Shown here piece by piece: positions 1 to 64,000 of a stretch of DNA of 64,000 bases. The notes under the pieces were generated by a model that searched no databases, had not been told where the DNA came from, and was given only the letters and a program-made list of their open reading frames with translations. Made by a program: the position numbers and the translations under genes. This DNA is from Alphaproteobacteria bacterium (GTDB taxonomy: Bacteria; Pseudomonadota; Alphaproteobacteria; CACIAM-22H2): contig JAFKFM010000014.1 of NCBI GenBank assembly GCA_017308135.1, forward strand, positions 65,507-129,506, given 5' to 3'. Numbering within the stretch: the stretch's first letter is position 1; every line of letters begins with the position of its first letter.

Positions 1-1049
1 GCCTGCTGACTGGCCTTTTGTACAAGGCAGAAGATCTGTTCGCAGAGGTTCCCGTCCATTGGATGTGGTGGCCAGCAATTGGCGGCCTGTTCGTCGGATT
101 GGGAGGACTGATCGAGCCAAGGGCTCTGGGTGTCGGCTATGACATCATCAGCGACCTGCTGAGCAGCCGCACCACAGCGAATGAAGTCGTTGCGATCCTG
201 ATCGTCAAATCGGCCATCTGGCTCATTGCGCTTGCGTCCGGTACCTCCGGCGGTGTGCTGGCGCCTTTGCTGATTTTCGGCGGCTGTGCGGGATGGCTCG
301 AAGGCCAGGTGCTGCCCGGAGACACCGGCGCCTGGGCATTGGTCGGCATGGCCGCAATGATGGGTGGCACGATGCGCTCGCCGCTCACCGGCATTCTGTT
401 CGCCGCGGAACTGACAGGAAACTTCTCGTTGCTCGGTCCGTTGTTGATCGCCACGGCATCTGCTTACGCCGTGACCGTTCTGCTGCTTAAACGCTCAATT
501 CTCACCGAGAAAATCGCACGCCGCGGTCAGCATGTCGTGCGTGAATACAGCATCGACCCGTTCGAATTGCTGCGTGTCTCCGAGGTCATGGTGAAAGACG
601 TCGATACGTTGCCGGCGAGTATGCGCATCGACGAGGCCATAGCCTTCTTTTCCGGTGAGGAACGGCGGCACAAGTCCTATCCGATCCTCGACAGTGATGG
701 AGGCGTTGTCGGTCTTGTCGGCAGGTCTGACGTGCTGCAGTGGCGATCCGAGCAGCCCCATGGTGAGGAAACGTTGTTCGATCGAGCCTCGGATCGGTCG
801 CTGACCATTGGTTATCCGGATGAGCCTGTCTCTCATTTGGCAGATCGCATGGTTGCGGATGAGATCGGGCGTGTGCCGGTTCTCGACCGACAAACGTCGA
901 GGCTTGTGGGTCTCGTATCGCGCAAAGACTTGTTGCGTATCCGTGCGACTGCAAAATCGGCAGAGGCTCAGCGGGTTTCTTATCTGACACGAAGGCCGGC
1001 CGATTCAAATGTTGGCTTGGTGATTCGCAATGAGGATATCAGCACTTGA
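1..1049 (+). CDS. ClC-family voltage-gated chloride channel, C-terminal part with tandem CBS domains. 5'-partial: the reading frame is open to the window edge.
   Basis: Hydrophobic transmembrane segments (GGTMRSPLTGILFAAELTGNF) are followed by two CBS-like repeats. There is no in-frame stop between position 3 and the ORF listed at 18. Confidence 0.7.
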   Translation, partial: LLTGLLYKAEDLFAEVPVHWMWWPAIGGLFVGLGGLIEPRALGVGYDIISDLLSSRTTANEVVAILIVKSAIWLIALASGTSGGVLAPLLIFGGCAGWLEGQVLPGDTGAWALVGMAAMMGGTMRSPLTGILFAAELTGNFSLLGPLLIATASAYAVTVLLLKRSILTEKIARRGQHVVREYSIDPFELLRVSEVMVKDVDTLPASMRIDEAIAFFSGEERRHKSYPILDSDGGVVGLVGRSDVLQWRSEQPHGEETLFDRASDRSLTIGYPDEPVSHLADRMVADEIGRVPVLDRQTSRLVGLVSRKDLLRIRATAKSAEAQRVSYLTRRPADSNVGLVIRNEDIST

Positions 1050-1061
1050 ACTTGAAACTCC

Positions 1062-1089
1062 GCTTGCGGGGTCTTGTATCGCCGCAAGC
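1062..1089. terminator. GC-rich hairpin (GCTTGCGG...CCGCAAGC) followed by TCTTTCGTT, lying between convergent genes. Putative bidirectional terminator.
   Basis: 8-bp inverted repeat read directly from the sequence, 13 nt after the ClC stop and 13 nt before the MarR stop. Confidence 0.35.
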
Positions 1090-1101
1090 TCTTTCGTTCA
1101 C

Positions 1102-1638
1102 TCAGCGCGGACGGAACGGTTTCAGTATTTTCATAAGGGTCGGGCCCACGGCGCCGAGCTCCGCCGTGTGAATTTTTGACAGTTTCCGCAACCGCAGTTC
1201 GCCTTCTCTCGTGAGTTTGATCAGGGCACGTCGGGCGTCAGTGTCGTCCACGACTCTGCTTAGAAGTCCAAGCTTGGTCATCCGATCCACAAGCTCGACA
1301 GCCGTGTGGTGCTTGATAAACAGCAGTTTTGCCAGTTCCCCGATCGAAACGGGAATCTTGCTGGAGAAGCCTTTGATGGTCAGAAGCGCCTGATGCTGCT
1401 GGGGAGTCAGCCCGGCCTTGGCCGCGGCGGCGTCGCTGAATGCCAAAAATTTCCGCAGCTCAAAACGGAAGCTGGCCAATGACTCGTAATCCATGGTTTC
1501 GGCCCGGGTCCTGTTGCCGGAGAGGCTCGAAGAAGTCTGGGCTTTGCGTTTCAGCTTTGGCTTTGACGGAGGCATGTATTTTCCCGAATAGCCGATAAAC
1601 AGCCGAGGAGGCCATCGCACCGGTTCTCGGCGCGACAT
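1102..1638 (-). CDS. MarR-family transcriptional regulator
   Basis: Winged-helix region LTPQQHQALLTIKGF...IGELAKLLFIKHHTAVELVDRMTKLGLLSR is typical of MarR. Confidence 0.8.
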   Translation of the reverse strand: MSRREPVRWPPRLFIGYSGKYMPPSKPKLKRKAQTSSSLSGNRTRAETMDYESLASFRFELRKFLAFSDAAAAKAGLTPQQHQALLTIKGFSSKIPVSIGELAKLLFIKHHTAVELVDRMTKLGLLSRVVDDTDARRALIKLTREGELRLRKLSKIHTAELGAVGPTLMKILKPFRPR

Positions 1639-1733
1639 GGCTCCGATATCACCGGAATCCAGAGCCCATGACGGCTAGTCACGTATGTATATCTAAATAT
1701 AAAACCTGTACGAAACGACCTGACCGACAGGGT

Positions 1734-2285
1734 TTATTCGCAGGCAGAACTGATCAAGCTCAGAAGAATGATCTGGAATGTAAGCGGAATTTTCGTGCTT
1801 CGACGGCGTATGGATCGTTCCAGTGCCTCGGTGACTTCAATTGTCGAAAGCGCTCCTGCTGCAAATTTCTGCTCGAGATCCTTCCACATGGTCGAAAGCG
1901 ATTTGCCTGCGTGCCGGATGGGCTGAATCGTCACCCCTTGGGAAGCGGCCCATTTGACGATTTCGTCCGCGGTATGAGGGCCGCAATTGCGCGCGGTGGA
2001 AAGCCGCTTCATTGTGAGATTTTCGAGCAGCGAGTTGGTGGGAATCCATTTTCCCTTGGGGGGAATCTCTCCCGTGAGCTCCGGTGCAAGCAGCTTCAGC
2101 ACATTGAGTGCGCGACTGCTCAGCGAATTCATAGGCGCGGGAGCAGAAGATGTCGTCACACCGCCAACGCTGATCAACCGGGGTTTCTTCTCAGCGGCTT
2201 TCGCAAGTGTCACAGCACCGGATGCTGTTGTCTCCGACAATGAAGCGGATTGATGCGCGGCAGCGCGTTTAAGCTTTGTGCTCAT
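1734..2285 (-). CDS. Small basic protein with an RNA polymerase alpha-subunit CTD-like helix-hairpin-helix motif. Putative DNA-binding protein, function unknown.
   Basis: SSRALNVLK...NCGPHTADEIVKWAASQG resembles the alpha-CTD pattern SxRxxNxLK...NxGxxSxxEI. The N-terminus is lysine-rich. The ORF is open up to 2339, but the likely ATG is at 2285 (MSTKLKR). Confidence 0.5.
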   Translation of the reverse strand: MSTKLKRAAAHQSASLSETTASGAVTLAKAAEKKPRLISVGGVTTSSAPAPMNSLSSRALNVLKLLAPELTGEIPPKGKWIPTNSLLENLTMKRLSTARNCGPHTADEIVKWAASQGVTIQPIRHAGKSLSTMWKDLEQKFAAGALSTIEVTEALERSIRRRSTKIPLTFQIILLSLISSACE

Positions 2286-2592
2286 ATGCGTCCCATGGCG
2301 TCTTGAGGATTCATTGCGGCGCAATATCCTTAGATACATCGTACTATGAGCGTATCGTAATGCGATAGTTCATACGACGAAAGTGACATTGACGCCTCGT
2401 TTCTCGTGAGGCGATATGGCCGCCGCATACACAAAGCTGGTTCGCGATCGGGCGGAACAGCATCACTTGAACGAATCGCAGGAGTTTACGCCGCAGAACG
2501 ATGAGTTTTTGCGATAGCGGACTTTCGTTCCGCATTTGGCGACCGACAACGTCGCACATCACACAACAAAATATCTCGGGAGGATAAACGTG

Positions 2593-3939
2593 ATGAAGAA
2601 AGATATTCAGGGTTTTGCGGTTTCGCGCCGCGCATTGTTGCAGACCGCTGCAGGATTGGCCGGTGGTGCGATCCTGCCAGCAGGAATGGTGGTTCCTGCG
2701 CTCGCCGAAGATCACCCGGCGCTTGGAACCTATCCTGCCGGATCGTCGGGATCGTCGGTTTTTGTTGGCATTTCCGTTCCACGCACCGGCACTTATGCCG
2801 CGCAGGGCGAGGATTTGATCAAAGGCTATGAGCTCGCGATCGATCATCTCAATGCTGGCCATGAGTTGATGACCAAGATTTCGCCCAACATCAAGAAGGG
2901 CGTGCTCGGCAAGCAGGTCAAGCATGGCATCGCGGACAGCGAAGCCAAGCCAAATACTGCGGTGCAAAACTTCTCCAAGTTCATCAGTCAGGACAAGGCG
3001 GTTGTGATTACCGGATCGGTATCGAGCGCCGAAGCGGTTGCGATGAACAAGACCGCGGATCGCGAGAAGGTCATCTATCTGCCCGGCATCTCGGGCTCCA
3101 ACGATACCACGGGCAAGGACTGCGTGCGCTATTCCTTCCGCGAATGCTTTTACGCGGAAACAGCTGCCCGGGCGATCGTGCCGGTGCTGATCAAGAATCT
3201 CGGCAAGAACAAGAAGGTCGCGTTCCTGACGCCGGATTACACCTATGGTCATACGGTGCGTGAATCGGTCGAAAATCACATGAAAGAGGGTGGCTGGACG
3301 ACGGTAACCAACCAGATCTCGCCGCTCGGCACGACGGACTTCTCATCCTATCTGCTGAACGTCGCCAACAGCGGCGCCGATGTCGTCGTTAATATCAATT
3401 TCGGCCGCGACGCCGTGCTGTCGACAAAGCAGGCGCAGCAATTCGGCATTCTCAGCAAGATGACACTCACCTTGCCGTACAACACACCGTTCCTTGCCAA
3501 GGAAGTCGGTGCGGAAAACATGCAGGGTGTGATTGCTGCCACCGATTACTGGTGGACGATGGAAGACAAGTATCCGCTCGCAAAACTGTTTAACGAGGCC
3601 TTCCGCGCGAAGCACAAGAGCAATCCGGAATGGGGTGCATGCTGCGGCTATCTGCAGCTTGCGATGTGGGCGGATGCGGTCGAGCGCGCCAAATCGTTCT
3701 ATCCGCCGGATGTGATCAAGGCTTACGAGGCCGGCGCGAAGGTTCAGTCGATGGTCGGCGAAGTTCAGTTCCGCGCAGCCGATCATCAGCTGATCCGGCC
3801 GGTGGTCATTACACGCGGCAAGAAGCCGGGCAGCATGAAGAATCCGGAAGATTTCTACGAAGTGCTCGACATCGTGGAAGGCGGGCCGTTGATGCAGGCA
3901 CCCGATGCTTTCGGTTGCAAGCTCGGCAGTTACACCTGA
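2593..3939 (+). CDS. ABC transporter substrate-binding protein, LivK/Leu-Ile-Val-binding family, with twin-arginine-type signal peptide
   Basis: SRRALLQTAAGLAGGAILPA signal peptide. Periplasmic binding protein type-I fold motifs. GGGAGG RBS precedes the ATG at 2593. Confidence 0.85.
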   Translation: MKKDIQGFAVSRRALLQTAAGLAGGAILPAGMVVPALAEDHPALGTYPAGSSGSSVFVGISVPRTGTYAAQGEDLIKGYELAIDHLNAGHELMTKISPNIKKGVLGKQVKHGIADSEAKPNTAVQNFSKFISQDKAVVITGSVSSAEAVAMNKTADREKVIYLPGISGSNDTTGKDCVRYSFRECFYAETAARAIVPVLIKNLGKNKKVAFLTPDYTYGHTVRESVENHMKEGGWTTVTNQISPLGTTDFSSYLLNVANSGADVVVNINFGRDAVLSTKQAQQFGILSKMTLTLPYNTPFLAKEVGAENMQGVIAATDYWWTMEDKYPLAKLFNEAFRAKHKSNPEWGACCGYLQLAMWADAVERAKSFYPPDVIKAYEAGAKVQSMVGEVQFRAADHQLIRPVVITRGKKPGSMKNPEDFYEVLDIVEGGPLMQAPDAFGCKLGSYT

Positions 3940-3979
3940 TCTCGCGTCATCATTCTGCTTTCCGTGCGCGAGGCTTCTG

Positions 3980-4855
3980 GTGGTCAACTGGGCTAATCTT
4001 GTTTCACAGATGTTCAACGGCCTGGTGCTGGGGGCGCTTCTGGCGCTCATCAGCTCCGGCCTGACCATCATTTACGGCACGCTGGGCGTGCTCAACCTCG
4101 CGCACGGAGCGATGTTCATGGTCGGCGGCTACGCCGGCTATGTCGGCTATAGCTACACCGAATCCTTCGTCGCCGCTGTGCTCTGCGGTTCGCTGTTCGT
4201 ATTGCTGGCTGGCGTCGTTATGGAGCGGGTTATCATCCGCCATTTCTACAGCCGCCCGGACGAAGACCAGATCCTGGTGACGTTCGGTCTCGGCATTTGT
4301 TTCGTGGAAATCATCCGCTTCTTCTTTGGAAGCCTGTCGCGCTCCATGCCTTCGCCGCCATGGGCGTCTGGCATCACGTCGCTTGGTTTCATGTTTTATC
4401 CGACCTATCGCCTCGCGGTGGTGGGCATCGTCGCGGTGGCGCTTCTGGCGCTGTATCTCGTTCTCTACCGCACGAGGCTTGGAATGATTGTTCGTGCGGG
4501 CATCGAAGACTCGGTCATGGTCGATTCTCTGGGCATCAATGTGTACCGGATTTTTATGATCGTCTTCGGCATCGGGGCGATGGCGGCCGGCTTTGCCGGC
4601 ATCGTAAACCTGCCTGTAGCTCCCATTACGCCGGATATTGGTGACGCCATTCTGGTGCAGACGTTTGTGGTCATCGTGATCGGTGGCGTCGGATCGTTCC
4701 CCGGTGCCGTGCTGGGAGGCCTGATCGCAGGCGAAATTCTCAGCATCACCTCGATGATCAACCCCGGCTATTCCTACGCAATGCTGTTCATCGTGATGAC
4801 GATCGTGCTGGTTGCGCGGCCGCACGGGTTACTTGGATCGCAAGGGCGGAACTGA
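3980..4855 (+). CDS. Branched-chain amino acid-type ABC transporter permease (LivH-like)
   Basis: The SQMFNGLVLG N-terminus parallels the LivH QQMFNG motif. Multiple transmembrane segments. A GTG start at 3980 is proposed; the ATG at 4010 is an alternative. Confidence 0.75.
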   Translation: MVNWANLVSQMFNGLVLGALLALISSGLTIIYGTLGVLNLAHGAMFMVGGYAGYVGYSYTESFVAAVLCGSLFVLLAGVVMERVIIRHFYSRPDEDQILVTFGLGICFVEIIRFFFGSLSRSMPSPPWASGITSLGFMFYPTYRLAVVGIVAVALLALYLVLYRTRLGMIVRAGIEDSVMVDSLGINVYRIFMIVFGIGAMAAGFAGIVNLPVAPITPDIGDAILVQTFVVIVIGGVGSFPGAVLGGLIAGEILSITSMINPGYSYAMLFIVMTIVLVARPHGLLGSQGRN

Positions 4856-6765
4856 ATGATGTCAACACCGTCCTCAAAGCCTGGTTCGTCCGGGCCATCA
4901 ATCTGGGTGCGCATGCGCTGGCTCCCCGACGTCATCACCCTGGCTGTTCTTGTCGCCGCACCATTCATTCTGCCGCGCTTCGGCTTCGTGCCGGATACCA
5001 TGAGCCGTATTCTGGTGCTCGGTCTGTTCGGTATCGGGTTCGATCTGTTGTTTGGCTACACCGGCCTGCTGTCGTTCGGACAGTCGGCGTTTTTTGGTAC
5101 GGGCGGTTTTGTCGCTGCATACTTGCTGACGCGCATGGGCTTCCCGAGCGTTGTGGCCGCTCTCGTGATCGGAATGCTGGTTGCGGCGGTCGTCGGCTAT
5201 ATTGTCGGTCTGATCGCGTTGCGCCGTACCGGAATTTACTTTGCGATGATCACGGTTGCGATCGCCGAGGTGTTCTTCTTCGTCGAGAACTCGCCGTTGG
5301 CGGCGTTCACCGGCGGTGAAAACGGCCTTCCGGGTGTGCCGGCCCCCATCTTCAATTTTGGATTTAAGAGTATCGCTATTGGCAGCGGTTGGACCATGTA
5401 TGGTTTTCTGGCCGCATGTTACCTGATTGGGATCGTCATCGCGCGGCGTATCGTGCATTCGCCCGTCGGGCACATTCTCGTGGCGATCCGCGATAATCCG
5501 CTGCGGGCCGCTGCCCTTGGTCACAACGTTCATGGCTATAAGCTGCTCGTCTTCGTGATTGCTGCGGCCTATGCGGGATTGGCCGGGGGTCTGCTCGGCG
5601 TCATGCAGGGCTATATGCCGCCGGATGCCTTCACGTTCGACACGTCCGGTCAGCTCGTGATGCAGACGGTGATCGGCGGCCTCGGCACATTGTTCGGCCC
5701 GCTGGTGGGCGCCGCGGTCTGGCTTTATCTTCGAGACTTCCTGCAGGACACGGTCGGTCTTGGCGCCTCGTGGAAATTGGCGCTCGGTGTTATTTTCGTG
5801 CTGCTCGTCTGCTTCCTGCGCCGCGGCATTATCGGCGGTCTCAAGGATCTCATCGATCTTTCTTTCGGGCGGAAGACAGTCGTCGCTGAACCGGATGAGG
5901 CCGCTTCTGGTTTGACGGCAGAGCAGGAGCAGAAGGCCGCTAAAGCGGAAGTCATTGCGGAGGCGGCCGTAGCTCCGATGCCGCCCCGGCATCGTGCACT
6001 GGATGGCTATAGCGGCCCTATTTTGCAGGCGACCGGGATTAGCAAGCGCTATGGCGGGCTGATGGCGAACAGCGATATCGATTTCACTGTTCAGCACGGG
6101 GAGTTACGTGGCGTGATCGGCCCGAACGGCGCTGGGAAGTCGACCTTCTTCAAGATGCTGACATGCGAGATTCCGCCCACATCCGGCAAGATCATCTTTG
6201 AAGGCCACGACATTACCGGCAAGAACGTCACCGATGTTTGCCAGCTCGGTCTGACCAAGAGTTATCAGGTCAACCAGCTTTTCTCCCGCCTGACTGTGCG
6301 TGAGAATGTAACGATTGCGGTGCTTGCTGAGCTACGTGGGAAATTCCGGCTGGATGTGTTGCGCAACGCCGAGACCTTTCCGGGCGTCAGCGATCAGGTG
6401 AATCACACCCTGGCGATGGTTAATCTGACGGCGCGGGCGGATGCTCTGGTTTCCTCACTGGCTTATGGCGAGAAGAGGCGGCTTGAAATCGGTCTGGCGC
6501 TGGCGAATTCGCCAAGCCTGCTGTTGCTTGATGAGCCTCTCGCAGGCATGAGTCCGCGCGAGCGGATCGAGACGGTCAAGCTTCTGAAATCCATCAGTCA
6601 GGGACGGACCATGATCATTATCGATCATGACATGGATGCACTGTTCGAACTGGCTGGCCGTATTACGGTTTTGCAGGAAGGTCGCGTGCTGGTCGAAGGC
6701 ACACCGGAGGAAATCAAGAGCAATCCCAAGGTGCAGGAAGCCTATCTCGGTGGAGTGCTCGAATC

Positions 6766-6769
<4 letters not shown>
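4856..6769 (+). CDS. Fused LivM-like permease and LivG-like ATP-binding protein (637 aa)
   Basis: The N-terminal ~330 aa form a polytopic membrane domain. A low-complexity linker (AEPDEAASGLTAEQEQKAAKAE) follows. The C-terminal part carries Walker A (GPNGAGKST), the ABC signature and Walker B. The start is coupled to the upstream stop (TGAATG). Confidence 0.8.
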
Positions 6770-7464
<695 letters not shown>

Positions 7465-7480
7465 CGGTTTTGATGGAGAG

Positions 7481-7496
7481 CAGGGAAAGATCCCTG
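7481..7496. terminator. Short hairpin CAGGGAaagaTCCCTG between convergent genes
   Basis: 6-bp inverted repeat 17 nt after the LivF-like stop. No U-tract follows. Confidence 0.25.
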
Positions 7497-7506
7497 CGGC
7501 ATCATT

Positions 7507-7932
7507 CTAGTCAGCCAGTGCCGCAATGAGCGTGGCGGCATGCTGCTCCAGCACGCCGGGATCTGCCTTCACGGTCTGGGCCGGAAGAAGCTCAATTCCT
7601 TCCTTCATCGGCATGATGTGCATGTGAAGGTGAAGGACCACCTGGCCGCTGGCCGGCTCGCTGAACTGTTGAATGATGACGCCGTCCGCGCCGAAAGCTT
7701 TCACGGCGGCAACAGCGATTTTCTTTGTGGTGCGGGCCACCTCGGTGAAATCATCGACCGAAATATCCAGAAGGCCACGAACAGGGGCTTTGGGGATCAC
7801 AAGCGTATGTCCGGGTGACCGGGGCATGATGTCCAGAAACGCGAAAGTATGGTCGTTCTCGTAAACTTTGTAGGATGGGATCTCGCCACGAAGAACCTTG
7901 GCAAAGACGTTTTGCGTATCGTAGGCGGTCAT
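7507..7932 (-). CDS. HIT (histidine triad) family hydrolase
   Basis: HxHxHxx motif (HLHMHIMP) and the HTLVIPK motif. Confidence 0.85.
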   Translation of the reverse strand: MTAYDTQNVFAKVLRGEIPSYKVYENDHTFAFLDIMPRSPGHTLVIPKAPVRGLLDISVDDFTEVARTTKKIAVAAVKAFGADGVIIQQFSEPASGQVVLHLHMHIMPMKEGIELLPAQTVKADPGVLEQHAATLIAALAD

Positions 7933-8105
7933 CGTGGTCCTATCCGTAAAGAGCGTGTCCCGCTGAAGGAGGTGGTTTCATCAATCATCACACAGAACAT
8001 CACAATTCGTCCACTCAAGTCTTTCTGTGAGCTGTGCCGTATTATGACCGATGTGTTGTTCGCTGGATGACGCAAACAACGATGAAAGATATCTGACTTA
8101 ATTGA

Positions 8106-9008
8106 TCAGAATTTGGCGGCGCGTGTTCGTTTTGGTCGCTGGCTTTCGCGGGGGCTTATGCTCTGTTGACTGGCGATGCGGTGGATGATCGTGAGAGCGT
8201 TGTCGATTACCCTGTCATCGCGATCGATCGGAAATACGACATAGGCCGGCATAAAGAATTCGGGCGCTCCCGCGACGATATGAAGTTCCTTGGCCGCGAT
8301 ATGATTTGCAACGATGCGTGCCGGGAAATAGCCGGATCCTCCGTTCTTGATGATGTGTTGCATTCCAAGCCAGCCGACATTGGCGCTCAGCGCGGAGCCG
8401 CCGAAGCTTGGGAAGCTGGCGCTGTGACGTGCATAGAATTCCGGTCCCCAGTCGACATAGACGTAGCCGGCTTGCGGTGTGGGCGGGCTGCTCGGCTCCG
8501 TTGAGACCATCACCAGGCGGTCCTCGAAGAGTTGTTGTATCTGCAGGCCCGGGCGGATTTGCGGAGTATACATTACGCCGATATCCAGCCGCCCCTCGAT
8601 CAGTCCCTGCATGATCTCAGGCTCGAGACCGCTTTCGATGCGGATGGAGATGGTGGGGTTGCTCCGGTGCATATCAGGCAGCCATCGCAGCAGGAATTCT
8701 TCCCACAGTCCGATGCGCCCGCCGATCGTGAGCGTTCCAGTGAAGCCAGCCGGCAGTCCGATGTCGTGTCGTGCGAGTTCAAGAGTGCGAACGAGAGTAG
8801 AGGCATGGCGTTGAAACTGACGTCCTGCCTGAGTCAGCATGGTGCCAGCCTTGTTGCGGACGAACAGGGTGCATCCCAGTTGCTCTTCGAGAGATTGGAT
8901 TCGAGCGCTGACCGTGGATTGGCTGACATGGAGCTGTTCTGCGGCGCTGACGAAGTTTCCGGATGCGACAACAGTCAGAAACGTGCGCGCTAGTTCGGTG
9001 TCCATCAC
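8106..9008 (-). CDS. LysR-family transcriptional regulator
   Basis: N-terminal HTH: FVSAAEQLHVSQSTVSARIQSLEEQLGCTLF. LysR substrate-binding domain follows. Confidence 0.85.
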   Translation of the reverse strand: MMDTELARTFLTVVASGNFVSAAEQLHVSQSTVSARIQSLEEQLGCTLFVRNKAGTMLTQAGRQFQRHASTLVRTLELARHDIGLPAGFTGTLTIGGRIGLWEEFLLRWLPDMHRSNPTISIRIESGLEPEIMQGLIEGRLDIGVMYTPQIRPGLQIQQLFEDRLVMVSTEPSSPPTPQAGYVYVDWGPEFYARHSASFPSFGGSALSANVGWLGMQHIIKNGGSGYFPARIVANHIAAKELHIVAGAPEFFMPAYVVFPIDRDDRVIDNALTIIHRIASQQSISPRESQRPKRTRAAKF

Positions 9009-9126
9009 GTGGCTCCAATAATATCGGATATATGAATATCAGTGCTTATACTATCGGCGTACCAAATTCATTTTGATGCATTTCGAGATAAATAAGCACG
9101 TAATATCAATATTGTAGCCGATAAAT

Positions 9127-9139
9127 TCGATATAATCGA
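9127..9139. promoter_or_regulatory. T-N11-A LysR-type box (TCGATATAATCGA) in an AT-rich 500-bp divergent intergenic region
   Basis: Dyad ATCGAT-ata-ATCGAT read from the sequence. It lies between the LysR gene (-) and the MFS gene (+). Confidence 0.3.
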
Positions 9140-9507
9140 TTTATGTCGCCAATATTTCTCGTTTGTCAAAACTATTCACCTCCCTCCATCTTTTAAATCG
9201 TTCTGATCGATATCCGGATTCTCTGAAGCGGCTTCACATGATGATGCCGCGTCGGAAGAAACGGATGCTGGTCGGTACCCAAGCAATAACGCGTGCCGCT
9301 CCATGCTTCGGGAAGCAGGCATGTAACGGGAGGGACCGCTTTGCACGCCTTTACGGACATGTCGCGTCGTGTGGCGAATGGGCTTCGGACTGAGCCATGA
9401 GCGGTCCAGCCAACAAACTGCAGTGAACTGATCGCCGGAAATAAACGTGAAGGTTACGCGGACCAACAACCGCGCAAACGGGCAATGACCCATCGGGAGG
9501 AGACATA

Positions 9508-10944
9508 ATGGCTGTGATGATGGATACCTCGGAGACCTACGCCAAGGCGTGGATTCCATTTCTCGACAGGGAAAGGACGGTTGCAAAGCCGGGCTATAGC
9601 CGCTGGATGATTCCGCCTGCGGCGCTCTGCGTGCATCTGTGCATCGGTCAGGCCTACGCGTTCAGCGTGTTCAACCTGCCCATGACCAAATTGCTTGGCA
9701 TCACTCAGTCCGCACCGGAAGACTGGAAGCTGACCGAGCTCGGATGGATATTCTCCATTGCGATGCTGTTCCTTGGAATTTCGTCCGCAGTGTTTGGGCG
9801 CTGGGTCGAAGAGGGGGGACCGCGCAAGGCGATGTTTACCGCCGCCATCTGCTGGGCGAGCGGCTTCCTGATTTCCGCACTTGGCATCAAGACCCATACG
9901 CTGTGGCTGATCTATCTCGGCTATGGGGTGATTGGCGGTTGCGCGCTCGGGATTGGTTACATCTCACCGGTATCGACACTGATGAAGTGGTTCCCCGATC
10001 GTCCCGGAATGGCGACGGGCATGGCGATCATGGGCTTCGGCGGTGGCGCACTGATCGCGTCGCCGCTGTCGGTCTGGCTGATGAGCAAATTCCAGACAGC
10101 GACGGATGTCGGCGTGTTCAACACGTTCATCGTGCTTGGCTGTGTCTATTTCTGCTTCATGATGTTCGGCGCGGCGATCGTTCGTGTTCCTGCTCCCGGC
10201 TGGAAGCCAAAGGGCTACACGCCGTCCGCAGACACCGGCAAGAAGATGGTCACGAAGAACGACGTATTCGTGTACGACGCCGTCAAGACTCCGCAGTTCT
10301 GGCTTGTCTGGACTGTTCTGTTCGTCAATACGACGGCCGGTATCGGCGTGCTAGGTCAGGCTTCCGCCATGAGCCAGGAAATGTTCCCGGGTCACATCAC
10401 CGCAATCGCTGCGGCGGGTCTCGTCGGCTTGATGAGTCTGTTCAACATGGGCGGCCGGTTCTCATGGGCCTCGCTGTCCGACTATATCGGACGCAAAAAT
10501 ACGTACTTCGTGTATATGTGCCTCGGCTTTGTGATGTACATCACGGTGCCTTACGCGGGTGGCAGCGGAAATGTCGTGCTGTTCGTGTGCTGCTTCTTGA
10601 TCATCGTCTCGATGTACGGCGGTGGCTTCTCCACCGTGCCCGCGTATCTGCGCGATCTTTTCGGCACACGTTACGTCGGCGCTATCCACGGCATCCTGCT
10701 GACAGCGTGGTCAGCGGCGGGTGTCGCCGGTCCCGTGCTGATCAATTACATCCGTGAATACAACGTGACGCACGGCGTACCGAAGGCGCAGGCCTATAAC
10801 ACCACCATGTACATCATGGCCGGTCTATTCATTGTCGGATTCATCTGCAATTTGGCGATCCGCGCAGTGGATTCGAAGTGGCACATGAAAAAGCCGGGCG
10901 AAGTCGATGCGGGTGCAGCCGATGCTGTGCCCAGCCGCGCTTGA
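9508..10944 (+). CDS. MFS transporter, oxalate/formate antiporter (OFA) family
   Basis: 12 predicted transmembrane segments. OFA-type N-terminal motif (GQAYAFSVFNLPM). Confidence 0.8.
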   Translation: MAVMMDTSETYAKAWIPFLDRERTVAKPGYSRWMIPPAALCVHLCIGQAYAFSVFNLPMTKLLGITQSAPEDWKLTELGWIFSIAMLFLGISSAVFGRWVEEGGPRKAMFTAAICWASGFLISALGIKTHTLWLIYLGYGVIGGCALGIGYISPVSTLMKWFPDRPGMATGMAIMGFGGGALIASPLSVWLMSKFQTATDVGVFNTFIVLGCVYFCFMMFGAAIVRVPAPGWKPKGYTPSADTGKKMVTKNDVFVYDAVKTPQFWLVWTVLFVNTTAGIGVLGQASAMSQEMFPGHITAIAAAGLVGLMSLFNMGGRFSWASLSDYIGRKNTYFVYMCLGFVMYITVPYAGGSGNVVLFVCCFLIIVSMYGGGFSTVPAYLRDLFGTRYVGAIHGILLTAWSAAGVAGPVLINYIREYNVTHGVPKAQAYNTTMYIMAGLFIVGFICNLAIRAVDSKWHMKKPGEVDAGAADAVPSRA

Positions 10945-11036
10945 AACGTGATGTCCATGTCGAGGCCGATTGCGTTGGGCCTCGGCATGGACCATCAATT
11001 GAAATCAAAAACTTGCTCGAGCAAGAGGAGTGATAA

Positions 11037-11159
11037 ATGGAGCATGTTGAGACCAATACGAGCACTTTGCGTCTCATTCTGGCCTGGAGCATTGCAGGCA
11101 TCCCGCTTCTCGCGGGCGTAACTCAAACGCTCATCAATGCCATGAAGCTGTTTCAATAG
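11037..11159 (+). CDS. 40-aa hydrophobic micro-protein (MEHVETNTSTLRLILAWSIAGIPLLAGVTQTLINAMKLFQ)
   Basis: AGGAG RBS 7 nt upstream of the ATG. Single predicted transmembrane helix. Absent from the ORF track (shorter than 60 aa). Lies 90 nt downstream of the MFS gene. Confidence 0.3.
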   Translation: MEHVETNTSTLRLILAWSIAGIPLLAGVTQTLINAMKLFQ

Positions 11160-11300
11160 GCCGGTTTCACGACGAAGGCTGCGCTCTGGGCCTTCCATGT
11201 CTTGGCTCGATCAAACTGGAGTTATGAGCCAGTACGATTGCATAAGGATGCCGGCCCGTGGGCCGGCATCTTGCTTTCCGATGACTTCTCAGCCGAAGGC

Positions 11301-12818
11301 TCAGCGCGCAGTCGGCATCGCGAATTCCGGACCATTCTCGGTGCTTTCCGGCCATCGCTGCATGATCGATTTCTGTCGGGTGTAGAAGCGAACGCCTTCG
11401 GTGCCATAGGCATGGGTGTCGCCGAACAGGCTGCGCTTCCATCCGCCGAACCCATGCCAGGCCATCGGCACCGGGATCGGGACGTTGATGCCGACCATTC
11501 CGACCTTAATGCGGCGCCCGAATTCGCGCGCGATATTGCCGTCGCGCGTATAGCAGGACACGCCGTTTCCGAATTCGTGATCGTTGACGAGTTGCACAGC
11601 TTCCGCGAAATCCTTGGCCCGGACGCACGACAGAACGGGGCCGAAGATTTCCTCTTTGTAGATGCGCATGTCGCGCGTGACATTGTCGAACAGTGTACCG
11701 CCGGTAAAATAGCCATTCTCATGGCCCGCGACCTTGAGGTTGCGGCCGTCGACGACCAGCGTGGCGCCTTCCTTGACGCCAAGATCGATGTAACCTTCGA
11801 CGCGTTCGAGCGCTTCGCGTGTCACGATCGGGCCCATTTCGGCATCCGGATCCATGCCATTCTTGATTCTGAGCGCCTTGGCGCGCTCTGCGAGCAAGGG
11901 CACGATCCTGTCGCCGACATCGCCGACCAGGACCGCGACGCTGATCGCCATGCAGCGTTCACCAGCCGATCCATAGCCTGCGCCGATCAGCGCATCGACA
12001 GCCTGATTGAGGTCCGCGTCCGGCATGACCACCAGATGGTTCTTGGCTCCGCCGAGCGCCTGAACGCGTTTGCCATGCGCCGAACACTGCTGATGGACAT
12101 AATGTGCGATCGGCGTCGACCCGACGAAGGAGACCGCGGCGACGTCGGGATGCTGGATCAAGGCGTCGACAACATCCCTGCCGCCCTGAACGACGTTGAA
12201 GACGCCGTCGGGCAATCCGGCCTCGCGCAACAGTTCGGCCATAAAGATTGATGGGGAGGGATCGCGCTCGCTTGGCTTCAGGATGAAGGTGTTGCCGGCC
12301 GCGATCGCGACCGGGAACATCCAGCACGGCACCATGACGGGAAAATTGAACGGGGTTATGCCGGCCACCACGCCGAGAGGCTGGCGCATGGTCCAGTTAT
12401 CGATGCCGGTGCTGACTTGGTCGGTATGATCGCCTTTCAGAAGATGCGGGATACCGCATGCGAATTCGATGATGTCGATGCCGCGCGCAACTTCGCCGCG
12501 GGCATCCGAAAAGACCTTGCCGTGTTCCGCGGTGATCATCGCAGCCAGCGTGTCGGTGTGCTCATTCATCAATTGCAGGAACTTGTTCAGCACGCGGGCG
12601 CGGCGGATCGGCGGCATGTCCGCCCATGCCGGAAATGCGCGGTTCGCGCTTTCAACGGCGGCCTGAACCTCAGCGGGAGTGGCGAGGGCGAGCTGGCGGG
12701 ACACCGCGCCGGTGGCGGGGTTGTAAATCGGCTGGCGCTTGCCGTCGGCGGTGGCAGTTCGCTTGCCGTGAATATAGTGGCCGACGTCGTCTTTCGCTGT
12801 GAACGGTGCGGTGGTCAT
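11301..12818 (-). CDS. mmsA: CoA-acylating methylmalonate-semialdehyde dehydrogenase
   Basis: ALDH superfamily with catalytic Cys (GERCMAISV). The 505-aa length and N-terminal region are typical of MmsA. Confidence 0.85.
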
Positions 12819-12925
12819 TGTCAGTCTCCCGGAAATGTTTATCGGGAGCAGGATTAAGACGCCTTCGACGGGAGAAACAGGCGCATAAGTTGGACTTACT
12901 GTTCAGAATAGTGAACAATAGACGT

Positions 12926-13873
12926 ATGAAGACTAAGAAAATCGATGGCCTCTGGTCGCACGTTCACTGGCTCGGCATCCTGGCCGAGATGGGAAGTTTT
13001 ACGGCGGCCGCAGAGCGCCTCGGGGTCAGCAAGGCCGCGGTCAGCCTGCGCATCAACGAACTGGAGCATTCGGCGGGCGTGCCGCTGGTCCGTCGAACCA
13101 CGCGAACGGTGCGGCTGACGGAAGCCGGGCAGTTTCTCGTTGACGCGACGCGGTCGTCCTTCGCGGATATCGAGCGGCATTTCTCCGAGGTGAAGGATCT
13201 CGCGGGCGAGCCCCAGGGGTTGCTACGAATCACAGCGCCGGTCGCGCTGGGGCGGCAGCGGATCGTTCCATTGATCCCGGAGTTCATTCGGCTGCACGGG
13301 AGCGTGCGTGTCGAGCTTGAACTGTCGGATCATCTGGTTTCGCTTGCGAAGGAGGGATTCGATCTCGCCATTCGCCATGTGGCCACAGTGCCGGACACGC
13401 ATGTCGCGTGGCGGTTGTGTGCGACCACATCGATGCTGGTGGCCTCACGAAGCTATCTACGGCGCCGGGGCGCTCCAGAAGCCCCCGAGGATCTCATGCG
13501 TCACGACTGCATCCATTATCTGCGTGGAAGCACGACACCGACCTGGGCATTCGAGCGCGGGAAGGGCAAGGACGGCCGAGTCAATGTCGAAATTTCCGGG
13601 CCTTTCGCGGCCAACAATAGCGAAGCGTTACGCGAGGCCGCGCTTTCCGGCCTCGGCATCGCGCTGCTTCCCGACTTCAGTGCCGCGGATGATATCGCGG
13701 CGGGACGGCTGGTTCCGGTGCTGGACGATTGGCGCCCGGTGGGTGCCTTCGGCGATCAGTTGTTTGCGATCCGGCCTTATGCATCCCATGTTCCACGCGC
13801 CGTTCGCGCATTCGTTGAATTCCTGCGCAAGAAACTGAAGACGGGATTTACCGCTGCTGCATCTGCCCGCTGA
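12926..13873 (+). CDS. LysR-family transcriptional regulator, divergent from mmsA
   Basis: HTH: SFTAAAERLGVSKAAVSLRINELEHSAGVPLV. The ATG at 12926 is chosen over the upstream ORF extension. Confidence 0.85.
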   Translation: MKTKKIDGLWSHVHWLGILAEMGSFTAAAERLGVSKAAVSLRINELEHSAGVPLVRRTTRTVRLTEAGQFLVDATRSSFADIERHFSEVKDLAGEPQGLLRITAPVALGRQRIVPLIPEFIRLHGSVRVELELSDHLVSLAKEGFDLAIRHVATVPDTHVAWRLCATTSMLVASRSYLRRRGAPEAPEDLMRHDCIHYLRGSTTPTWAFERGKGKDGRVNVEISGPFAANNSEALREAALSGLGIALLPDFSAADDIAAGRLVPVLDDWRPVGAFGDQLFAIRPYASHVPRAVRAFVEFLRKKLKTGFTAAASAR

Positions 13874-13893
13874 TAATATTAGCGATAATCATC

Positions 13894-13913
13894 CTGCCTG
13901 CATTTACAGGCAG
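13894..13913. terminator. Hairpin CTGCCTG-cattta-CAGGCAG between convergent genes
   Basis: 7-bp inverted repeat 20 nt after the LysR stop. Confidence 0.3.
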
Positions 13914-13944
13914 ACATAGCTCATCGTTTAACTGCGCTAATCCA

Positions 13945-14757
13945 TTACGCAGCTTTGCGGCCGTGGTGACTATGGAGACGCAGCGATAGCTCGCGGCGGA
14001 TGTCGTTGAAATCCGAAGCAACAACATCGCGCGGACGAGGCAGCGAAATCTCCATCTCGCTATCGATGCGGCCGGGGCCGGGCGACATGACCACGATGCG
14101 ATCCGCCAGAAAGATCGCTTCTTCGATCGAATGGGTCACGAAGAGTACCGTTAATCCTGTGCGCTGCCAGATATCGAGCAGTTCATCCTGCAGGCGGTCG
14201 CGTGTCATCGCATCCAGCGCGCCGAACGGCTCGTCCATCAGCACCACTTCGGCATCGTTCGCCAGCACGCGGGCGATCGCGACGCGCTGCTTCATGCCGC
14301 CGGAGAGCTGGTGCGGATAGGCATCGGCGAATTTTTGCAATCCCACAAGCGAAATAAACCGCTCGACTGTGTCTCGTACCTCTGCAGTGCTGCGTCCGCG
14401 CGATTTCGGTCCGAACGCAATATTCCCGCGCACTGTCAGCCATGGAAACAGGCCATAGTCCTGAAACACCATCCCTCGCTGCGGGCCGGGACCAGGAATC
14501 GGTACATCCCACATCAGCGCATCGCCTCTGGTCGGGGTCTCGAAACCGGCGACGATACGCAGCAGAGTCGATTTTCCGCAACCCGAGGCGCCGATCAAGC
14601 AAACGAACTCGCCTTTGTTGATGCGCAGATTGGCGTCACGGAGCGCGTCGATCCGCTGGCCCTGCATTTCAAACTGCTTGCTGACATTGCGAATATCAAT
14701 AATCGGGATCGGAGCTTTAGACAAAATTTGGACTCCATCGCAGAAGAGATTTACCAA
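13945..14757 (-). CDS. ABC transporter ATP-binding protein, NitT/TauT (nitrate/sulfonate/bicarbonate) family
   Basis: Walker A GASGCGKSTLL, LSGGMKQRVAIARAL signature. The exact start is uncertain because it overlaps the permease 3' end. Confidence 0.8.
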   Translation of the reverse strand: MVNLFCDGVQILSKAPIPIIDIRNVSKQFEMQGQRIDALRDANLRINKGEFVCLIGASGCGKSTLLRIVAGFETPTRGDALMWDVPIPGPGPQRGMVFQDYGLFPWLTVRGNIAFGPKSRGRSTAEVRDTVERFISLVGLQKFADAYPHQLSGGMKQRVAIARVLANDAEVVLMDEPFGALDAMTRDRLQDELLDIWQRTGLTVLFVTHSIEEAIFLADRIVVMSPGPGRIDSEMEISLPRPRDVVASDFNDIRRELSLRLHSHHGRKAA

Positions 14758-15580
14758 GCCACATCACCATGCGGTCGGACAGGAATCCGGCCACGCCGAT
14801 AATGATCATTCCGGAAATGATGATCTCGGTGCGCGACAACTGGCGGGCTTCCATGATGATCGCGCCAAGACCTGTTTGAACACCGGTCATTTCGCCGACC
14901 ACAATCACCACCCAAGCAAATCCAAGACCGAGGCGAAGGCCTGTGAAAATCGCCGGAAGACTTGCCGGCAAAACGACTCGAAAAAACTGCGCGGGTCCCT
15001 GGCAGCCGAGCATGCTCGCGGCTTCGAAAAGTCGCGGATCGACGGAGCGGACGCCGAATATCGTGTTCACCAGAATGGGATAGAACGCGCCAAGGCACAC
15101 CAGAAAGAATGCCGAGCGCGGGCCAAGCCCGAACATGATCATCGACAGCGGCAGCCATGCCGTCACCGGAACGGGCCTCATGATCTGCAAAGTTGGATCG
15201 AGCAGACTGCGGATAAGCGGAATTCGCCCGATCATCAGCCCGAGCGGCACTGCAGCAATCGCGGCGATGGCGAAGCCGCCATAGACTCGGCTGACAGATG
15301 CCAGGAGGTGAGTCATCAACGACTGGCTGTAGGCATCGTCGTTGATCCCGCCAAAGGCGAGATCGTAAAGTGACAGTGCAACGTCGGTGGGCGAAGGAAT
15401 CAGGCTGTATTTCCGACCGTAAGTCAGAAGATGCCAGATGATCAGCATTGCAATAGGGAACAGGATTGCGAGGACTAGGCCTCGCAATTTTGTCCAGATC
15501 GGCGCGATCCGTGATGGCGATCGCTCCACCTCGGTTCGCGACGGCGTAATATTGGACACGGTGTCGAGCGACGAACTCAA
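14717..15580 (-). CDS. ABC transporter permease, NitT/TauT family
   Basis: Six transmembrane segments and an EAA-like loop. ATGA coupling to the upstream substrate-binding protein gene. Confidence 0.8.
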   Translation of the reverse strand: MSSSLDTVSNITPSRTEVERSPSRIAPIWTKLRGLVLAILFPIAMLIIWHLLTYGRKYSLIPSPTDVALSLYDLAFGGINDDAYSQSLMTHLLASVSRVYGGFAIAAIAAVPLGLMIGRIPLIRSLLDPTLQIMRPVPVTAWLPLSMIMFGLGPRSAFFLVCLGAFYPILVNTIFGVRSVDPRLFEAASMLGCQGPAQFFRVVLPASLPAIFTGLRLGLGFAWVVIVVGEMTGVQTGLGAIIMEARQLSRTEIIISGMIIIGVAGFLSDRMVMWLGKSLLRWSPNFV

Positions 15581-16530
15581 GCCTGCTTCTCCATCTTCTT
15601 GACAAAGCTGGTGTCGAAGAATGTTGCGAAGTCGGGCAGTCGCTTGATCTGTTTCAGGGAAAGCATGTGTTCCGCATAGGTCTCGGACTGAGCGACTTCC
15701 TTGTCGCCGAACTTCCAGGTCAGCTCGACATTCGGGACGGATTTATCGATGGCCTCGCGCTTCTGGCCGAGCTTTGCCGTTGCCATCGCGGCCATCTCAC
15801 CCGGGTTCTTCATCGCGAACTCCGAAGCTTTACGATGGATGTCGAGAATGACGGTGGTGATCTTCGGATTGCTTGAAAGCGTATCGCGATGGGCGCCAAA
15901 CACCATATTCAGTGAGCCCATAGCCGTGCTGTAGGGATATTCGACGATTTTGCCGATCCCGCTCGCGAGGCTGACACCGGGGCCGGGTTCCGCGCCGACA
16001 TAGGCGTCGACGTCGCCGCGCGCCAGCGCGAGATGCATTTCGCTGAACGATACACGGATCGGCGTGATGTCTTTGATCGACAGGCCTTCCATCCGCAATC
16101 GTTCGAGAATGAAGACCTCTTGCGTGGAGCCGGGCCAGATCGCGACTTTCTTGCCCTTCAGGTCCTTGATTGTGTTGATGCTAGAGTCATTTGCGCCTGC
16201 GACCACCGCCATGCCGCGATTGCAGGCACTGGCGATCACCGTGATCGGCTCGCCCGCTGCCGCGCCCAGCGTCGCGGCGGCGATGCCGAACATGCCGAAA
16301 TCGACGCTCTTGGTCACAACGGCATTTTTGCCTTCAGTCGGACTCTCGAACGGGATGACGTCGACGCGATATCCGGCGGGCGTGAATTTGTCGTAGAAAT
16401 AAGGCGCGATCGAATGGATCAGCTTGAGCGCGCCCATCTTGATAACGACAGGTTCTTCAGCACGAAGAATCGAAGGGGCCGCGATGGTTGCGATACCTGC
16501 GCCAATCAGAAAATCACGACGACGAATCAT
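15577..16530 (-). CDS. ABC transporter substrate-binding protein, NitT/TauT (SsuA/TauA-like) family, with signal peptide
   Basis: MIRRRDFLIGAGIATIAAPSILRA signal peptide. Type-II periplasmic binding fold. Confidence 0.8.
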   Translation of the reverse strand: MIRRRDFLIGAGIATIAAPSILRAEEPVVIKMGALKLIHSIAPYFYDKFTPAGYRVDVIPFESPTEGKNAVVTKSVDFGMFGIAAATLGAAAGEPITVIASACNRGMAVVAGANDSSINTIKDLKGKKVAIWPGSTQEVFILERLRMEGLSIKDITPIRVSFSEMHLALARGDVDAYVGAEPGPGVSLASGIGKIVEYPYSTAMGSLNMVFGAHRDTLSSNPKITTVILDIHRKASEFAMKNPGEMAAMATAKLGQKREAIDKSVPNVELTWKFGDKEVAQSETYAEHMLSLKQIKRLPDFATFFDTSFVKKMEKQA

Positions 16531-16631
16531 GCTCGGTGCTCCTTGCTGGATAGAAATCAGTTGGTTCGCCGCTTGAGATGGCGGCAGTCAGATACTGACG
16601 AAGCAAGAGCGATGCCAAGATCATCACCGTC

Positions 16632-18428
16632 TCAAGCTCCTGCTGATGCGACATAGGGCCGCCACCCACCAAATTCGGAAATGTCGCGCGCTCCATTGAT
16701 CGCTGCGGCTTCGACGAGAAAGCCTTTTTCGATGCGTCCGTCGGCAAGGCGAACTGTTCCGATGCTCATCGGCGGCGGCACAGTGGCGACGAAGCGCCCG
16801 AATGCCTCGAAGCTCAGCGACCAGATTTCAGCTTCAATCGAGGTACCTTCGTTGTCGCTGACGCGAAGCAAACCCGGCTTGTTAACGGTGCCGGGAAGAG
16901 CAAACAGACGATAATCCGGAGAGGTGATACAACGCTCCATCAAGTTCGCGCCCAAAATGCGCAACTCGTTGTTGAGAGGCATGCCGGACATGTGCGCGCC
17001 AACGACCACAAGCGCGACTTTGTCGGGATGCGACGCGTTGAGACCAAGATTCGTGTTTGCCTGACGTTTGATCCCCAGCGCTCCGAGCGGCAAATCGGCC
17101 TGTCGATGCAACCTGTCAGCAAACCCGGCGATCGTCGCGTCTTGCCTGGCCGGCGCCAGCAGCGTCACCCCGAAAGGCGTTCCATTTGCCGCGATGCGAT
17201 TGGGTACGGCGATGGCGGCCAGATCGAGCAGATTGGCGAAGTTGGTGTAGGTGCCGAGATTGCTGTTGAGGGCGATGGGATCGGCGTCGAGCTGCGCGAC
17301 CGTGTAGACAGCCGGTACGGTCGGCACCATCAGCATGTCGATGGTCTTCAGGATGCCGATAGCCTGCGTGCGCAATTCTGCGAGCCGATAGAATGCACGG
17401 AACGTATCGACGGCAGATGGGGTCTTTCCCGCCATGATGATATTGCGGGTGATTGGATGAATATCGGGGAGATGAGCTTCAATAAAAGCGCCGACCGCCG
17501 CGTAGCGTTCGGCGATCCAAGGCCCTTCGTAGAGAAGACGCGCTGTTTCCAGAAACGGGGTGAAATCGACCTCGATCACCTCTGCATTCAACTGGGCAAG
17601 ATTTTCAATCGCAGACGAAAATGAAGCTTCGGCTTGAGCATCTCCGAAGAAATGGAGATCCTGCAGCCGCGGGACGCCAATTTTGACGTGAGGATTTGAC
17701 GGAAGCAGCTCACCCGGCGGAATGGATCGCGAGAACGGATCCGATGGATCATGAGCGGCCATGACTTGCAGTGCGGCAAAGGCATCGTCGACAGTGAGCG
17801 CGAAGACGGACACGCAATCGAGCGAGCGACAGGCCGGGACGACGCCTGTGGTCGAGAGCATCCCGCGCGATGGCTTGAGGCCAACGATATTGTTCAGTCC
17901 GGCGGGGATGCGGCCTGAACCGGCAGTATCAGTGCCGAGAGCCAGCGGCACCAGGCCTGCTGCCACGGCGACGGCGGAGCCGGAGCTTGAGCCGCCGGGC
18001 ACGAGGTCCGGATTCAGGGGATTGCGCGGAATGCCGTAAGGCGAGCGCGTACCGACGAGGCCGGTGGCGAATTGATCGAGATTTGTCTTCCCGACAATAA
18101 TCGCGCCGGCTTTGCGCAACCCTCCGACAACAGTCGCATCATGCTGCGGCATATAGGTGAAGGAAGGGCAGGCCGCCGTGGTGGGCAGACCCGCGACGTC
18201 GATATTGTCCTTGATCGCAACAGGAATGCCGTAAAGCGGATAATCCTCAGGGTTCTTCGCGCCTAGTGCCCGCGCTTCGGCAAGCAGATCCGCTTCGTCA
18301 CGCAACGATATGAAGATAGCCGCATCGCCATGCGCGCGGATACGGGTGATCGTCCGCGCGATCGTCTGCTCGGGCGTAACGGTCCGTGCACGATGCGATG
18401 CAAGGATCGAGGCGACAGTTTCGGGCAC
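16632..18428 (-). CDS. Allophanate hydrolase-like amidase (amidase-signature domain plus AtzF-type C-terminal domain)
   Basis: Amidase signature KDNIDVAGLPTTAACP...GGSSSGSAVAVA. The 598-aa length and the C-terminal ~120-aa domain are typical of allophanate hydrolases. Confidence 0.75.
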   Translation of the reverse strand: MPETVASILASHRARTVTPEQTIARTITRIRAHGDAAIFISLRDEADLLAEARALGAKNPEDYPLYGIPVAIKDNIDVAGLPTTAACPSFTYMPQHDATVVGGLRKAGAIIVGKTNLDQFATGLVGTRSPYGIPRNPLNPDLVPGGSSSGSAVAVAAGLVPLALGTDTAGSGRIPAGLNNIVGLKPSRGMLSTTGVVPACRSLDCVSVFALTVDDAFAALQVMAAHDPSDPFSRSIPPGELLPSNPHVKIGVPRLQDLHFFGDAQAEASFSSAIENLAQLNAEVIEVDFTPFLETARLLYEGPWIAERYAAVGAFIEAHLPDIHPITRNIIMAGKTPSAVDTFRAFYRLAELRTQAIGILKTIDMLMVPTVPAVYTVAQLDADPIALNSNLGTYTNFANLLDLAAIAVPNRIAANGTPFGVTLLAPARQDATIAGFADRLHRQADLPLGALGIKRQANTNLGLNASHPDKVALVVVGAHMSGMPLNNELRILGANLMERCITSPDYRLFALPGTVNKPGLLRVSDNEGTSIEAEIWSLSFEAFGRFVATVPPPMSIGTVRLADGRIEKGFLVEAAAINGARDISEFGGWRPYVASAGA

Positions 18429-18824
18429 TTGTTATTCCTGCATCGGTTGCGCGAAATGCGCGTCTCCATGCAAGGATCATGCAATGAGTGTTCCAGTTTT
18501 CCGACGTGCGGATTGTGTGAGATCTTTAAGCAATGACGAATGATGCAATCAGATAGCAGCTTAGATAAAGGCGTTGATGCCTTGCCATGATTAAGCCAGT
18601 CGCGTCGCACGTATTGACGCAAACCATCAGATCGCGGTTAAGCGTATGATTTCGCCCGCGGAACCAGCTTGGTACTGGAATTTGTTCGGTTGCACATAAC
18701 GTAAGCAGTTCAGCGCATCGGAAATGAGCATCTGCTTCAGCCCATGTCGCCTGACCAAATGGAACGGCTGAGCATGCCCCTCCGAATCGATCCGAGAAGG
18801 CGGGTGAAACGGGACAGTCGCCAC

Positions 18825-18865
18825 TTGACGCCTTCTCACTTGGCATTATAGCTTTGCATCAAAGT
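18825..18865 (+). promoter_or_regulatory. Putative sigma70-type promoter (TTGACG-16-TATAGC) with overlapping dyad GCTTTG-cat-CAAAGT, upstream of the HpaB-like gene
   Basis: Read from the sequence. About 50 nt upstream of the ATG at 18916. Confidence 0.35.
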
Positions 18866-18915
18866 TAATTGAGTGGCCGCCATGCCGGTGAGCATTGCAG
18901 GAATTGGGGAGCATC

Positions 18916-20412
18916 ATGATCAAGAACGGCGAACAGCATATTGCCAGCCTGCGTGACGGCCGCGAGGTTTACCTCGATGGTGAACTGGTCAAGGACGTTA
19001 CCACCCATCCAGCCTATCGCGGAGCAGTCGCTTCAATCGGACGTATGTTCGACTTCCAGAGCGCGCCGGAAAATCGCGATCTCATGACGTTCGAGACTGA
19101 GACCGGAACCCGCGCCAACCGGATATGGGAATTGCCGGGCAGCTACGACGCGCTGGTCAAGCGCCGTAAGGGCCTTGAGGCATGGACCGAACTTCATGCG
19201 GGATTCATGGGCCGCGCGCCGGACCATGTCGCATCCTGCATCGCGGGAATGTTCATGGGGCTCGATGTGTTCGAGGCTTATAATCCCGAACGTGCAAAGG
19301 CTCTTGCTGACTATTATCGCCATGCGCGCGACAACGATCTCTATCTGACTTACGTCATCATCAATCCGCAGGCTGACCGCTCCAAGAGTGCGGCCCAGCA
19401 GGCTGATCCGTTCCTGTCGGCGGGCGTTGTTTCGCGTGAGGCAGATGGTCTGATCATCCGCGGGGCCAAGATGCTGGCCACCGGCGGAATCATGGCCAAC
19501 GAAGTTTTCGTCACCTGCATTCAACCGCTGCAGCCCGGCGACGAGAAGTACGCGGTGTCCTTCGCCATTCCGATGAATACCAAGGGTCTGAAGATCCTGT
19601 CGCGCAAATCCTATGAAGCCGGCGCGAATTCGGTATTCGATAGCCCGCTCTCCAGCCGCTTCGACGAAAACGACGCGGTGCTCTATTTCGATGACGTGAA
19701 GGTGCCGTGGGATCGCGTGTTCATCGATCAGGACATCGCGATGTGCCAGAAGCAGTTCCATGCGACGCCGGCGCATGTATATCAGAACTATCAGGCAATG
19801 ATCCGGCTGACGGTCAAGCTGCGCTTTCTTACCGGTGTCGCGCATCGCACTGCCGAGATCAATGGCATCGTCGGCTTCCCGCAGGTTCGGGAAATGCTCG
19901 GTCAGCTTGCCGCCGAAGTCTCGATGGTGGAAGCTTTCGTGCTCGGCATGGAAGCCAAGGGCACGCAGCGCGGTCAATACTTCACGCCAGACCGGGCGCT
20001 CCTGTACGGAGCACAGGTGCTGACCCAGCAGCTCTATGCAAAGGTCATCAACACACTGCGCGAACTCGCCGGCGGCGGCATGATCATGCTGCCTTCCTCG
20101 GTGAAGGATTTCGCAAATCCCGAACTGGCGGCGTTGATCGGAAAGACTCAGCAGTCGCCGGCGGCGAATGCCGTCGACAAGGTGAAGTTCTACAAGCTTG
20201 CCTGGGATGCGGTGGGGTCCGAGTTTGCATCGCGGCATTCGCAATACGAAATGTTCTTTGCCGGCGCGACCTTCGTCACCAAGGGCCATGCGTTCCGCAC
20301 CTTCGATTGGGCGCAGTCGACTGCATTGCTCGACAAGATGCTGTCCAGCTACGATCTGGCGGATGAACTCACAACCGGTGGAAAATCTCCGGCGTCCCGC
20401 GCGGTCGCTTGA
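18916..20412 (+). CDS. 4-hydroxyphenylacetate 3-monooxygenase (HpaB) family flavin-dependent monooxygenase, oxygenase component
   Basis: N-terminal LRDGREVYLDGELVKDVTTHPAYRGAVASIGRMFDF matches the HpaB family. 499 aa. GGGGAG RBS. Confidence 0.85.
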   Translation: MIKNGEQHIASLRDGREVYLDGELVKDVTTHPAYRGAVASIGRMFDFQSAPENRDLMTFETETGTRANRIWELPGSYDALVKRRKGLEAWTELHAGFMGRAPDHVASCIAGMFMGLDVFEAYNPERAKALADYYRHARDNDLYLTYVIINPQADRSKSAAQQADPFLSAGVVSREADGLIIRGAKMLATGGIMANEVFVTCIQPLQPGDEKYAVSFAIPMNTKGLKILSRKSYEAGANSVFDSPLSSRFDENDAVLYFDDVKVPWDRVFIDQDIAMCQKQFHATPAHVYQNYQAMIRLTVKLRFLTGVAHRTAEINGIVGFPQVREMLGQLAAEVSMVEAFVLGMEAKGTQRGQYFTPDRALLYGAQVLTQQLYAKVINTLRELAGGGMIMLPSSVKDFANPELAALIGKTQQSPAANAVDKVKFYKLAWDAVGSEFASRHSQYEMFFAGATFVTKGHAFRTFDWAQSTALLDKMLSSYDLADELTTGGKSPASRAVA

Positions 20413-20816
20413 TCGGATAGACCGAAGGTCGGCCATTATCGCCGACACCCTTCACGATGGATTGCGCGCTGTCGATCCGTCGTGATGTTGCGTGCTGAGG
20501 CTATATTTCTCGGCGTTCGGTAAGCGGAGCTTAGCCAAGATATCGAGCAGCCAGATGGTGCGGCGGATGATGATCCGCTGCGGCAGACGTTTACACAGCC
20601 GAACCATTCGTCCATGAATATAAAGGTGCATCTGTTCACCGCCGATGTCGTCATCGCCGGTTCAGATGCGGGGAGGGGTCGGCTGACCGAATGCCTACGA
20701 AGCTACTTGCCATGCGGCAAATGCGGCCCATGGGGCCTGCACGGGAAGCCATGTGTTGACGGAGGCGCGCCATTTCGATCCAAGCTGAAACCGAGCCGCG
20801 GCGACTGATCGTCGGC

Positions 20817-21380
20817 ATGACCGGAGCGTCCGGTGCCATCTATGGCGTCCGGCTTCTTCAGCTATTGCAGCAGACTGACGTGGAAACACATCTTGTGCTG
20901 AGCAAGTCGGCCAAGATCACCTTGGCGCAGGAACTGGATATCAAGGTTTCCGATGTCCTCGCGCTCGCCGATGTCGTCCATCAGGCGGAGAATATCGGAG
21001 CCACGATTTCCAGCGGATCGTTCGCCACCATGGGCATGATAATCGCGCCGTGCTCCATGCGCAGTATGGCGGAGATATCGTCTGGCGCAACATCTTCACT
21101 GGTGACGCGCGCCGCCGACGTCGTGTTGAAGGAGCGCCGTCGTCTGGTTTTGATGGTCCGCGAAACACCGCTGCATCTCGGTCATCTCAGATCGATGGTT
21201 GCGGTGACTGAAATGGGCGGGATCGTCTATCCGCCGGTTCCGGCCTTCTATGCCAAGCCGTCAAGCATCGATCAGATGGTCGATCAGACGTTGGGGCGCG
21301 TGCTGGATCTTTTCGCGATCAAGACGGATGTCGTCCGTCGCTGGGAAGGGCTTACTCCGAGTAAAAGTCGAGATCAGTGA
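20817..21380 (+). CDS. UbiX/PAD1-family flavin prenyltransferase (prFMN synthase). The true start is probably upstream (ATT at 20772).
   Basis: GMTGASGAIYGVRLLQ...CSMRSMAEISSG. The conserved RRLIVG strand is encoded in frame immediately upstream of the first ATG. Confidence 0.8.
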   Translation: MTGASGAIYGVRLLQLLQQTDVETHLVLSKSAKITLAQELDIKVSDVLALADVVHQAENIGATISSGSFATMGMIIAPCSMRSMAEISSGATSSLVTRAADVVLKERRRLVLMVRETPLHLGHLRSMVAVTEMGGIVYPPVPAFYAKPSSIDQMVDQTLGRVLDLFAIKTDVVRRWEGLTPSKSRDQ

Positions 21381-21418
21381 CGGGTTAATTTGCAACGGGT
21401 CTTTGGGGGAGGGCGCGA

Positions 21419-21949
21419 ATGGCAAAGGAAGGCGAGAATTTCTCGAACGAAAGCTGGTCTTTCGCGTTGCGTCTCTATGCGGAGTCCGGCGTGGCCGAAG
21501 CGTGCCTTCGTTTGCAATCTATTGCGGGCGTCGATGTGATGATGCTTCTTGCTGTCTTATTCGCTGCGTCGCAAAAGAATATCTCATTGTCCTTTGAAGA
21601 TGTGAAAGCACTGGACGGTGTTTGCCGTCCATGGCGCGAGCAGGTCGTTCATCCTCTGCGTGCGCTGCGAACCGCTTTGAAGTCTGGACCGGCGCCCGCT
21701 CCAACATCTGAAACCGACCAGCTGCGTTCGCGCATCAAGGCCGATGAGCTTCAGGCTGAGCAGATCGAGAACGATCTGCTCGGCAACTGGCTGCAGCATA
21801 AAACACGGGCACCGGCCGCACTCTCGCGACATCAGGTCCGCGGCATTCTGGCAGACGTTGTGCGGTGCTTTGGTGCCGATTCCTCAACGATCGAAGTCTC
21901 TGCTGAGGTCGATGTCATTCTCGGCGCGACCGCCAGGCTCTCTGCATAG
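21419..21949 (+). CDS. Conserved hypothetical protein, DUF2390/TIGR02444-like (recognised from memory only)
   Basis: N-terminal SWSFALRLYAESGVAEACLRLQSIAGVDVMMLLAVLFAA pattern. Lies between the UbiX-like and UbiD-like genes. Confidence 0.55.
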   Translation: MAKEGENFSNESWSFALRLYAESGVAEACLRLQSIAGVDVMMLLAVLFAASQKNISLSFEDVKALDGVCRPWREQVVHPLRALRTALKSGPAPAPTSETDQLRSRIKADELQAEQIENDLLGNWLQHKTRAPAALSRHQVRGILADVVRCFGADSSTIEVSAEVDVILGATARLSA

Positions 21950-21996
21950 TGCGGTGCACGCTGTTAATTTAATCAGCGAATGCTTGTTTCGTGTTC

Positions 21997-22024
21997 TTGA
22001 CTAGCTTTGTAATTTAACTATCGT
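21997..22024 (+). promoter_or_regulatory. Putative promoter/operator TTGACTAGCTTTGTAATTTAACTATCGT (-35 TTGACT, 16-nt spacer, -10 TATCGT) upstream of the UbiD-like gene
   Basis: A near-identical 24-nt motif recurs at 29115-29142. Confidence 0.45.
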
Positions 22025-22057
22025 CCAATGCAATTTCTTGTGGGGACAGGACCTGAT

Positions 22058-23482
22058 ATGGCGCAGCCGCAAATTCTCGATACTCGTTTTCGTTCGGCGC
22101 TGGCGCGTCTTGCCAAGAAAGATCGCATCCTGACGTTTGAAAAGACGGCGGACCCCCATCTTGAAATCGCAGCGGTCTTGAAGAAGCACGATGGCCGCCA
22201 AACGATGCTGTTTCCCGCAGTCAAGGGATACGATGTTCCGCTGGTCGGTAATCTTCTCAGCTCGAAGGAGAATTGCGAGGCTGCGTTTGATCTCGATTTT
22301 CGTGGCATCCGCGGATTGGTTCAGCGCGCGCTCGGCGGACCATTGCCGCCGGAACTCGTCACGAATGCGCCTTCGCAGGAGGTTGTTCTTAAAACCGGAT
22401 TCGATGTCACCAAGCTGCTGCCTGCGCTTTTCCACGCGCCGGGTGATGCAGGGCGCTACGTCACCGCGGGGATCGTGATCGTCAAAGATCCTGAGACGGG
22501 TATCTACAACGCATCCTATCATCGCTTGCAGTTGCTGGGGCCGGATCGCTTCGCAATCAAGCTCGACTTCGGCCGGCATCTTCGTCTGGCATTCGAACGC
22601 GCCAAAGCGCGCGGCAAGTCGCTGCCGGTCGCCGTCTGTATCGGTACGGATCTTGCGCTGCATTTTACCGCCGCCACGATGGGCTCGCAGATGCCTGAGA
22701 CGGCTGACGAGCTTGCAGTTGCCGGTGGCCTTGCGGGGCGGCCGTTGACGGTTGCGAAGGCCGTGTCGCAAGACATGATCGTTCCGGCCGAATGCGAGTT
22801 CGTGCTCGAAGGCGAAATCTCGATTGACGAGGTTGCTCCGGAAGGACCGTTCGGCGAGTTCGTCGGGTTCGCCGCTCCCGCGGCCGATGCCCCCATTCTG
22901 AAGGTCACGGCGGTGACCCACCGCATGCGGCCGATCTATCACGTCATCAACGGCTTCGGCCGCGAGACGATTATCCTGCGCAAATACGTGTTGGAAGCGA
23001 GCCTTCTCAAGGTATTGCAGGCTGCAATCCCGATCGTGACGGATGTTGAGATGACGTCGGGCGGTTTGCACCGTTTTCATGCAATCATTCAGGTCGAGAA
23101 GCGGAGCCGTCAGCACAATGGATTGCAGCGCAACGCCATTCTCGCGGCGTTCGGCGCGCTGAAGGATTTGGATCTGATCACTGTGGTCGATCACGATATC
23201 GATATTCGCGACCCGATCGATGTCGAGTACGCGATCGCAACACGCATGGAAGCGTCGAGCGATCTATTCCTCATTCCCGGCGCGCGTGGGCACGAATATG
23301 TTCGTGTCAGCAAGGATGGTATCCGCACCAAACTCGGTATCGACGCAACGGTGCCTTTTGAGGATCAGGACAAGTTCCGGCGTGTTGAATTTGCCAAAAC
23401 CGATATCGAGCTTGGCGATTTTACACCGGGTGCCAATACGGCGATCCAGTCGCTCGGGATCGACGGATCGAACATCGCATAA
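22058..23482 (+). CDS. UbiD-family prFMN-dependent (de)carboxylase
   Basis: The N-terminal region and the APEGPFGEFVGF motif match UbiD-family decarboxylases. 474 aa. Confidence 0.85.
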   Translation: MAQPQILDTRFRSALARLAKKDRILTFEKTADPHLEIAAVLKKHDGRQTMLFPAVKGYDVPLVGNLLSSKENCEAAFDLDFRGIRGLVQRALGGPLPPELVTNAPSQEVVLKTGFDVTKLLPALFHAPGDAGRYVTAGIVIVKDPETGIYNASYHRLQLLGPDRFAIKLDFGRHLRLAFERAKARGKSLPVAVCIGTDLALHFTAATMGSQMPETADELAVAGGLAGRPLTVAKAVSQDMIVPAECEFVLEGEISIDEVAPEGPFGEFVGFAAPAADAPILKVTAVTHRMRPIYHVINGFGRETIILRKYVLEASLLKVLQAAIPIVTDVEMTSGGLHRFHAIIQVEKRSRQHNGLQRNAILAAFGALKDLDLITVVDHDIDIRDPIDVEYAIATRMEASSDLFLIPGARGHEYVRVSKDGIRTKLGIDATVPFEDQDKFRRVEFAKTDIELGDFTPGANTAIQSLGIDGSNIA

Positions 23483-23535
23483 ATTCACGTTGCATAAGGC
23501 CGTCTCACTAAACCTCTCAACGATCGGAAACTCCA

Positions 23536-24504
23536 ATGAAGCGACTTCTTATAGCAGCCTTGCTTGTGGGCACCGGACTAAGCGTTTCTACTGCTTCCGC
23601 GCAGGAATGGCCGAGCAAGTCGGCGATCAAGCTCGTCGTGCCTTATGCTCCCGGAGGATATACCGACTCCGTCGGTCGTATTACTGCGCGTTTTCTTGAA
23701 AAAGAACTCGGGCAGACGGTGATCGTCGACAACCGTCCGGGTGGAGGCGGCATCGTCGGTTCTGATCTGGTGTCGAAGTCCCCCGGCGACGGCTATACGC
23801 TTTGCATCTGCAGCGTGGGCGCAATCTCGATTGCTCCGGTGGCGCAGACCACGTCCTACGATCCGGTTAAAAGCTTCAAGCCGATCAGCATCGTCAGCAC
23901 CATCCCGCAGATGGTAATCGTCAATCCGTCGCTGCCGATCAACTCGATGGACGATCTGGTTAAGTATGCCAAGGCCAATCCCGGAAAGCTCACCTTCGGC
24001 TCGAGCGGCGCCGGTGGCCTGATGTATTACTCGGTCGCGCTGTTCGATAGCCGCGTCGGTACAAAAATGACTCATGTGCCGTTCAAGGGCGGAGCGCCGG
24101 CAACTGCCGCCGTGGTCGCGGGCGAGGTGAACCTGTCTTTCACCAACATGACGGATGCCCTGCCGCAGCTCGAGGCGAAAACCGTTCGTGCTCTCGCAGT
24201 GACGTCGGCAGGCCGTAGCGAGTTCGCCCCGAAGGTTCCGACTGTCGCCGAGACTGTCCTGCCTGGATATGCGGTTGAGTCTTGGAACGGCGTCATGGCA
24301 CCGGCCTCGACGCCCGATGCGATTGTCACAAAGGTTTCCGATGCCCTCAAGAAGATGGCAGCCGATCCCGAGGTGAAGAAGCAGATGTCGGTCGCAGGCG
24401 CGTCGACCGTGTTCACGACGCCAGCCGAATATAGCGCGCAGATCGCCAAGGAAGTCGATCAGTGGCGGGCGCTGCTCAAGGAAATCTCGGAAAAGAAGAC
24501 CTGA
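23536..24504 (+). CDS. tctC: Tripartite tricarboxylate transporter substrate-binding protein (TctC/Bug family)
   Basis: Signal peptide. VVPYAPGGYTDSVGRI...DNRPGGGG motifs typical of Bug/TctC. Confidence 0.85.
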   Translation: MKRLLIAALLVGTGLSVSTASAQEWPSKSAIKLVVPYAPGGYTDSVGRITARFLEKELGQTVIVDNRPGGGGIVGSDLVSKSPGDGYTLCICSVGAISIAPVAQTTSYDPVKSFKPISIVSTIPQMVIVNPSLPINSMDDLVKYAKANPGKLTFGSSGAGGLMYYSVALFDSRVGTKMTHVPFKGGAPATAAVVAGEVNLSFTNMTDALPQLEAKTVRALAVTSAGRSEFAPKVPTVAETVLPGYAVESWNGVMAPASTPDAIVTKVSDALKKMAADPEVKKQMSVAGASTVFTTPAEYSAQIAKEVDQWRALLKEISEKKT

Positions 24505-24579
24505 GCTTCAGCGATCGGCGGGCGGTGAGCTAGGTCTCACCGCTCGCCTTCTGTCTTCCGGCGGCATGGGAGCTTGCCA

Positions 24580-25029
24580 ATGAAATCTATCGCTCGGCGT
24601 GGAAATACCGACGTCTATTCGGGATTTCTTCTCGTTGCCATCTCGACTGTGGCGCTGCTGTACATCCGCACTCTGACGATCGGTACCGTGCTCGACATGG
24701 GGCCGGGCTATTTTCCTCTCGGTCTTGCCTTGATTTTGCTGGGCATGGGACTTGTCCTTGTGGTCAAGGGCCTTGCCGCGACGGGCTCGCCGGTCGGCAC
24801 CATTCATCTCCGCCCGCTCTTCTTTATCCTGCTGTCCTTCGCGGTGTTCGGCCTGCTGATCGAACGTGCTGGCCTCGTGATTGCGGTTCTGATGCAGGTC
24901 GCCATCGCGCATTTCGCCTCGCGTGAAAGCACCTGGCTTGCGAGCGTCATTACGGGCATTGCACTGGCGGTCGCGTCTTCCGTCGTCTTTGTCTGGCTTC
25001 TCAAGATTCCGGTGAACGTGCTGCCATGA
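24580..25029 (+). CDS. tctB: Tripartite tricarboxylate transporter small permease (TctB family)
   Basis: About 150 aa, four hydrophobic segments. Located between the tctC and tctA genes. Confidence 0.7.
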   Translation: MKSIARRGNTDVYSGFLLVAISTVALLYIRTLTIGTVLDMGPGYFPLGLALILLGMGLVLVVKGLAATGSPVGTIHLRPLFFILLSFAVFGLLIERAGLVIAVLMQVAIAHFASRESTWLASVITGIALAVASSVVFVWLLKIPVNVLP

Positions 25030-26528
25030 CGGATATCTTCGCTGCTCTCGGCCACGGTTTCTCTGTCGCGGCCACGCCTCTCAACCTGTTGTTCTGTTTG
25101 ATCGGCGCCATTTGCGGCACGCTGATCGGCGTGTTGCCGGGACTCGGACCGGTGGCAACGATTTCTTTGCTTCTGCCGGCGACCTATGCACTCGATCCGG
25201 TGAGTGCGATCATCATGCTCGCGGGCATTTATTACGGTGCGCAGTATGGCGGTTCGACCACGGCGATCCTTGTCAACATTCCGGGCGAGTCCACGTCGGT
25301 GGTGACGGCTATCGATGGTTACAAGATGGCGCAGCAGGGGCGGGCGGGCGAGGCGCTTGCCATCGCCGCCATCGGCTCTTTCATCGCGGGCTGTTTTGGA
25401 ACCGTGATTATTGCGCTGCTCGGACCGCCGTTGGCCGTGATGACACAGAAATTTGCGTCGCCTGATTATTTTTCGCTGATGGTGCTGGGTCTCGTCTCCG
25501 CCGTTGTGCTCGCCAACGGATCGGCTTTTCATGCGATCGCGATGATCTTCCTCGGCCTGCTGCTTGGCATGGTCGGCATGGACCTCAATACCGGCGAAGC
25601 GCGCATGACGTTCGGTCTGATCGAATTGTCGGATGGCATCAACTTCGTTGCACTGGTGATGGGTCTGTTCGGTGTTGCCGAGGTCATTGCCAATCTGGAA
25701 GGCGTTTCAACGCGGATTGTCAATCACTCCAAGATCAACAGCATCTGGCCGTCGTTCAAGGTACTGCGTGGCGCCTGGGGCGCAGTCACGCGCGGGACCC
25801 TGTTGGGGACGTTATTCGGCATTCTGCCGGGTGGCGGCGCAACCATTGCATCTTTTTCCTCCTATGCGCTCGAGAAGCGCGTTTCGAAGACGCCGGAGCG
25901 CTTCGGCAATGGAGCTATTGAGGGCGTCGCGGGGCCGGAGTCGGCCAACAATGCGGCAGCACAGACGTCCTTCGTTCCGCTCCTGACCATGGGCATTCCG
26001 ACCAGCGCAACCATGGCGCTTCTGGTCGGTGCGCTGACCTTGCACGGCATTGCTCCGGGGCCGACCATCATTTCGCGCCAGCCGGATCTGTTCTGGGGGC
26101 TGATCGCAAGCATGTTCATCGGCAATGCGATGCTGGTGATCATCAACCTGCCGATGATTGGAATCTGGGTCCGTCTGCTCAACGTGCCTTACCGGATCCT
26201 TTATCTTGTCATCGTCGTGATTTGCGCGATTGGCGTTTTCTCGGTCAACAACTCGAGTTTCGACATTTACATGACGGTCGGGTTCACGGCGCTCGGCTAC
26301 ATCCTGCGCAAGCTGAATGCCGAACCGGCGCCATTGCTGATGGGATTTGTCCTCGGTCCGATGCTGGAGGAGAATTTCCGCCGCAGCCTGATCACGGCGC
26401 ATGGGGATCCGACCGTGTTTCTGCAGAGGCCGATTAGCCTCGTTCTGCTGCTGTTGTCACTGGGATTGCTGATTTCGATCCTGATGCCTTCCATCAGCAA
26501 GCGCCGCCAGGAAGTCTTTCAGGAGTGA
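25026..26528 (+). CDS. tctA: Tripartite tricarboxylate transporter large permease (TctA family)
   Basis: 500-aa polytopic membrane protein. ATGA overlap with the tctB gene. Confidence 0.85.
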   Translation: MTDIFAALGHGFSVAATPLNLLFCLIGAICGTLIGVLPGLGPVATISLLLPATYALDPVSAIIMLAGIYYGAQYGGSTTAILVNIPGESTSVVTAIDGYKMAQQGRAGEALAIAAIGSFIAGCFGTVIIALLGPPLAVMTQKFASPDYFSLMVLGLVSAVVLANGSAFHAIAMIFLGLLLGMVGMDLNTGEARMTFGLIELSDGINFVALVMGLFGVAEVIANLEGVSTRIVNHSKINSIWPSFKVLRGAWGAVTRGTLLGTLFGILPGGGATIASFSSYALEKRVSKTPERFGNGAIEGVAGPESANNAAAQTSFVPLLTMGIPTSATMALLVGALTLHGIAPGPTIISRQPDLFWGLIASMFIGNAMLVIINLPMIGIWVRLLNVPYRILYLVIVVICAIGVFSVNNSSFDIYMTVGFTALGYILRKLNAEPAPLLMGFVLGPMLEENFRRSLITAHGDPTVFLQRPISLVLLLLSLGLLISILMPSISKRRQEVFQE

Positions 26529-26573
26529 CGACGGCTCGTTGTCGCGCCTCCAATTGAGATCGGGACTAACAAC

Positions 26574-28250
26574 ATGAACAAGCATCAATCGGCGCAGGCC
26601 GTGACCGGAGAAGCCGGCTTGCGCAATGGCGGGCAAATTCTGGTGTCTGCGTTGCGGCGCAATGGAGCCGATCGCATGTTCGGCGTGCCTGGTGAAAGCG
26701 CACTGCCGATTTTCGACGCTGTTTATGAGCCTGATGCTGGTGTCCGGTTCATTATGTGCCGGCACGAGGCGACGGCGTCCCACATGGCGGAGGCTGACGG
26801 TAAGCTCTCCAAGCGGCCCGGTATTTGCGTGGTAAGCCGTGGCCCAGGCGCGATGCAGGCGGCGATAGGTTTACATACGGCATGGCAGGATTCCACGCCG
26901 ATGATCTTGATTGTCGGCCAGGTGCCGCGCAGCCATCGCGGCCGCGAAGCCTTTCAGGAAATGGATTATAGCCGGACGTTCGATGATATGACGAAGTGGG
27001 CGGTGGAGATCGACTCCGTCGATCGCATTCCCGAGATTGTCAGCCGTGCTTTCCATGTCGCGATGCAGGGGCGCCCGGGACCAGTGGTCTTGTCGATACC
27101 CGAAGACGTGCTGAGCGCGACAAGCAGTGTCGCCGATGCTGCGCCGGCGACGACCATTGATGCCGCGCCGTCGGCCCAACAGATGGCCGATGTACGTCGG
27201 CTTCTGCAGCAGGCGCAGCGTCCATTGGTTATTGTTGGGAATCTCGGTTGGAATGTAGAGGCGGCTTCCAGGTTCCGCACCTTCGTGGAGCAAAACAATC
27301 TGCCGGTTGTCGCGGGATTCCGGTCGCAGGACGTGCTCGACAATCGCTCCGAACAATATATCGGCGACATCAGCCTCGGTTGCAGCCGGCCGCTGATGGC
27401 GCGGGTAAAGACGGCGGACCTGCTTCTTGTGATCGGTGATCGTCTCGGCGACGTCACCACCAATCATTATTCGCTGTTCGATGTGCCGACGCCGAAGCAG
27501 GCACTGATTCATGTTTTCCCCGGGCCGGAAGAACTCGGGCGAGTCTATGTGCCGACACTCGGCATTCCTGCCAATTCCTCTCGCTTTGCCGAAGCTCTCG
27601 CGCAGCTCGATCCTCTCGATCATTCGTCCTGGGATGCGTGGCGGGCGGAATCGCGTCTGGCCTATGTCGAGTATCAGGCGCCGCGACCGGATTTTCCGCC
27701 TTTCGATCTTGCGAAGGTGATTGATCACCTCAACACCGCATTACCTGACGATGCGATCGTAACAAACGGAGCCGGCAATTACACGGTCTGGCTGCACCGT
27801 TATTATCGCTATCGCGGCCTTGGCACCCAGATCGCTCCGAAGTCCGGCACCATGGGGTATGGACTGCCCGCCGCGGTCGCCGCGCAACTGCGCCATCCCG
27901 AACGCCGGGTTGTCTGTCTCGCCGGGGATGGCTGTTTCATGATGGCCTCGCAGGAATTCGCAACCGTCGTTCAGCAGAAGCTCCCGGTCGTCATCATCAT
28001 CGTCAACAACACGATGTACGGCTCGATCCGCATGCATCAGGAATTGAGCTTTCCGAACCGCCCCAGCGGGACGGATCTGCTGAATCCGGATTTTGCAGCG
28101 CTGGCGAAATCCTATGGTGCGTATGGCGAAGCCATCGACGCACATGACGATTTCCCGGCGGCCTTTTCGCGTGCGGTTAACGCGGGTGGCCCCGCGATCA
28201 TCGAACTTCGCGTCAACCGCAAGCAACTGACTCCGGATCGCTCGCTCTGA
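26574..28250 (+). CDS. Thiamine pyrophosphate-dependent enzyme, acetolactate synthase/benzoylformate decarboxylase superfamily
   Basis: N-terminal TPP pyrimidine-binding domain. C-terminal GDGCFMM...NN TPP-binding motif. 558 aa. Confidence 0.8.
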   Translation: MNKHQSAQAVTGEAGLRNGGQILVSALRRNGADRMFGVPGESALPIFDAVYEPDAGVRFIMCRHEATASHMAEADGKLSKRPGICVVSRGPGAMQAAIGLHTAWQDSTPMILIVGQVPRSHRGREAFQEMDYSRTFDDMTKWAVEIDSVDRIPEIVSRAFHVAMQGRPGPVVLSIPEDVLSATSSVADAAPATTIDAAPSAQQMADVRRLLQQAQRPLVIVGNLGWNVEAASRFRTFVEQNNLPVVAGFRSQDVLDNRSEQYIGDISLGCSRPLMARVKTADLLLVIGDRLGDVTTNHYSLFDVPTPKQALIHVFPGPEELGRVYVPTLGIPANSSRFAEALAQLDPLDHSSWDAWRAESRLAYVEYQAPRPDFPPFDLAKVIDHLNTALPDDAIVTNGAGNYTVWLHRYYRYRGLGTQIAPKSGTMGYGLPAAVAAQLRHPERRVVCLAGDGCFMMASQEFATVVQQKLPVVIIIVNNTMYGSIRMHQELSFPNRPSGTDLLNPDFAALAKSYGAYGEAIDAHDDFPAAFSRAVNAGGPAIIELRVNRKQLTPDRSL

Positions 28251-28346
28251 GGAGGTCATAAGCAGGCCGGGAACACGGATCAGCAGGTATGACGCAGCCA
28301 AGGGAGCGCGAATATTGCGTTGTCCCTCGTTGAATTAATACCTACA

Positions 28347-28383
28347 GTTAGCCAGTAAGCTGAATTGATTCCAGTCGAACTAT
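28347..28383 (+). promoter_or_regulatory. Half-sites related to the island operator (AGTTAGCCAGTAAGCT and AACTATC) immediately upstream of the MarR gene RBS
   Basis: Matches to AGTTAGCTAGTA (29131-29142) and AACTATC (22016-22022). Confidence 0.3.
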
Positions 28384-28398
28384 CAGGAGTTGCCCCGC

Positions 28399-28977
28399 GT
28401 GCCGGGATCGACGGTGACAAAACCAGAACTGATGCCCGGAGGGGATGATGCGGTTTTTCGCACCTTCATTCACGACTTTCTGGCATTTAGCGCGCGTGTC
28501 GACCAATGCCGGGTTGGATTCGGCGAGCGTCTCGGAATTTCAGGCATCGCATATACGACCCTGATATCGATCGCCTACCTGCAGGGTGAGAAGGGAGTCG
28601 GCGTAAGCCGCGTTGCCGAGCACCTTCATCTGTCGGGCGCATTTGTCACCATTGAAGTGTCGAAGCTGGTCGAAGCCGATCTCGTGAAGAAGCGGGTCAA
28701 CGAAAGCGACCGCCGTCGCGTCTTGCTGACGGTGACGCCCAAAGCGAAGCGGCTGCTCGATGAGCTTGCCAGCATTCAGGCTCCCGTCAACGACGCTCTT
28801 TTCGGCTGTCTCAGCGCCGCCGAGTTTGCGCTGTTGTCATCGATGCTGGCGCGCCTCGTCCCTTGCGGCGACAAGGCGGTTTCGATGCTCGCTTTCACGT
28901 CGAAGTGGTCGAAGGCGCCAGCTGTGAAGTCTGCGAATTCCATAGAGAAGCGCAAAAGCAAAAGGCGTGCAGCCTGA
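28399..28977 (+). CDS. MarR-family transcriptional regulator
   Basis: Winged helix: LISIAYLQGEKGVGVSRVAEHLHLSGAFVTIEVSKLVEADLVKKR. AGGAG RBS. GTG start proposed; the ORF is open from 28390. Confidence 0.7.
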   Translation: MPGSTVTKPELMPGGDDAVFRTFIHDFLAFSARVDQCRVGFGERLGISGIAYTTLISIAYLQGEKGVGVSRVAEHLHLSGAFVTIEVSKLVEADLVKKRVNESDRRRVLLTVTPKAKRLLDELASIQAPVNDALFGCLSAAEFALLSSMLARLVPCGDKAVSMLAFTSKWSKAPAVKSANSIEKRKSKRRAA

Positions 28978-29114
28978 TCGGCTGCAAGACGTCCTTCCTC
29001 CAATCCAATTGTTGACCGACCAGCGGTTGATCGCGTTTGCACGCTGCAGAGTGGCTGATGTTCGCTGTGCTGCAGCACCGAAATTTTTCCTCGCGGGGAC
29101 GAGTTGCGTGCTGC

Positions 29115-29142
29115 TTGACTAGCTTTGTAAGTTAGCTAGTAT
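29115..29142 (+). promoter_or_regulatory. Putative promoter/operator TTGACTAGCTTTGTAAGTTAGCTAGTAT with a perfect 7-9-7 inverted repeat (ACTAGCT...AGCTAGT) between -35 and -10
   Basis: Read from the sequence. Lies upstream of the aldehyde dehydrogenase gene with a ~165-nt leader. Confidence 0.5.
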
Positions 29143-29306
29143 TTTTTGATATTTCGACGGTCGGAGAAACGGCGCGCGGCGTCGGCATTCCGGTGTGCTT
29201 TTGCAAGCCGTTGAGGTGGCTAAGTCCAAAACTTCTGGCGCGAATTTTCGTCGCGCTGTTTCCCTGACGAATCGTAAACGTCCTTTGCTGCTGGACCCGT
29301 GGGTGA

Positions 29307-30776
29307 ATGATGCAAAACTTCGACGTGATTTCGTGTTTCATCGGCGGCAAGAGCGAGCAGGGCGGCAACTATTTCGAGAAGCGCTATCCGGCGACCGGAG
29401 AGGTCATTGCGAAGGTGGTCGAGTCGGACCAGGCGCAGGTTGATCGTGCTGTCGATGCTGCGCGCAAAGCGCTGTCAGGTCCCTGGAAGAACACCACCAT
29501 GCTCGAGCGTGCTGCGTTCCTGGAACGCCTTGCAAACAAGCTCGATGAGCACATCGATGAACTCGTCGCCGAAGAAATCAAGGATACCGGGAAGCCCATA
29601 ACCGCGACCCGTAATGTCGAAATTCCGCGCGCTATCGCGAATTTCCGGGCGTTCGCGGCGATTGCCCGCGAAGATCATCTCAAGCCATTTCAGACGAATA
29701 TGCTCGCGGGAGGCGTCGCGGACAACATGGTGCTGCGACAGCCAATCGGAGTCATCGGGATTGTCGCGCCGTGGAATCTCCCGCTGCTGCTTCTGACCTG
29801 GAAGGTTGCGCCAGCGCTTGTCTGCGGCAACACCATTGTCGTGAAGCCTTCGGAGCATTCACCGCGCACCGCTGTTCTGCTGGCTAAAATCGCGCATGCG
29901 GTCGGGCTGCCTGATGGCGTGCTCAACGTCGTGCACGGTCACGGCGCGGATGCGGCCGGAAGTTTCCTCGTGTCGCATTCCGATGTCGGTGCGATCACGT
30001 TCACGGGCGAAACACGAACGGGCGAGGTAATCATGAAGGCTGCGGCCATGGGTCCGCGCCCGGTTTCGCTTGAACTTGGTGGAAAGAACGCCGCGGTCAT
30101 TTTCGATGATGCTGACTTCGATGCCGCAGCTGCGGGTACGGTCCGCTCCATGTTCGACAATTGCGGGCAGGTGTGTCTGACGACCGAGCGCATCTTTGTG
30201 CATCGCAAGATATTTGCGCCGTTTGTCGAGCGTCTTGCGGATCTCACGAAGAAGCTTCAGCCGGGCGACCCGCACCTTGCGGTGACGACCTTGGGGCCGG
30301 CGATCAGTGATATTCAACGCGACAAGGTTCTGGGCTTTTACCGCCGGGCCGAGCAGGAAGGCGCCCAGGTCGTCACCGGCGGAGGCGCGTTGCAGATGCC
30401 TGCGTCTTTCGCGGATGGCTATTGGGTCGCGCCGACGATCTGGACCGGCCTGCCTGACGATGCGGAAGTCTGTCAAAGAGAGGTGTTCGGCCCCTGCGGA
30501 CATATTTCGGTTTTCGATGATGACGACGAAGTCGTGAAGCGGGTCAACAATTCGAGTTACGGTCTCGCATCGACGGTGTGGACGAAAAACATGGAGCGGG
30601 CACGCAAGGTCGCCACGGAAATCGAAACCGGGACGGTATGGGTGAACTGCTGGCGGGTGCGCGATGAGCGGGCGGCTTTCGGCGGCTTCAAGCGTTCAGG
30701 CATCGGCCGGGAAGGCGGGACGTGGTCGCTCGATTTCTACTCCGAATTGAAGACGGTTTGCGCTTATACGTCGTGA
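29307..30776 (+). CDS. NAD(P)-dependent aldehyde dehydrogenase, hydroxymuconic-semialdehyde dehydrogenase-like
   Basis: ALDH motifs ELGGKNAAVIF and catalytic Cys in FDNCGQVC. 489 aa. Confidence 0.85.
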   Translation: MMQNFDVISCFIGGKSEQGGNYFEKRYPATGEVIAKVVESDQAQVDRAVDAARKALSGPWKNTTMLERAAFLERLANKLDEHIDELVAEEIKDTGKPITATRNVEIPRAIANFRAFAAIAREDHLKPFQTNMLAGGVADNMVLRQPIGVIGIVAPWNLPLLLLTWKVAPALVCGNTIVVKPSEHSPRTAVLLAKIAHAVGLPDGVLNVVHGHGADAAGSFLVSHSDVGAITFTGETRTGEVIMKAAAMGPRPVSLELGGKNAAVIFDDADFDAAAAGTVRSMFDNCGQVCLTTERIFVHRKIFAPFVERLADLTKKLQPGDPHLAVTTLGPAISDIQRDKVLGFYRRAEQEGAQVVTGGGALQMPASFADGYWVAPTIWTGLPDDAEVCQREVFGPCGHISVFDDDDEVVKRVNNSSYGLASTVWTKNMERARKVATEIETGTVWVNCWRVRDERAAFGGFKRSGIGREGGTWSLDFYSELKTVCAYTS

Positions 30777-30895
30777 GTCCGCATGTCCGGCTGAGGCGCA
30801 TTGCGTTTGCCGCTGCCCACAACAACAGCAGCGTCTGCCCTATATTTGGTGCAGAAAGGCGGCGGGAGTGGCTTGCTAGGCAGAGGCAAAACGTG

Positions 30896-30928
30896 TTGAC
30901 TGCCGTCATATTGGCTTTATATTAAAGC
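30896..30928 (+). promoter_or_regulatory. Putative promoter TTGACT-17-TATATT with perfect dyad GCTTTA-tat-TAAAGC overlapping the -10
   Basis: Read from the sequence. About 50 nt upstream of the flavin reductase GTG start. Confidence 0.45.
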
Positions 30929-30977
30929 TAATATTGCAAATGAACATGGGGCTGGTTTCGTCAATGAGGTTGCGTCC

Positions 30978-31496
30978 GTGCAGGATCGTGCTTTCAGGCG
31001 TACGTTAGGGGAATTTGCGACCGGCGTTGCCGTGGTGACGGCGCGCGGCAGGGGCGATGATCTGGTCGGAATGACGATGAGTTCGTTCAATTCCGTTTCC
31101 GTCGATCCTCCGCTTGTCCTCTTTAGCGTCGATCGAAAGGCTCTCAGCCTGCCGGCGATGCAGGAAGCCAAAGGCTTCGCAATCAACGTGCTGGCGCGCG
31201 AGCAGGAAAACGTTTCCAATCAATTCGCGCGGGCTCTCTCCAACAAATGGGATCAGGTGAAGACGAGCGTCGGTCATGCCGAAGCTCCGCTGATTTCCGG
31301 CGCGCTAGCTCATTTTGAGTGCGAACCCTATGCGACTTACGATGGCGGCGACCACGTTATTTTCGTGGTGCGCGTCGTTCGCTATTCATCGCATCCGTCC
31401 TCGCCCGCGCCGCTGGTTTTCTTCCGTGGCCGCTATCGCGATTTGGTTGATGAAGCCGAGCGGACACCCGAGTGGCCACTCCCCATTCATTACTGA
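30978..31496 (+). CDS. NAD(P)H-flavin reductase (HpaC/flavin reductase-like domain)
   Basis: FRRTLGEFATGVAVVTA...GMTMSSFNSVSVDPPLVLFSV matches flavin reductase domains. Confidence 0.8.
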   Translation: MQDRAFRRTLGEFATGVAVVTARGRGDDLVGMTMSSFNSVSVDPPLVLFSVDRKALSLPAMQEAKGFAINVLAREQENVSNQFARALSNKWDQVKTSVGHAEAPLISGALAHFECEPYATYDGGDHVIFVVRVVRYSSHPSSPAPLVFFRGRYRDLVDEAERTPEWPLPIHY

Positions 31497-31708
31497 CATG
31501 CCGGCAGTGGAGATTCCTGTTTTGATCGGAAAGACCCGACCATCGCCAAGGCTGCTTCGATCGCGCAGACGTTCTGCTCGCTCGGCCGGGGCGCGGTTCG
31601 TTCCGAATTCGGTTCGCGTTACCGGCCGACGCTTGATTTCTATGGCCCGAGCGGCATTGTTGCCGCGCAGGGCAGGACCGCCTGATTTATTCTTCAAGGA
31701 GAACGACA

Positions 31709-32089
31709 ATGCCAGTGAACAAGAAGCATGACGAATTCCACACGATTGACCTGAAGAGCGGTTGGGAAACCCCGGCAGGCTATCCGGCAGGCATCCAGCA
31801 AAAGATTCTGTCCGGTTCTCTTGATGAGACAAACAACCGCGGCACACGGACGCGGCTGCTTCGCTTTGAACCGGGCGTCTACACAACTGCGCCGTTCTCC
31901 CACGACTATTGGGAAGAAGTGTATCTCATCTCCGGCGATCTGATTGTTGGCAATGATGCGAACGGCGAAGGTGGCGAGAGCTTTCAGCCGAACACCTACG
32001 CCTGCCGCCCGCCGCATGCGAAGCATGGACCGTTCAAGTCCATCAATGGCTGCATGCTCGTTGAAATCCATTATTTCGATCCGGTCTGA
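31709..32089 (+). CDS. Cupin-domain protein
   Basis: 126 aa. The two-His cupin motif region YWEEVYLISGDL...HAKHGP. Confidence 0.65.
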   Translation: MPVNKKHDEFHTIDLKSGWETPAGYPAGIQQKILSGSLDETNNRGTRTRLLRFEPGVYTTAPFSHDYWEEVYLISGDLIVGNDANGEGGESFQPNTYACRPPHAKHGPFKSINGCMLVEIHYFDPV

Positions 32090-32097
32090 GGACAGGG

Positions 32098-32124
32098 CGG
32101 CCTTCACTTGTTCGCGAAGGCCGC
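32098..32124 (+). terminator. 9-bp GC-rich hairpin (GCGGCCTTC...GAAGGCCGC) followed by TTTCACTTT. Terminator or attenuator between the cupin gene and the transporter operon.
   Basis: Inverted repeat read from the sequence. Confidence 0.4.
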
Positions 32125-32145
32125 TTTCACTTTAAGGAGACAATC

Positions 32146-33441
32146 ATGAAGTTGAGGACGGCACTTTCCGCACTTGCGCTCGTCGGTAGCCTGGGAGCGA
32201 CCATGCCTGCGGTCGCTCAGACCAAGCCGGATTCGCTGGGGCTGGGTATTTTCACGTTTACGTCCGGACCGGCCGCTGCTTACGGGATGCCCGGCAAGAA
32301 CGCTGCGGACCTGATGATCGAGCAGATCAACGCAGCCGGCGGCATCGGCGGCGTGAAGATCGTGCCGACCTATGTCGATGAAGCCCAAGGCGCCCAAGGC
32401 GTCATCGCGGAGTATCGCCGCCTGTCTGGCGAGGCGAGCAATCAGGTGATGATTGCCGCGTTGTCGAGTGCGAACTGTCTCGCGCTGGCGCCTCTCGCCG
32501 AGCAGCTTCAGGTGCCGACGGTGGGCTGGAATTGCGATACGCATCATCTTCTGCTGGATGGCAAGAGCAAGTATGTGTTCCGTCCGAACGGCAACACCGT
32601 TCCCGAATTCGTCGCCTATGCGGTTTACCTTCTGGCCCGTAAGCCGGATGTAAAGACGGTTGCGATCATCAATCCGGACTATGCGTTCGGACATGATGCG
32701 GCGACGATCTTCAAGGCCGCGCTGAAAGCCCTGCGCCCGGATATCCAGGTGGTGGCCGAACTCTTCCCGAAGATGGGCTCGCCGAACTACCAGACCGAAA
32801 TTTCGCGCCTGACCACGGCGCGGCCAGATGTCGTGTTCTCCAACCTTTGGGGTGCGGATCTCGAAAACTTCGTGCGGCAAGCGCAGCCGCGCGGTCTTTT
32901 CAGCTCCAGCCAAGTTGTCCTTGCGCTCGGCGAAACTGTGCTGCAGCGCGTGCCGCTGCCGGAGGGTGTGATCGTCGGCGTGCTCGGCGATGGCTGGTGG
33001 ATGTCGCCAGACGCTGCGGCGAACGCGCAGACAAAGAAGTTTGTCGACGCGTATAAGGCTAAGTATGGCGAGTATCCGGTGTTCCCGTCGATCAAGATGG
33101 CGAATACGCTGCTCTACGTGAAGGCAGCCTATGAAGCCGCGATGAAGAAGAACGGTGGTAAGTGGCCGAGCCGCGCCGAACTCGTCGATGCGATGCGCGG
33201 AAGCAAGGTGCCGACGCTCACCGGCACCACTGTGACGCGTGCGGACAATGATGGCATGGTCGATCAGATCGTCGGCGTGACGGTGAAGTCGCCTAACCAG
33301 AGCTTCCCGGTGATCGGCGAGATGGTGCGTTACAAAGGCGATGCGCTGATGCCGAAGGAAGGACAGGATCCGATCGGCTGGATCTCGACCTTGACGCCGG
33401 CTTTTGCTGCTTCGCTTCCGAAGCCCGGTAGCTACAAGTAA
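32146..33441 (+). CDS. ABC transporter substrate-binding protein, LivK-like family, with signal peptide
   Basis: Signal peptide ALALVGSLGATMPAVA. Type-I periplasmic binding fold. Confidence 0.85.
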   Translation: MKLRTALSALALVGSLGATMPAVAQTKPDSLGLGIFTFTSGPAAAYGMPGKNAADLMIEQINAAGGIGGVKIVPTYVDEAQGAQGVIAEYRRLSGEASNQVMIAALSSANCLALAPLAEQLQVPTVGWNCDTHHLLLDGKSKYVFRPNGNTVPEFVAYAVYLLARKPDVKTVAIINPDYAFGHDAATIFKAALKALRPDIQVVAELFPKMGSPNYQTEISRLTTARPDVVFSNLWGADLENFVRQAQPRGLFSSSQVVLALGETVLQRVPLPEGVIVGVLGDGWWMSPDAAANAQTKKFVDAYKAKYGEYPVFPSIKMANTLLYVKAAYEAAMKKNGGKWPSRAELVDAMRGSKVPTLTGTTVTRADNDGMVDQIVGVTVKSPNQSFPVIGEMVRYKGDALMPKEGQDPIGWISTLTPAFAASLPKPGSYK

Positions 33442-33494
33442 TCCGTGACAGCTGGCCTCCCGCGACATATCCGCGGGAGGCCGTGCCGGAAAGC

Positions 33495-34403
33495 ATGGAA
33501 CCGACGATGAATGCAATCATCCCGCTCGCGCTGGATACGCTCTCCAGTGCTGCCCTGATCTTCTTTGCGGCAGTGGGACTCACACTCGTTTTCAACGTGC
33601 TGCGCGTCCTCAATGTCGCTCATGGCAGCTTCTATTCGATCGGCGCTTATGTCGCGGCATCGCTCTGCCTCTTTATCGTTAGCCGGCAGCTCAATCCCTA
33701 TCTCTCGTTTGTTGTGTTGCTGTTCAGCGCCGTTCTCGTCGCCGTGATCCTCGGGCCGCTGATCGAAAGCACCTTGATCCGCTGGACTTACGGAAAGTCC
33801 GAGGCCGTTCAGATCCTTATCACCTTCGGCCTGTTTCTCATTCTCGAAGATGTGCAGCGTATCGTGTTCGGCGTTCAGTCTCTCTACGAGGATGCGCCCA
33901 TGCGGTTGATGGGCTCGACGGCCATCGGCGGCATTGTCTATCTCAACTATCAGATTGCCCTGATCGCGATGGCGGTCCTCGTCGTTATCGGTCTGCGCCT
34001 CCTCATCAAGCATACGCGATATGGCCGCCTGATTACCGCCGTGGTGTTCGATCGGGAGATGGCTCAATCGATCGGCATCGACACCAACAGGATTTTCATT
34101 CTTGCCTTTTCGCTCGGCGTTTTCTTGGCTGCCCTCGGCGGCGCGCTGGCGGTGCCGACCTCGGGGGTTGCCCCCGGATTGGGCGCAGACACGATGGTGC
34201 TGGCATTCGCTGTCGCGGCCATCGGTGGGCTTGGCCAGATCGAGGGGGCCGCGCTCGCTGCGCTGATCGTTGCGCTGGCGCGGGTACTTGCGATCTATTT
34301 TGCGCCCTCGCTGGATGCGGTTGCACCCTATGCCGCGATGCTGATCGTCCTGCTGGTTCGCCCCTATGGTCTATTTGGTTCGGTCACTGCGAGGCGGATA
34401 TGA
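33495..34403 (+). CDS. ABC transporter permease (LivH-like)
   Basis: LNVAHGSFYSIGAYV motif. Start uncertain (33483, 33495 or 33504). Confidence 0.8.
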   Translation: MEPTMNAIIPLALDTLSSAALIFFAAVGLTLVFNVLRVLNVAHGSFYSIGAYVAASLCLFIVSRQLNPYLSFVVLLFSAVLVAVILGPLIESTLIRWTYGKSEAVQILITFGLFLILEDVQRIVFGVQSLYEDAPMRLMGSTAIGGIVYLNYQIALIAMAVLVVIGLRLLIKHTRYGRLITAVVFDREMAQSIGIDTNRIFILAFSLGVFLAALGGALAVPTSGVAPGLGADTMVLAFAVAAIGGLGQIEGAALAALIVALARVLAIYFAPSLDAVAPYAAMLIVLLVRPYGLFGSVTARRI

Positions 34404-35326
34404 TACGCACCCTTGTCTTTGTCCTCGCGGTTCTTGCGCTTGTCATTGCGCCCACGGTCGCGCCCTGGCTCGAATTCGTGCTCACGATCGCCATCGCCAA
34501 GGGCTTCGCTGCGCTCGGTGTCGCCATCCTGTTGCGCGCCGGCCTAATCTCCATCGGTCATGCCATGTTCTTTGCCATCAGCGCCTATGGCGTGGCTTTC
34601 TTCGCGGGGAGCGGCATATCGGATTTTGGCATCCTGCTGGTGTTGTCGGTGGTTGTTGCGGGGATGGCGGGAGCGGTGGTCGGCGCTTTTCTTGTCCGTT
34701 ATCGCGCCATCTTTTTCGCGATGCTCAACCTTGCGGTCTCCATGGTGTTCTATGCGCTGTTCGCCAAGCTTTACGGCATCACTGGCGGCACCGACGGCAT
34801 GCCGGTTCCCGTGCCGCATGTGTTCGGCCTTGCACTCAGCGAGCCTGCCTTCAAGAACGTGTTGTTCTACGGCAGCGTGGCGTTAATGGTGCTGGTAGGG
34901 TTTCTGGTTCATCGTTATCTCGATAGCCCGCTCGGTCATGCCCTGTCGGCGGTTCACACCAATGAGGTGCGCCTCGAATATCTTGGCGTTCCTGTCTGGG
35001 CTGTTCTGCTGGTTGCTTATGTTCTGTCGGCGATGCTCGCGGGTATTGGCGGCGCGATCTCCGCTTTCGCTATCGGCCGCGTGGTTCCGGATTTCGCATT
35101 CTGGACGGCATCGGGCCATCTCGTTCTGGTCGCGGTGTTCGGCGGAATCGGCGGCGTGCCCGGTGCCTTTATCGGGGCGCTGTTTCTTGAACTCTTGCAC
35201 ACCAAGGCCGCGGCTTACACCGATGCCTGGAATCTGATCGTGGGGGCGACGCTGATCGCCGTCATCATGTTCCTGCCGAAAGGGCTTTACGGTCTTTTCT
35301 CCCGTAGCGAGGTTTCGGCCCAATGA
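34400..35326 (+). CDS. ABC transporter permease (LivM-like)
   Basis: Polytopic membrane protein. ATGA overlap with the upstream gene. Confidence 0.8.
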   Translation: MIRTLVFVLAVLALVIAPTVAPWLEFVLTIAIAKGFAALGVAILLRAGLISIGHAMFFAISAYGVAFFAGSGISDFGILLVLSVVVAGMAGAVVGAFLVRYRAIFFAMLNLAVSMVFYALFAKLYGITGGTDGMPVPVPHVFGLALSEPAFKNVLFYGSVALMVLVGFLVHRYLDSPLGHALSAVHTNEVRLEYLGVPVWAVLLVAYVLSAMLAGIGGAISAFAIGRVVPDFAFWTASGHLVLVAVFGGIGGVPGAFIGALFLELLHTKAAAYTDAWNLIVGATLIAVIMFLPKGLYGLFSRSEVSAQ

Positions 35327-36069
35327 GCGCTCCGATTCTGCAGGCGAGAAATCTGCACGTTGAATTCAGCGGTGTGAAGGCGGCCGACGGCGTCAGCCTC
35401 GACATCAATGAGGGTGAATTTCTCGCGGTGATCGGGCCGAACGGCTCCGGAAAGACAACGCTGCTCAATCTCTGCACCGGGTACGTCCGGCCGAGGTCAG
35501 GCAGTGTTCTTCTCGACGGCCATGCGATTACCGGGCTGACGCCGCGCGCCATCACGCGTCGTGGCGTCGCGCGGGCCTTCCAGATCCCGCAACTGTTCTC
35601 TGACCAGACCGTGCTCGACAACATGATGCTGGCGCTTGCGGCGAAGGACGGTCTGTGGACCATGGTGCGCCCGCTCGGATCGCGAGCCCGGCGCGACGAG
35701 GCGATAGCGCTGCTGGACCTGATCGGATTGCGGGATGATCGCAATCGCGTCAGCCGTACCTTGCCAGAAGGTCACCGCAAACTGCTCGATATCGCGGTGG
35801 CGCTGGCGCTGAAGCCGCGCCTGCTGCTGCTCGATGAGCCGACCAGCGGCGTCAGCACGCTCGAACGGTTTTCGCTGATGGAATCGCTGATGAGCGCGCT
35901 TCGTCAGCGCAGCATCACCGCGCTGTTCGTGGAGCACGATATGGATGTGGTGGCGCGTTATGCCAATCGTGTTCTGGTCTGGAACGCCGGCACCATCATG
36001 GCCCAGGGGCATCCCGACGAAATCTTCAAGGATGAGCGCGTCCTGAAAAATGTCATAGGTGTCGCATGA
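35323..36069 (+). CDS. ABC transporter ATP-binding protein (LivG-like)
   Basis: GPNGSGKTTLL Walker A. Confidence 0.85.
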   Translation: MSAPILQARNLHVEFSGVKAADGVSLDINEGEFLAVIGPNGSGKTTLLNLCTGYVRPRSGSVLLDGHAITGLTPRAITRRGVARAFQIPQLFSDQTVLDNMMLALAAKDGLWTMVRPLGSRARRDEAIALLDLIGLRDDRNRVSRTLPEGHRKLLDIAVALALKPRLLLLDEPTSGVSTLERFSLMESLMSALRQRSITALFVEHDMDVVARYANRVLVWNAGTIMAQGHPDEIFKDERVLKNVIGVA

Positions 36070-36764
36070 CATTGGCGCTCGACAAGGTCGCGGTCTCGAT
36101 CGAAGGCGTTCCGGTCCTGCGCGGCGTCTGCTGCGAGATTCTTGAACGCAAGACGACGATTCTGATCGGACGCAATGGCGCGGGAAAGACCACCACGCTG
36201 CGCGCGATCATGGGGCTTCTGCCGCTCGACGGCGGCGACATCCGCCTCGATGGCGAGGATTTGCGCAAGCAGCCGGCGCATTATCGCGCGCGTGCCGGAA
36301 TTGGCTACGCGCCCGAAGACCGTCGTCTGGTGCCGGAAATGAGCGTCGAGGAAAACATCCGTCTTCCGGGGCTTGCGCTTGATCTCGACAAGGCCGAGAT
36401 CAAGCTACGGCTCGAAGAGATCTATACATTTCTTCCGCAGTTGCATGTGATGCGGTTGCGGCCGGGCGGCGGGGTGTCCGGCGGTCAGGGCAAGATGGTG
36501 GCGCTGGGCCGCGCGCTGATGGTCGCACGCAAGGTGCTGCTGTTGGACGAACCGTTTCAGGGGCTTGCTCCGGCGCTCGCGCTGGACTATGCGCGGACGC
36601 TGGGCGAACTGCGCAAGCACCGCCCGGATCTGGCGCTGTTCATCACCGAATCCACGCCCGCGCTACTCAATGCGATCGCCGATCGCACCTTGCGGATCGA
36701 GCGCGGCGAAATTTCCGAACAATCCACGCATCTAGCGGAGAACGAGAATGCTTCTGCAGTTTGA
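36066..36764 (+). CDS. ABC transporter ATP-binding protein (LivF-like)
   Basis: GRNGAGKTTTL Walker A. Confidence 0.85.
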   Translation: MTLALDKVAVSIEGVPVLRGVCCEILERKTTILIGRNGAGKTTTLRAIMGLLPLDGGDIRLDGEDLRKQPAHYRARAGIGYAPEDRRLVPEMSVEENIRLPGLALDLDKAEIKLRLEEIYTFLPQLHVMRLRPGGGVSGGQGKMVALGRALMVARKVLLLDEPFQGLAPALALDYARTLGELRKHRPDLALFITESTPALLNAIADRTLRIERGEISEQSTHLAENENASAV

Positions 36765-37431
36765 TCGCATCGCCAAGGACCGAACGGACCGGATTGGTAT
36801 CAACATCGAGACTCTGGTGATCGCCGGCTGGGCGGGGCGTGACGTGGCCGCGATCGAGCATCATATTGAGGAATTGGCGGCGATCGGCGTGCCGCGCCCT
36901 TCGACCACGCCGCTCTATTACCGGGTGGCGGCGCAGACGCTGACTCAGGCCGACCAGCTTACCGTTCTCGGCCCGGACAGTTCCGGCGAGATCGAGCCGG
37001 TCGTGGTCGCCATGGCTGATGGTCTGTGGATTGGCATCGGCTCCGACCACACCGACCGCAAGGCGGAAGCCGCTGGTATTGCGCTGTCAAAACAGCTTTG
37101 CGGCAAGCCGGTGGGGCGGCAGCTCTGGTCCTACGCGGATGTCGAAGGACACTGGGACGAACTCACCCTGCGTTCGTGGGCTGTCATCGATGGCGCGCGC
37201 GTCCTATATCAGGAGAGCAAGGTCGCGAGCCTGCGGACGCCGCGCGACCTTATCCGCAAGTATGCCGATGCCGAAACATTGCAGCCCGGCACGCTGATGT
37301 TCTGCGGCACGCCTGGCGCGATTGGTGGTATCCGTCCGGCGTCGCGCTTTGAGATGGAACTGCACGATCCGGTGCTGAAGCGTTCACTGAACTATGCTTA
37401 TGATATCAAGGTGCTTCCGGTCGTATCCTGA
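36748..37431 (+). CDS. Conserved hypothetical protein, DUF2848-like with a possible FAH-like C-terminal motif (GTPGAIGG)
   Basis: 227 aa. GGAG RBS. The start overlaps the LivF-like 3' end by 17 nt. Family assignment is from memory and uncertain. Confidence 0.5.
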   Translation: MLLQFDRIAKDRTDRIGINIETLVIAGWAGRDVAAIEHHIEELAAIGVPRPSTTPLYYRVAAQTLTQADQLTVLGPDSSGEIEPVVVAMADGLWIGIGSDHTDRKAEAAGIALSKQLCGKPVGRQLWSYADVEGHWDELTLRSWAVIDGARVLYQESKVASLRTPRDLIRKYADAETLQPGTLMFCGTPGAIGGIRPASRFEMELHDPVLKRSLNYAYDIKVLPVVS

Positions 37432-37481
37432 GCGCTGGCCGGATACATCTTCCTCACCAACTCCCGCATGAGACCTTGCCG

Positions 37482-38771
37482 ATGTCTGCTGTTCAACGTC
37501 TGGAAGCCGCGCTTGCGCGCATTGCCTCGCCCGATCTGGAAGGGAAGAAGGCTTTCACCGCTGTCTTTACGGAGAGCGCCCGGCGTGAGGCCGAGGCAGC
37601 CGATCGGCGTGAGACGTCAGGGCAGTCGCTCGGGCCTCTGGACGGTCGCATCGTCTCGGTGAAGGCGCTGTACGACGTGGCGGGCACGGTGACTACGGCG
37701 GGCTCGGCGGTTCTGCGCGGCCTGCCGCCTGCCGCGAAGGATGCTGCCGTCGTACAGCGCTTGCGTGCGGCAGGAGCGGTCATCATCGGCAAGACTCAGA
37801 TGACGGAATATGCGTTCTCGGCACTCGGCACCAATCCGCATGACGGCACGCCGGGCAATCCGCGCGATCGTCAGTGGGTGCCGGGCGGTTCGTCGTCAGG
37901 CGCGGTGGTCTCGGTGGTGGATGGTATGGCCGAGATCGCCATCGGCAGCGATACCGGTGGCTCGATCCGCATTCCGGCGGCATTGTCCGGCGCTGTCGGC
38001 TTCAAGCCGACGCGTGGCCGCGTACCGCTGGACGGTTCATTCTCGCTGTCCTCGAGCCTCGATACTCTTGGTCCCATTGCATCGAGCGTGCGTGACTGCG
38101 CGCTCACCGATCAGGTGTTGTCGGAAGAAGGCAGCGGTGCGCTGAGTGCAGCGCCTGCAGAGTCCTTTAAGTTGACAGTGGCGCACGGACGGTTGTTCGA
38201 TCGCTGCGAGCCGGAAATCCTGGCCGCATTCGAAGATGCCTTGGCGCGGCTGCGCAAGGCGGGCCTCCGGATCGCGGACGGTTCGATGGACAAGGCGCTC
38301 GATGACGTTGCCGCCATCGACAAGATCGGGACTTTTCCTTCGATCGAACTGGGCGCGACTCTCGTCGGCCTCGGCGTCACCAGCCTCGATGGCATCGATC
38401 CCAAGACGCGCGTGCGCATCGAGGCAGGTGCCAATATCAAGGCGGTCGATTACGTTCGCATGGTTCGGCTTCGCGATGCGGCGGTTCGTGCTTTTGAAGC
38501 GTCGTTCGAATCTGACGAAGCCTTCATCGTGCCGACCACGCCCATCCGTGCGCCGCTCTTGTCGGCGGTCGAAAGCGATGCAGGATTCCATGAGGCCAAC
38601 GGACTGGTGCTGCGCAATCCGCGCGTTGCCAATATGCTCGACTGCCCGTCGGTATCGTTGCCTTTGCCCATCAACGGGCTTCCCGCTGGACTCATGCTGA
38701 TCGGCCGCAGGAACGCGGACCGCAAGCTGCTTGAGATAGCTGCTGCCATCGAGGCTATCCTGCAGCGTTGA
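37482..38771 (+). CDS. Amidase (amidase-signature family)
   Basis: GGSSSGAVVSVVDGMAEIAIGSDTGGSIRIPAA signature. Catalytic Lys context SVKALYDV. Confidence 0.8.
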   Translation: MSAVQRLEAALARIASPDLEGKKAFTAVFTESARREAEAADRRETSGQSLGPLDGRIVSVKALYDVAGTVTTAGSAVLRGLPPAAKDAAVVQRLRAAGAVIIGKTQMTEYAFSALGTNPHDGTPGNPRDRQWVPGGSSSGAVVSVVDGMAEIAIGSDTGGSIRIPAALSGAVGFKPTRGRVPLDGSFSLSSSLDTLGPIASSVRDCALTDQVLSEEGSGALSAAPAESFKLTVAHGRLFDRCEPEILAAFEDALARLRKAGLRIADGSMDKALDDVAAIDKIGTFPSIELGATLVGLGVTSLDGIDPKTRVRIEAGANIKAVDYVRMVRLRDAAVRAFEASFESDEAFIVPTTPIRAPLLSAVESDAGFHEANGLVLRNPRVANMLDCPSVSLPLPINGLPAGLMLIGRRNADRKLLEIAAAIEAILQR

Positions 38772-38803
38772 GAATCCGGCGCCTGACGGCACGACAGCAC
38801 CCC

Positions 38804-40549
38804 TCAGTGGATTTCGGGTTCCGGCGTCGCGGCGCCCGCCTGCAGGAAATCAAGATCGCAGCCGATATCGGCTTGCCCGATATGCTGTGAAAACATCGCG
38901 CCATATCCGCGTGTGAAACGCGGCGGAGGTGCGATCCATGTGGCCCTGCGTATTTCTATCTCCGCATCATCGATATCCAGATGGATGCGCCTTTCCGGAA
39001 CATCGAGCTCGATCATGTCGCCGGTCCTGACGAGCGCCAGCGGGCCGCCCACGTAGCTTTCAGGCGCGACATGGAGCACGCACGCGCCATAGCTCGTGCC
39101 GCTCATTCGCGCATCCGAAATTCGAACCATGTCCCGCACGCCCTGTTTGACCAGCTTGGTCGGAATCGGCAGCATGCCCCATTCTGGCATGCCCGGGCCG
39201 CCCTTTGGTCCTGAATTGCGCAAGACCAGAACGTGATCGGGCGTCACGTCGAGATCGTCGCGATTAATTTGCGATGCCATATGGTTGTAATCGTTAAAAA
39301 CGAGAGCAGGCCCGCGATGCTTGAGAAGCCGCGCTTCCGCGGCTGAAGGTTTCATTACGCAGCCTCCCGCCGCGAGATTGCCGCGCAGAACCGCGAGACC
39401 GTTGGCAGAGGATATAGGCTGATCGACCGTGCGAATGACGTCGTCATTCCAGACATTGGCTTCGTCCAGCACCTCCGCGAGGGTGTGGCCGAGCACGTTC
39501 TTCTGTGACAGGTCGAGATGGTTTGAAATTCTCTTCATCAGGCCCGGTAACCCGCCCGCGTAATAAAAATCCTCCATCAGGTATTTTCCGGACGGGCGGA
39601 TATTAGCGATAACGGGGACGCGCGCCGACAGTTCGTCAAAACGTTCGAGCGCGAGGTTGATGCCGGCGCGTCGGGCGATTGCGATCAGATGAATGATGGC
39701 GTTGGTCGATCCTGCGATCGCGGCGCTGGTGATGATCGCATTGTCGAATGAGCCCGCGGTCAGGATGTCGGCTGGTTGCAAATCTTCCCAAACCATCTCG
39801 ACGATCCGTCGTCCGCAAGCTGCTGCCATGCGGGGATGACTGGCGTCGGGTGCGGGAATTGAGGACGAGCCCGGAAGGGCCAGACCCAGAACTTCCGCCA
39901 TTGCTGTCATAGTGGCGGCTGTTCCCATTGTCATGCAGACGCCGTTGGAGCGATTGATGCCGCTTTCCATTTCGTTCCACTGAGCGTCGCTGACGTTTCC
40001 GGCGCGCCGTTCGTCCCAGTACTTCCACAGATCGCTTCCCGAACCGAGGACCTGTCCATGCCAGTTACCCCGCAGCATGGGGCCGGCGGGCATATAGATC
40101 GCAGGCAGTCCGGCGCTGATGGCTCCCATCAGCAGCGCTGGCGTTGTCTTATCGCAACCGCCCATCAGAACCGCGCCATCGACCGGCTGCGCATGGAGAT
40201 TTTCTTCCACTTCCATCGCGAGCAGGTTGCGATACAGCATAGTCGATGGCTTCACGAAATTCTCCGGCAGAGCCATCACCGGGATTTCGATCGGAAATCC
40301 TCCGGCCTGCAGCACGCCGCGTTTCACGTCCTCCACGCGATCCGGAAAATGTGCATGGCAGTGTGCAAATCCGCTCCACGTGTTGACGATCGCGATAATC
40401 GGCTTTCCCTCGAAGTCCTCTTGCGCGTAGCCCATCTGCTTCATGCGCGAACGATGGCCGAACGAGCGCATGTCATCCGGACCGAACCATCGGTGGCTCC
40501 GTAAATCCTGTGCTGTTTCAGGGCGCCGACGCTTCAAATCATTCGACAT
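38804..40549 (-). CDS. IlvD/EDD-family dehydratase (dihydroxy-acid or sugar-acid dehydratase)
   Basis: CDKTTPALLMGA motif. 581 aa. Confidence 0.85.
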   Translation of the reverse strand: MSNDLKRRRPETAQDLRSHRWFGPDDMRSFGHRSRMKQMGYAQEDFEGKPIIAIVNTWSGFAHCHAHFPDRVEDVKRGVLQAGGFPIEIPVMALPENFVKPSTMLYRNLLAMEVEENLHAQPVDGAVLMGGCDKTTPALLMGAISAGLPAIYMPAGPMLRGNWHGQVLGSGSDLWKYWDERRAGNVSDAQWNEMESGINRSNGVCMTMGTAATMTAMAEVLGLALPGSSSIPAPDASHPRMAAACGRRIVEMVWEDLQPADILTAGSFDNAIITSAAIAGSTNAIIHLIAIARRAGINLALERFDELSARVPVIANIRPSGKYLMEDFYYAGGLPGLMKRISNHLDLSQKNVLGHTLAEVLDEANVWNDDVIRTVDQPISSANGLAVLRGNLAAGGCVMKPSAAEARLLKHRGPALVFNDYNHMASQINRDDLDVTPDHVLVLRNSGPKGGPGMPEWGMLPIPTKLVKQGVRDMVRISDARMSGTSYGACVLHVAPESYVGGPLALVRTGDMIELDVPERRIHLDIDDAEIEIRRATWIAPPPRFTRGYGAMFSQHIGQADIGCDLDFLQAGAATPEPEIH

Positions 40550-40657
40550 AGCAACCTCAACAAGGAGTGGCAGTCAGCCTCAAAAGGACATCGTTACTTC
40601 AGCCGGTCACGTGCTTCCGGCGTGTTCATATTGTCAGGGGATTCTCGTTAGCAGAAG

Positions 40658-43600
40658 CTACCGATGATGTCGCGTTGACAGAGAACGCCAGGCGGTTCGT
40701 AACCACCTTCGCCAGCCGCCCGTTTTCCAGATATCGCTCGCGAGTGCAGCAAGACTATCCTCGACCGCAACGGAAATGTGGAAAGGAAACATATGCTTTT
40801 CGCTGAACCAGCGGACCCCTTCCTCCACCAGATCAAGCTCCAGGAGATACTCGCCGGGTTTATGAGGTGCGATGGTGTCGATCAACATTCGGCTGCGTGC
40901 ACCGGCTTTGATCGTTTGCGTCAGGGGTGTTCTTCCATCGGACCAGATGATCACTTCACCATTGCGCGACAGCCAATGGTTGCCGAGCGCGATGCCGCTT
41001 TCATCAAAAGGCTTCCAGTCCAGCGGGCTGCGGTTCTGTATCGCAACGTCGATTCGAAGCTGCTGACCGGGTCGTAAAGTCAATTTGGAATAGGGGCCCG
41101 TTATCGTGCCTGCGTAGATCGACTCAGGATAGCTGCCGGCCGTCTTGTGGCCGGTATCGCAAGGCAGTTGTTGCGCAGACCACGCAATGGCTTCTTCCAG
41201 ACTCTCCGCCAATCGCTCGGATGCCTTACCGCGCATGATGGACGCGTAGCCGGCGGATATGACAGAGGTTTTATGGCCAGCGGGAAAAAGCTTCTTCAGG
41301 CCGGCATTTGGAAATCTGAACCTTCTGTATGGATTGAACTTGCTTCCATTGGGAAGAAAGAGCGCAACAGGTTCTTCAAAGGGACGATCTGCGAATAAGT
41401 CGACGATGGGCGTATCTGCAATTGCAAGGAGTTGCACTTTGCGCCCCTCCGCCAGAAGTGCGCGTGCCACTTCGAGCGCAATCATGGCGCCCTGGCAATT
41501 GCCTCCGATCACATAAGGCCCTTTCGGGTGAACCTTCTTGATCTCGTCGACATAGCGAGTGACGAATGCCTTCGCTGCCGGTGCATTGTAGTCGAGAAAT
41601 AAATATCCAGACCTCATCATATAGGCCGGTCGGCGCGAACCGACGATCCGGCCGAACTGCAAGGCCTCCTCTTTGGTTTGCAAACACCAGAAGAGGGGAA
41701 TTCCGGCTTGTGCCGTTCCCACGCGACGCAGGAAGCCTCCCTCCGAAGCGGGCCGCCCCGGCCATTGGGCCAGAAACTCGCTCATTCTCTCGCCGACCCA
41801 TTCCGGAAGGGACGGTGCATTTTCCGGTGAGAGCTTGTTGTCCTGATATCCCGGAGATTCTTTTGTCCGGGCGGAAACGAGGTTTACGAAGTCCGATAGT
41901 CTGGAATGTTCAGAAAAATCTTCCGGGGAAAGATAGAGGCCGAAACGCTCCTCAATCGCGAAACACATCTGAAGCGCGAGCACGGAGTCTCCACCCAGCG
42001 CGAAGAAGTCGGCGTGTGAATCACTGAGCGGACCGCACTTCAAAAGCCTGGACCAGATCTCGGCGACAATCTGTTCGATACCGATCAATTTCGTATCCGG
42101 CACCTCGTTGTTAGATGGTCCAGCGAGAACGTGAAGTTGTTCGCTGAAGCGTGGATCGCCAACCATCGCAGCAAGCGAAAAGCGCTGTACCTTTCCAAGG
42201 GGTGTTCGTGGCACGTCCTCGCTTCTGATCAATCCGACGACTGCAGGAACAAAATGATAGGCCGAGGTCACGATGGAGCGAATCTCGGCGGCTGCATCTG
42301 CCAGTTCGTAAGCTTCGTCGTTTTCGGCCACAGCGAAGATGGCTACCGGTTTCCCTGAGGCCGGGCTGCGCCGGATCAGACTTTCCCGAAACGGCGCGAC
42401 ATAAACCTGGCGAAATCGGCTTTCGGAGGCGATAGTTTTCTCGATCTCCAGACATGAGAATTTCTTGGCATTGATGACGATCTGATCCTTCTCGCGGCCG
42501 ACAACTGTGAGAAGACCATTGCGGAGGAAGCCTAGATCGCCGGTCCGCAGCCAGTCATCGTCCGTCAGCAGGTCGGCGGTGCCTTCTTCGTCTCCCAGAT
42601 AGCCGCACGTCATGGTCGGACCCTGCACCTCGACAAGGCCGATGGCTTCTTCCGCCAAGATGGTCCCATTGTCGTCGACGATCCGTACGGCATGACCTGC
42701 GGTCGGTCGATCAAGGACGACCGGTCCTTCCTCCGTTAGATCTGGCGAAAAGACGGCGCCGCCTCCGGCCACGGGGCCACATTCCGTGAGGCCGTAACCG
42801 AGAATGATCGAGTCGGCAGGCAGGCCGAATGGTGTCAGGAGGTTAAGAAAGCTGCGGCACAGGGGCCGGGAAATTTGCTCCGCACCGATGCCGATTTTCC
42901 GGACGCGACTAATATCCCATTTCCGTCCCGGTTGGCTCTTGAGAGCATCGATGATCAGTGACATGCCGAAATTCGTCATGGTCGCGTGCGTGGTGCCCGT
43001 CTGTTCGACAACATCGAGCCAAGAGAGCGGATTTGCCGCGAACCATTCAGCATCGAGATGGATCTTGCGCGCGGTGTTGGGCGCTGCAAGGCCAAGGCCC
43101 ATGATATGGTCGAAGGGTGACCACGACAGGAAGGTTACCGCGTCCCGCGCGTCAGGCACCTTCGCCCACCAGCGTGCCAGGACGGCATCTGCGGTCAACC
43201 CCACGAGCTTTGGCTGTGCTGTCGTTCCGGACGTCAGCACCGCAAGCTGCGCACCGCCTTGATTTTCAGAGATCATAGCGATCTCGGCAGGCTGCCTTTC
43301 GTTGTTTAATTCGTCGAATTGGAGAATCTTCAATCCCGATGCGGCCGCATCCGGTGTGTCCGTCAGGTCTGGATCATCGGTGAGGATATATCCATCGCTT
43401 AGGACCGAGTTCAAAAAGGAGAATATCTCTCTGCGTCGTGTTGCTCCGAACTGCTTGCTTGCGTTTTGGACGAGAGGCACAGCCAAGAGATTGGAGAGAA
43501 GCGCAGCCCAAAGCGCGGGAATGAAATTTTCGCTGTTCCGAAGATTGATGACGAGGTCGTCGCCTGCCTTCAGGCCGCGTCGCTGAAGGGCGAGGGCGAG

Positions 43601-43774
43601 CCGCTTCGCGTTTTGCAGCGTGTCCCGATAGGATATGGTCGAGAGAGTGCCATGTCTTATTGCGTGGACGAACTGGCCTTCGGGAAATCGATCGACCGCG
43701 TCGAGGAGGGCGTGAGTCAGTGTGGAATAGGGGACTCGGTTTGCAGGCTCGCCGCGAGAAATGGCGGGTGTCAT
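40658..43774 (-). CDS. NRPS-like single-module protein: adenylation (acyl/aminoacyl-AMP ligase) domain, phosphopantetheine carrier, thioesterase-like alpha/beta-hydrolase domain with G-x-C-x-G elbow, and an uncharacterised C-terminal ~180-aa domain
   Basis: Adenylation motifs LTSGTTAQPK, GYGLTECG, RTGDLGF, GREKDQIVINAKKFSCLEIE, PLGKVQR. Carrier motif FFALGGDSVLAL. GGNCQGAMIALEVA elbow. ATG at 43774 overlaps the upstream stop (ATGA). The ORF is open to 43915. Confidence 0.8.
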   Translation of the reverse strand: MTPAISRGEPANRVPYSTLTHALLDAVDRFPEGQFVHAIRHGTLSTISYRDTLQNAKRLALALQRRGLKAGDDLVINLRNSENFIPALWAALLSNLLAVPLVQNASKQFGATRRREIFSFLNSVLSDGYILTDDPDLTDTPDAAASGLKILQFDELNNERQPAEIAMISENQGGAQLAVLTSGTTAQPKLVGLTADAVLARWWAKVPDARDAVTFLSWSPFDHIMGLGLAAPNTARKIHLDAEWFAANPLSWLDVVEQTGTTHATMTNFGMSLIIDALKSQPGRKWDISRVRKIGIGAEQISRPLCRSFLNLLTPFGLPADSIILGYGLTECGPVAGGGAVFSPDLTEEGPVVLDRPTAGHAVRIVDDNGTILAEEAIGLVEVQGPTMTCGYLGDEEGTADLLTDDDWLRTGDLGFLRNGLLTVVGREKDQIVINAKKFSCLEIEKTIASESRFRQVYVAPFRESLIRRSPASGKPVAIFAVAENDEAYELADAAAEIRSIVTSAYHFVPAVVGLIRSEDVPRTPLGKVQRFSLAAMVGDPRFSEQLHVLAGPSNNEVPDTKLIGIEQIVAEIWSRLLKCGPLSDSHADFFALGGDSVLALQMCFAIEERFGLYLSPEDFSEHSRLSDFVNLVSARTKESPGYQDNKLSPENAPSLPEWVGERMSEFLAQWPGRPASEGGFLRRVGTAQAGIPLFWCLQTKEEALQFGRIVGSRRPAYMMRSGYLFLDYNAPAAKAFVTRYVDEIKKVHPKGPYVIGGNCQGAMIALEVARALLAEGRKVQLLAIADTPIVDLFADRPFEEPVALFLPNGSKFNPYRRFRFPNAGLKKLFPAGHKTSVISAGYASIMRGKASERLAESLEEAIAWSAQQLPCDTGHKTAGSYPESIYAGTITGPYSKLTLRPGQQLRIDVAIQNRSPLDWKPFDESGIALGNHWLSRNGEVIIWSDGRTPLTQTIKAGARSRMLIDTIAPHKPGEYLLELDLVEEGVRWFSEKHMFPFHISVAVEDSLAALASDIWKTGGWRRWLRTAWRSLSTRHHR

Positions 43775-44355
43775 GGCCGCTGACCAGCCAGATCGGTCAA
43801 TGAGACGGCGTAGTATCTGCCGATTTTTGCGATCTCCGATGTGGCATTCGATCTTCCGCGGGCTGACTTGTGCCAGTCCGACGCCGAATAATATTGGCTG
43901 GGGTAAGTCGTCCATCCAAGCTCAATTGACGCAGGCAGATGTCGCCTTGCCGCCAGGATCGCCCTGCGCAGATGATAATGGATGGTCACAAGAATAGCGG
44001 ATCTGAGATCGCGGAACTCCGGATGCGTCTCCAGGATTTCCTTGGAGAAGAGCATGTTCTCTTCCGTGTGAGCGGCCCGAGATTCCACGAGAACCGCCCG
44101 ATCCGGCAGACCCGCCTTCCGTGCGAAGTCGGACATGGCAACCGCCTCGCATTCTCCCAAGTTGCTATTGAAACCGCCGGTGAAAAGAAGAAATCTGGCT
44201 TTGCCGGACCGGTATAGCTCAATCGCACGCTCTGCCGGGCGCTGCCAGTCATTCATGCCGAAGACAATCGCGACTTCCGCCTCGATCAGATTGTCTTCGA
44301 GAAACAAGCAGCTTCCGATCAGATCGGTATCCATCGGCACGTTCGGAATGCCCAT
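43771..44355 (-). CDS. DUF218 (YdcF/ElyC/SanA-like) domain protein
   Basis: AIVFGMNDW...ARFLLFTGG...GECEAVAMSDFARKAGLPDRAVLVESRAAHTEEN pattern typical of DUF218. Start ATG lies 1 nt after the upstream stop. Confidence 0.6.
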   Translation of the reverse strand: MGIPNVPMDTDLIGSCLFLEDNLIEAEVAIVFGMNDWQRPAERAIELYRSGKARFLLFTGGFNSNLGECEAVAMSDFARKAGLPDRAVLVESRAAHTEENMLFSKEILETHPEFRDLRSAILVTIHYHLRRAILAARRHLPASIELGWTTYPSQYYSASDWHKSARGRSNATSEIAKIGRYYAVSLTDLAGQRP

Positions 44356-44356
44356 T

Positions 44357-45451
44357 TCAGATCGAGATCGTCTTGCGAAGGTTGCGCACGCGCGCAACGG
44401 ATGCTTTCAGATCGTCCATTGTGATGTCTCCGTCTGCCAAACTCTCGGCGATCCATGCAGCGAAAGATGCAGGCAGATCCTGATCGTAGTTCCTACGATT
44501 TCTGATGATGAAAAGGTCATTGCCTGCTTTCAATGCCTTGCGAGCGATGCTGGGGCGCTCAAAGCCGTAACCGGCAAGCCCCATGTCGAGATCGTCGGTT
44601 AGTGCCACGCCTTCAAAACCGAGCGTACCTCGCAGTATATCCGTCACGACGGTGCGGGAGAGAACGGCAGGCTGACCCTCATAGATCAAATGTCCGCTCA
44701 TCACCATCACAGCGCTCCTATCGCGAATGAGTTCCCTGAACGGCGAGAGATCTCGATCAGATCGCGATGATGAAACGTCGTCCCGAAGCGCCAGATGGGG
44801 GTCGTACCTGGCGCCTCCCTGTCCGGGAAAATGCTTGAGGGAACATAATATTCCAGCCGCGGCAAAGCCTGCCATGAGCGTTCTTGCATAGGTGGTCACA
44901 ATTTGGGGATCGGTGCTGAAGGCTCTTCCAAAATGACCAACCGCCGGGTTTTGCGGATCATCCAGGTCGACAACCGGCGCCAAATTCAAGTTGAAGCCAA
45001 GTCGCGCCAGGGCATGACCGGCCTCTTCGTAGAGGTTTCGCGCCTGGTCGATGGAGTAGTCCTGAGCCATGGTCTTGGCGGACGGCAAGGGGGTGCAGCC
45101 ATGCGCCGCGACCAGCCTTTGTACGGCTCCGCCCTCATGATCGATCGCCAGGATCGGCTTCTGCGGGGCATTGTCGGAAAAAAGCGCCGTCAGACCAAGT
45201 ACGTCACTTTTGCTGCCGATGTTGTCTTTGACAAAGATGACCCCTCCAGCGCGGCCGTCGCGTATCTGCCTCGCGAGCAGTTGGGCCGATCTGGAGCTGG
45301 CGTCGCGGCCGTCAAACCCGCAGATCAAAATCTGACCCGTGCTGTTCTGCACGTCGGAGTTGGCAGATATCGAAGGACGGCGAAATGCCCCGGTCGCGCC
45401 GATCACAGCGGCAGCTCCGGCCATGCCCGTTAGAAATAAACGGCGGCGCAT
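44357..45451 (-). CDS. Glycoside hydrolase family 3 N-terminal domain protein (NagZ-like beta-hexosaminidase) with twin-arginine signal peptide
   Basis: MRRRLFLTGMAGAAAVIGATGAF signal. KHFPGQGG motif. AAGGAA RBS. Confidence 0.75.
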   Translation of the reverse strand: MRRRLFLTGMAGAAAVIGATGAFRRPSISANSDVQNSTGQILICGFDGRDASSRSAQLLARQIRDGRAGGVIFVKDNIGSKSDVLGLTALFSDNAPQKPILAIDHEGGAVQRLVAAHGCTPLPSAKTMAQDYSIDQARNLYEEAGHALARLGFNLNLAPVVDLDDPQNPAVGHFGRAFSTDPQIVTTYARTLMAGFAAAGILCSLKHFPGQGGARYDPHLALRDDVSSSRSDRDLSPFRELIRDRSAVMVMSGHLIYEGQPAVLSRTVVTDILRGTLGFEGVALTDDLDMGLAGYGFERPSIARKALKAGNDLFIIRNRRNYDQDLPASFAAWIAESLADGDITMDDLKASVARVRNLRKTISI

Positions 45452-45753
45452 TGTCGTTCCTTTGGGCAGCCGACTGGCAAACGGATGCCTTTCAGCCCGC
45501 TTGGCCGGAGAGGCACGCGTGACCCTACGTGCACCATGCACCTATTAAGCCAGCCCCGATAAGCTGCACTTTTTTCAGAAAAAAGGGGGTTAGTCACCAT
45601 CATGTGGGACGAAGAGAACAACTAAATCAATAGAACTCCGGGCAAGTGCAGGCCCGGGCCTTATTTCTGAATGGCGTCCGACTGCCTGTGCAGAACATAA
45701 GTGGACTTGGGTCGCCCCGGCATTTGCCGGGCCCTGGTCTGCAAAAGCTCCGA

Positions 45754-46656
45754 CTAGTTCTTTCTCTCCTTCATTCGTTCGATGAGAAGCTTTGCGACAC
45801 GAAGGCTCGAAGGCGTCGTATTTCGCGTCGCCAGTTGCACGAGAGTGATTTGCGTTGCCTCCAGGCGCTTGTCGCGGAGGGGAATCGCGATCAATGAACC
45901 CGCAATCAGTTCGGGCATTGCGGAGTCGCGGGGCAGGAAAGTCCCTATGCCGGTTTTCATGGCGATCGTGCGCAAGAATGCGATGGAATTCGTCTCGCTA
46001 TAGAGATCGAGTTGAATGTTGGCCTTGGCACAAGCACGATCGATTTCCTGACGGATGCCGAAGGAAGGGTCCGGCAGGATCACACGCAGGCCTGCCAGAT
46101 CTTTCACGGTGCAGAATTCTCGTGTCGCCATCGGGTGATGCGGCGCGACCATCAGACACAAGGATTGGCGCATGCGCGCCAGTTCGATCAGATCCCGACG
46201 AGGCGCGCGGCCGAATACAAGTCCGAGGTCAACCTCGTGCTGTCCGACCATTTCCGCGACCCGATTGGTGCCGGCGGTTGTGACGGTGATCGATATGCCG
46301 GGATAGTCCCTGGAAAGATCGACAACGAAGTCTGAGACGAAGCTTGCGAGAAGACCTTCGACAGTTGCGATCCTGACGTGGCCACGCTGCAGCGTATCGA
46401 ACTCCTCGACCTGCGCACGAATCCGGTCGAGCTTGTCTTCGCTCTCGACTGCATAACGATAGAGCAACTGCCCCGCGCCAGTCAGCGTCATGCCGCGTGA
46501 TCCGCGCTCGAACAGCTTGGTCGAGAGTTCGTCTTCAAGTCCTTGCATTTGCCGGCTGATGGCGCTGGGCGCGATATTGAGCGATTCCGCAGCGCGCTTG
46601 ATCGATCCCCGCAGAGTGACCTCGCGAAAATAACGCAATGCAGTTGATTCAATCAT
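45754..46656 (-). CDS. LysR-family transcriptional regulator
   Basis: HTH: SIKRAAESLNIAPSAISRQMQGLEDELSTKLF. Confidence 0.85.
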   Translation of the reverse strand: MIESTALRYFREVTLRGSIKRAAESLNIAPSAISRQMQGLEDELSTKLFERGSRGMTLTGAGQLLYRYAVESEDKLDRIRAQVEEFDTLQRGHVRIATVEGLLASFVSDFVVDLSRDYPGISITVTTAGTNRVAEMVGQHEVDLGLVFGRAPRRDLIELARMRQSLCLMVAPHHPMATREFCTVKDLAGLRVILPDPSFGIRQEIDRACAKANIQLDLYSETNSIAFLRTIAMKTGIGTFLPRDSAMPELIAGSLIAIPLRDKRLEATQITLVQLATRNTTPSSLRVAKLLIERMKERKN

Positions 46657-46687
46657 GCTTTCAGCCCTTGAGGCAGCTTGCTCGCAA

Positions 46688-46706
46688 ATGCAGCATGTCT
46701 GCACAT
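46688..46706. promoter_or_regulatory. Dyad ATGCAG-catgt-CTGCAcAT in the LysR / binding-protein divergent region. Possible LysR box.
   Basis: Inverted repeat read from the sequence. Confidence 0.25.
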
Positions 46707-46814
46707 GGGTCTAATTTTTAGAATTCTGACTTCGAATTTCAATGCTTTTATTCGATCTCCTAATTTGTCATGCTTCGCGGCAAGTCACGCTTTTGTTCTC
46801 GATGGAGAAACCAG

Positions 46815-48026
46815 ATGACTCGCTTCCGGCTTATGTTGCCTCGCCTGAGTTCACTTCTTCTCGTATCCAGCGTCGGACTATTCGCGCCTGCGGCGATGGC
46901 GCAGGACGTCATCAAGTTTGGCGCGCCCCTTCCTCTGACGGGGCCGCTCGCGCCGGAGGCGGTGAAGCAGCAGCAGGGATATGACCTGTGGGCCGAACAG
47001 GCGAACAAGGCAGGCGGCATTTCCGTCGGCGGCAAGAAGTACAAGGTCGAGATCGTCTACGCGGACTATCAGTCGAACACGCCGCGCGCGGTGCAAACCA
47101 GCGAGCAGATGATCACGCAGAACAACGTCAATTTCCTGTTCGGCGCGTTCGGGTCCGGCGCAGCCAAGGCGGCCAGCAGCGTGTCCGAGAAATACAAGGT
47201 GCCGACCATCGCAGCGACCGCTTCGTCGGCGCAGGTCTACGATCAGGGTTACAAATATCTGTTCGGCACCTTCACGCCTAACGATACGCTGACCACGCCG
47301 TTGACGCAGATCGTCAAGGCCAAGGCTCCGGATGTGAAGAAGGTCGCCATTCTGGCGCGCAACGATCTCTTCCCGCTGGCGATTGCTCAGGAAATGGAGA
47401 AATCGGCAAAGGCGAACGGGTTCGAGGTAGTTTATTTCGAAAAATACGCCATCAATACCCTCGATCATTCGGCCACGCTGTCGCAGATCAAGTCCCTTGC
47501 GCCGCAGTGGATCTTCGTGACCGGCTACATCAACGACCTGTTGCTGGTTCGCAAGCAGATGACGGATCAGCAAATCAAGGCCAGCGTCGTGTCCATGATC
47601 GCCGGGCCTGCCTATCAGGAATTCATCGACGCGGCGGGTGCGAGCGGCGACAACATCACCAGCGCAGCCTGGTGGCATCCGGCGGCGCAATATTCGGGCA
47701 AGGACATTTTCGGCACGACCGCGAACTATGTCAAACTTTTCAAGGAGAAGTACAAGTCCGAGCCTGACTATGCGCAGGCTTCCGCATCCGTGTCCGGTGC
47801 TTTGTTCCAGATGGCCATCGAGCGTGCGGGTACGCTGGATCGTGACAAGGTACGTGACGAACTCGCCAAGATGGACGTGATGACCTTCTGGGGACCGGTG
47901 AAGTTTGGTTCCAACGGTCAGATCAACTCGCTCGAGCCGCCGGTCTTTCAGTTGCAGGGTGGCAAACCCGTCGTCCTCTCACCGGCGATCATCAAGCAGG
48001 GTGACTTCAAGCTGGGCGTGAACTGA
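46815..48026 (+). CDS. ABC transporter substrate-binding protein (LivK-like) with signal peptide
   Basis: MTRFRLMLPRLSSLLLVSSVGLFAPAAMA signal peptide. Confidence 0.85.
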   Translation: MTRFRLMLPRLSSLLLVSSVGLFAPAAMAQDVIKFGAPLPLTGPLAPEAVKQQQGYDLWAEQANKAGGISVGGKKYKVEIVYADYQSNTPRAVQTSEQMITQNNVNFLFGAFGSGAAKAASSVSEKYKVPTIAATASSAQVYDQGYKYLFGTFTPNDTLTTPLTQIVKAKAPDVKKVAILARNDLFPLAIAQEMEKSAKANGFEVVYFEKYAINTLDHSATLSQIKSLAPQWIFVTGYINDLLLVRKQMTDQQIKASVVSMIAGPAYQEFIDAAGASGDNITSAAWWHPAAQYSGKDIFGTTANYVKLFKEKYKSEPDYAQASASVSGALFQMAIERAGTLDRDKVRDELAKMDVMTFWGPVKFGSNGQINSLEPPVFQLQGGKPVVLSPAIIKQGDFKLGVN

Positions 48027-48059
48027 CCGCAATAGCCTCAAGGAAAGCGGAAGTCCGAC

Positions 48060-48926
48060 ATGCTGGCGGCCCAGGTTCTGATCAATGCTCTGGTTCTGGG
48101 CTGCCTTTACGCCTGTATCGCGATCGGCTTCTCGCTGGTCTGGGGCGTATTGAACGTTATCAATCTGATCCACGGCTCATTCATCGTGCTGGGCGCCTAC
48201 CTTGCATGGTGGCTCTATAACCTGCTGCATATTTCCCCGTGGTATGCGCTTTTCATCGCTGCGCCCGCGTTTTTCGCTCTCGGTTATGTCCTGCAGCGTT
48301 TAATCCTCAATCGTGTGATCACTGCGCCTGTTCTTGTCACGCTGACTCTTACGTTCGGTCTCGACCTGATCCTCAACAACGCGATGATCTACTACTTCAA
48401 GGCCGACTATCGGAAATTGATCCTGACGCCTCCGATGGGATCGGTTTCCATCTTCGGGGTTGTCGTGCCGGTCGATCGTCTGGTTGCCACTGTCGCGGCG
48501 CTGGCATTGACGGGTGTGCTGTATTTGATCCTGCGACGATCGCGGGTAGGGCGTGCCATCGTTGCTGTCCGACTCGATCGCGACGCGGCCAAGCTGATGG
48601 GCGTCGATGTCAATTCGATCTATGCGTTCGCATTCGGTCTCGGCGCAGCACTGGCTGGCTGCGCCGGTGTTTTGATGGCGCTGATCTTCCCTATCTCTCC
48701 GCTCACCTCGACGGCCTATCTCGGAAAGGCCTTCGTGGTTTGTGTCCTCGGTGGCCTGGGCAGTGTGTCCGGCGCGTTGGCAGGGGGGATATTCCTGGCG
48801 CTGATCGAAGGTATCGGTTCGACGCTGATCGGGCCCGCGCATGCCACGACTCTTTCATTCGCGATCCTGATCGTGTTCCTGATCGTGCGCCCTCAAGGCT
48901 TGCTTGGTCGGAAGGGCTTTGAATGA
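48060..48926 (+). CDS. ABC transporter permease (LivH-like)
   Basis: NLIHGSFIVLGAY motif. Confidence 0.8.
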   Translation: MLAAQVLINALVLGCLYACIAIGFSLVWGVLNVINLIHGSFIVLGAYLAWWLYNLLHISPWYALFIAAPAFFALGYVLQRLILNRVITAPVLVTLTLTFGLDLILNNAMIYYFKADYRKLILTPPMGSVSIFGVVVPVDRLVATVAALALTGVLYLILRRSRVGRAIVAVRLDRDAAKLMGVDVNSIYAFAFGLGAALAGCAGVLMALIFPISPLTSTAYLGKAFVVCVLGGLGSVSGALAGGIFLALIEGIGSTLIGPAHATTLSFAILIVFLIVRPQGLLGRKGFE

Positions 48927-49858
48927 CACGCTCAAACCTCCTTCTGCTGGCACTGATACTTTGCATCGCCTTGCTGCCGCTCTTCGGCGGCTCCTATGCG
49001 CTACGGCTGGGCACCATCGCCTGCATGTACGGCATCCTGGCGCTGTCGTGGAACGTTGTCGGCGGTTTCGCGGGATATCCCTCATTTGCAACGGCAGCAT
49101 TCTTCGGATTTGGCGCTTACAGCGCAGGCGTGCTGATGGGGAAGGGAGCCGCGCTGTCGGTGTCCGTCGTGGTTGCGGGCGTCATGTCCTTTGCGGTGGC
49201 AGCCCTTCTCGGCGCCGCGCTCCTTCGCCTGCGCGGACATTATTTCGCAATCGCCAGCCTGTCGTTGATTGAGGTGTTTCGGGAATTGGTGAACAACGCC
49301 ACCGATCTGACGGGCGGTGGAATGGGATTGAACATTCCTGTGACGTCGTCCGCCGGCATCATGGCGGACGCGATGCTGTTTTTCTACGTGATGTGGGCGC
49401 TGCTGCTCGGCACAGCCATCATGGTTGTGATCGTAGCGGGATCGAAGCTCGGATTCGGTCTCGCCGCCATTCGCCAGAATGAGACCGCAGCCAATATGAT
49501 CGGGCTCAACGCCACTCTCTACAAAAGCATCGCGTTCGGACTATCCGCATGTTTCGTTGGGGCCGCCGGCGGCGTCTATGCGGCATGGGTTCACTATATC
49601 GATCCGTCCGACGTGTTCGACATTCTCTACTCGGTGAAACCGATCGTCATGGCTCTGATCGGAGGGCTCGGGGCGCCGCTCGGCGTCATGATCGGCGCCT
49701 TTGTCTACCTCGGCCTCGAGGAAGTGGTCTGGCGCAATTACATCCAGATCCACAGTGGAGTGCTGGGAGTTCTCATCGTCATCCTGCTCCTGTTCTTCCC
49801 GCATGGATTGATGTCGATCCGCGACCGTCTCCTGTCGTGGAGGCCGAAGCGTGTCTGA
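48923..49858 (+). CDS. ABC transporter permease (LivM-like)
   Basis: ATGA overlap. Polytopic membrane protein. Confidence 0.8.
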   Translation: MTRSNLLLLALILCIALLPLFGGSYALRLGTIACMYGILALSWNVVGGFAGYPSFATAAFFGFGAYSAGVLMGKGAALSVSVVVAGVMSFAVAALLGAALLRLRGHYFAIASLSLIEVFRELVNNATDLTGGGMGLNIPVTSSAGIMADAMLFFYVMWALLLGTAIMVVIVAGSKLGFGLAAIRQNETAANMIGLNATLYKSIAFGLSACFVGAAGGVYAAWVHYIDPSDVFDILYSVKPIVMALIGGLGAPLGVMIGAFVYLGLEEVVWRNYIQIHSGVLGVLIVILLLFFPHGLMSIRDRLLSWRPKRV

Positions 49859-50597
49859 AATTCTCCAGCTTCAGTCGGTTTCCCGGAACTTCTCCGGCCT
49901 GAAGGCCCTGCGGGACGTGTCGCTGCGCGTCAGCAAGGGCGAAGTTCTGGGTCTGATCGGGCCTAACGGCGCGGGAAAAACGACATTGGTGAACACCGTG
50001 ACCGGCGTCACGCCAGCGAGTTCCGGCAAGGTCTTGTTCATGGGACAGGACATCACACGGGTCAAAACCTATCAATCGGCTCGGCTCGGTCTCGCTCGCA
50101 CTTTTCAGATCGTGCAGCCGTTTGCGGAATTCAGTGCGCTGGACAACGTTGCCGCGGCAGCGCTGTTTTCGCAGCCCGGCGAGAATATCAGATCGGCCCG
50201 TGAGGAAGCGCGAGCCCATCTGGCATTTGTCGGTCTGGATGCGCAGGCCGATCAACCTGCTGCGACTTTGACGCTGGCGATGCGCAAGCGGCTCGAACTT
50301 GCCAAGGCTCTAGCCATGAAGCCGAAGCTGCTGTTCCTTGACGAGGTCAATGCGGGGCTCAACAGCGCCGAAGTCGAACGCGCAGCAAAGCTGATTCACC
50401 AGCTTTCCGAGAGCGGCATCACCATCGTGATGATCGAGCATCTGATGAAGGTGGTGCTGAACGTCTGTACGCGTATCGTCGTGCTGCACAATGGCCAGTT
50501 GATCGCCGATGGCGCACCACGGGACGTGATCAAGGATTCCGCGGTCGTCGAAGCCTATCTCGGTCAGCAATATGCACAGAGGGCGGGTCATGGCTGA
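49851..50597 (+). CDS. ABC transporter ATP-binding protein (LivG-like)
   Basis: GPNGAGKTTLV Walker A. Confidence 0.85.
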   Translation: MSEILQLQSVSRNFSGLKALRDVSLRVSKGEVLGLIGPNGAGKTTLVNTVTGVTPASSGKVLFMGQDITRVKTYQSARLGLARTFQIVQPFAEFSALDNVAAAALFSQPGENIRSAREEARAHLAFVGLDAQADQPAATLTLAMRKRLELAKALAMKPKLLFLDEVNAGLNSAEVERAAKLIHQLSESGITIVMIEHLMKVVLNVCTRIVVLHNGQLIADGAPRDVIKDSAVVEAYLGQQYAQRAGHG

Positions 50598-51330
50598 CGA
50601 TCTCGCCAAGCCGATGCTTGAGCTGCAGGAACTGCGCGCTGGTTACGGCGAGGTGCAGGTGCTGTGGGGCATCGATCTCGCGGTCCGCGAGGGGCAGATC
50701 ACCGCCCTGATAGGCTCGAACGGAGCAGGCAAGACGACGTTGATGCGCGCGCTGTCCGGGCTGATTCCGGTTCAATCCGGTCATTATCGTTTTGACGGTA
50801 AAAATCTGGTTGGCGCCAGCGCCGCGGAGATTCTTGCGCATGGCATTGTGCACGTTCCCGAAGGGCGGCGGCTGTTCGGTGCGATGAGTGTCGAAGACAA
50901 TCTGTTGATGGGCGCTTATGCGCGCAACGTCTCTCGCGCCGAGATCGGCCGCGATATGAGCCGCGTTTACACGACATTCCCGAAGCTGTTCGAGCGTCGC
51001 AATCAGGCGGCGGCCACGCTTTCCGGCGGCGAGCAGCAGATGTGCGCCATCGGACGTGGTCTGATGAGTGCGCCGAAGCTTCTGATGATCGATGAATTGT
51101 CGCTTGGTCTGTCTCCGCTGCTGGTCGAGCAGCTTGTGGCGGCGCTTCGTGCACTCAATGCGGAAGGCATGTCGATTCTCCTGGTGGAGCAGGACGTGAC
51201 GACGGCGCTCGATCTGTGTGATGCGGCGTTCGTCATGGACATGGGCAGGATCGTTCGCGCTGGGACCGGTGCGGAGCTTCTTGCTGATCCGATCATTCGT
51301 GATGCCTATCTCGGCGTCCTCGAAGAATAG
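50590..51330 (+). CDS. ABC transporter ATP-binding protein (LivF-like)
   Basis: GSNGAGKTTLM Walker A. The ATG at 50590 overlaps the upstream stop. Confidence 0.85.
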   Translation: MADDLAKPMLELQELRAGYGEVQVLWGIDLAVREGQITALIGSNGAGKTTLMRALSGLIPVQSGHYRFDGKNLVGASAAEILAHGIVHVPEGRRLFGAMSVEDNLLMGAYARNVSRAEIGRDMSRVYTTFPKLFERRNQAAATLSGGEQQMCAIGRGLMSAPKLLMIDELSLGLSPLLVEQLVAALRALNAEGMSILLVEQDVTTALDLCDAAFVMDMGRIVRAGTGAELLADPIIRDAYLGVLEE

Positions 51331-51377
51331 CTCACAGCGCATCCCGAACAGGACGTCGCTCAACAAGAAGAGGTCAT

Positions 51378-52136
51378 ATGATTCAGACTGTCGAAGCAGC
51401 CAACGGCGGATATAGGTTTATGCCCGGTGTCAGTCAGTATTCTGCCGGCGTCGCGGCATTACCGGGATTCACTTTAGAGAGGGTTCGGTTCACGAAGCCT
51501 GTCCCGTTGCGTCAAGGTTTTGAGCGCATTGCGGAGACCCTGAAGAACGCGGGTCGCCCACTGACCGCGTTCGCGGCTTGCGAATTGCGGTCGCCCGCGC
51601 CGTTCACCGAGAGCGGATTCGTCAAGTTCAATGAAGTTTACACCGGAACCCTGAAGGAATGGGGATTGATGCCTGACGGCGTCAACCCCGTTGCGCGCAG
51701 CAATGTGTGTCCCAAAATCGATCCGCCTTCCGAGCCGGGTTTCTACGCGTTCTCCTACACAGTGCCTGCGCCGACGAATTCTCCGGCTTCATTCGTGATC
51801 GCGGGGAGCGGCGAAGCGCCGGAGGGAAAAACGAACTACCGCGACCATGCCGTTCGTCTGGGCGATATATCTCCCGCTGCGATGCTGGAGAAGGCGCGGT
51901 GGGTTCTTGGCGAGATGGAGCGCCGCATGAGCGCGTTTGGCGGCGATTGGAGCCAGGTGACCGGCACGCAGCTTTATACCGTGCATGATATCTATCCGTT
52001 CATCGAAAGCGAACTCGGCAAGCGCGGCATTTTCAGGCAAGGGCTGACGTGGCACCTCAACCGTCCGCCTGTGCAGGATCTGGAATACGAGATGGATTGC
52101 CGCCGGGTCTATACCGAGCGCGTCCTCGAGGCGTAG
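51378..52136 (+). CDS. Hypothetical protein (252 aa), co-oriented with the Liv-like operon. Possible weak RidA/YjgF-like segment.
   Basis: ORF lies 48 nt after the LivF-like stop. No confidently recognised family. Confidence 0.45.
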   Translation: MIQTVEAANGGYRFMPGVSQYSAGVAALPGFTLERVRFTKPVPLRQGFERIAETLKNAGRPLTAFAACELRSPAPFTESGFVKFNEVYTGTLKEWGLMPDGVNPVARSNVCPKIDPPSEPGFYAFSYTVPAPTNSPASFVIAGSGEAPEGKTNYRDHAVRLGDISPAAMLEKARWVLGEMERRMSAFGGDWSQVTGTQLYTVHDIYPFIESELGKRGIFRQGLTWHLNRPPVQDLEYEMDCRRVYTERVLEA

Positions 52137-52157
52137 GTCCGTTACTTCTGACGATTG

Positions 52158-52183
52158 CCGGTTCTGACAGCTTTCAGGACCGG
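52158..52183 (+). terminator. 10-bp imperfect hairpin (CCGGTTCTGA...TCAGGACCGG) 22 nt after the stop of the hypothetical gene
   Basis: Inverted repeat read from the sequence. No U-tract. Confidence 0.3.
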
Positions 52184-52381
52184 CAACTCTCATTCGAAGC
52201 TTTCACAACATTCGAGGCAAATCGCCAAAGTTCATCCGGTAACGGGTCGAAAGCCAACAGGCAACGCCTTGCTGGCATCGAGATCCATCGCGATAGCGGC
52301 CCAGTCATACGCAAGCAGGCGCGGCGCGATTCCGCTTCCTCCGTCCGCGCCGGTGACGACTATCGCCGCTCCGGCGTCCGA

Positions 52382-53458
52382 CTACGCATTGTCGCCTTCC
52401 AGCGCCGCAATCACGGCATCCGTAACCTTCCGCGTTGTCGCATGGCCGCCGAGATCCGGCGTGTGAAAATCGGGATTGCCGGTTACCCTTTCGATCGCAC
52501 GCATCAAGCGAGTGGCTGCGGCCTTTTCCCCTAGATGTTCAAGCATCATGGTCGCGGACCAGAACGTGCCGATCGGATTTGCGATGCCTTTGCCGGTGAT
52601 GTCGAACGCGGAGCCGTGGATAGGCTCGAACATCGACGGGAATTTGCGTTCGGGATTGAGGTTCGCGGTCGGCGCAATGCCGATCGAGCCAGCCAGCGCG
52701 GCGGCGAGGTCGGACAATACGTCTGCATGAAGATTGGTCGCGACAATCGTATCCAGCGTCTCGGGCTTCAGCGTCATGCGAATTGTCATCGCATCGACGA
52801 GCATTTTATCCCATTTTACGTCGGGAAATTCCTTCGAAACCTCCGTCGCGAGCTCGTCCCACATCACCATGGCATGGCGCTGGGCATTGGACTTCGTCAC
52901 GACAGTCAGCAGCTTGCGGGGGCGGCTCTGCGCCAGCGCGAATGCAAACCGCATGACCCGCACCACGCCCGCGCGCGTCATGATCGAAACATCGGTGGCG
53001 ACCTCTTCGGGCAATCCCATGTGCACGCGCCCGCCGACGCCCGCGTATTCGCCTTCCGAATTTTCGCGCACGATGATCCAGTCGAGCTGTTTGTCCGTCA
53101 CGGCGCGCAGCGGACTTGTGATGCCCGGCAGGATTCGAGTCGGCCTGACATTTGCGTACTGATCGAATGGCTGACAGATCGCGAGGCGAAGTCCCCATAG
53201 CGTAATGTGATCGGGAATGTCCGGATGTCCGGCCGAGCCGAACAGGATCGCGTCATGGGCCTTGATCTGATCGCGGCCGTTCTCCGGCATCATGCGTCCA
53301 TGCTTCTTGTAATACTCTCCGCCCCAATCGAAGTTGTCGACCTGGAATGAGATATGTCCCTCGCGCTTGGCCAACGCGTGAAGCACCTCGACACCGGCCG
53401 TAATGACTTCAGTGCCGATGCCGTCGCCGGGAATTGCCGCGATCCGATACGTTTTCAT
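52382..53458 (-). CDS. Tartrate dehydrogenase/decarboxylase / D-malate dehydrogenase (decarboxylating), isocitrate/isopropylmalate dehydrogenase family
   Basis: MKTYRIAAIPGDGIGTEV...FDWGGEYYKKHGRMMP closely matches TtuC/DmlA-type enzymes. Confidence 0.85.
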   Translation of the reverse strand: MKTYRIAAIPGDGIGTEVITAGVEVLHALAKREGHISFQVDNFDWGGEYYKKHGRMMPENGRDQIKAHDAILFGSAGHPDIPDHITLWGLRLAICQPFDQYANVRPTRILPGITSPLRAVTDKQLDWIIVRENSEGEYAGVGGRVHMGLPEEVATDVSIMTRAGVVRVMRFAFALAQSRPRKLLTVVTKSNAQRHAMVMWDELATEVSKEFPDVKWDKMLVDAMTIRMTLKPETLDTIVATNLHADVLSDLAAALAGSIGIAPTANLNPERKFPSMFEPIHGSAFDITGKGIANPIGTFWSATMMLEHLGEKAAATRLMRAIERVTGNPDFHTPDLGGHATTRKVTDAVIAALEGDNA

Positions 53459-53515
53459 GTTCTGGTTAACCGATGGAAGAGTGGATATTGTGAACGGATC
53501 CGACTGTGCTTGTGC

Positions 53516-54481
53516 TCAGTCGGCGAATTGCCCCGCGGCCTTGATGATTGGCGCCCAGCGATCGACCTCGCTGTCCAGCAAAGTTTTCAGGGCTTTCGGC
53601 GTGGCTTCTTCCGAACTGACCGGATCGGTGTTGATGTCGTTAAACCGCTTCACCAGATCCGGGTCCTTGAGTGCCGCCTGAAGTGTGACTGAAAGTTTTT
53701 GAACGATGGCGTCCGGCGTGCCTTTGGGAGCGTAGATGCCATGCCACGCGCTGACTTCAAAGCCCTTCAAGCCTGCTTCATCGGCCGTCGGCAAATCCGG
53801 CAGCGACGCCAAGCGATTCTTGGTGGTGATGGCATAGCTCTTGACGAGCTTTCCGAGGATCGGTTGCGTGGTATTCGTGGTCTGGTCGCAGGTGAGATCG
53901 ATCTGCTTGGCGATAAGATCGTTCATCACCGGAGCATTTCCCTTATATGGGATTGCCTGAATCTGTTTGTCGACGGCGGTCATGAAGAGCATGCCGCAAA
54001 GGTGGGAGGCCGCGCCGAGACCCGCGTTGCCGAAGGTCATCTTGTCGCCGTTCGCCTTGATGTATGTGATTAACTCCCGAAGGTTGTTGGCCGGGAGATC
54101 AGGGCGCGCAATGATCGTCATGGGCGCGTAAGTCACGATTCCGATCGGCGAGAAGGCGGTCTTGGTGTCATATGGCAGTTTGCGATAGAGCGTGGCTGCC
54201 GTTGAAATTCCGATGTGATGAATGAGCAGCGTGTAGCCGTCGGGCTCGGCGCGTGATGCGCGGGTTGCCGCGATCGTGCCGCCAGCGCCAAGTGCATTCT
54301 CGATGACAATGGTCTGTCCCAGGATCTTGGACATTGATTGCGCGGTCACGCGTGCAACGGTGTCGGTTGCGCCGCCCGCGGCGAAGGGGACTAGAAGCGT
54401 GATAGGCCGCGACGGATAGTCTTGCGCCAGCGAAGGCGTCAGGCACAGAAGATATGCGGCAATTGCAAAGACTGCTCTCAT
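53516..54481 (-). CDS. Bug/TctC-family periplasmic solute-binding protein (orphan: no adjacent TctA/B genes)
   Basis: Signal peptide. LLVPFAAGGATDTVARV...ENALGAGG motifs. Confidence 0.8.
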   Translation of the reverse strand: MRAVFAIAAYLLCLTPSLAQDYPSRPITLLVPFAAGGATDTVARVTAQSMSKILGQTIVIENALGAGGTIAATRASRAEPDGYTLLIHHIGISTAATLYRKLPYDTKTAFSPIGIVTYAPMTIIARPDLPANNLRELITYIKANGDKMTFGNAGLGAASHLCGMLFMTAVDKQIQAIPYKGNAPVMNDLIAKQIDLTCDQTTNTTQPILGKLVKSYAITTKNRLASLPDLPTADEAGLKGFEVSAWHGIYAPKGTPDAIVQKLSVTLQAALKDPDLVKRFNDINTDPVSSEEATPKALKTLLDSEVDRWAPIIKAAGQFAD

Positions 54482-54603
54482 CGGATCGCTCTCCCGTTTA
54501 ATTGGTTCATTGATTGCGATGATTTTGAAGGCGTCTTTGCCAGCGTTCAATACGACTTTGTTTATACAAAAAAGTCATATAATCTCCTTCCTTGGAGATT
54601 TTG

Positions 54604-55518
54604 ATGGATTTGCACCAGCTTCGTTGTTTCGTCACTGCCGCAGAGGAGCTTCATTTCGGGCGAGCGGCTCAACGGCTGGATATGCTGCCGTCCGCGCTGG
54701 GGCGCTATATCGACTTGCTTGAAAAGAAACTCGGCGCCCGGCTGCTGGCGCGCACGACGAGAAGTGTGGCCCTTACGGAAGATGGAATTTTCCTGCTCGA
54801 AAGGGCCCGTCCGCTTCTGGAGGCGGCTGAAGATATTGAGTCAGGCTTCCGAAAGCGCGTCAGAGAGCGTGCGATCTCTCTGCGCGTTGGAACGATTGAC
54901 AGTGCGGCTGCCGGTCTTTTGCCGAGAATCCTGCATGATTTTCGTATGCGTCGCCCCGATGTTACGGTGCAATTGATCGAGGGTAAAACGTTTAACTTGA
55001 TACCTCAGCTTTTGGCGGGACGACTCGATCTGGCGTTTGTAAGGCCCCCGGCGACAAAAAATAAGAAACTCGCATTTCAGTTTCTGCTGCATGAAACGGC
55101 CGTTGTAGCCGTGCCGGCAAAACACCCGCTTTCCTCACGCAGGAAGATTTCTATTGCGGAGCTAGCGGATCAACCGTTGATCGTTCCGGAGCGAAGATCG
55201 CGGCCGCACAGCCACGATCTCACCATGAAGCTGTTTGCGGACGCTGGAATTCGGGCGCGCGTTGTTCAGGTCGCCGAAGAGAAGCAGACCATCGTCAATC
55301 TGGTGTCCGCCAAGATCGGCATGGCGATCGTGCCGCGATGGACATCGCGCATGGCAACGAAAGGTGTGAAATTCGTCGCCATCAAGCAGGCGGGCGATGA
55401 GCCGCTCAAGACGTTGCCGCTGGCTGCGGCATGGATCGACGGTGCCAACGATCCTGTCCGCGATGACATGATCGATATGCTGCGGCGGCGTTTGAAGGCT
55501 TACGCGGAAGGAGCCTGA
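54604..55518 (+). CDS. LysR-family transcriptional regulator, divergent from the dehydrogenase operon (DmlR-like arrangement)
   Basis: HTH: EELHFGRAAQRLDMLPSALGRYIDLLEKKLGARLL. Confidence 0.85.
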   Translation: MDLHQLRCFVTAAEELHFGRAAQRLDMLPSALGRYIDLLEKKLGARLLARTTRSVALTEDGIFLLERARPLLEAAEDIESGFRKRVRERAISLRVGTIDSAAAGLLPRILHDFRMRRPDVTVQLIEGKTFNLIPQLLAGRLDLAFVRPPATKNKKLAFQFLLHETAVVAVPAKHPLSSRRKISIAELADQPLIVPERRSRPHSHDLTMKLFADAGIRARVVQVAEEKQTIVNLVSAKIGMAIVPRWTSRMATKGVKFVAIKQAGDEPLKTLPLAAAWIDGANDPVRDDMIDMLRRRLKAYAEGA

Positions 55519-55690
55519 TGACGCGGGAGAATTGCTGTTTCTCTGTTGGTTGTGAGAGGCACCACATATGGATGTTCGCTATCCCGTGATGCGTAGGCAA
55601 TCATTCGCACGAAAAGCAAAAACCGTTTTCAAATTGAAGGGTCTCCGCATATAACCGTTCAGACAAGAACTTAAGAAAACAAAGCAGGGG

Positions 55691-56929
55691 ATGACGAACA
55701 TGGCAGGTTTATTGCGCCGCGATATGCTGGGTCTCGCGTTGACGGTTGCAGCCGCAGCGCTTCCGTTTGGCGGAGCGCAGGCCGCCGATCCGATCAAGAT
55801 CGGTGTGACCATCACGCAATCGCCTCCGGGTTCGGTCGTGCAGGGTACCCAAGTGAAGGATGGTCTCGAGGTCGCTGCCAAGATCCTCAACGACGCCGGT
55901 GGTGTGGATGGCCGGAAGATCGAACTCGTCATTGAAGACACGCAGGGATTGCCTGAGAAGGCCCGTGCCGCGGTCGAGAAGCTCGTGACCCGGGATAAGG
56001 TCGTCGCGATTACCGGCGATCACCAGAGTTCGTCGGTGCTGGCCGGTATGGAAGTCGCGCACCGTTATAAGATTCCCTACGTCAACACCAACGGCTGGTC
56101 CGACGCGATCCGCGAGAAGGGGTATCCGGAGGTCTTCAACCCGGGCAACTATAACAGCCGTGTCGGTGCCGCTGCCGCCGCGACGATGAAGGACCTCGGC
56201 GTCAAGCGCGTTCTGTCGTTCGCAGAGAATACCGACTACGGCATCGGTCTTGCGAAAGCGATCGGTGAAGCATTGAAGAAAGCTGCGCCGGAGATCGAAT
56301 ACAAATACGAAACGCTGGATCGTGCGTCGAAGGACTTCCTGCCGGCGATCCTGCCGCTTCGTGCCAATCCGCCGGATGTGATCATCAACGTGATGCTGCC
56401 GCCCGCGGCCTACATCATGATGAACCAGGTCTATGAGCAGGGTGTCGCGCCGTCGGCCAAGACCTGGCTCTATGACGGCTCCGGCCTCGCGGACTATCCC
56501 GACTTCTGGCAGAACGTGAAGGAAGCGGGGAAGGGGATGCTGGTGTTCGGCTTGTATCATCCGAAGATGGCCCAGCCGTCGCTCGGCAAGCAGGTCGGCG
56601 ATGCCTACACCGCGAAGACCAAGAACGCACCCAACCGTCTGCTCTTCCAGGCGGCCGACTCGCTGTTCCTGATCGCGGATGCGGCCAAGCGCGCCAAGTC
56701 CACCGAGTCCGAGGCTCTGATCAAGGCGCTTGGCGAAACCAAGTACACCGGCACGCGCGGCGAGATTACCTTCGCCAAGGACAAGGGCTACGCGTTCAAC
56801 CAGTGGCTCGACGTGCCTTACGTCACGTTCCAGATGACCGAGGTCAACCAGAAGGTCGAGGATTCGGTGCTGGTGTCGCAGCCGGGCCAATCGCTCGACA
56901 AGTCCAAGCTGTGGAAGCCCGCGAAGTGA
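55691..56929 (+). CDS. ABC transporter substrate-binding protein (LivK-like) with signal peptide
   Basis: Signal peptide LALTVAAAALPFGGAQA. Confidence 0.85.
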   Translation: MTNMAGLLRRDMLGLALTVAAAALPFGGAQAADPIKIGVTITQSPPGSVVQGTQVKDGLEVAAKILNDAGGVDGRKIELVIEDTQGLPEKARAAVEKLVTRDKVVAITGDHQSSSVLAGMEVAHRYKIPYVNTNGWSDAIREKGYPEVFNPGNYNSRVGAAAAATMKDLGVKRVLSFAENTDYGIGLAKAIGEALKKAAPEIEYKYETLDRASKDFLPAILPLRANPPDVIINVMLPPAAYIMMNQVYEQGVAPSAKTWLYDGSGLADYPDFWQNVKEAGKGMLVFGLYHPKMAQPSLGKQVGDAYTAKTKNAPNRLLFQAADSLFLIADAAKRAKSTESEALIKALGETKYTGTRGEITFAKDKGYAFNQWLDVPYVTFQMTEVNQKVEDSVLVSQPGQSLDKSKLWKPAK

Positions 56930-56958
56930 CGCGGGCTGCGCTGACGCACTGATCCATC

Positions 56959-57855
56959 ATGAGCGGTATCGATGTTGATCTTGCGGTGAATGGCCTCATC
57001 ACGGGGCTGTTCTACGCGCTCATGGCCGTCGGCCTGTCGCTGATTTTCGGCATTCTGAAGATCGTGAACTTCGCCCATGGCGAGTTCTACATGGTCGGCG
57101 CCTATGCCTACACGTTGATCGCGCTTGCGCTCGGCGTGCCGGCATGGATCGCGCTACCGCTAGCCTTCGTCGTCGGTGCGGCACTGGGCTGGCTCACGGA
57201 GCGGACGCTGATGCGTCCGCTCTATGCCGGCTATACGTCATGGGGCCTGATGCGTGATGAGTATGCGGTGATCGTCACCTTCGGCCTGTCGCTGTTCCTC
57301 ATCAATCTGGTCGACAAGGTGGTTGGCCCCTATGCTTTTCGTGGCCCGCCGCTGGTGGAAACCAGCCGCGTGGTGCTTGGCCCGGTGCTGATCAGCGGTC
57401 ATCGTCTGCTCGCTGCCGGTATCGCCATCGCCGTGATCGCCATCACTGCGGCGTTGATCAAGTGGTCGTTCTGGGGTCAACAAATTCGTGCGGTGTCGCA
57501 GAACCGTCTCGGCGCATCGCTGGCCGGTATCGATACGGCGAAAGCCAGCGTCATCGTTTTCATGTTGTCGGGCGGCCTTGCGGCTTTCGCGGGCGCGCTG
57601 CTGTCCCCGGTGATCAATGCCTCGCCCGACGTCGGCGTCTTCCCGGCGATCAAGTCCTACATCATTGTCGTGCTCGGCGGCATGGGCTCGGTGCCGGGTG
57701 CGATCGTCGCCAGCCTGTTGCTGGGCGTTATCGAAAGTTTTGGAGCCGTATATCTGTCGTATCAGTACCGCGATGCATTCGGTCTCATTCTGCTGATGCT
57801 GTTTCTGCTTTTCCGTCCGCAGGGTCTGTTCGGTGAAAAAGGGCGGGAAGTGTGA
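56959..57855 (+). CDS. ABC transporter permease (LivH-like)
   Basis: KIVNFAHGEFYMVGAYA motif. Confidence 0.8.
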   Translation: MSGIDVDLAVNGLITGLFYALMAVGLSLIFGILKIVNFAHGEFYMVGAYAYTLIALALGVPAWIALPLAFVVGAALGWLTERTLMRPLYAGYTSWGLMRDEYAVIVTFGLSLFLINLVDKVVGPYAFRGPPLVETSRVVLGPVLISGHRLLAAGIAIAVIAITAALIKWSFWGQQIRAVSQNRLGASLAGIDTAKASVIVFMLSGGLAAFAGALLSPVINASPDVGVFPAIKSYIIVVLGGMGSVPGAIVASLLLGVIESFGAVYLSYQYRDAFGLILLMLFLLFRPQGLFGEKGREV

Positions 57856-58838
57856 TGGCGCGATCGTCTTCAAGCTCGCCCGCCGCCCAGCAATCCGGCG
57901 CGCAACTTACCACCACCAAAACCACGGTCGAGTTTCGGGCCGCGCTGATCGCGATGGCCGTGATCGCGCTGATCCCGCTCGGCGTGAGCAACCCGTACTG
58001 GCTCGGCGTGCTGATCGTGTCGATGTATTTCGCGATCCTCGCGGGAAGCTGGAATCTGCTTGCAGGATATACCGGGCAATTTTCGCTCGCGCCCGCGACC
58101 TTCGCGATGATCGGGGCCTATACGACCGCCTTGCTGAATCATTACTTCGGCACACCACCGCTGCTCGGCATCCTTGCTGCCATCGTCGTTGCGGGATTGG
58201 TCGGACTGTTGCTGGGCCGCGCGGTGATGCGGCTGGTCGGGCCGTATCTCGCCCTCACGACCCTGAGCTTCGCCGAGATCATGCGTTTGGTGATCGCCAA
58301 CTCGATCGACATCACGCGCGGTGACCTCGGGCTCAGCGTTCCGGCGTTGCTGGATAGTCGTGTCGGCTGGTATTACCTGTTCCTCGGTGCCTTGGTCGTG
58401 CTGCTGGTCCTTTTCTACATGCTGCTGCGATCCAAGGCAGGCCTGTTCTTGCAGGCGATCCGCGACGACGAAGTCGCGGCACGCCGTGCCGGTGTCAATG
58501 TCGTGTTCTGGAAGACCGCCGCATTCGCCATCTCGGCAGCGGCATCCGGCTTTGCCGGAGCGCTCTATGCCCACTTCGCCGAACTGGTGACGCCCGAACT
58601 CGGCCTGATCGGCCAAACCGGTCTGATCGTCAGCATGACGGTGATCGGCGGCATTGGGACGCTGGCGGGGCCTCTGGTCGCGGCGTTTCTTGTCTACGTG
58701 ACCTCGGAGTGGCTGCGCGATGTCGGCGGCTATCAGCTTGTGGTGTTCGCCGCGCTCGTCATCATCTTCGCGCGATTCTTCCGCGAAGGCCTCTGGGGCT
58801 TGGCCAAAGCGGCCGTGCAGCGCGGGAGGCGGGCATGA
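57855..58838 (+). CDS. ABC transporter permease (LivM-like)
   Basis: The ATG overlaps the upstream TGA by 1 nt. Polytopic membrane protein. Confidence 0.8.
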   Translation: MARSSSSSPAAQQSGAQLTTTKTTVEFRAALIAMAVIALIPLGVSNPYWLGVLIVSMYFAILAGSWNLLAGYTGQFSLAPATFAMIGAYTTALLNHYFGTPPLLGILAAIVVAGLVGLLLGRAVMRLVGPYLALTTLSFAEIMRLVIANSIDITRGDLGLSVPALLDSRVGWYYLFLGALVVLLVLFYMLLRSKAGLFLQAIRDDEVAARRAGVNVVFWKTAAFAISAAASGFAGALYAHFAELVTPELGLIGQTGLIVSMTVIGGIGTLAGPLVAAFLVYVTSEWLRDVGGYQLVVFAALVIIFARFFREGLWGLAKAAVQRGRRA

Positions 58839-59554
58839 CGCTGTTATCGGTTCGCAGCGTCAGCAAGCGCTTCGGCGGTCTGACCGCCGTCGATAATGTT
58901 TCGTTCAACGTCGAAGCCGGCGAGCTGGTCGGACTGATCGGTCCCAATGGATCAGGCAAGACCACGTTGCTGAACATTCTCAGCGGCCTTGGAACTCCCG
59001 ATAGCGGGGAAATCCTGCTGGATGATACACCCTGTCAGGGGCTCACGCCGGAGCGTCTCGCGCAGCGCGGCGTGATGCGAATGTTCCAGCTAACTCGCGT
59101 ATTCCGCCGCATGAACGTCATCGATAATCTGCTGGTGGCGGGGCGGGCGCTCGGCCTCGGTGCGGACGAGGCGCTGTCGCGCGCCAACGCGCTGATCTCG
59201 GAACTGCGGCTCGATGTGATCCGCCATCTTGATGCGGGGCAACTCTCGGGCGGTCAGATGAAGCTGCTCGAATTCGGCGTGTGCTTCATGGTGCCGCCGC
59301 GGATCGCGCTGCTCGACGAACCGTTTGCGGCGGTGCATCCCACCATGAAGGAGATCATGGGCGATTTCATTCGGTCTCGTCACGAAAAGGGTCAGACCTT
59401 CATACTCGTCAGTCACGATATGCCGGTGGTGGTCGAACTGTGCCCGCGCTCGATCTGCATGAATGCGGGTGGGGTCATTATTGATGCGACCACGCGCGAG
59501 GTACTCAATGATCCGCGCGTCATCGAGGCCTATCTTGGAGGGCATGCGGCATGA
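58835..59554 (+). CDS. ABC transporter ATP-binding protein (LivG-like)
   Basis: GGGAGG RBS. GPNGSGKTTLL Walker A. Confidence 0.85.
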   Translation: MTLLSVRSVSKRFGGLTAVDNVSFNVEAGELVGLIGPNGSGKTTLLNILSGLGTPDSGEILLDDTPCQGLTPERLAQRGVMRMFQLTRVFRRMNVIDNLLVAGRALGLGADEALSRANALISELRLDVIRHLDAGQLSGGQMKLLEFGVCFMVPPRIALLDEPFAAVHPTMKEIMGDFIRSRHEKGQTFILVSHDMPVVVELCPRSICMNAGGVIIDATTREVLNDPRVIEAYLGGHAA

Positions 59555-60294
59555 GCGCGGTGCTGACGCTCGATCACGTCACGGCAGGCTACAGCGTGGA
59601 TATCGATGTGCTGCGCGATCTCAGCCTCACGGTGGAGGCGGGCCGTATCACCGGCCTGATCGGTCTCAACGGCGCAGGCAAATCCACGGTGATGAAGTCG
59701 ATCTGTGGCTTCCTCAAGCCGAAGGCTGGACAGATCGTTTATGAGGGCGAGGATATCACCGGCCTCGAGCCGCACCGCCTGAGCGCGCGTGGTATCTGGT
59801 ACATTCCGCAGGAATCCAGCCTGTTTCCGTTCATGACGGTGACGGAAAATTTGCGGATTCCGCTGGAGAACCTGTCGCGGACGACCGGCACGCCGCCGCG
59901 CGACGAGGTCGAGCGGCGGTTCGAGGCGATGCTGGAGAAATTCCCGGCGCTAAGGGCCAAGCTGCGTGCGCAGGCGGGTGATCTGTCCGGCGGCCAGCAG
60001 AAGATGGTGGAATTCGCCAAGGCCTGGCTGATGCGGCCGCGACTCTGCCTGATCGATGAGCCGTCGATCGGTCTGTCGCCGAAGATCGTGGAAGAAGTGT
60101 TCCAGTGGATTCACCTGTTCGCCGTGGAAGACATGGCGATCCTGCTGGTCGATCATAACGTGCGGCGGGTGATCGCGATGTCGCATCGGATCTACGTACT
60201 GAGCCTTGGCGAGATCACTGCGTCCGGTGAGCCTGCCGACTTCGCAGGCGATCTGCACGAACAGGTCAAGCAATGGCTTGGCATCAACTTCTGA
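59551..60294 (+). CDS. ABC transporter ATP-binding protein (LivF-like)
   Basis: GLNGAGKSTVM Walker A. Confidence 0.85.
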   Translation: MSAVLTLDHVTAGYSVDIDVLRDLSLTVEAGRITGLIGLNGAGKSTVMKSICGFLKPKAGQIVYEGEDITGLEPHRLSARGIWYIPQESSLFPFMTVTENLRIPLENLSRTTGTPPRDEVERRFEAMLEKFPALRAKLRAQAGDLSGGQQKMVEFAKAWLMRPRLCLIDEPSIGLSPKIVEEVFQWIHLFAVEDMAILLVDHNVRRVIAMSHRIYVLSLGEITASGEPADFAGDLHEQVKQWLGINF

Positions 60295-60295
60295 C

Positions 60296-60811
60296 ATGAC
60301 AGCCGCGACAGCACCGCGCCGCCTGCAAATGCAGGCACTGACGGCGGAGGCTTTTGCTCCGTTTGGTTCGATCGCGGCCCTTGATGCTGCGGGCGGCCGT
60401 GCGGTCAATCAGAACCGGGCGCGCCGCATTCTGGGGATTGGTGATCTGGCGCACGAGGCCGTGGCCAAGCGTCCGGTGCTTGATACTTATCAGATCGCGC
60501 CATCATCATTGCCGTTCAGGGTGGTTTGCTTCGAGCGGCATTGCCTGACATCGCAAGTTTTTATTCCGGTTCGCTGTGCACGACTTCTGATCATCGTTGC
60601 TCCCGACGACGCCAGCGGCCAGCCCGACATCGAACGCGCGATTGCCTTCGTGGGCGATCATCGCTCGGTGATTCATTATCGTGCTGGCGTCTGGCACTCG
60701 CCGCTGGTGGCGATGGACGATGCAGCCGTTCTGACGATGCTGATGTGGGAAGCGGGCGATACGCGCGACTGTCAGGAGACGTCTTCTTTCGATCCTCTGG
60801 AAGTCGTTTAA
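60296..60811 (+). CDS. Ureidoglycolate lyase (AllA)-like cupin protein
   Basis: EAFAPFG, RHCLTSQVFIPV and HYRAGVWHSPLVA parallel conserved AllA segments. ATG lies 2 nt after the upstream stop. Confidence 0.6.
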   Translation: MTAATAPRRLQMQALTAEAFAPFGSIAALDAAGGRAVNQNRARRILGIGDLAHEAVAKRPVLDTYQIAPSSLPFRVVCFERHCLTSQVFIPVRCARLLIIVAPDDASGQPDIERAIAFVGDHRSVIHYRAGVWHSPLVAMDDAAVLTMLMWEAGDTRDCQETSSFDPLEVV

Positions 60812-61042
60812 CAACCTGTCCGGATTCGGGCGGGGAGAAGCCCGCAGTCGACAGCATTGACGGGCCGCCCTACGGCGCCATCTGGGAGAGACGTTCATTC
60901 GGTAATCGCAATGCCAGCCATTCGGATTTTCAGGCCAGTCAGACTGGATTGTGATCGAAGTTTCGGTTTAAGACGATAGGGTTCGGCCGGTATTATGCCG
61001 GCTGTTTGCTCACCGACGCCGTGACCGTGCGAGAGGCTGGCG

Positions 61043-61744
61043 ATGCCCCTTATCTATCCACGCGAAAGCAATGCTGCGCATGCGCCGCGGCTGTCACCGG
61101 ATTACAAGAGCACGGTGAAGCGTTCGCCGATCAAGCCGCTCATCATCATGCCGCATACGCTGTCCGAACTGACGGGACCGGTTTACGGTCACGAAACCGT
61201 GCGTGAGAACGACCACGATCTCACGGCGCAGCATCAGGGCGAACCGCTTGGCGAGCGGATCATCGTTCATGGACATGTCCGAGACGAGGACGGCAGGGGC
61301 GTGCCCAATTCTCTGGTGGAGGTCTGGCAGGCCAACGCCTGCGGACGCTACGTCCACGTGGTCGACCAGCATCCGGCACCGCTTGATCCCAATTTTACCG
61401 GGGCGGGGCGCGCCAAGACCGATGCCAACGGCTATTACAGGTTCATCACCATCAAGCCGGGCGCATATCCGTGGGGCAATCATCCGAACGCCTGGCGGCC
61501 GGCGCACATCCATTTCTCGCTGTTCGGCCATTCGTTCATCTCGCGCATCGTCACGCAGATGTATTTCCCGGGCGACCCGCTGTTTGCCTACGACCCGATC
61601 TTCAATTCGGTCACCGACGAAAAGGCGCGAATGCGCATGGTTTCGAGTTTCGATCTCGAAAATACGAAGCCCGACTGGGCTCTCTGCTATCGCTTCGACA
61701 TCGTCCTGCGCGGACGCAACGCCACACCTTTGGATAACGACTGA
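61043..61744 (+). CDS. pcaH: Protocatechuate 3,4-dioxygenase beta subunit
   Basis: Intradiol dioxygenase beta-chain motifs (PAHIHFSLFG, YRF..IKPGAYPW). Confidence 0.85.
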   Translation: MPLIYPRESNAAHAPRLSPDYKSTVKRSPIKPLIIMPHTLSELTGPVYGHETVRENDHDLTAQHQGEPLGERIIVHGHVRDEDGRGVPNSLVEVWQANACGRYVHVVDQHPAPLDPNFTGAGRAKTDANGYYRFITIKPGAYPWGNHPNAWRPAHIHFSLFGHSFISRIVTQMYFPGDPLFAYDPIFNSVTDEKARMRMVSSFDLENTKPDWALCYRFDIVLRGRNATPLDND

Positions 61745-62328
61745 TGAGCGGCATCACTCCATCACAGACTGTCGGCCCTTACTTCAAGTACGGATTGACG
61801 CCGGGCAGCGACTATCAGTGGAACGACGCTTTCGGCAACGATCTGGTGACGCCTGAGGTCTCCGGTGAGCGTATCCGCATCGTTGGCCGCATTTTCGACG
61901 GCGACGGCAAGGAAGTCCCCGACTCGATGCTGGAAATCTGGCAAGCGGATTCCCGGGGCCGTTTCGCCGATCCGCAGGATGCGCGTTCGATCCCGAATGC
62001 CGCGTTCAGGGGGTTCGGCCGTTGCGGAACCGATAACAACGGTGTCTATTCATTTCACACGATCAAGCCGGGACCGGTTGCGGGACCGCATGAGCTGCAG
62101 GCGCCGCATATCCTGCTTGCGGTCTTTGCGCGGGGCATGACCCAACAGGCGCAGACCCGGATCTATTTCGAGCACGAGCCTGCGAATGCCACAGATCCCA
62201 TTCTTGCGCTGGTTCCCGAGGAGCGCCGCGCGACATTAATCGCGATCCGGGAGCCGGGAGACGTTGCGACCTATCGCTTCGATGTTCATCTGCAAGGCGA
62301 TCTGGAGACGGTGTTCTTCGATCTGTAA
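61744..62328 (+). CDS. pcaG: Protocatechuate 3,4-dioxygenase alpha subunit
   Basis: MSGITPSQTVGPYF N-terminus. ATGA overlap with the pcaH gene. Confidence 0.85.
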   Translation: MSGITPSQTVGPYFKYGLTPGSDYQWNDAFGNDLVTPEVSGERIRIVGRIFDGDGKEVPDSMLEIWQADSRGRFADPQDARSIPNAAFRGFGRCGTDNNGVYSFHTIKPGPVAGPHELQAPHILLAVFARGMTQQAQTRIYFEHEPANATDPILALVPEERRATLIAIREPGDVATYRFDVHLQGDLETVFFDL

Positions 62329-62345
62329 TAGTTAGCTACACATAT
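62326..62345 (+). promoter_or_regulatory. AGTTAGCTA motif upstream of the CHMI-like gene, shared with the operator at 29131-29139
   Basis: 9-mer match read from the sequence, 17 nt before the ATG at 62359. Confidence 0.25.
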
Positions 62346-62358
62346 CCGGTCGTTCCGA

Positions 62359-62697
62359 ATGCCTCATATCGTCTGCCATTATTCAGCGGGTCAGGAAATG
62401 CCGCCGCTCAGCGAAGTGATGATGAAGATTCATCACGCGGCCGCGTCCACGGGTGTCGTGAAGGCGGAGGATCTCAAGATTCGTGCTCAGGCCTTCGATG
62501 ATTATCTTGTCGCCGGGAAGGCTCAATCATTTTTCCATGTGTCGTTTTATCTGCTCGCGGGGCGAACGCTGCAGCAGAAGGAAATGCTGAGTATCGAACT
62601 AAGAAGTGTTTTGTCGAAACTATTGGAAAACACCTACAGCATCAGCATCGACATTCGCGATATGGATCCTGAGGCCTATAAAAAGCGGCTGAAATAG
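62359..62697 (+). CDS. 5-carboxymethyl-2-hydroxymuconate isomerase (CHMI/HpaF-like)
   Basis: The MPHIVCHYSAG N-terminus parallels the CHMI MPHxIxEYS start. 112 aa. GC content is lower than the neighbouring genes. Confidence 0.65.
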   Translation: MPHIVCHYSAGQEMPPLSEVMMKIHHAAASTGVVKAEDLKIRAQAFDDYLVAGKAQSFFHVSFYLLAGRTLQQKEMLSIELRSVLSKLLENTYSISIDIRDMDPEAYKKRLK

Positions 62698-62939
62698 GCG
62701 GTTTCCAGAAGTCCTGCCAGCGCCATGACAGGTCGATATCGCGGCAATTTTAGCATCTGAAATAACCTTGCGAGGGATTGGAATTAGAGGCAGTCTAAAG
62801 CGTCGACCGTCGCAGCTTTCCCATCAGTGTTGTTTGAAATGCAAGGACATTGGCTGCGTTGGACAAGCGCGCAGGTTGTATTTTCAGCGGTAATCCCTGG
62901 CTAGGTCCAACCGTTCCAGACTCGAAGGAATTTCTCACC

Positions 62940-64000
62940 ATGATGAGCCAGCAGCAAAACGATCTGATCACGCGGGTCGGCCCGAAGGACCCTGCCGGGA
63001 AATTGATGCGGATGTACTGGCAGCCCGCTGCGCTCGTGGATGAGCTCGAAGGCGATCGGCCGATCCGGGCCGTGAAATTGCTCGGCGAAAACTTTGTGCT
63101 CTTTCGTGACGAGCAGGGCCGCTACGGTCTCATGGATCGCGATTGCCCGCACCGCGGCGCGGACCTGGCGTTTGGCCGGCTGGAGAATGGCGGCCTGCGT
63201 TGCGCATTCCACGGCTGGCTGTTCGACGTCGAGGGCCAGTGCCTCGAGACGCCGGCTGAGCCTGTCGGCTCGGTGCTGTGCAAGAATATCAAGCAGCGTG
63301 CCTATCCGGTGGTGGAGAAGGGGGGCATTCTCTGGGCCTATCTCGGCGAGGGTGAACCGCCGGCATTTCCGGAGATCGATTGTTTCACCGCGCCCGAGAC
63401 CTATACGTTCGCCTTCAAGGGGCTGATCAATTGCAACTGGCTGCAGGCGCTCGAGGTTGGCATCGATCCGGCGCACGCCTCTTTCCTGCATCGTTTCTTT
63501 GAAGACGAGGATACCTCGACCGCTTACGGCAAGCAGTTCCGCGGTGCGTCCGCAGACAGTGAAATGCCGATGACGAAAATCCTGCGTGAATATGATCGCC
63601 CGATCATCAACGTGGAACAGACCGAATATGGCCTGCGTTTGATTGCGCTGCGGACGATCGACGATGAGCGCACACATGTCCGCGTGACCAATCAACTGTT
63701 TCCGCATGCGTTTGTCATTCCGATGAGCACGGAGATGACGATCACCCAGTGGCACGTGCCGGTGGATGACGAGAATTGCTACTGGTACGCGATCTTCACC
63801 AGCTTCACCAATCCGGTCGACAAAAAGAAGATGCGCGAGCAGCGGCTCGAACTCTATGAGCTGCCCGACTATGTGTCGCGCAAGAACAAATCGAACGATT
63901 ACGGCTTCGATCCGCACGAGCAGGCGACATCGACCTATACCGGCATGGGCGTCGACATCAACGTGCATGACCAGTGGGCGGTTGAATCCATGGGCGCAAT
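62940..64000 (+). CDS. Rieske non-heme iron oxygenase alpha subunit, phthalate-family type, 3'-partial
   Basis: Rieske motif CPHRGADLAFGRLENGGLRCAFHGW. Mononuclear-iron region NCNWLQALEVGIDPAHASFLH. AAGGAA RBS. The frame is open to the window end, so it does not appear in the ORF track. Confidence 0.8.
   Translation, partial: MMSQQQNDLITRVGPKDPAGKLMRMYWQPAALVDELEGDRPIRAVKLLGENFVLFRDEQGRYGLMDRDCPHRGADLAFGRLENGGLRCAFHGWLFDVEGQCLETPAEPVGSVLCKNIKQRAYPVVEKGGILWAYLGEGEPPAFPEIDCFTAPETYTFAFKGLINCNWLQALEVGIDPAHASFLHRFFEDEDTSTAYGKQFRGASADSEMPMTKILREYDRPIINVEQTEYGLRLIALRTIDDERTHVRVTNQLFPHAFVIPMSTEMTITQWHVPVDDENCYWYAIFTSFTNPVDKKKMREQRLELYELPDYVSRKNKSNDYGFDPHEQATSTYTGMGVDINVHDQWAVESMGA

Follow-up and report, generated by a model that had tools for sequence, protein, structure and literature searches.

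A DUF2390 family protein encoded between UbiX and UbiD genes is a candidate accessory factor of the prFMN system

UbiD-family decarboxylases are central to ubiquinone synthesis and to the degradation of aromatic compounds, and are attractive as biocatalysts, both for (de)carboxylation in either direction and for fixing CO2. Many of them, the canonical E. coli UbiD among them, cannot be prepared as active enzymes, since the delivery and maturation of the oxygen-sensitive cofactor prFMN (prenylated flavin) are poorly understood. In operons of the BCD (VdcBCD) type, which encode prFMN-dependent hydroxyarylic acid decarboxylases, the VdcC-type gene is followed by that of a small D subunit (VdcD, BsdD or EcdD, NF041205), a protein of 70-80 aa that bears a zinc-finger signature (CxxC) and binds the decarboxylase. 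Just two accessory families have been described, LpdD and PhdC/YclD, both recent (2024-2025) and taxonomically restricted, and the authors of both studies expect more (PMC10865409, PMC13040415). LpdD binds prFMNH2 and acts as a chaperone for LpdBCD, the gallate decarboxylase of Lactiplantibacillus plantarum; it is a Pba3/4-like alpha/beta dimer with a His-His-Asp Mn site (PMC10865409). The same study names the succinate dehydrogenase flavinylation assembly factor SdhE/SDHAF2 as a precedent, and concludes that another, as yet unidentified prFMNH2 chaperone must exist (PMC10865409). PhdC/YclD is a prFMN oxidative maturase whose fold is that of an HpaC-like flavin reductase of class I (PMC13040415).

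Here we describe a DUF2390 gene lying between UbiX and UbiD genes in a 64-kb window (the whole stretch of DNA analysed, 64,000 nucleotides). The same-strand cluster opens with the oxygenase component of an HpaB-like flavin-dependent monooxygenase (18895..20412, +; HpaB_N, HpaB), a gene whose order is kept in the related contigs L001-L004. It is followed by the UbiX-family flavin prenyltransferase (20772..21380, +; NF004685, 263 bits against a cutoff of 188). The longest canonical UbiX ORF runs from the ATG at 20817 to 21380, but the first conserved beta-strand, RRLIVG, is encoded further upstream, which makes a conserved ATT codon at position 20772 the probable true start, as judged by alignment with the UbiX of Tardiphaga and Bradyrhizobium. 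The DUF2390 gene (21419..21949, +) is an ORF of 176 aa from ATG to TAG, and a Shine-Dalgarno-like stretch read from the sequence, GGGGGAGGG (21405..21413, +), ends 5 nt before its ATG and is the putative ribosome-binding site.

The UbiD-family decarboxylase (22028..23482, +; Pfam UbiD_N, UbiD and UbiD_C; TIGR00148, 305 bits, cutoff 245) may start at the ATG at 22028 (484 aa) or at the ATG at 22058 (474 aa, as called in L001, a contig 96% identical to the window). With 239.8 bits against the VdcC model (cutoff 650) and 150 against PRK10922 (cutoff 788), it is neither a VdcC-type enzyme nor the ubiquinone UbiD. TctC (23536-24504, +), directly after UbiD, has its own match in the window, while TctB (24574-25029, +) and TctA (25026-26528, +) are taken from the Pfam annotation of L001; together (23536..26528) they form a tripartite tricarboxylate-type transporter, which presumably imports the carboxylate substrate. 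Conservation of the cluster ends with the gene for an acetolactate-synthase-like thiamine-diphosphate enzyme (26574..28250, +; TPP_enzyme_N, M and C), also kept in L001 and L004. A preliminary description had placed the 176-aa gene between UbiX-like and UbiD-like genes with short gaps, and the distances bear this out: 38 nt separate the UbiX stop from the DUF2390 ATG, and 78 or 108 nt separate the DUF2390 stop from the two possible UbiD starts. No terminator-like sites above chance were found between the three genes, and no second DUF2390, UbiX or UbiD gene was found within the window, which has one of each.

The family assignment made in that description agrees with the HMM searches. The protein scores 96.1 bits (E=1.9e-27) against PF09523 (DUF2390; gathering cutoff 25), aligning to positions 3-105 of the 106-position profile, and 95.2 bits against TIGR02444 (cutoff 48.3); it is a genuine member of DUF2390 (PF09523)/TIGR02444/COG5589. 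TIGR02444 was the sole match in the NCBIfam search, with NF041205 (VdcD) not matched, and Flavin_Reduct was not among the Pfam matches. Clustered at 50% identity, the family forms about 3,340 groups. Its members come mainly from Alpha- and Betaproteobacteria and in some cases from Gammaproteobacteria, and the window protein fits the family's single-domain size of about 160-190 aa. No extra domains were seen in the longest members, which thus offer no fusion hinting at function. A single open frame joining UbiX and DUF2390 in one locus (L045) was set aside as a frameshift artefact; it comes from a nanopore-labelled metagenome-assembled genome, and no such fusion occurs in 150 representatives or in the longest members. 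All residues of the family signature, measured on 43 diverse representatives and 86 homologs, are present in the window protein (W13, F15, Y20, Q33, W72, R81, R84, K88, R103, K107, E110 and E114), and E110 and E114, one helical turn apart, are near-invariant among the 43 representatives. Purifying selection acts on the gene (dN/dS 0.24 in the comparison with L001 and 0.21 in that with Tardiphaga); the flanking enzymes have lower values (0.02-0.06), and a ratio above theirs is what one expects of an adaptor or binding protein.

The protein is predicted to be soluble, all-alpha and seven-helical, with helices at residues 4-20, 25-36, 40-52, 59-89, 97-125, 137-150 and 157-175 in an AlphaFold2 model (pLDDT 92.1, pTM 0.87). 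A Foldseek search of the PDB (entries to April 2026) gave no match at E<=0.001 (best E-value 0.25, TM-scores at most 0.30), and among PDB structures the model resembled no flavin-binding or chaperone structure. Given this confident model, DUF2390 would be without a solved structural relative and its helical fold unprecedented, and so DUF2390 would be unlike LpdD, PhdC and VdcD. The model has neither the Pba3/4-like alpha/beta fold of LpdD nor the class I HpaC-like fold of PhdC/YclD.

Linkage to UbiX and UbiD was assessed family-wide by scanning one genome per species with a degenerate DNA pattern and examining 8-kb blocks. The pattern gave 1 match in the window (0 expected) and recovered 12 of 12 known loci and 109 of 150 representatives; its motif was built mainly from alphaproteobacterial sequences, and the sample is phylogenetically clumped, with 41 of 118 loci from Caulobacterales among the matches listed. 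Among these matches, 118 of 120 blocks contained true DUF2390 genes, and UbiX lay in the same 8-kb block at 78 of the 118 loci (66%), abutting on the same strand at 68: directly upstream at 55 (median domain-to-domain gap 26 nt) and directly downstream at 13; it lay on the opposite strand at 10. UbiD, among the same matches listed, shared the block at only 14 of 118 loci; either gene was present at 81 (69%) and neither at about 31%. The chance expectation of UbiX in a block we take to be below 1%, from our own estimate of 1-3 UbiX genes per genome of 3-9 Mb. The same pattern applied to viral contigs found one 1-kb locus, which lacked DUF2390.

DUF2390 thus has UbiX, not UbiD, as its closest genomic partner. 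The counts for UbiX and UbiD, together with the UbiX-DUF2390 pairs of Caulobacterales that have no UbiD in view, indicate that its likely partner is the prenyltransferase and its product and not the decarboxylase. The UbiD enzymes beside DUF2390 vary (generic UbiD, VdcC-type or none) and UbiX is the constant neighbour, which points to a common cofactor step and not to one substrate. Outside Caulobacterales, 41 of 77 loci among the matches listed are linked, in at least 6 orders and orientations, and linkage is seen at a locus of 35 of the 49 taxon labels; linked members are spread over many separate clades of the DUF2390 tree. The linkage is not only inherited synteny.

In the close subfamily of the window gene the linkage is held in five arrangements, among them UbiX-DUF2390-UbiD (the window, L001-L006, L033 and L078), UbiX-DUF2390 without UbiD (Bradyrhizobium NP1 and L007), a 4-bp overlap of UbiX and DUF2390 divergent from TctC-UbiD (L010), and DUF2390/GntR/UbiD/ABC/UbiX (L012). 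A profile search for distant named homologs gave mostly this subfamily again. A further, independent sample was drawn by tblastn and relied on curated annotation; each of its nine plasmid loci, which represent nine genera, carried UbiX, UbiD or both no more than 10 kb away. The Phyllobacterium locus among them has a truncated DUF2390 adjoining a UbiD pseudogene, which suggests that the two decayed jointly. On plasmids overall, 62 records contain DUF2390 and 414 contain UbiX, so most UbiX systems work without DUF2390. DUF2390 shows the genomic association characteristic of accessory proteins of the UbiX/UbiD (prFMN) system, and a literature search found no publication on this association. A published 'chaperone-like' protein beside UbiX in Cupriavidus LA-1 (LA1_0143), considered as a possible published DUF2390, is a GTP-binding metallochaperone for another enzyme.

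DUF2390 can be likened to LpdD, on which its proposed role is modelled, as a small and presumably non-catalytic protein encoded with UbiX/UbiD genes in a minority of such systems. LpdD, however, is tied to the decarboxylase gene and DUF2390 chiefly to UbiX, and the alpha/beta dimer with its Mn site differs from the seven predicted helices. With PhdC/YclD it shares the position of a UbiX/UbiD-cluster accessory of restricted taxonomic range and conserved Glu residues, proposed in PhdC as key, but PhdC is a catalytic beta-barrel protein of Actinomycetota and Bacillota, whereas DUF2390 is proteobacterial and predicted to be all-helical. The D subunits are likewise small proteins of prFMN decarboxylase operons, differing from the 176-aa protein in size, zinc-finger signature and place after a VdcC-type gene. 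The resemblance to SdhE/SDHAF2, whose fold is a small helical bundle, would be one of analogy only, that of a small helical non-enzyme helper for flavin delivery or attachment; cofactor and client differ, and no sequence or structure similarity to DUF2390 was detected.

Since the linkage to UbiX/UbiD proved to be conserved, the working hypothesis that we still favour for DUF2390 is that of a new accessory factor in the prFMN system, a candidate role in keeping with the literature, which predicts further such factors (PMC10865409, PMC13040415). We give an even chance to the more specific proposal that DUF2390 is a small, soluble, all-helical and non-catalytic UbiX-associated accessory acting in prFMN hand-over. 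In this proposal DUF2390 would be co-transcribed with the flavin prenyltransferase gene, probably with translational coupling to UbiX in many genomes, and would bind UbiX and/or its oxygen-sensitive product prFMNH2. The binding surface would be the conserved long hairpin of helices 4 and 5 together with the N-terminal helices, to which Arg81, Arg84, Lys88, Arg103, Lys107, Glu110 and Glu114 and the aromatic or polar residues Trp13, Phe15, Tyr20, Gln33 and Trp72 may contribute. DUF2390 would then aid the hand-over of the cofactor to apo-UbiD, serving through an unrelated fold the role that LpdD has in lactobacilli.

A broader version is more tentative, and we hold it to be possible but rather doubtful: DUF2390 would be a widespread prFMN handler with a new flavin-cofactor-binding fold, docking to UbiX and passing prFMNH2 to apo-UbiD, including in the ubiquinone pathway of Caulobacterales and other alphaproteobacteria. 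If this broader version is true, DUF2390 would be one of the unidentified prFMNH2-binding chaperones postulated in the LpdD study (PMC10865409), and its co-expression could unlock UbiD enzymes that are inactive in heterologous hosts. DUF2390 is a third accessory candidate, and a cheaply testable one. DUF2390/TIGR02444/COG5589 in any case gains a first functional context, being genomically tied to UbiX in Alphaproteobacteria and Betaproteobacteria alike, whether the setting is housekeeping or catabolic; should the hypothesis be wrong, the strong UbiX adjacency would still need explaining.

The linkage is not universal, and DUF2390 might instead have a housekeeping, regulatory or translation-linked role unrelated to prFMN, its adjacency to UbiX being a historical alphaproteobacterial synteny carried into catabolic clusters. 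This is consistent with a conserved chromosomal locus of the order QOR-TrcR-UbiX-DUF2390-DUF465-PurE-PurK-COQ9; in some alphaproteobacteria DUF2390 is retained beside purE, purK and COQ9 and UbiX is absent from the locus. Lone copies also exist: the neighbours of DUF2390 are unrelated in a Xanthobacteraceae/Rhodoplanes clade, and among the database proteins compared nothing exceeded 57% identity to the lone Xanthobacteraceae copies. In Gammaproteobacteria of the Oleispira type it is an ABC-F ATPase gene that constantly adjoins DUF2390, and just a housekeeping UbiD-Fre pair lies about 7 kb off. The signature residues are equally conserved in UbiX-unlinked members across all classes, and therefore the function of DUF2390 need not be UbiX-specific. 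Against this explanation, hitch-hiking does not account for the varied orders (ubix>duf>, duf>ubix>, duf><ubix, <ubix duf>), nor for DUF2390 lying several genes from UbiX inside the same operon (Paracoccus, Agrobacterium vitis) or accompanying UbiD alone (L086, L097, L114 and pNL1). The joint decay with UbiD in Phyllobacterium also argues against it, as does the presence of a housekeeping UbiD within 10 kb in five Oleispira-type gammaproteobacterial loci (10-kb flanks). We regard a role unrelated to prFMN as unlikely.

The tight adjacency to UbiX could also mean that DUF2390 feeds the prenyltransferase, by making or delivering dimethylallyl monophosphate (DMAP; e.g. from DMAPP by removal of one phosphate) or by presenting FMNH2. 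The bacterial source of DMAP is not firmly established. A supply function of this kind suits the Caulobacterales pairs without a nearby UbiD, and the conserved Arg/Lys cluster and two Glu on one helical hairpin would suit a phosphate/metal ligand. The protein, however, shows neither a motif nor a fold recognisable as that of a hydrolase or kinase (no resemblance of the model to Nudix, MazG-type or HAD structures was found), its faster evolution is not enzyme-like, and it is absent from most UbiX systems; we judge supply of DMAP or FMNH2 improbable.

Decidedly improbable, in our assessment, is an oxidative maturase, a functional analogue of PhdC/YclD that would turn prFMNH2 or a dead-end radical into the active iminium, perhaps by acid-base chemistry of Glu110/Glu114. 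The genomic tie to the UbiX/UbiD system would be the same, and PhdC is proposed to use conserved Glu residues (PMC13040415), which recalls the near-invariant pair in DUF2390. The predicted fold, however, is wholly unlike that of PhdC, an HpaC-like flavin reductase fold; DUF2390 shows no evident motif for binding flavin, its tie is to UbiX and not to UbiD, and its evolutionary rate is relaxed.

The preliminary description thus stands as to family and as to linkage with UbiX/UbiD (81 of 118 loci among the matches listed, and all nine plasmid loci), but not in its placing of DUF2390 in the D-subunit slot. A small Cys-containing ORF at 20614-20808, considered as a cryptic D subunit, has no family match, is interrupted in comparison with relatives and is not VdcD-like. 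That DUF2390 is a structural subunit of the UbiD-like decarboxylase, replacing the small D subunit of BCD-type systems, is suggested by its small size and by the position of its gene, which lies a short distance from the B-like gene on one side and the C-like gene on the other, but is very improbable and largely refuted: the window UbiD is not VdcC-type by its profile score, so no D subunit is expected; the window holds no VdcD-like ORF (E<=10) to replace, TctC following UbiD; the gene actually abutted by DUF2390 is UbiX, often with UbiD not in view; the predicted all-helical 176-aa protein contrasts with the 74-aa Zn-ribbon VdcD; and on Novosphingobium pNL1 and Sphingobium p1 DUF2390 is found alongside genuine VdcC and VdcD. 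On both of these plasmids a 74-aa VdcD is encoded after VdcC, and as controls the pNL1 VdcC scored 677.8 bits (VdcC cutoff 650) and the pNL1 VdcD 65.6 bits against NF041205 (cutoff 30), the latter also matching the MJ0042 CXXC model.

The DUF2390 gene (21419-21949, plus strand) runs from ATG to TAG, encodes 176 aa and carries a Shine-Dalgarno-like run, GGGGGAGGG, 5 nt upstream of the ATG. HMM searches of the product with PF09523 (E=1.9e-27, 96.1 bits, Pfam cutoff 25) and TIGR02444 (95.2 bits, NCBIfam cutoff 48.3) bear out the family named in the preliminary description; COG5589 is the same family (PMC9394441). Within this known family of unknown function, the gene is an unexceptional member. 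Its dN/dS values of 0.24 and 0.21 (two comparisons) indicate a constrained coding gene, evolving at four to five times the rate of the UbiD, HpaB and TctC genes (0.02-0.06). It is part of a gene cluster on a single strand (HpaB-like monooxygenase, UbiX, DUF2390, UbiD, TctC, TctB, TctA, ThDP enzyme), where, as first described, it lies with short gaps between a UbiX-family flavin prenyltransferase gene (plus strand; NF004685, 263 bits, cutoff 188), ending 38 nt upstream, and a UbiD-family decarboxylase gene (plus strand; TIGR00148, 305 bits, cutoff 245), starting 78 or 108 nt downstream. No terminator-like sites above chance separate these three genes, each of which is single-copy within the 64-kb window.

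The window DNA shares ~96% identity with three metagenome contigs and 77-80% with Tardiphaga, which makes its source a Nitrobacteraceae relative. Five gene arrangements occur among close relatives (44-92% identity; Tardiphaga, Bradyrhizobium, Pseudorhodoplanes, metagenomes): UbiX-DUF2390-UbiD; UbiX-DUF2390 without a neighbouring UbiD (Bradyrhizobium sp. NP1); a 4-bp overlap of UbiX and DUF2390, which are divergent from TctC-UbiD and have a second UbiD 3 kb downstream; DUF2390, GntR, UbiD, ABC transporter, UbiX; and the Tardiphaga version, which includes an HpaC-like reductase and another UbiD. In contrast to Tardiphaga, no HpaC-type flavin reductase gene adjoins HpaB in the window.

The family comprises 3,340 representatives of 50%-identity clusters (E<=1e-3). 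Genomes were scanned with a degenerate nucleotide pattern built on nine near-invariant residues (W72, L80, R81, R84, K88, R103, K107, E110 and E114), which matched once in the window (0 expected), in 12/12 known loci and in 109/150 diverse representatives. The sample, with one genome per species, comprised at least 120 8-kb blocks, and HMM search found a true DUF2390 in 118 of the 120 listed. Among these matches listed, 78/118 blocks (66%) also contain UbiX (E<1e-20), 14/118 UbiD, and 81/118 (69%) either; we estimate the chance of a UbiX gene in a random 8-kb block at <1%. Of the listed loci with UbiX, 55 have it directly upstream and 13 directly downstream in the same orientation as DUF2390, and 10 have it on the opposite strand. 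The median distance between HMM-aligned regions in the 55 upstream cases is 26 nt, implying that the two genes abut or overlap. The sample is clumped, with 41 Caulobacterales among the 118 listed loci; UbiX adjoins DUF2390 in 40 of these 41, and 41/77 listed loci outside the order are linked. The latter comprise ubix>duf>, duf>ubix>, duf><ubix and <ubix duf> arrangements, in which UbiD can lie to either side, and at least one linked locus occurs in 35/49 taxon labels among the matches listed.

A second sample, independent of the residue pattern, was obtained by tblastn, which found DUF2390 on 62 plasmid records, and nine genera were inspected with deposited annotation. In Paracoccus denitrificans plasmid 1 (locus L014) and Sinorhizobium meliloti pSymA (L017), the TIGR02444 gene is at the end of, or just past, a UbiD-UbiX-racemase-oxidoreductase operon. 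It is convergent with UbiX, followed by LysR and UbiD, in Dinoroseobacter shibae, 3.6 kb upstream of UbiD-UbiX in Pseudohalocynthiibacter, in the same operon but seven genes apart in Agrobacterium vitis, and in the order UbiD-UbiX-TIGR02444 in Brucella anthropi pOANT03 (L148). In Novosphingobium pNL1 and Sphingobium p1 it is beside VdcC-VdcD, with UbiX 7 kb off in Sphingobium. The Phyllobacterium zundukense plasmid (NZ_CP017944.1, L146) looked negative by annotation, but an unannotated gap holds a UbiD pseudogene in three frame-shifted pieces (11213-12967, minus strand), adjoining a TIGR02444 gene truncated to 128 aa and a gene for a GntR regulator; DUF2390 and UbiD appear to have decayed together there, and all nine plasmid loci (9/9) are thus linked. 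The linkage to UbiX/UbiD genes in other genomes on which the preliminary description had staked its proposal is therefore conserved, and the constant neighbour of DUF2390 is the B-type gene, UbiX. A HutC/UTRA regulator, UbiD and UbiX recur as an operon in L014, L017 and L148, the first two also encoding an Asp/Glu racemase and an FAD/2Fe-2S oxidoreductase in three parts; it resembles an uncharacterised route for the breakdown of a heteroaromatic acid derived from an amino acid.

The linkage has limits. A conserved alphaproteobacterial chromosomal locus (Pfam; L023-L135, e.g. L135, L077, L081, L104) reads QOR, TrcR, (DUF465), UbiX, DUF2390, DUF465, PurE, PurK, <COQ9; in Marinicaulis, Parvularculaceae, Rhodospirillaceae and Neomegalonema it keeps DUF2390 without UbiX. 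This locus places UbiX and DUF2390 next to genes for carboxylation (purEK) and, in a ubiquinone context, to a homologue of COQ9. No tracked family occurs in 21 blocks among the matches listed, although blocks show just 0.1-7.5 kb per side and some unlinked ones may be false negatives. Neighbours are unrelated in a Xanthobacteraceae/Rhodoplanes clade (e.g. Ldh_2, YkuD, DctP, enoyl-CoA hydratase, GGT). In Oleispira-type Gammaproteobacteria (L138-L144, L150-L153, L066) the constant neighbour is a divergent ABC-F ATPase gene, which overlaps a HemN-like radical-SAM gene, and downstream genes vary; all five such loci with 10-kb flanks (5/5) have a housekeeping UbiD-Fre pair ~7 kb upstream and lack UbiX. 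Such loci would suit a function unrelated to prFMN with inherited synteny, a reading we consider unlikely; linked members are scattered over many separate clades in a neighbour-joining tree. UbiX is found on 414 plasmid records and DUF2390 on 62, making DUF2390 an optional companion of UbiX, like LpdD and PhdC. The N-terminal W13, Y20 and Q33, outside the scan pattern, are kept in every context class, and Cys29 is variable; conservation of the pattern residues by context class is circular, and unbiased values come from a separate diverse-representative alignment.

An AlphaFold2 model of the protein (86 homologs; pLDDT 92.1, pTM 0.87) predicts seven helices (4-20, 25-36, 40-52, 59-89, 97-125, 137-150 and 157-175). 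Foldseek against 350,542 PDB chains returned nothing at E<=0.001 (best match 14-3-3, E=0.25, TM 0.26), the family profile matched only designed helical repeats among PDB sequences, and the longest members contain no extra domains. Invariant or near-invariant polar residues are arrayed along a single face of helix 4 (R81, R84 and K88; i, i+3, i+7) and likewise of helix 5 (R103, K107, E110 and E114; i, i+4, i+7, i+11). These flank the 90-96 loop and, judging from helical periodicity, should form a single charged patch in the hairpin. W13, F15, Y20, Q33, D39 and W72 are also conserved.

The UbiX product, oxygen-sensitive prFMNH2, must reach apo-UbiD and undergo oxidation to its iminium state. Loading is aided by the prFMNH2-binding protein LpdD, which has a Pba3/4-like fold (PMC10865409), and the radical is oxidised by PhdC/YclD, which has an HpaC-like fold (PMC13040415). 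According to the LpdD paper, there must be further chaperones yet to be identified (PMC10865409). DUF2390 would be a non-catalytic UbiX partner, binding the cofactor or UbiX itself and promoting cofactor hand-over. Such a role fits the tight, often overlapping pairing with UbiX and the diverse accompanying UbiD enzymes, as well as the adaptor-like evolutionary rate and the conserved basic/acidic patch with aromatic residues. From this genomic and structural-predictive evidence, we give a general role as an accessory of the UbiX step roughly even chances, and a specific role as prFMNH2 chaperone is suggested tentatively. Supply of DMAP or FMNH2 to UbiX seems improbable, and a PhdC-like maturase activity quite improbable.

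The idea that DUF2390 occupies the D-subunit slot of a BCD-type system fails, and a D-like UbiD subunit is highly improbable: the window UbiD reaches 239.8 bits with the VdcC model, whose cutoff is 650, and is followed by TctC, the window has no VdcD-like ORF, and DUF2390 coexists on pNL1 and Sphingobium p1 with VdcC/VdcD (on pNL1, as control, a true VdcC of 677.8 bits, then a true VdcD of 74 aa with a CxxC finger, 65.6 bits, cutoff 30), ruling it out both as substitute for D and as occupant of its position.

Our literature search found no publications connecting DUF2390, TIGR02444, COG5589 or PF09523 with UbiX or UbiD, and the association of the family with UbiX appears to be new. Accessory proteins for prFMN are already known; DUF2390 would be a structurally unrelated and much more widespread variant, and the claim is cheaply testable.

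Further features of the window cluster concern its other genes. In the UbiX gene, no ATG, GTG or TTG precedes the conserved first beta-strand RRLIVG (20760-20831; equivalents 7125-7199 in L001, a near-identical contig, and, in related loci, 7364-7438 in L004 and 2498-2572 in L078). A conserved ATT (20772) follows a GGAG(G/A) motif by 6 nt, both in the window and in L001 and two Tardiphaga genomes, and ATG 20817 is replaced by ATT or ATC in Tardiphaga; a rare ATT initiation codon is thus likely, and may maintain low UbiX expression. A small ORF between HpaB and UbiX (20480-20808; 7015-7293 in L004, 6804-7058 in L002) encodes 92 aa in Tardiphaga, 84 aa in a related contig and, owing to an in-frame TAA, just 64 aa in the window; searches of Pfam and NCBIfam gave no match, the ORF is not VdcD-like, and it is probably a decaying gene. 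Divergent from the HpaB-UbiX-DUF2390-UbiD cluster is an allophanate-hydrolase-like amidase gene (Amidase + AH_C; 16632-18428, minus strand), followed in L001 by an NMT1-type ABC transporter. Directly 3' of TctC, a 13-bp GC-rich hairpin with a T-rich tract after it (24517-24548) may act as an attenuator inside the operon, or stabilise its mRNA, where the binding-protein gene gives way to those for the membrane components.

Follow-up and report, generated by a model that had tools for sequence, protein, structure and literature searches.

HpaR is a MarR-type repressor of the 4-hydroxyphenylacetate (hpa) genes of E. coli W, and PicR of Alcaligenes faecalis JQ135 is reportedly another MarR-type repressor, which by the title of its paper "multiply controls" transcription of the picolinic acid (pic) cluster. 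MarR-family factors act as dimers that bind palindromes of 16-20 bp (PMC12016517), and in canonical systems such as those of MarR, OhrR and MexR the palindromic operator lies over the -35/-10 boxes and repression is relieved by a small-molecule effector (PMC12016517). BhbR2 of Pigmentiphaga kullae H8, also of the MarR family, binds TTGATT-N5-AATCAA (17 bp) over the -35 box of a catabolic promoter, and is an activator that is not released by its effector (PMC12016517).

In the 64,000-nucleotide stretch of alphaproteobacterial DNA analysed here (the window), a winged-helix regulator is encoded beside its predicted targets, as in the canonical systems; the element described below is likewise a palindrome over the -35/-10 boxes, and relief by a small-molecule effector would be expected. 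The BhbR2 site resembles this element in abutting the -35 box, whereas its half-sites differ and the window element extends through the whole spacer to the -10. The likeness to PicR, one MarR-type repressor over a heteroaromatic-acid degradation cluster, is an analogy of logic and no claim of membership; the operator sequence and gene content of the PicR system (pic genes) are said to differ from those of the window (hpaB, ubiD and tct genes). HpaR is an analogous case in that a MarR regulator is associated with HpaB-type hydroxylase catabolism, but the window cluster has UbiD/UbiX and Tct genes instead of the hpa meta-cleavage genes, and its HpaB homolog scores 349.9 and 305.9 bits with the two NCBIfam HpaB equivalogs, under their respective cut-offs of 480.2 and 885.2 bits. 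The half-site of the palindrome, TAGCTTTG, was not found as a regulator site in the literature searched.

The gene cluster and its MarR-type protein

The cluster spans 18.4-38.8 kb, with LysR genes at 12806-13873 and 45754-46704 outside it, and holds the following genes:

18916-20412, + strand: hpaB-type flavin monooxygenase, oxygenase component (Pfam HpaB_N/HpaB); predicted target of operator O-hpaB
20817-21380, + strand: ubiX
21419-21949, + strand: DUF2390/TIGR02444 gene
22058-28250, + strand: ubiD (HmfF-like)-tctC-tctB-tctA-thiamine-diphosphate enzyme operon (Pfam); predicted target of O-ubiD
28399-28977, + strand: marR, for the proposed repressor of 192 aa; begins with GTG, 9 nt after AGGAG
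29307-30776, + strand: aldehyde dehydrogenase gene (Pfam Aldedh); predicted target of O-aldh
30978-38771, + strand: flavin reductase-cupin-livKHMGF-type ABC transporter-DUF2848-amidase genes (Pfam)

marR begins 148 bp after the end of the ubiD operon. The best solved homolog of the UbiD protein is 6H6V (E 1.7e-93), the HpaB homolog matches 4-hydroxyphenylacetate 3-monooxygenases in the PDB (E 5e-82), and the aldehyde dehydrogenase scores 670.7 bits with the NCBIfam model of 2-hydroxymuconic semialdehyde dehydrogenase, under its 693.25-bit cut-off. ubiX and the DUF2390/TIGR02444 gene (20817-21949) have no operator of their own and may be co-transcribed with hpaB, and the flavin reductase-to-amidase genes probably form the transcription unit or units downstream of O-flavRed.

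By sequence profile, a MarR-type winged helix-turn-helix is borderline for the window protein (Pfam MarR_2, 26.1 bits, just under the 27-bit cut-off) and clear for its family: homologs carry PF12802/PF01047, and a profile of 34 orthologs matches solved MarR proteins (E 6e-9). MarR-family proteins are built of helices a1-a2-a3-a4, a b1-b2 wing and then a5-a6. The AlphaFold2 model of the window protein (mean pLDDT 81.6) has its predicted elements in this order (helices 18-44, 49-61, 69-76 and 81-92, strands 96-100 and 108-112, helices 114-134 and 140-170), and the best 50 PDB matches listed by Foldseek are all MarR-family proteins with probability 0.98-1.00, their TM-scores of only 0.22-0.48 being low because a monomer model with long terminal helices was compared. 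The modelled fold and the profile agree with the canonical MarR-family proteins, from which the window protein differs by about 45 additional N-terminal residues and by a basic tail that is disordered. No close solved or named homolog was found, the best single-sequence PDB match having an E-value of 1e-5 and the sole NCBIfam match being BilQ at 40 bits, far below its cut-off of 125. The residues predicted to form the recognition helix and the wing (H75-V87, D104, R106 and R107) are invariant in the 34 orthologs, which matches the invariance of the half-site described below. The orthologs also have one invariant cysteine, C156.

The repeated element and the palindrome within it

A near-identical element had been reported upstream of the ubiD-like and aldehyde dehydrogenase genes, and both copies are indeed present. 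The pattern CTTGACTAGCTTTGTAA-N-TTA has exactly two matches in the window (21996-22016 and 29114-29134), where none is expected by chance; CTTGACTAGCTTTGTAANTTA matches only these two positions even with 3 mismatches allowed, and has no match in 100 dinucleotide-preserving shuffles of the window. Over 25 nt the two copies are identical at 23 positions, and this likeness is sharply limited to the element, since identity is at the random level in the 40 nt upstream (9/40) and downstream (13/40). The first-pass annotation counted 17 identical leading bases; the strings that it quoted share 16, and 17 is reached only if the preceding C is included. These bases comprise the -35 hexamer, the left half-site and the centre. 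Its spacing of 16 nt between TTGACT and a -10-like hexamer holds in both copies, and the 7-9-7 dyad ACTAGCT-N9-AGCTAGT that it described is perfect in copy 2 (29118-29140). Copy 1 has 3 mismatches to this dyad, and the outer AC/GT bases that complete it are unconserved in relatives. The conserved unit is instead a 19-bp palindrome of 8-3-8 structure, TAGCTTTG-N3-CAAAGCTA, which shares its centre (29129) with the 7-9-7 dyad and has four copies in the window, against the two seen before. The promoter elements and the operators, the latter being candidates assigned by sequence, are:

18849-18867, + strand: candidate operator O-hpaB, TAGCTTTGCATCAAAGTTA; 1 mismatch; PWM score 30.8, the best of the window
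21997-22002, + strand: -35 TTGACT of the predicted ubiD promoter (copy 1); consensus scan TTGACT-16-TATCGT, 9/12
22002-22020, + strand: candidate operator O-ubiD, TAGCTTTGTAATTTAACTA; fills the -35/-10 spacer
22019-22024, + strand: -10-like TATCGT of the ubiD promoter (consensus scan); the operator ends on its opening TA
29115-29120, + strand: -35 TTGACT of the predicted aldehyde dehydrogenase promoter (copy 2); consensus scan TTGACT-16-TAGTAT, 9/12
29120-29138, + strand: candidate operator O-aldh, TAGCTTTGTAAGTTAGCTA; 2 mismatches; PWM score 23.5
29137-29142, + strand: -10-like TAGTAT of the aldehyde dehydrogenase promoter (consensus scan)
30896-30901 and 30918-30923, + strand: predicted flavin reductase promoter TTGACT-16-TATATT (consensus scan); TATATT is overlapped by O-flavRed
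30912-30930, + strand: candidate operator O-flavRed, TGGCTTTATATTAAAGCTA; 1 mismatch; PWM score 30.1

Sites with at most 3 mismatches number four in the window against 0.66 expected, and none of 100 shuffles gave four. All four lie between genes, on the coding strand, and their centres precede the start codons by 47-178 nt; they have the top four PWM scores in the 64 kb (shuffle control: maximum 16.5, mean 7.5), and four of the five occurrences of the half-site TAGCTTT in the window lie inside them. O-ubiD is the weakest, with 3 mismatches to TAGCTTT-N5-AAAGCTA, all in its degenerate right arm; one of them, G to A, falls where 99% of sites have G. With a PWM score of 15.8, below the shuffle maximum, it is marginal when judged by score only; what makes it credible is where it lies, how closely it matches copy 2 (23/25) and the like architecture in the ubiD promoters of relatives. 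There is no operator directly upstream of marR in this clade, and autoregulation of marR, if any, would thus take place via read-through from the ubiD promoter.

Three promoters of the window have -35 and -10 hexamers at the 16-18 nt spacing of their class, as predictions that are consensus matches only (scores 9-10 of 12). The hpaB promoter failed the consensus scan; it has only a -35-like TTGACG (18825-18830) and no confidently assigned -10. O-hpaB lies 18 nt downstream of this hexamer, with its centre 58 nt upstream of the hpaB ATG (18916). At the promoters of ubiD and aldehyde dehydrogenase the palindrome occupies the spacer exactly: the -35 ends with its first T and the -10 begins with its last TA. 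At those of hpaB and flavin reductase the palindrome is a better one and is set 10-18 bp further downstream, across the -10/+1 region. The dyad overlaps the core promoter and is conserved beyond the hexamers.

Conservation in relatives and proximity to marR

The two window sites were aligned with the ubiD promoters of six relatives (L001, L002, L003, L013, L019 and L048). Among these eight sequences, the spacer bases AGCTTT … TTA[G/A]CTA are invariant and the flanks are divergent; the invariant positions read CTTGACTA.CTTT and TTA.CTA, and CTTGACT is likewise invariant. L086 is a seventh relative locus with the same fusion of promoter and operator. Seven loci besides the window thus have CTTGAC-TAGCTTT…TTAGCTA at the head of the ubiD operon, and CTTGAC-TA[G/C]CTTT is present in 16. 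Relatives also show the same gene order of the ubiD operon after the same promoter type. Similarly, O-hpaB aligns with the flavin reductase/hpaB promoter operators of other genera, and the place of O-flavRed corresponds by homology to that of the conserved palindrome ahead of the flavin reductase gene in relatives. Across 13 flavin reductase/hpaB promoters from about ten genera, among them Rhodopseudomonas, Bradyrhizobium, Methylobacterium, Enterovirga, Xanthobacter, Azorhizobium and Agaricicola, no block other than the palindrome is invariant. Relatives have their own operators before the flavin reductase, livK and DUF2848 genes, which adjoin marR.

In many genera these half-sites also make up a perfect or near-perfect palindrome beside marR orthologs. 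In 80 marR-ortholog loci (1.43 Mb) there are 34 perfect palindromes, 53 with at most 1 mismatch and 80 with at most 2, against 0, 0 and 0.4 expected from shuffles; these counts are not independent events because many of the loci are phylogenetically related. Among the 80 palindromes with at most 2 mismatches, 58 lie within 500 bp of marR, where their density is 0.74 per kb compared with 0.017 per kb elsewhere (44-fold), and 48 of the 80 loci have at least one palindrome near marR. The co-occurrence is partly built in, because the loci were collected through marR; the density contrast within loci and a reverse search lessen this bias without removing it. In the reverse search, which used the palindrome alone, exact ATAGCTTTGNNNCAAAGCTAT was found in 27 metagenome contigs, 12 of which bear a marR homolog (42-85% identity) beside it, and these 12 are among the 14 contigs with a GC content of at least 0.55. 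Comparative genomics thus supports the earlier proposal that the conserved spacer is a regulator site common to both promoters, likely for the adjacent MarR.

Alternative explanations and a proposed mechanism

The palindrome could be a real operator bound by another factor, either a LysR-type regulator of the window, which has two LysR genes (12806-13873 and 45754-46704), or one encoded elsewhere, and the anchoring of the loci on marR inflates the co-occurrence. A LysR-type site has a T-N11-A dyad with its centre near -65 and is accompanied by a divergent LysR gene; the sites here lie on the -35/-10 region and no LysR gene is inside the cluster, so a LysR-type site was rejected. That sites overlap the core promoter is itself unusual for LysR-type sites, which usually centre upstream, near position -65 (PMC12016517). 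Moreover, the 44-fold density near marR, the recovery of marR in 12 of the 14 GC-rich contigs by the palindrome-first search, and the tracking of marR by the sites into Xanthobacter, where marR occurs without the monooxygenase genes, and into Eremiobacterota make another factor unlikely. We give about the same low weight to the idea that MarR binds the sites but, at the promoters of ubiD and aldehyde dehydrogenase, serves as an activator or dual regulator, not as a simple ligand-released repressor. BhbR2 sets a precedent with its palindrome over the -35 box and no dissociation with effector (PMC12016517), and the spacer-type operators keep a non-palindromic right arm, TTAGCTA and not AAAGCTA, in 8/8 aligned sequences, which could mean a different binding mode. 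However, these operators span the whole spacer and touch both hexamers, those of hpaB and flavin reductase lie over -10/+1, both positions being typical for occlusion, and most characterised MarR-family members are repressors (PMC12016517).

Two explanations would dispense with a regulator. The right arm TTAGCTA of O-aldh and the T-rich leader are matched in the ubiD promoters at L001, L002 and L013, and from this resemblance a promoter copy was probably made during cluster rearrangement; the two promoters might then be ordinary ones, one copied from the other, with a spacer identity that was inherited and unselected. This is very unlikely: in the window the core is identical at 23/25 positions but the flanks at only 9/40 and 13/40, relatives whose flanks have diverged keep the spacer bases unchanged, and the half-sites recur at different distances from the -35, both in further promoters of the cluster and in further genera. 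REP- or MITE-like repeats are numerous, are scattered over unrelated intergenic sites in varying orientation, and are usually longer than 30 bp with structured ends. A dispersed repeat of this kind, unrelated to transcription, had been raised by the first-pass annotation itself and has only the repetition of the motif in its favor; it is effectively refuted and the least probable of all, because there are only four copies of 19-25 bp in the window, each lying ahead of, and oriented like, a gene of one functional cluster, and the sites are kept at orthologous promoter positions across genera. No longer repeat family containing the four sites was found in the window.

Judged from sequence, the element likely combines, in one fusion, a sigma-70-type promoter and an operator for the MarR-family protein of 28399-28977. 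The half-site centres are 11 bp apart, about one helical turn, which is the spacing expected of a MarR dimer with its two winged helix-turn-helix domains. We infer that MarR binds the sites physically and represses rather than activates; the inducer and the transcription starts are likewise predictions. Without inducer, MarR dimers would occupy all four operators and block RNA polymerase from the core promoter; a pathway substrate or intermediate would bind MarR and release it, which would turn on the whole cluster. The weaker ubiD operator may permit leaky basal expression of the transporter and marR. The pathway probably handles a (hetero)aromatic dicarboxylate, for which TctCBA would serve in uptake, the HmfF-like UbiD in decarboxylation, and HpaB with flavin reductase in hydroxylation. 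The four sites thus probably switch a gene cluster for aromatic-acid breakdown on and off, and the element would be a well-supported yet ordinary kind of bacterial gene switch.

Candidate operators in the cluster

The genes concerned all lie on the + strand.

Genes of the cluster (window coordinates, strand, product or name)
18916-20412, +, hpaB-type monooxygenase
20817-21380, +, ubiX
21419-21949, +, DUF2390
22058-23482, +, ubiD
23536-26528, +, tctCBA
26574-28250, +, thiamine-diphosphate enzyme
28399-28977, +, marR
29307-30776, +, aldehyde dehydrogenase
30978-31496, +, flavin reductase
31709-32089, +, small cupin
32146-36764, +, Liv-type ABC transporter
36748-37431, +, DUF2848
37476-38771, +, amidase

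The first-pass annotation had reported a promoter element upstream of ubiD (copy 1, 21997-22024) and again upstream of the aldehyde dehydrogenase gene (copy 2, 29115-29142), and both quoted strings are found at these positions. The sequence CTTGACTAGCTTTGTAANTTA matches the window only at 21996-22016 and 29114-29134, even with three mismatches allowed, and was recovered in none of 100 dinucleotide-preserving shuffles. The two copies are identical at 23 of 25 nt and their 40-nt flanks at 9/40 and 13/40 positions, which limits the likeness to the element itself. A promoter of TTGACT spaced 16 nt from a -10-like hexamer was scored in both copies, as annotated. The 17 identical leading bases amount to 16 inside the quoted strings and become 17 once the preceding C is counted; copy 2 indeed has a perfect 7-9-7 dyad, ACTAGCT-N9-AGCTAGT, from which copy 1 departs by three mismatches. 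This dyad and the palindrome of the family have a common centre at 29129, and relatives do not keep the outer AC…GT bases on which the perfect 7-9-7 repeat depends. Because the family palindrome is located in both copies, the 17 shared bases resolve into the -35 hexamer followed by the left half-site TAGCTTTG and some of the centre.

A scan of the window with TAGCTTT-N5-AAAGCTA yielded four sites versus 0.66 expected, and none of 100 shuffles reached four.

Operators found in the window (coordinates, mismatches, downstream gene)
18849-18867, one mismatch, hpaB
22002-22020 (copy 1), three mismatches, ubiD
29120-29138 (copy 2), two mismatches, aldehyde dehydrogenase
30912-30930, one mismatch, flavin reductase

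These are also the four top scores in the window under a position weight matrix built from relatives' sites, with the ubiD and aldehyde dehydrogenase operators scoring below those of hpaB and flavin reductase, and of the five TAGCTTT half-sites that the window contains, four fall inside them. The sequence thus supports four candidate operators with a defined 19-bp consensus, extending the two-copy reading. The operators at 18849-18867 and 30912-30930, which the first-pass annotation did not include, are better than its two copies. Neither the window nor close relatives showed an autoregulatory operator upstream of marR, and the 404-bp gap between hpaB and ubiX yielded no fifth site. The long leader of the aldehyde dehydrogenase gene was considered as a possible RNA element, and this was rejected: its fold is no more stable than those of shuffles (z = 0.22), and the sole Rfam match at a permissive threshold was a chance one inside the thiamine-diphosphate enzyme gene.

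By profile the protein encoded by marR resembles solved MarR proteins (E 6e-9), and its predicted fold is MarR-like as well. The predicted recognition helix and wing residues are invariant in 34 orthologs, in line with the invariant half-site.

The palindrome and marR in other genomes

We collected, through marR, 80 genomic loci encoding MarR orthologs (1.43 Mb). In most of them the flavin reductase, hpaB and cupin genes lie directly 3' of marR, and a perfect palindrome ATAGCTTTG-N3-CAAAGCTAT stands in that intergenic region, just downstream of a TTGAC(T/C) -35 box. The loci contain 34 perfect palindromes, 53 with at most one mismatch and 80 with at most two, compared with 0, 0 and 0.4 in shuffles. 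Fifty-eight of the 80 are located within 500 bp of marR, where the density is 0.74 per kb versus 0.017 per kb elsewhere, and almost every other site stands before a gene of this cluster (flavin reductase, ubiD, ubiX, livK or DUF2848). When flavin reductase/hpaB promoters of about ten genera are aligned, no block other than the palindrome is invariant.

The architecture in which the palindrome occupies the -35/-10 spacer recurs before ubiD in six of the collected loci (L001, L002, L003, L013, L019 and L048). When these are aligned with the two such sites of the window, CTTGACTA.CTTT and TTA.CTA stay unchanged between divergent flanks, and the right arm is the asymmetric TTAGCTA, not AAAGCTA, in all eight sequences. 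A metagenome contig (L086) carries the same fusion of -35 box and operator as the ubiD promoters. The fusion CTTGAC-TA[G/C]CTTT is also present in nine flavin reductase promoters of Rhodopseudomonas, Bradyrhizobium and related bacteria, with a second site 13 bp further on; in some loci this second site is perfect and in others it has one mismatch. In the Rhodopseudomonas loci (L008-L016) overlapping tandem operators 13 bp apart lie ~50-80 nt before the flavin reductase gene; TAGCTTT abuts the -35 box and a second palindrome follows, giving three half-sites in a row, which suggests two dimers or cooperative binding. The window bears a weak echo of this arrangement at 22015-22033, 13 bp downstream of copy 1, which we rejected as a second overlapping site because its matrix score of 11.7 is within the shuffle range.

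In a test that did not start from marR, metagenome contigs were searched for the exact 21-mer ATAGCTTTGNNNCAAAGCTAT. Among the 27 contigs with a match, 12 encode a marR homolog (42-85% identity), mostly within ~150 bp of the site, and these 12 are found among the 14 contigs with a GC content of at least 0.55; the others are mostly AT-rich, where chance matches are expected. A literature search for TAGCTTTG and CAAAGCTA returned unrelated primer-type matches only. Taken from sequence comparison, these results support a candidate regulon linked to marR and conserved in many genera, and with it the annotated view that conservation of the spacer reflects a shared regulator site, as the putative site is kept across relatives and tied to marR.

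Proposed repression and its alternatives

The half-site centres are 11 bp apart, a spacing that would suit a MarR dimer reading successive major grooves. At ubiD and aldehyde dehydrogenase the palindrome takes up exactly the spacer of the promoter: the -35 ends on its first base and the -10 starts with its last two, and a dimer bound there would cover both hexamers. In the hpaB and flavin reductase promoters the better palindrome lies over the -10/+1 region. Overlap of operator and core promoter is the usual mode of MarR-family repression, which is relieved by effector binding (PMC12016517). Since the site geometry matches this mode, we propose that MarR would repress the four transcription units until released by a ligand. 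The lower-scoring spacer operators may leave the uptake/decarboxylase operon leakier, together with marR through putative read-through.

Could the two copies be a dispersed repeat, or a plain duplication of a promoter? Both explanations are contradicted by the conservation and copy-number data. Moreover, random-level flanks combined with conservation across genera indicate that the core of the element was kept by selection and not merely inherited. Binding by a regulator other than the adjacent MarR is unlikely given the density of marR-proximal sites in the 80 loci, the recovery of marR by a search that started from the palindrome, and the position of the sites. MarR might act as an activator instead of a repressor, as does BhbR2 in the same family (PMC12016517); the operator geometry does not favour activation. 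Judged from its sequence, the window system is, in kind, a conventional MarR repressor/operator of a catabolic cluster.

Cluster history, neighbouring features and pathway

In relatives the gene order is marR-DUF2848/amidase-flavin reductase-hpaB-cupin-ubiD-tctCBA-(aldehyde dehydrogenase or thiamine-diphosphate enzyme). In the window, the aldehyde dehydrogenase promoter and about the first 50 nt of its leader look like the promoter and leader that L001, L002 and L013 have at ubiD. This resemblance and the differing gene order suggest that the window cluster was rearranged and a promoter/operator copy redeployed. No cupin or hpaB gene remnants explaining the rearranged order were found. The 404-bp non-coding hpaB-ubiX gap (20413-20816) lies at the place of the relatives' cupin gene and contains no operator, convincing promoter or cupin remnant.

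The stretch from the marR stop codon to copy 2 contains an inverted repeat, GCTGCAG-N20-CTGCAGC (29043-29090), which includes the 12-bp perfect palindrome GTGCTGCAGCAC (29067-29078) followed by AAATTTTTCC. A T-run follows the repeat in this spacer, the folding z-score is only -1.05, and relatives have CTGCCG-N7-CGGCAG at the equivalent place; the repeat probably serves as the terminator of marR. On the other side of marR, AATTGATTCC is a short stretch conserved upstream of the gene in the window (within 28251-28398), L001, L002, L003 and L013, the last also having ACCCACAGTTAGCC. It persists although the upstream gene differs, contains no MarR-type palindrome and is possibly marR's own promoter region. 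A strong hairpin between tctC and tctB (24517-24548; 13-bp stem, 10 G-C pairs, T-containing tail) may act as an attenuator inside the operon or stabilise the mRNA, raising expression of the binding protein relative to the membrane subunits.

Elsewhere the window encodes three more Liv-type (branched-chain amino acid family) ABC transporter sets (2536-7464, 46770-51330 and 55691-60294) and a second TctC-like gene (53516-54550, -). An NRPS-like protein of 1085 aa with adenylation, carrier and thioesterase parts (40658-43915, -), an allophanate-hydrolase-type amidase divergent from hpaB (16632-18428, -) and a protocatechuate 3,4-dioxygenase beta-subunit-like gene (61043-61744) are together consistent with a catabolic region in a genome like those of Afipia/Bradyrhizobium.

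Among solved structures the UbiD protein has its best homolog in 6H6V (E 1.7e-93), and the TctC protein resembles terephthalate-binding proteins, so the substrate of the cluster is probably a (hetero)aromatic dicarboxylate. The set travelling with marR (window 18400-38800; L001-L080) is conserved across Alphaproteobacteria and Eremiobacterota and comprises the hpaB-type monooxygenase, flavin reductase, small cupin, HmfF-like ubiD with ubiX, tctCBA, thiamine-diphosphate enzyme, a 2-hydroxymuconic-semialdehyde-dehydrogenase-like enzyme, DUF2848 and amidase. The set is apparently uncharacterised. Literature searches for DUF2848 with MarR, and for the combination of MarR, HpaB, flavin reductase, cupin and UbiD, found nothing; UbiD and UbiX with TTT and MarR brought up just a phthalate review, and pyrrole-2-carboxylate two papers. 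We advance only tentatively a joint reading in which the four operators and marR would constitute the regulon of an uncharacterised (hetero)aromatic dicarboxylate pathway, common in Alphaproteobacteria and also present in Eremiobacterota, that would couple an HmfF-like prFMN decarboxylase (UbiD/UbiX) to an HpaB-type two-component monooxygenase. Two operator grades would then order induction: perfect palindromes over the -10/+1 region would serve the oxygenase genes, and the asymmetric conserved TAGCTTTG-N4-TTAGCTA in the -35/-10 spacer the uptake and decarboxylase operon, so that uptake and decarboxylation would be induced first, or be leakier.

The regulation is conventional in type, and its value lies in a defined motif and a pointer to an uncharacterised pathway. 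The analysis yields a testable candidate regulon for an unstudied MarR subfamily, with an operator consensus, four sites in the window and ~80 elsewhere. The repressor/operator pair is a possible biosensor once its ligand is known. The operator is also usable as a genomic marker, a gene behind TAGCTTTG-N3-CAAAGCTA in such bacteria being a candidate pathway member, which helps to assign function to a conserved, uncharacterised gene set.

What the first reader, a model, noticed from the sequence alone, without database searches (positions are those of the whole stretch)
40658..45451. Translationally coupled operon: Tat-exported GH3 hydrolase, DUF218 protein, and NRPS-like A-T-TE protein with extra C-terminal domain
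Three minus-strand genes are packed with a 1-nt gap and a 4-nt ATGA overlap. They are a NagZ-like GH3 with a twin-arginine signal peptide, a YdcF/ElyC/SanA-like DUF218 protein (a family linked to envelope biogenesis), and a 1038-aa stand-alone adenylation, carrier and thioesterase-like protein with an uncharacterised ~180-aa beta-rich tail. This is not a canonical NRPS cluster: it has no condensation domain and no tailoring enzymes. It resembles an acyl- or aminoacyl-transfer system acting on an envelope glycan, analogous in logic to Dlt-type D-alanylation, but with different parts.
Basis: partly seen in the sequence, partly recalled or inferred. Interest (0 to 1): 0.75.

Follow-up and report, generated by a model that had tools for sequence, protein, structure and literature searches.

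The report
Conserved DUF218, acyl-carrier enzyme and NagZ-like module
Three tightly packed genes form a rare, conserved and uncharacterised bacterial module: an exported sugar-cleaving enzyme, a small protein of unknown chemistry, and a large enzyme that activates an acid on its own carrier arm. Its recurring neighbours tie it to cell-wall amino sugars, and it could be a way to work out what DUF218 proteins do.

Summary
Three minus-strand genes lie at 40658-45451: a Tat-signal GH3, a DUF218 protein and a 1038-aa adenylation-carrier-thioesterase-like protein. They are joined by a 1-nt gap and an ATGA overlap.

- The adenylation domain is of the McyG / keto-acid / fatty-acyl type. It has Ile/Val where amino-acid domains have Asp235, so it loads a non-amino carboxylic acid. 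This is not Dlt-like aminoacylation.
- The "thioesterase" has an invariant Cys nucleophile (GGNCQG) and almost no lid. Tyr replaces the triad His in the window protein (26 Tyr, 15 His among 41 homologues).
- The "extra tail" is an NBR1-type four-tryptophan beta-sandwich.
- An exhaustive search found about 975 cluster representatives. They include this Cys-TE plus FW pair in many NRPS termini, and also proteins made only of FW repeats. The pair has not been characterised.

DUF218 sits directly upstream of the big gene in every homologous locus with sequence there. A Tat-GH3 is present in 15 of 20 informative loci, in varying order and in distant taxa. A sister clade has murQ and a nagK-like kinase beside the pair instead. 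No NRPS cluster lies in the 64-kb window.

Best reading: a self-contained cytoplasmic acyl-loading and transfer enzyme pair, functionally tied to GlcNAc/MurNAc turnover. Substrate and product are unknown.

The parts
44357..45451 (-). Tat-exported single-domain GH3, NagZ-type beta-N-acetylglucosaminidase-like (364 aa)
   Evidence: Pfam Glyco_hydro_3, 175 bits. NCBIfam beta-N-acetylhexosaminidase, 169.7 bits, below the 207 cut-off. The best PDB sequence matches are all GH3 beta-N-acetylglucosaminidases (6k5j, 3tev, LpqI 6gfv, YbbD; E down to 3e-36). The sequence contains KHFPGQGGARYDPH and TDDLDM.
45356..45451 (-). Twin-arginine signal peptide of the GH3 (MRRRLFLTGMAGAAAVIGATGAFRRPSISA)
   Evidence: Read directly from the sequence. 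An RR-containing N-terminus is kept in the GH3 homologues of L001, L002, L010, L014, L017, L020, L023, L025 and L027.
43771..44355 (-). Cytoplasmic YdcF-type DUF218 protein (194 aa), obligate partner of the big gene
   Evidence: Pfam DUF218, 81 bits. AF2 model pLDDT 94.6. The only real PDB fold match is E. coli YdcF, 3ca8, TMq 0.67. It forms a discrete subfamily of about 66 clusters scoring 181-294 bits, followed by a sharp drop; all are single-domain. Invariant residues: G33, P40, G60, G61, N63, E70, T97, N100, H128, R131, Y151, W161, G167. It lies immediately upstream of BIG in every locus with sequence there.
42155..43693 (-). Acyl-adenylating (ANL) domain of the big protein, residues ~28-540; McyG / keto-acid / FAAL-like, not amino-acid type
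   Evidence: Pfam AMP-binding. The top NCBIfam hits are FAAL/FadD models, all far below their cut-offs. PDB: McyG A-PCP 4r0m, 3e-61; 6ulw/6ulx; FAAL 3pbk. The A4 motif PFDHIMG has I/V at the Asp235 position in 41 of 41 sequences. K528 (A10) is invariant.
41876..42070 (-). Carrier (phosphopantetheine) domain, residues 569-633; attachment Ser597 in GGDS
   Evidence: Pfam PP-binding, 49.5 bits. Ser597 is invariant in 41 of 41 sequences.
41165..41812 (-). Thioesterase-fold alpha/beta domain, residues ~655-870, with Cys760 nucleophile (GGNCQG), Asp787 and Tyr843 at the triad positions, and almost no lid
   Evidence: Pfam Thioesterase, partial. AF2 model pLDDT 93.5, pTM 0.89. Foldseek matches NocB TE 6ojc, Pks13 TE and FAS TE. 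C760 and Q761 are invariant in 41/41; D787 is D in 37 and E in 4; position 843 is Y in 26 and H in 15. Only one short helix (model 136-140) lies between strands 126-132 and 149-156, where TE lids normally sit.
40751..41122 (-). NBR1-type four-tryptophan (FW) beta-sandwich, residues ~885-1008
   Evidence: Foldseek matches human NBR1 FW 4ole (E 2.5e-7, TMt 0.57), and also the WzmWzt transporter chain 8dl0 and a PapD-like domain. Pfam N_BRCA1_IG is weak: E 0.054 here and 9.5e-5 in homologue P0049. Conserved W920, W934, W944, W989, N914, N932, H933, D946, E979, D981, E984, E985.
40661..40750 (-). Basic Trp/Arg-rich C-terminal tail (SLAALASDIWKTGGWRRWLRTAWRSLSTRHHR), not conserved in sequence
   Evidence: Translation. 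No consensus in this region of alignment A1. A membrane-association role is only a guess.
45638..45657 (-). GC-rich hairpin between the LysR gene stop (45754) and the GH3 start; possible end of the upstream transcript
   Evidence: Terminator-like scan hit with a poor T tail; the number of hits is no higher than in shuffles. Weak evidence only.

Best explanation
This is a self-contained, conserved module with a two-gene core plus an accessory gene.

Core: a soluble YdcF-type DUF218 protein, translationally coupled to a single-module thiotemplate enzyme (BIG).

Proposed mechanism, with shown and inferred steps marked:
1. BIG adenylates a carboxylic acid that has no alpha-amino group. The type of acid is shown from motifs and relatives. 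Its identity is unknown.
2. BIG loads the acid as a thioester on its own phosphopantetheine arm at Ser597. This is inferred from intact core motifs.
3. The acyl group passes to Cys760 of a lid-less thioesterase-fold domain that is packed against an FW beta-sandwich. This is inferred.
4. The acyl group is then transferred to an acceptor or released. This is inferred. The Cys nucleophile and the frequent loss of the triad His argue for transfer or unusual release chemistry rather than plain hydrolysis.
5. DUF218 works stoichiometrically with the adenylation-carrier part. The association is shown. Its chemistry is unknown.

Accessory gene: a Tat-exported NagZ-type GH3 that acts in the periplasm on a terminal beta-GlcNAc glycoside.

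The GH3 association, and its replacement by murQ plus a nagK-like kinase in a sister clade, suggest that the acid or the acceptor comes from GlcNAc/MurNAc (cell-wall amino-sugar) turnover.
For: Architecture and intact catalytic motifs.

Non-amino-acid A domain.

Cys-TE and FW: a high-confidence model (pLDDT 93.5, pTM 0.89) and fold matches.

DUF218 pairing:
- DUF218 is directly upstream of BIG in every locus with sequence there, usually with the same 4-nt overlap, down to 33% identity and across Alpha- and Betaproteobacteria.
- The DUF218 subfamily is discrete and about the same size as the BIG family.

GH3 linkage:
- A GH3 is present in 15 of 20 informative distinct loci, in three different arrangements: upstream on the same strand, upstream divergent, and downstream.
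- This includes the Nitrotoga TPR variant.
- All but the truncated (L021) and weakly matching (L022) copies carry RR signals.

Sister clade: murQ (258 bits against a 168 cut-off) and a NagK-like kinase lie next to the pair in L003, L004 and L008.

Self-contained module: the flanks are not conserved even at 75% identity in L010, and no NRPS/PKS is present in the window.

Partner assignment: the Nitrotoga variant keeps DUF218 and GH3 but has an ordinary Ser/His TE plus TPR. The partners therefore follow the A-carrier part.
Against: - No substrate, product or acceptor is identified.
- The amino-sugar link rests only on gene neighbourhood.
- Five informative loci lack a nearby GH3.
- The GH3 is periplasmic while BIG and DUF218 are cytoplasmic, and no conserved transporter connects them.
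- The murQ/nagK pair could be a housekeeping neighbour inherited by one clade.
- A Devosia member of the DUF218 subfamily pairs with an unrelated 322-aa protein.
- The Cys-TE plus FW pair also ends classical NRPS lines, with sulfotransferase and TPR domains. That fits secondary metabolism as well as it fits envelope chemistry.
- Tyr843 may mean the domain is catalytically impaired in the window protein.
Confidence: 0.45

Rival explanations
1. A minimal secondary-metabolite synthase. BIG, helped by DUF218, turns an aryl, keto or hydroxy acid into a small diffusible product through Cys-TE chemistry. Possible routes are dimerisation, as in A-T-TE quinone/furanone synthetases, or strained-ring release, as in ObiF and SulM. 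The periplasmic GH3 would mature, recycle or detoxify a glycosylated form.
For: - The A domain is closest to McyG and to a keto-acid A domain.
- Cys-nucleophile TEs are known from obafluorin and sulfazecin release (PMC6668435, PMC11298585).
- The same Cys-TE plus FW pair ends large NRPS and PKS-NRPS proteins with sulfotransferase and TPR domains.
- The next relatives in Streptomyces are A-T-TE proteins with methyltransferase and reductase neighbours.
- The module sits in varying genomic contexts. One copy is beside a phage-type integrase and one beside IS elements.
Against: - No tailoring enzyme, glycosyltransferase, exporter or resistance gene is conserved with the pair.
- The recurring partners are amino-sugar catabolic or recycling enzymes, not biosynthetic ones.
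- In this subfamily the triad His is often replaced by Tyr.
Confidence: 0.25
2. One reading: a Dlt-like system that acylates or aminoacylates an envelope glycan outside the cytoplasm.
For: - It has adenylation-plus-carrier logic.
- DUF218 relatives ElyC and SanA affect peptidoglycan and ECA synthesis (PMC12176290).
- The GH3 is exported.
- Glycosyltransferase genes lie near some copies.
Against: - The A domain lacks the amino-acid signature.
- No MBOAT/DltB-like or other membrane transferase is conserved nearby.
- The carrier is fused in a 1038-aa cytoplasmic protein.
- DUF218 here has no membrane anchor and resembles cytosolic YdcF.
Confidence: 0.1
3. A fatty-acid activating enzyme (FAAL-ACP-TE) for lipid remodelling or lipid-linked product synthesis, with the GH3 only a frequent neighbour.
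For: The best NCBIfam hits are fatty acyl-AMP ligase and FadD models. FAAL 3pbk is among the PDB matches. FAAL-ACP starters occur in the wider TE-FW family.
Against: - All FAAL models score far below their cut-offs (176 against 600 bits).
- The A4 motif is DHI/VMG, not the FAAL HDMG motif.
- The stretch where FAALs carry their specific insertion is about 28 residues here against about 51 in 3pbk.
- The GH3 linkage survives rearrangement and long evolutionary distance.
Confidence: 0.12
4. The thioesterase-like domain is inactive in the window protein (Tyr843). BIG would then only hold an acyl thioester for DUF218, which would be the true off-loading or modifying enzyme.
For: - Position 843 is Tyr in 26 of 41 sequences and His in 15.
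- DUF218 has an invariant Glu, Thr and His. This matches the residue types reported as essential in SanA (PMC12176290).
- DUF218 follows the A-carrier part even when the TE type changes.
Against: Cys760, Gln761, Arg721, Ser722 and the FW-domain residues are invariant or nearly so. That argues for a functional site. The equivalence of the DUF218 triad to that of SanA was not aligned here.
Confidence: 0.08

Closest known systems
McyG-type loading didomain and stand-alone NRPS-like A-T-TE enzymes
   Same: An ANL adenylation domain for a non-amino carboxylic acid, fused to a carrier domain. The best PDB match is McyG A-PCP 4r0m, E 3e-61. The single-module A-T-TE layout has no condensation domain.
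   Different: Only roughly 30% identical, estimated by eye from the alignment. The release domain has a Cys nucleophile, no lid and a fused FW beta-sandwich. It has an obligatory DUF218 partner and a linked periplasmic GH3. None of this is described for those enzymes, as far as I know.
Cys-nucleophile NRPS thioesterases (ObiF, SulM)
   Same: A thioesterase fold with Cys in the GxCxG elbow. PMC6668435 and PMC11298585 describe catalytic-Cys TEs that release strained rings.
   Different: No detectable close sequence relation: neither is among the PDB sequence hits. Those TEs keep a His and a lid and have no FW domain.
Pks13 thioesterase (acyl transfer to trehalose)
   Same: A structural match among the top Foldseek hits. 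It is a precedent, from my own knowledge, for a TE domain that transfers its acyl group to a sugar rather than to water.
   Different: Pks13 TE has a Ser-Asp-His triad and a large lid. Identity is 12-13%. No sugar acceptor has been shown here.
Dlt (DltA/DltC/DltB/DltD) and AlmEFG carrier-dependent envelope modification
   Same: An adenylating enzyme plus a carrier feeding a transfer reaction, with a link to envelope chemistry by context.
   Different: Dlt activates the amino acid D-alanine and uses a free small carrier and a membrane MBOAT. Here the acid is a non-amino acid, the carrier is fused, and no membrane transferase is present.
DUF218 proteins YdcF, ElyC, SanA of E. coli
   Same: Pfam DUF218. 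The fold matches YdcF 3ca8. Glu, Thr and His are invariant, as reported for the family. ElyC and SanA affect peptidoglycan and ECA synthesis, which fits the amino-sugar context here.
   Different: Only 20% identical to YdcF over the structural alignment. No PDB hit by sequence. No membrane anchor. It forms a separate subfamily defined by coupling to an A-carrier protein.
NagZ, and exported GH3 N-acetylglucosaminidases (YbbD/NagZ of Bacillus, LpqI of mycobacteria)
   Same: A single GH3 N-terminal domain with the KHFPGxG...DxH and TDDLxM motifs. The best PDB matches are N-acetylglucosaminidases. It is exported, like YbbD and LpqI.
   Different: Scores below the NCBIfam NagZ cut-off (169.7 against 207). 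Export is by a Tat signal in a Gram-negative-type genome. Substrate was not tested.

Membership tests
NRPS amino-acid adenylation domain (Dlt/NRPS type) | Asp235-equivalent in motif A4 (FDxS) that binds the alpha-amino group | tested here: not met
   The motif reads PFDHIMG. The aligned position is Ile or Val in 41 of 41 family members. TIGR01733 scores 93.6 bits against a 317.4 cut-off.
ANL adenylate-forming superfamily | Core motifs A3 (TSGTTxxPK), A7 (TGD), A8 (GRxKD) and the A10 Lys | tested here: met
   LTSGTTAQPK, T411-G412-D413, G426-R427-x-K429 and K528 are all invariant or nearly so. Pfam AMP-binding, 117 bits.
Fatty acyl-AMP ligase (FAAL) | FAAL-specific insertion, the HDMG motif, and a score above the curated model cut-offs | tested here: not met
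   About 28 residues lie where 3pbk has about 51. The motif is DHIMG, not HDMG. NF006624 scores 176 bits against a 600 cut-off.
Carrier protein (PP-binding) | Conserved Ser in GxDS for phosphopantetheine attachment | tested here: met
   GGDS with Ser597 in 41 of 41. Pfam 49.5 bits against a 20.8 cut-off. Actual modification cannot be tested here.
Type I thioesterase domain (PF00975) | Alpha/beta-hydrolase fold | tested here: met
   Pfam 42.9 bits against a 26.4 cut-off, partial match. Foldseek matches NocB, Pks13 and FAS TEs, prob 1.00.
Type I thioesterase domain (PF00975) | Ser-Asp-His catalytic triad and a helical lid | tested here: not met
   Cys760 replaces Ser in 41 of 41. The His position is Tyr in the window protein, with 26 Y and 15 H in the family. 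The lid is reduced to one short helix.
NBR1 FW (four-tryptophan) domain / Pfam N_BRCA1_IG | Beta-sandwich fold with four conserved Trp | tested here: met
   Foldseek 4ole, E 2.5e-7, TMt 0.57. W920, W934, W944 and W989 are conserved. The Pfam sequence score is below threshold here (E 0.054).
DUF218 / YdcF-like | Pfam DUF218 match and YdcF fold | tested here: met
   81 bits against a 27.6 cut-off. 3ca8 TMq 0.67, rmsd 3.8.
ElyC / SanA (membrane-anchored periplasmic DUF218) | N-terminal membrane anchor with a periplasmic DUF218; equivalog score | tested here: not met
   No hydrophobic N-terminus. NCBIfam ElyC scores 18 bits against a 205 cut-off.
GH3 NagZ-type beta-N-acetylglucosaminidase | GH3 N-terminal domain with the KH(F/I)PGxG...D-x-H motif and the Asp nucleophile in (S/T)DDLxM | tested here: met
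   KHFPGQGGARYDPH and TDDLDM are present. PDB matches are N-acetylglucosaminidases. Motif definitions are from my own knowledge. The NCBIfam equivalog cut-off is not reached.
Dlt-type D-alanylation system | MBOAT (DltB) membrane transferase and DltD in the operon | tested here: not met
   Pfam of all neighbouring genes and clustering of flanking ORFs in 19 loci show no such conserved gene.
Tat-exported protein | S/T-R-R-x-F-L-K-like motif followed by a hydrophobic stretch and an AxA-like site | tested here: met
   MRRRLFLTGMAGAAAVIGATGAF...ISA. RR motifs are kept in homologues. Export itself cannot be tested here.

The most novel reading that the evidence does not exclude
The adenylation domain might activate the free lactyl carboxylate of (anhydro)MurNAc, or D-lactate or a muropeptide released from it.

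The proposed route is:
1. The periplasmic NagZ-like GH3 cleaves GlcNAc-(anh)MurNAc and releases the acid.
2. BIG carries the acid as a thioester and passes it on.
3. DUF218 acts on the nucleotide- or phosphate-linked amino-sugar partner.

This would be a thiotemplate branch of peptidoglycan recycling. It would also give the first assignable biochemical reaction for a DUF218 protein.
Probability: 0.08. Interest if true: 0.85.

Novelty: new variant of a known kind. Interest (0 to 1): 0.6.

Why it matters
1. DUF218 proteins (ElyC, SanA, YdcF) influence peptidoglycan and ECA synthesis, but their chemistry is unknown. A soluble DUF218 that is always translationally coupled to an adenylation-carrier enzyme can be tested directly in vitro.
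2. The Cys-nucleophile, lid-less TE fused to an NBR1-type FW sandwich is a widespread off-loading unit. An exhaustive search returned about 975 cluster representatives, some of them FW-repeat-only proteins. I found no description of this unit.
3. The recurrent link to NagZ-like, MurQ and NagK-like genes hints at an unrecognised connection between thiotemplate chemistry and cell-wall amino-sugar turnover.

Tried and rejected
- Organism identification. A genome-contig scan with the single protein gave only one locus, a Caulobacteraceae MAG. A megablast of 14 kb against plasmids hit only the araD gene at about 72%. The exact protein is not on record in the contig index.
- RNA elements and signals. 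Rfam gave no hit over 38-48 kb. Promoter and terminator scans were no better than shuffles.
- DUF218 sequence search against the PDB gave nothing. Only the fold search found YdcF.
- Fusion (Rosetta-stone) clues for DUF218: none. All 85 hits are single-domain.
- A recurrent fourth gene. Clustering of flanking ORFs in 19 loci found nothing beyond BIG, DUF218 and GH3. The large GT2 proteins of L090 and L094 share only generic GT2 similarity.
- The Devosia DUF218 neighbour as a stand-alone TE-FW: rejected, no similarity.
- Apparent "split" ACP-TE-FW proteins. At least one (L094) is a degraded or frameshifted copy flanked by transposases. Another (L095) is a genuine stand-alone unit in an NRPS cluster.
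- Literature. No paper combines DUF218 with adenylation.
Pocket residues and the TE-FW interface could therefore not be analysed.

Full report
OBSERVATION

The three minus-strand genes are present as described.
- The GH3 gene runs from ATG 45451 to TGA 44357.
- One base later, the DUF218 gene starts at ATG 44355 and ends at TGA 43771.
- That stop overlaps the ATG (43774) of a 1038-aa gene, here called BIG, which ends at 40658.
- Homologues support these starts. There are 194-aa DUF218 proteins that cover the whole query. The ATGA overlap recurs in six other loci.
- The DUF218 start is the least certain. A second ATG lies seven codons downstream.

Pfam finds these domains:
- AMP-binding, PP-binding and a partial Thioesterase match in BIG;
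- DUF218 in the middle gene;
- Glyco_hydro_3 in the first gene.

No condensation domain is found.

THE BIG PROTEIN, DOMAIN BY DOMAIN

Adenylation domain.
- It has intact core motifs, including the A10 lysine.
- It is not an amino-acid type. Curated amino-acid and FAAL models all score far below their cut-offs.
- Its best solved relatives are the McyG loading didomain (E 3e-61), a keto-acid-selecting A domain (6ulw/6ulx) and a FAAL.
- The residue-level alignment puts its PFDHIMG motif against PLDHVGA, PLDHIGG and PFYHDMG. The position of the amino-binding Asp235 of NRPS domains is Ile or Val in all 41 family members.
- The FAAL-specific insertion is absent.
- The substrate is therefore a carboxylic acid without an alpha-amino group. 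Which acid it is cannot be read from sequence.

Carrier domain. The carrier serine (GGDS, Ser597) is invariant.

Thioesterase-like domain and C-terminal tail. A model of residues 655-1012, built from a 27-sequence alignment, is confident (pLDDT 93.5, pTM 0.89).
- The first half is a thioesterase-type alpha/beta fold matching NocB, Pks13 and FAS TEs.
- Its nucleophile elbow reads GGNCQG. Cys760 and Gln761 are invariant, and Asp787 is conserved.
- The canonical His position holds Tyr in the window protein, and 26 Tyr against 15 His across 41 sequences.
- The lid is reduced to one short helix.
Four conserved Trp are present, together with a set of invariant Asn, His, Asp and Glu residues.

THE CYS-TE PLUS FW PAIR IS WIDESPREAD

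An exhaustive profile search found about 975 cluster representatives at E <= 1e-30. They include:
- stand-alone 320-400-aa TE-FW proteins;
- many A-carrier-TE-FW proteins of about 1000 aa;
- multi-kilobase NRPS or PKS-NRPS proteins in which TE-FW is followed by sulfotransferase and/or TPR domains.

The same hit list also holds proteins made only of 4-14 FW-like repeats, so 975 overstates the number of true pairs.

The retrieved TE-FW sequences keep the GGNCQ(G/S/A) and YGMRSG motifs. They mostly have His at the triad position. A plasmid NRPS of Methylomagnum ishizawai has the layout C-A-T-TE(Cys)-FW-sulfotransferase-TPR. FW-like domains are also fused to methyltransferases and to an ArnT-like glycosyltransferase. 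Catalytic-Cys thioesterases are known from obafluorin and sulfazecin release (PMC6668435, PMC11298585). Those are not close relatives and have no FW domain.

THE PARTNERS

DUF218.
- The protein has no signal peptide or membrane anchor.
- It models confidently (pLDDT 94.6) and matches only E. coli YdcF among solved structures.
- Its subfamily is discrete. About 66 clusters score 181-294 bits, then scores drop sharply. All members are single-domain.
- Glu70, Thr97, Asn100, His128 and Arg131 are invariant.
- A recent paper reports a Thr-His-Glu triad as essential in SanA. It places ElyC and SanA in the balance between peptidoglycan and ECA synthesis (PMC12176290).

GH3.
- It is NagZ-like by its PDB relatives and motifs, although it scores below the NCBIfam equivalog cut-off.
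- Its twin-arginine leader is kept in the homologues of nine other loci.

CONTEXT IN OTHER GENOMES

The loci came from exact-protein look-ups and a metagenome scan. They were analysed by tblastn and ORF clustering.
- DUF218 lies immediately upstream of BIG in every locus that has sequence there.
- A GH3 homologue lies beside the pair in 15 of 20 informative distinct loci. It occurs in three arrangements: upstream co-directional, upstream divergent, and downstream.
- This includes a Candidatus Nitrotoga locus with the order GT2, DUF218, BIG-TPR, GH3.
- Three loci of a sister clade lack the GH3. They have murQ (258 bits against a 168 cut-off) and a NagK-like kinase next to the pair.
- The flanks are otherwise unrelated, even at 75% identity.
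- The Nitrotoga-type variant has an ordinary GHSFG Ser/His TE plus TPR and no FW domain, yet it keeps DUF218 and GH3. The two partners therefore follow the adenylation-carrier part.

IN THE WINDOW
- BIG is the only credible gene longer than 640 aa in the window.
- The neighbours are Liv-type ABC transporters, LysR regulators, an amidase, DUF2848 and an L-arabinonate dehydratase.
- The refutation condition "a starter module of a nearby cluster" is therefore not met within the window.

MECHANISM

Shown:
- the gene coupling;
- the domain set and intact motifs;
- the non-amino-acid type of A domain;
- the Cys elbow;
- the FW fold;
- the conserved pairing with DUF218;
- the frequent linkage to exported NagZ-like GH3 or to murQ/nagK.

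Inferred:
- BIG loads an acid on Ser597 and passes it to Cys760.
- The lid-less TE together with the FW sandwich forms the acceptor or release site.
- DUF218 acts with the A-carrier part.
- The acid or the acceptor comes from GlcNAc/MurNAc turnover.

I give this 0.45.

The main rival, at 0.25, is a small secondary-metabolite synthase. It is favoured by the presence of the same TE-FW unit at NRPS termini.

NOVELTY

All the parts belong to known superfamilies. The following appear undescribed, and the literature search found nothing that combines DUF218 with adenylation:
- the module as a whole;
- the DUF218 and A-carrier pairing;
- the Cys-TE plus FW off-loading unit.

I classify this as a new variant of a known kind, with an interest score of 0.6.

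Noticed in passing
L093 (Methylomagnum ishizawai plasmid pRS11DPr2, NZ_AP019785.1) 5749-11805: A 2018-aa NRPS with the layout C-A-T-TE(Cys, GGNCQG)-FW-sulfotransferase-TPR. Nearby are an ACP, a TauD dioxygenase, a radical-SAM-like gene, an ABC transporter and glycosyltransferases. It is a cultured-organism example of the uncharacterised Cys-TE plus FW off-loading unit.
   Followed up: partly
proteins P0245, P0246, P0257: Large secreted-looking proteins, one of them with a subtilase-like N-terminus, carry 8-14 tandem copies of the FW-like beta-sandwich (motif DLVxExVTWFS). The bacterial FW domain is therefore also a common repeat module outside thiotemplate enzymes.
   Followed up: no
L091 (Devosia sp. 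MAG) 8001-9543: A member of the same DUF218 subfamily (192 bits) overlaps by 11 nt with a 322-aa ORF that has no Pfam match and no similarity to BIG. This may be an alternative partner for this DUF218 type.
   Followed up: partly
L004/L005 5058-6308 and L094 1747-2544, 9964-12545: Some copies of the module sit next to a phage-type integrase with an AlpA-like gene, or between transposases. The L094 copy is broken into fragments. This suggests horizontal mobility and occasional decay.
   Followed up: no
window 32146-38771: A Liv-type ABC transporter operon (binding protein, two permeases, two ATPases) is followed by a DUF2848 (FAA-hydrolase-like) gene and an amidase. It looks like an amide or amino-acid derivative uptake and catabolism cluster.
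   Followed up: no
window 38804-40549: The gene just downstream of BIG, on the same strand after a 108-nt gap, is an L-arabinonate dehydratase. It scores 1006 bits against an 882 equivalog cut-off. It is not conserved next to the module elsewhere.
   Followed up: yes
window 40661-40750: BIG ends in a Trp/Arg-rich tail (DIWKTGGWRRWLRTAWRSLSTRHHR) that is not conserved in sequence among homologues. It could be an amphipathic membrane-association helix.
   Followed up: no
window 46770-51330 and 55691-56929: Two further Liv-type periplasmic binding protein and ABC transporter sets, each with a LysR regulator nearby, plus a TctC receptor and an isocitrate/isopropylmalate-dehydrogenase-like gene (52382-54550). 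The window resembles a catabolic chromid or megaplasmid region of an uncultured alphaproteobacterium.
   Followed up: no
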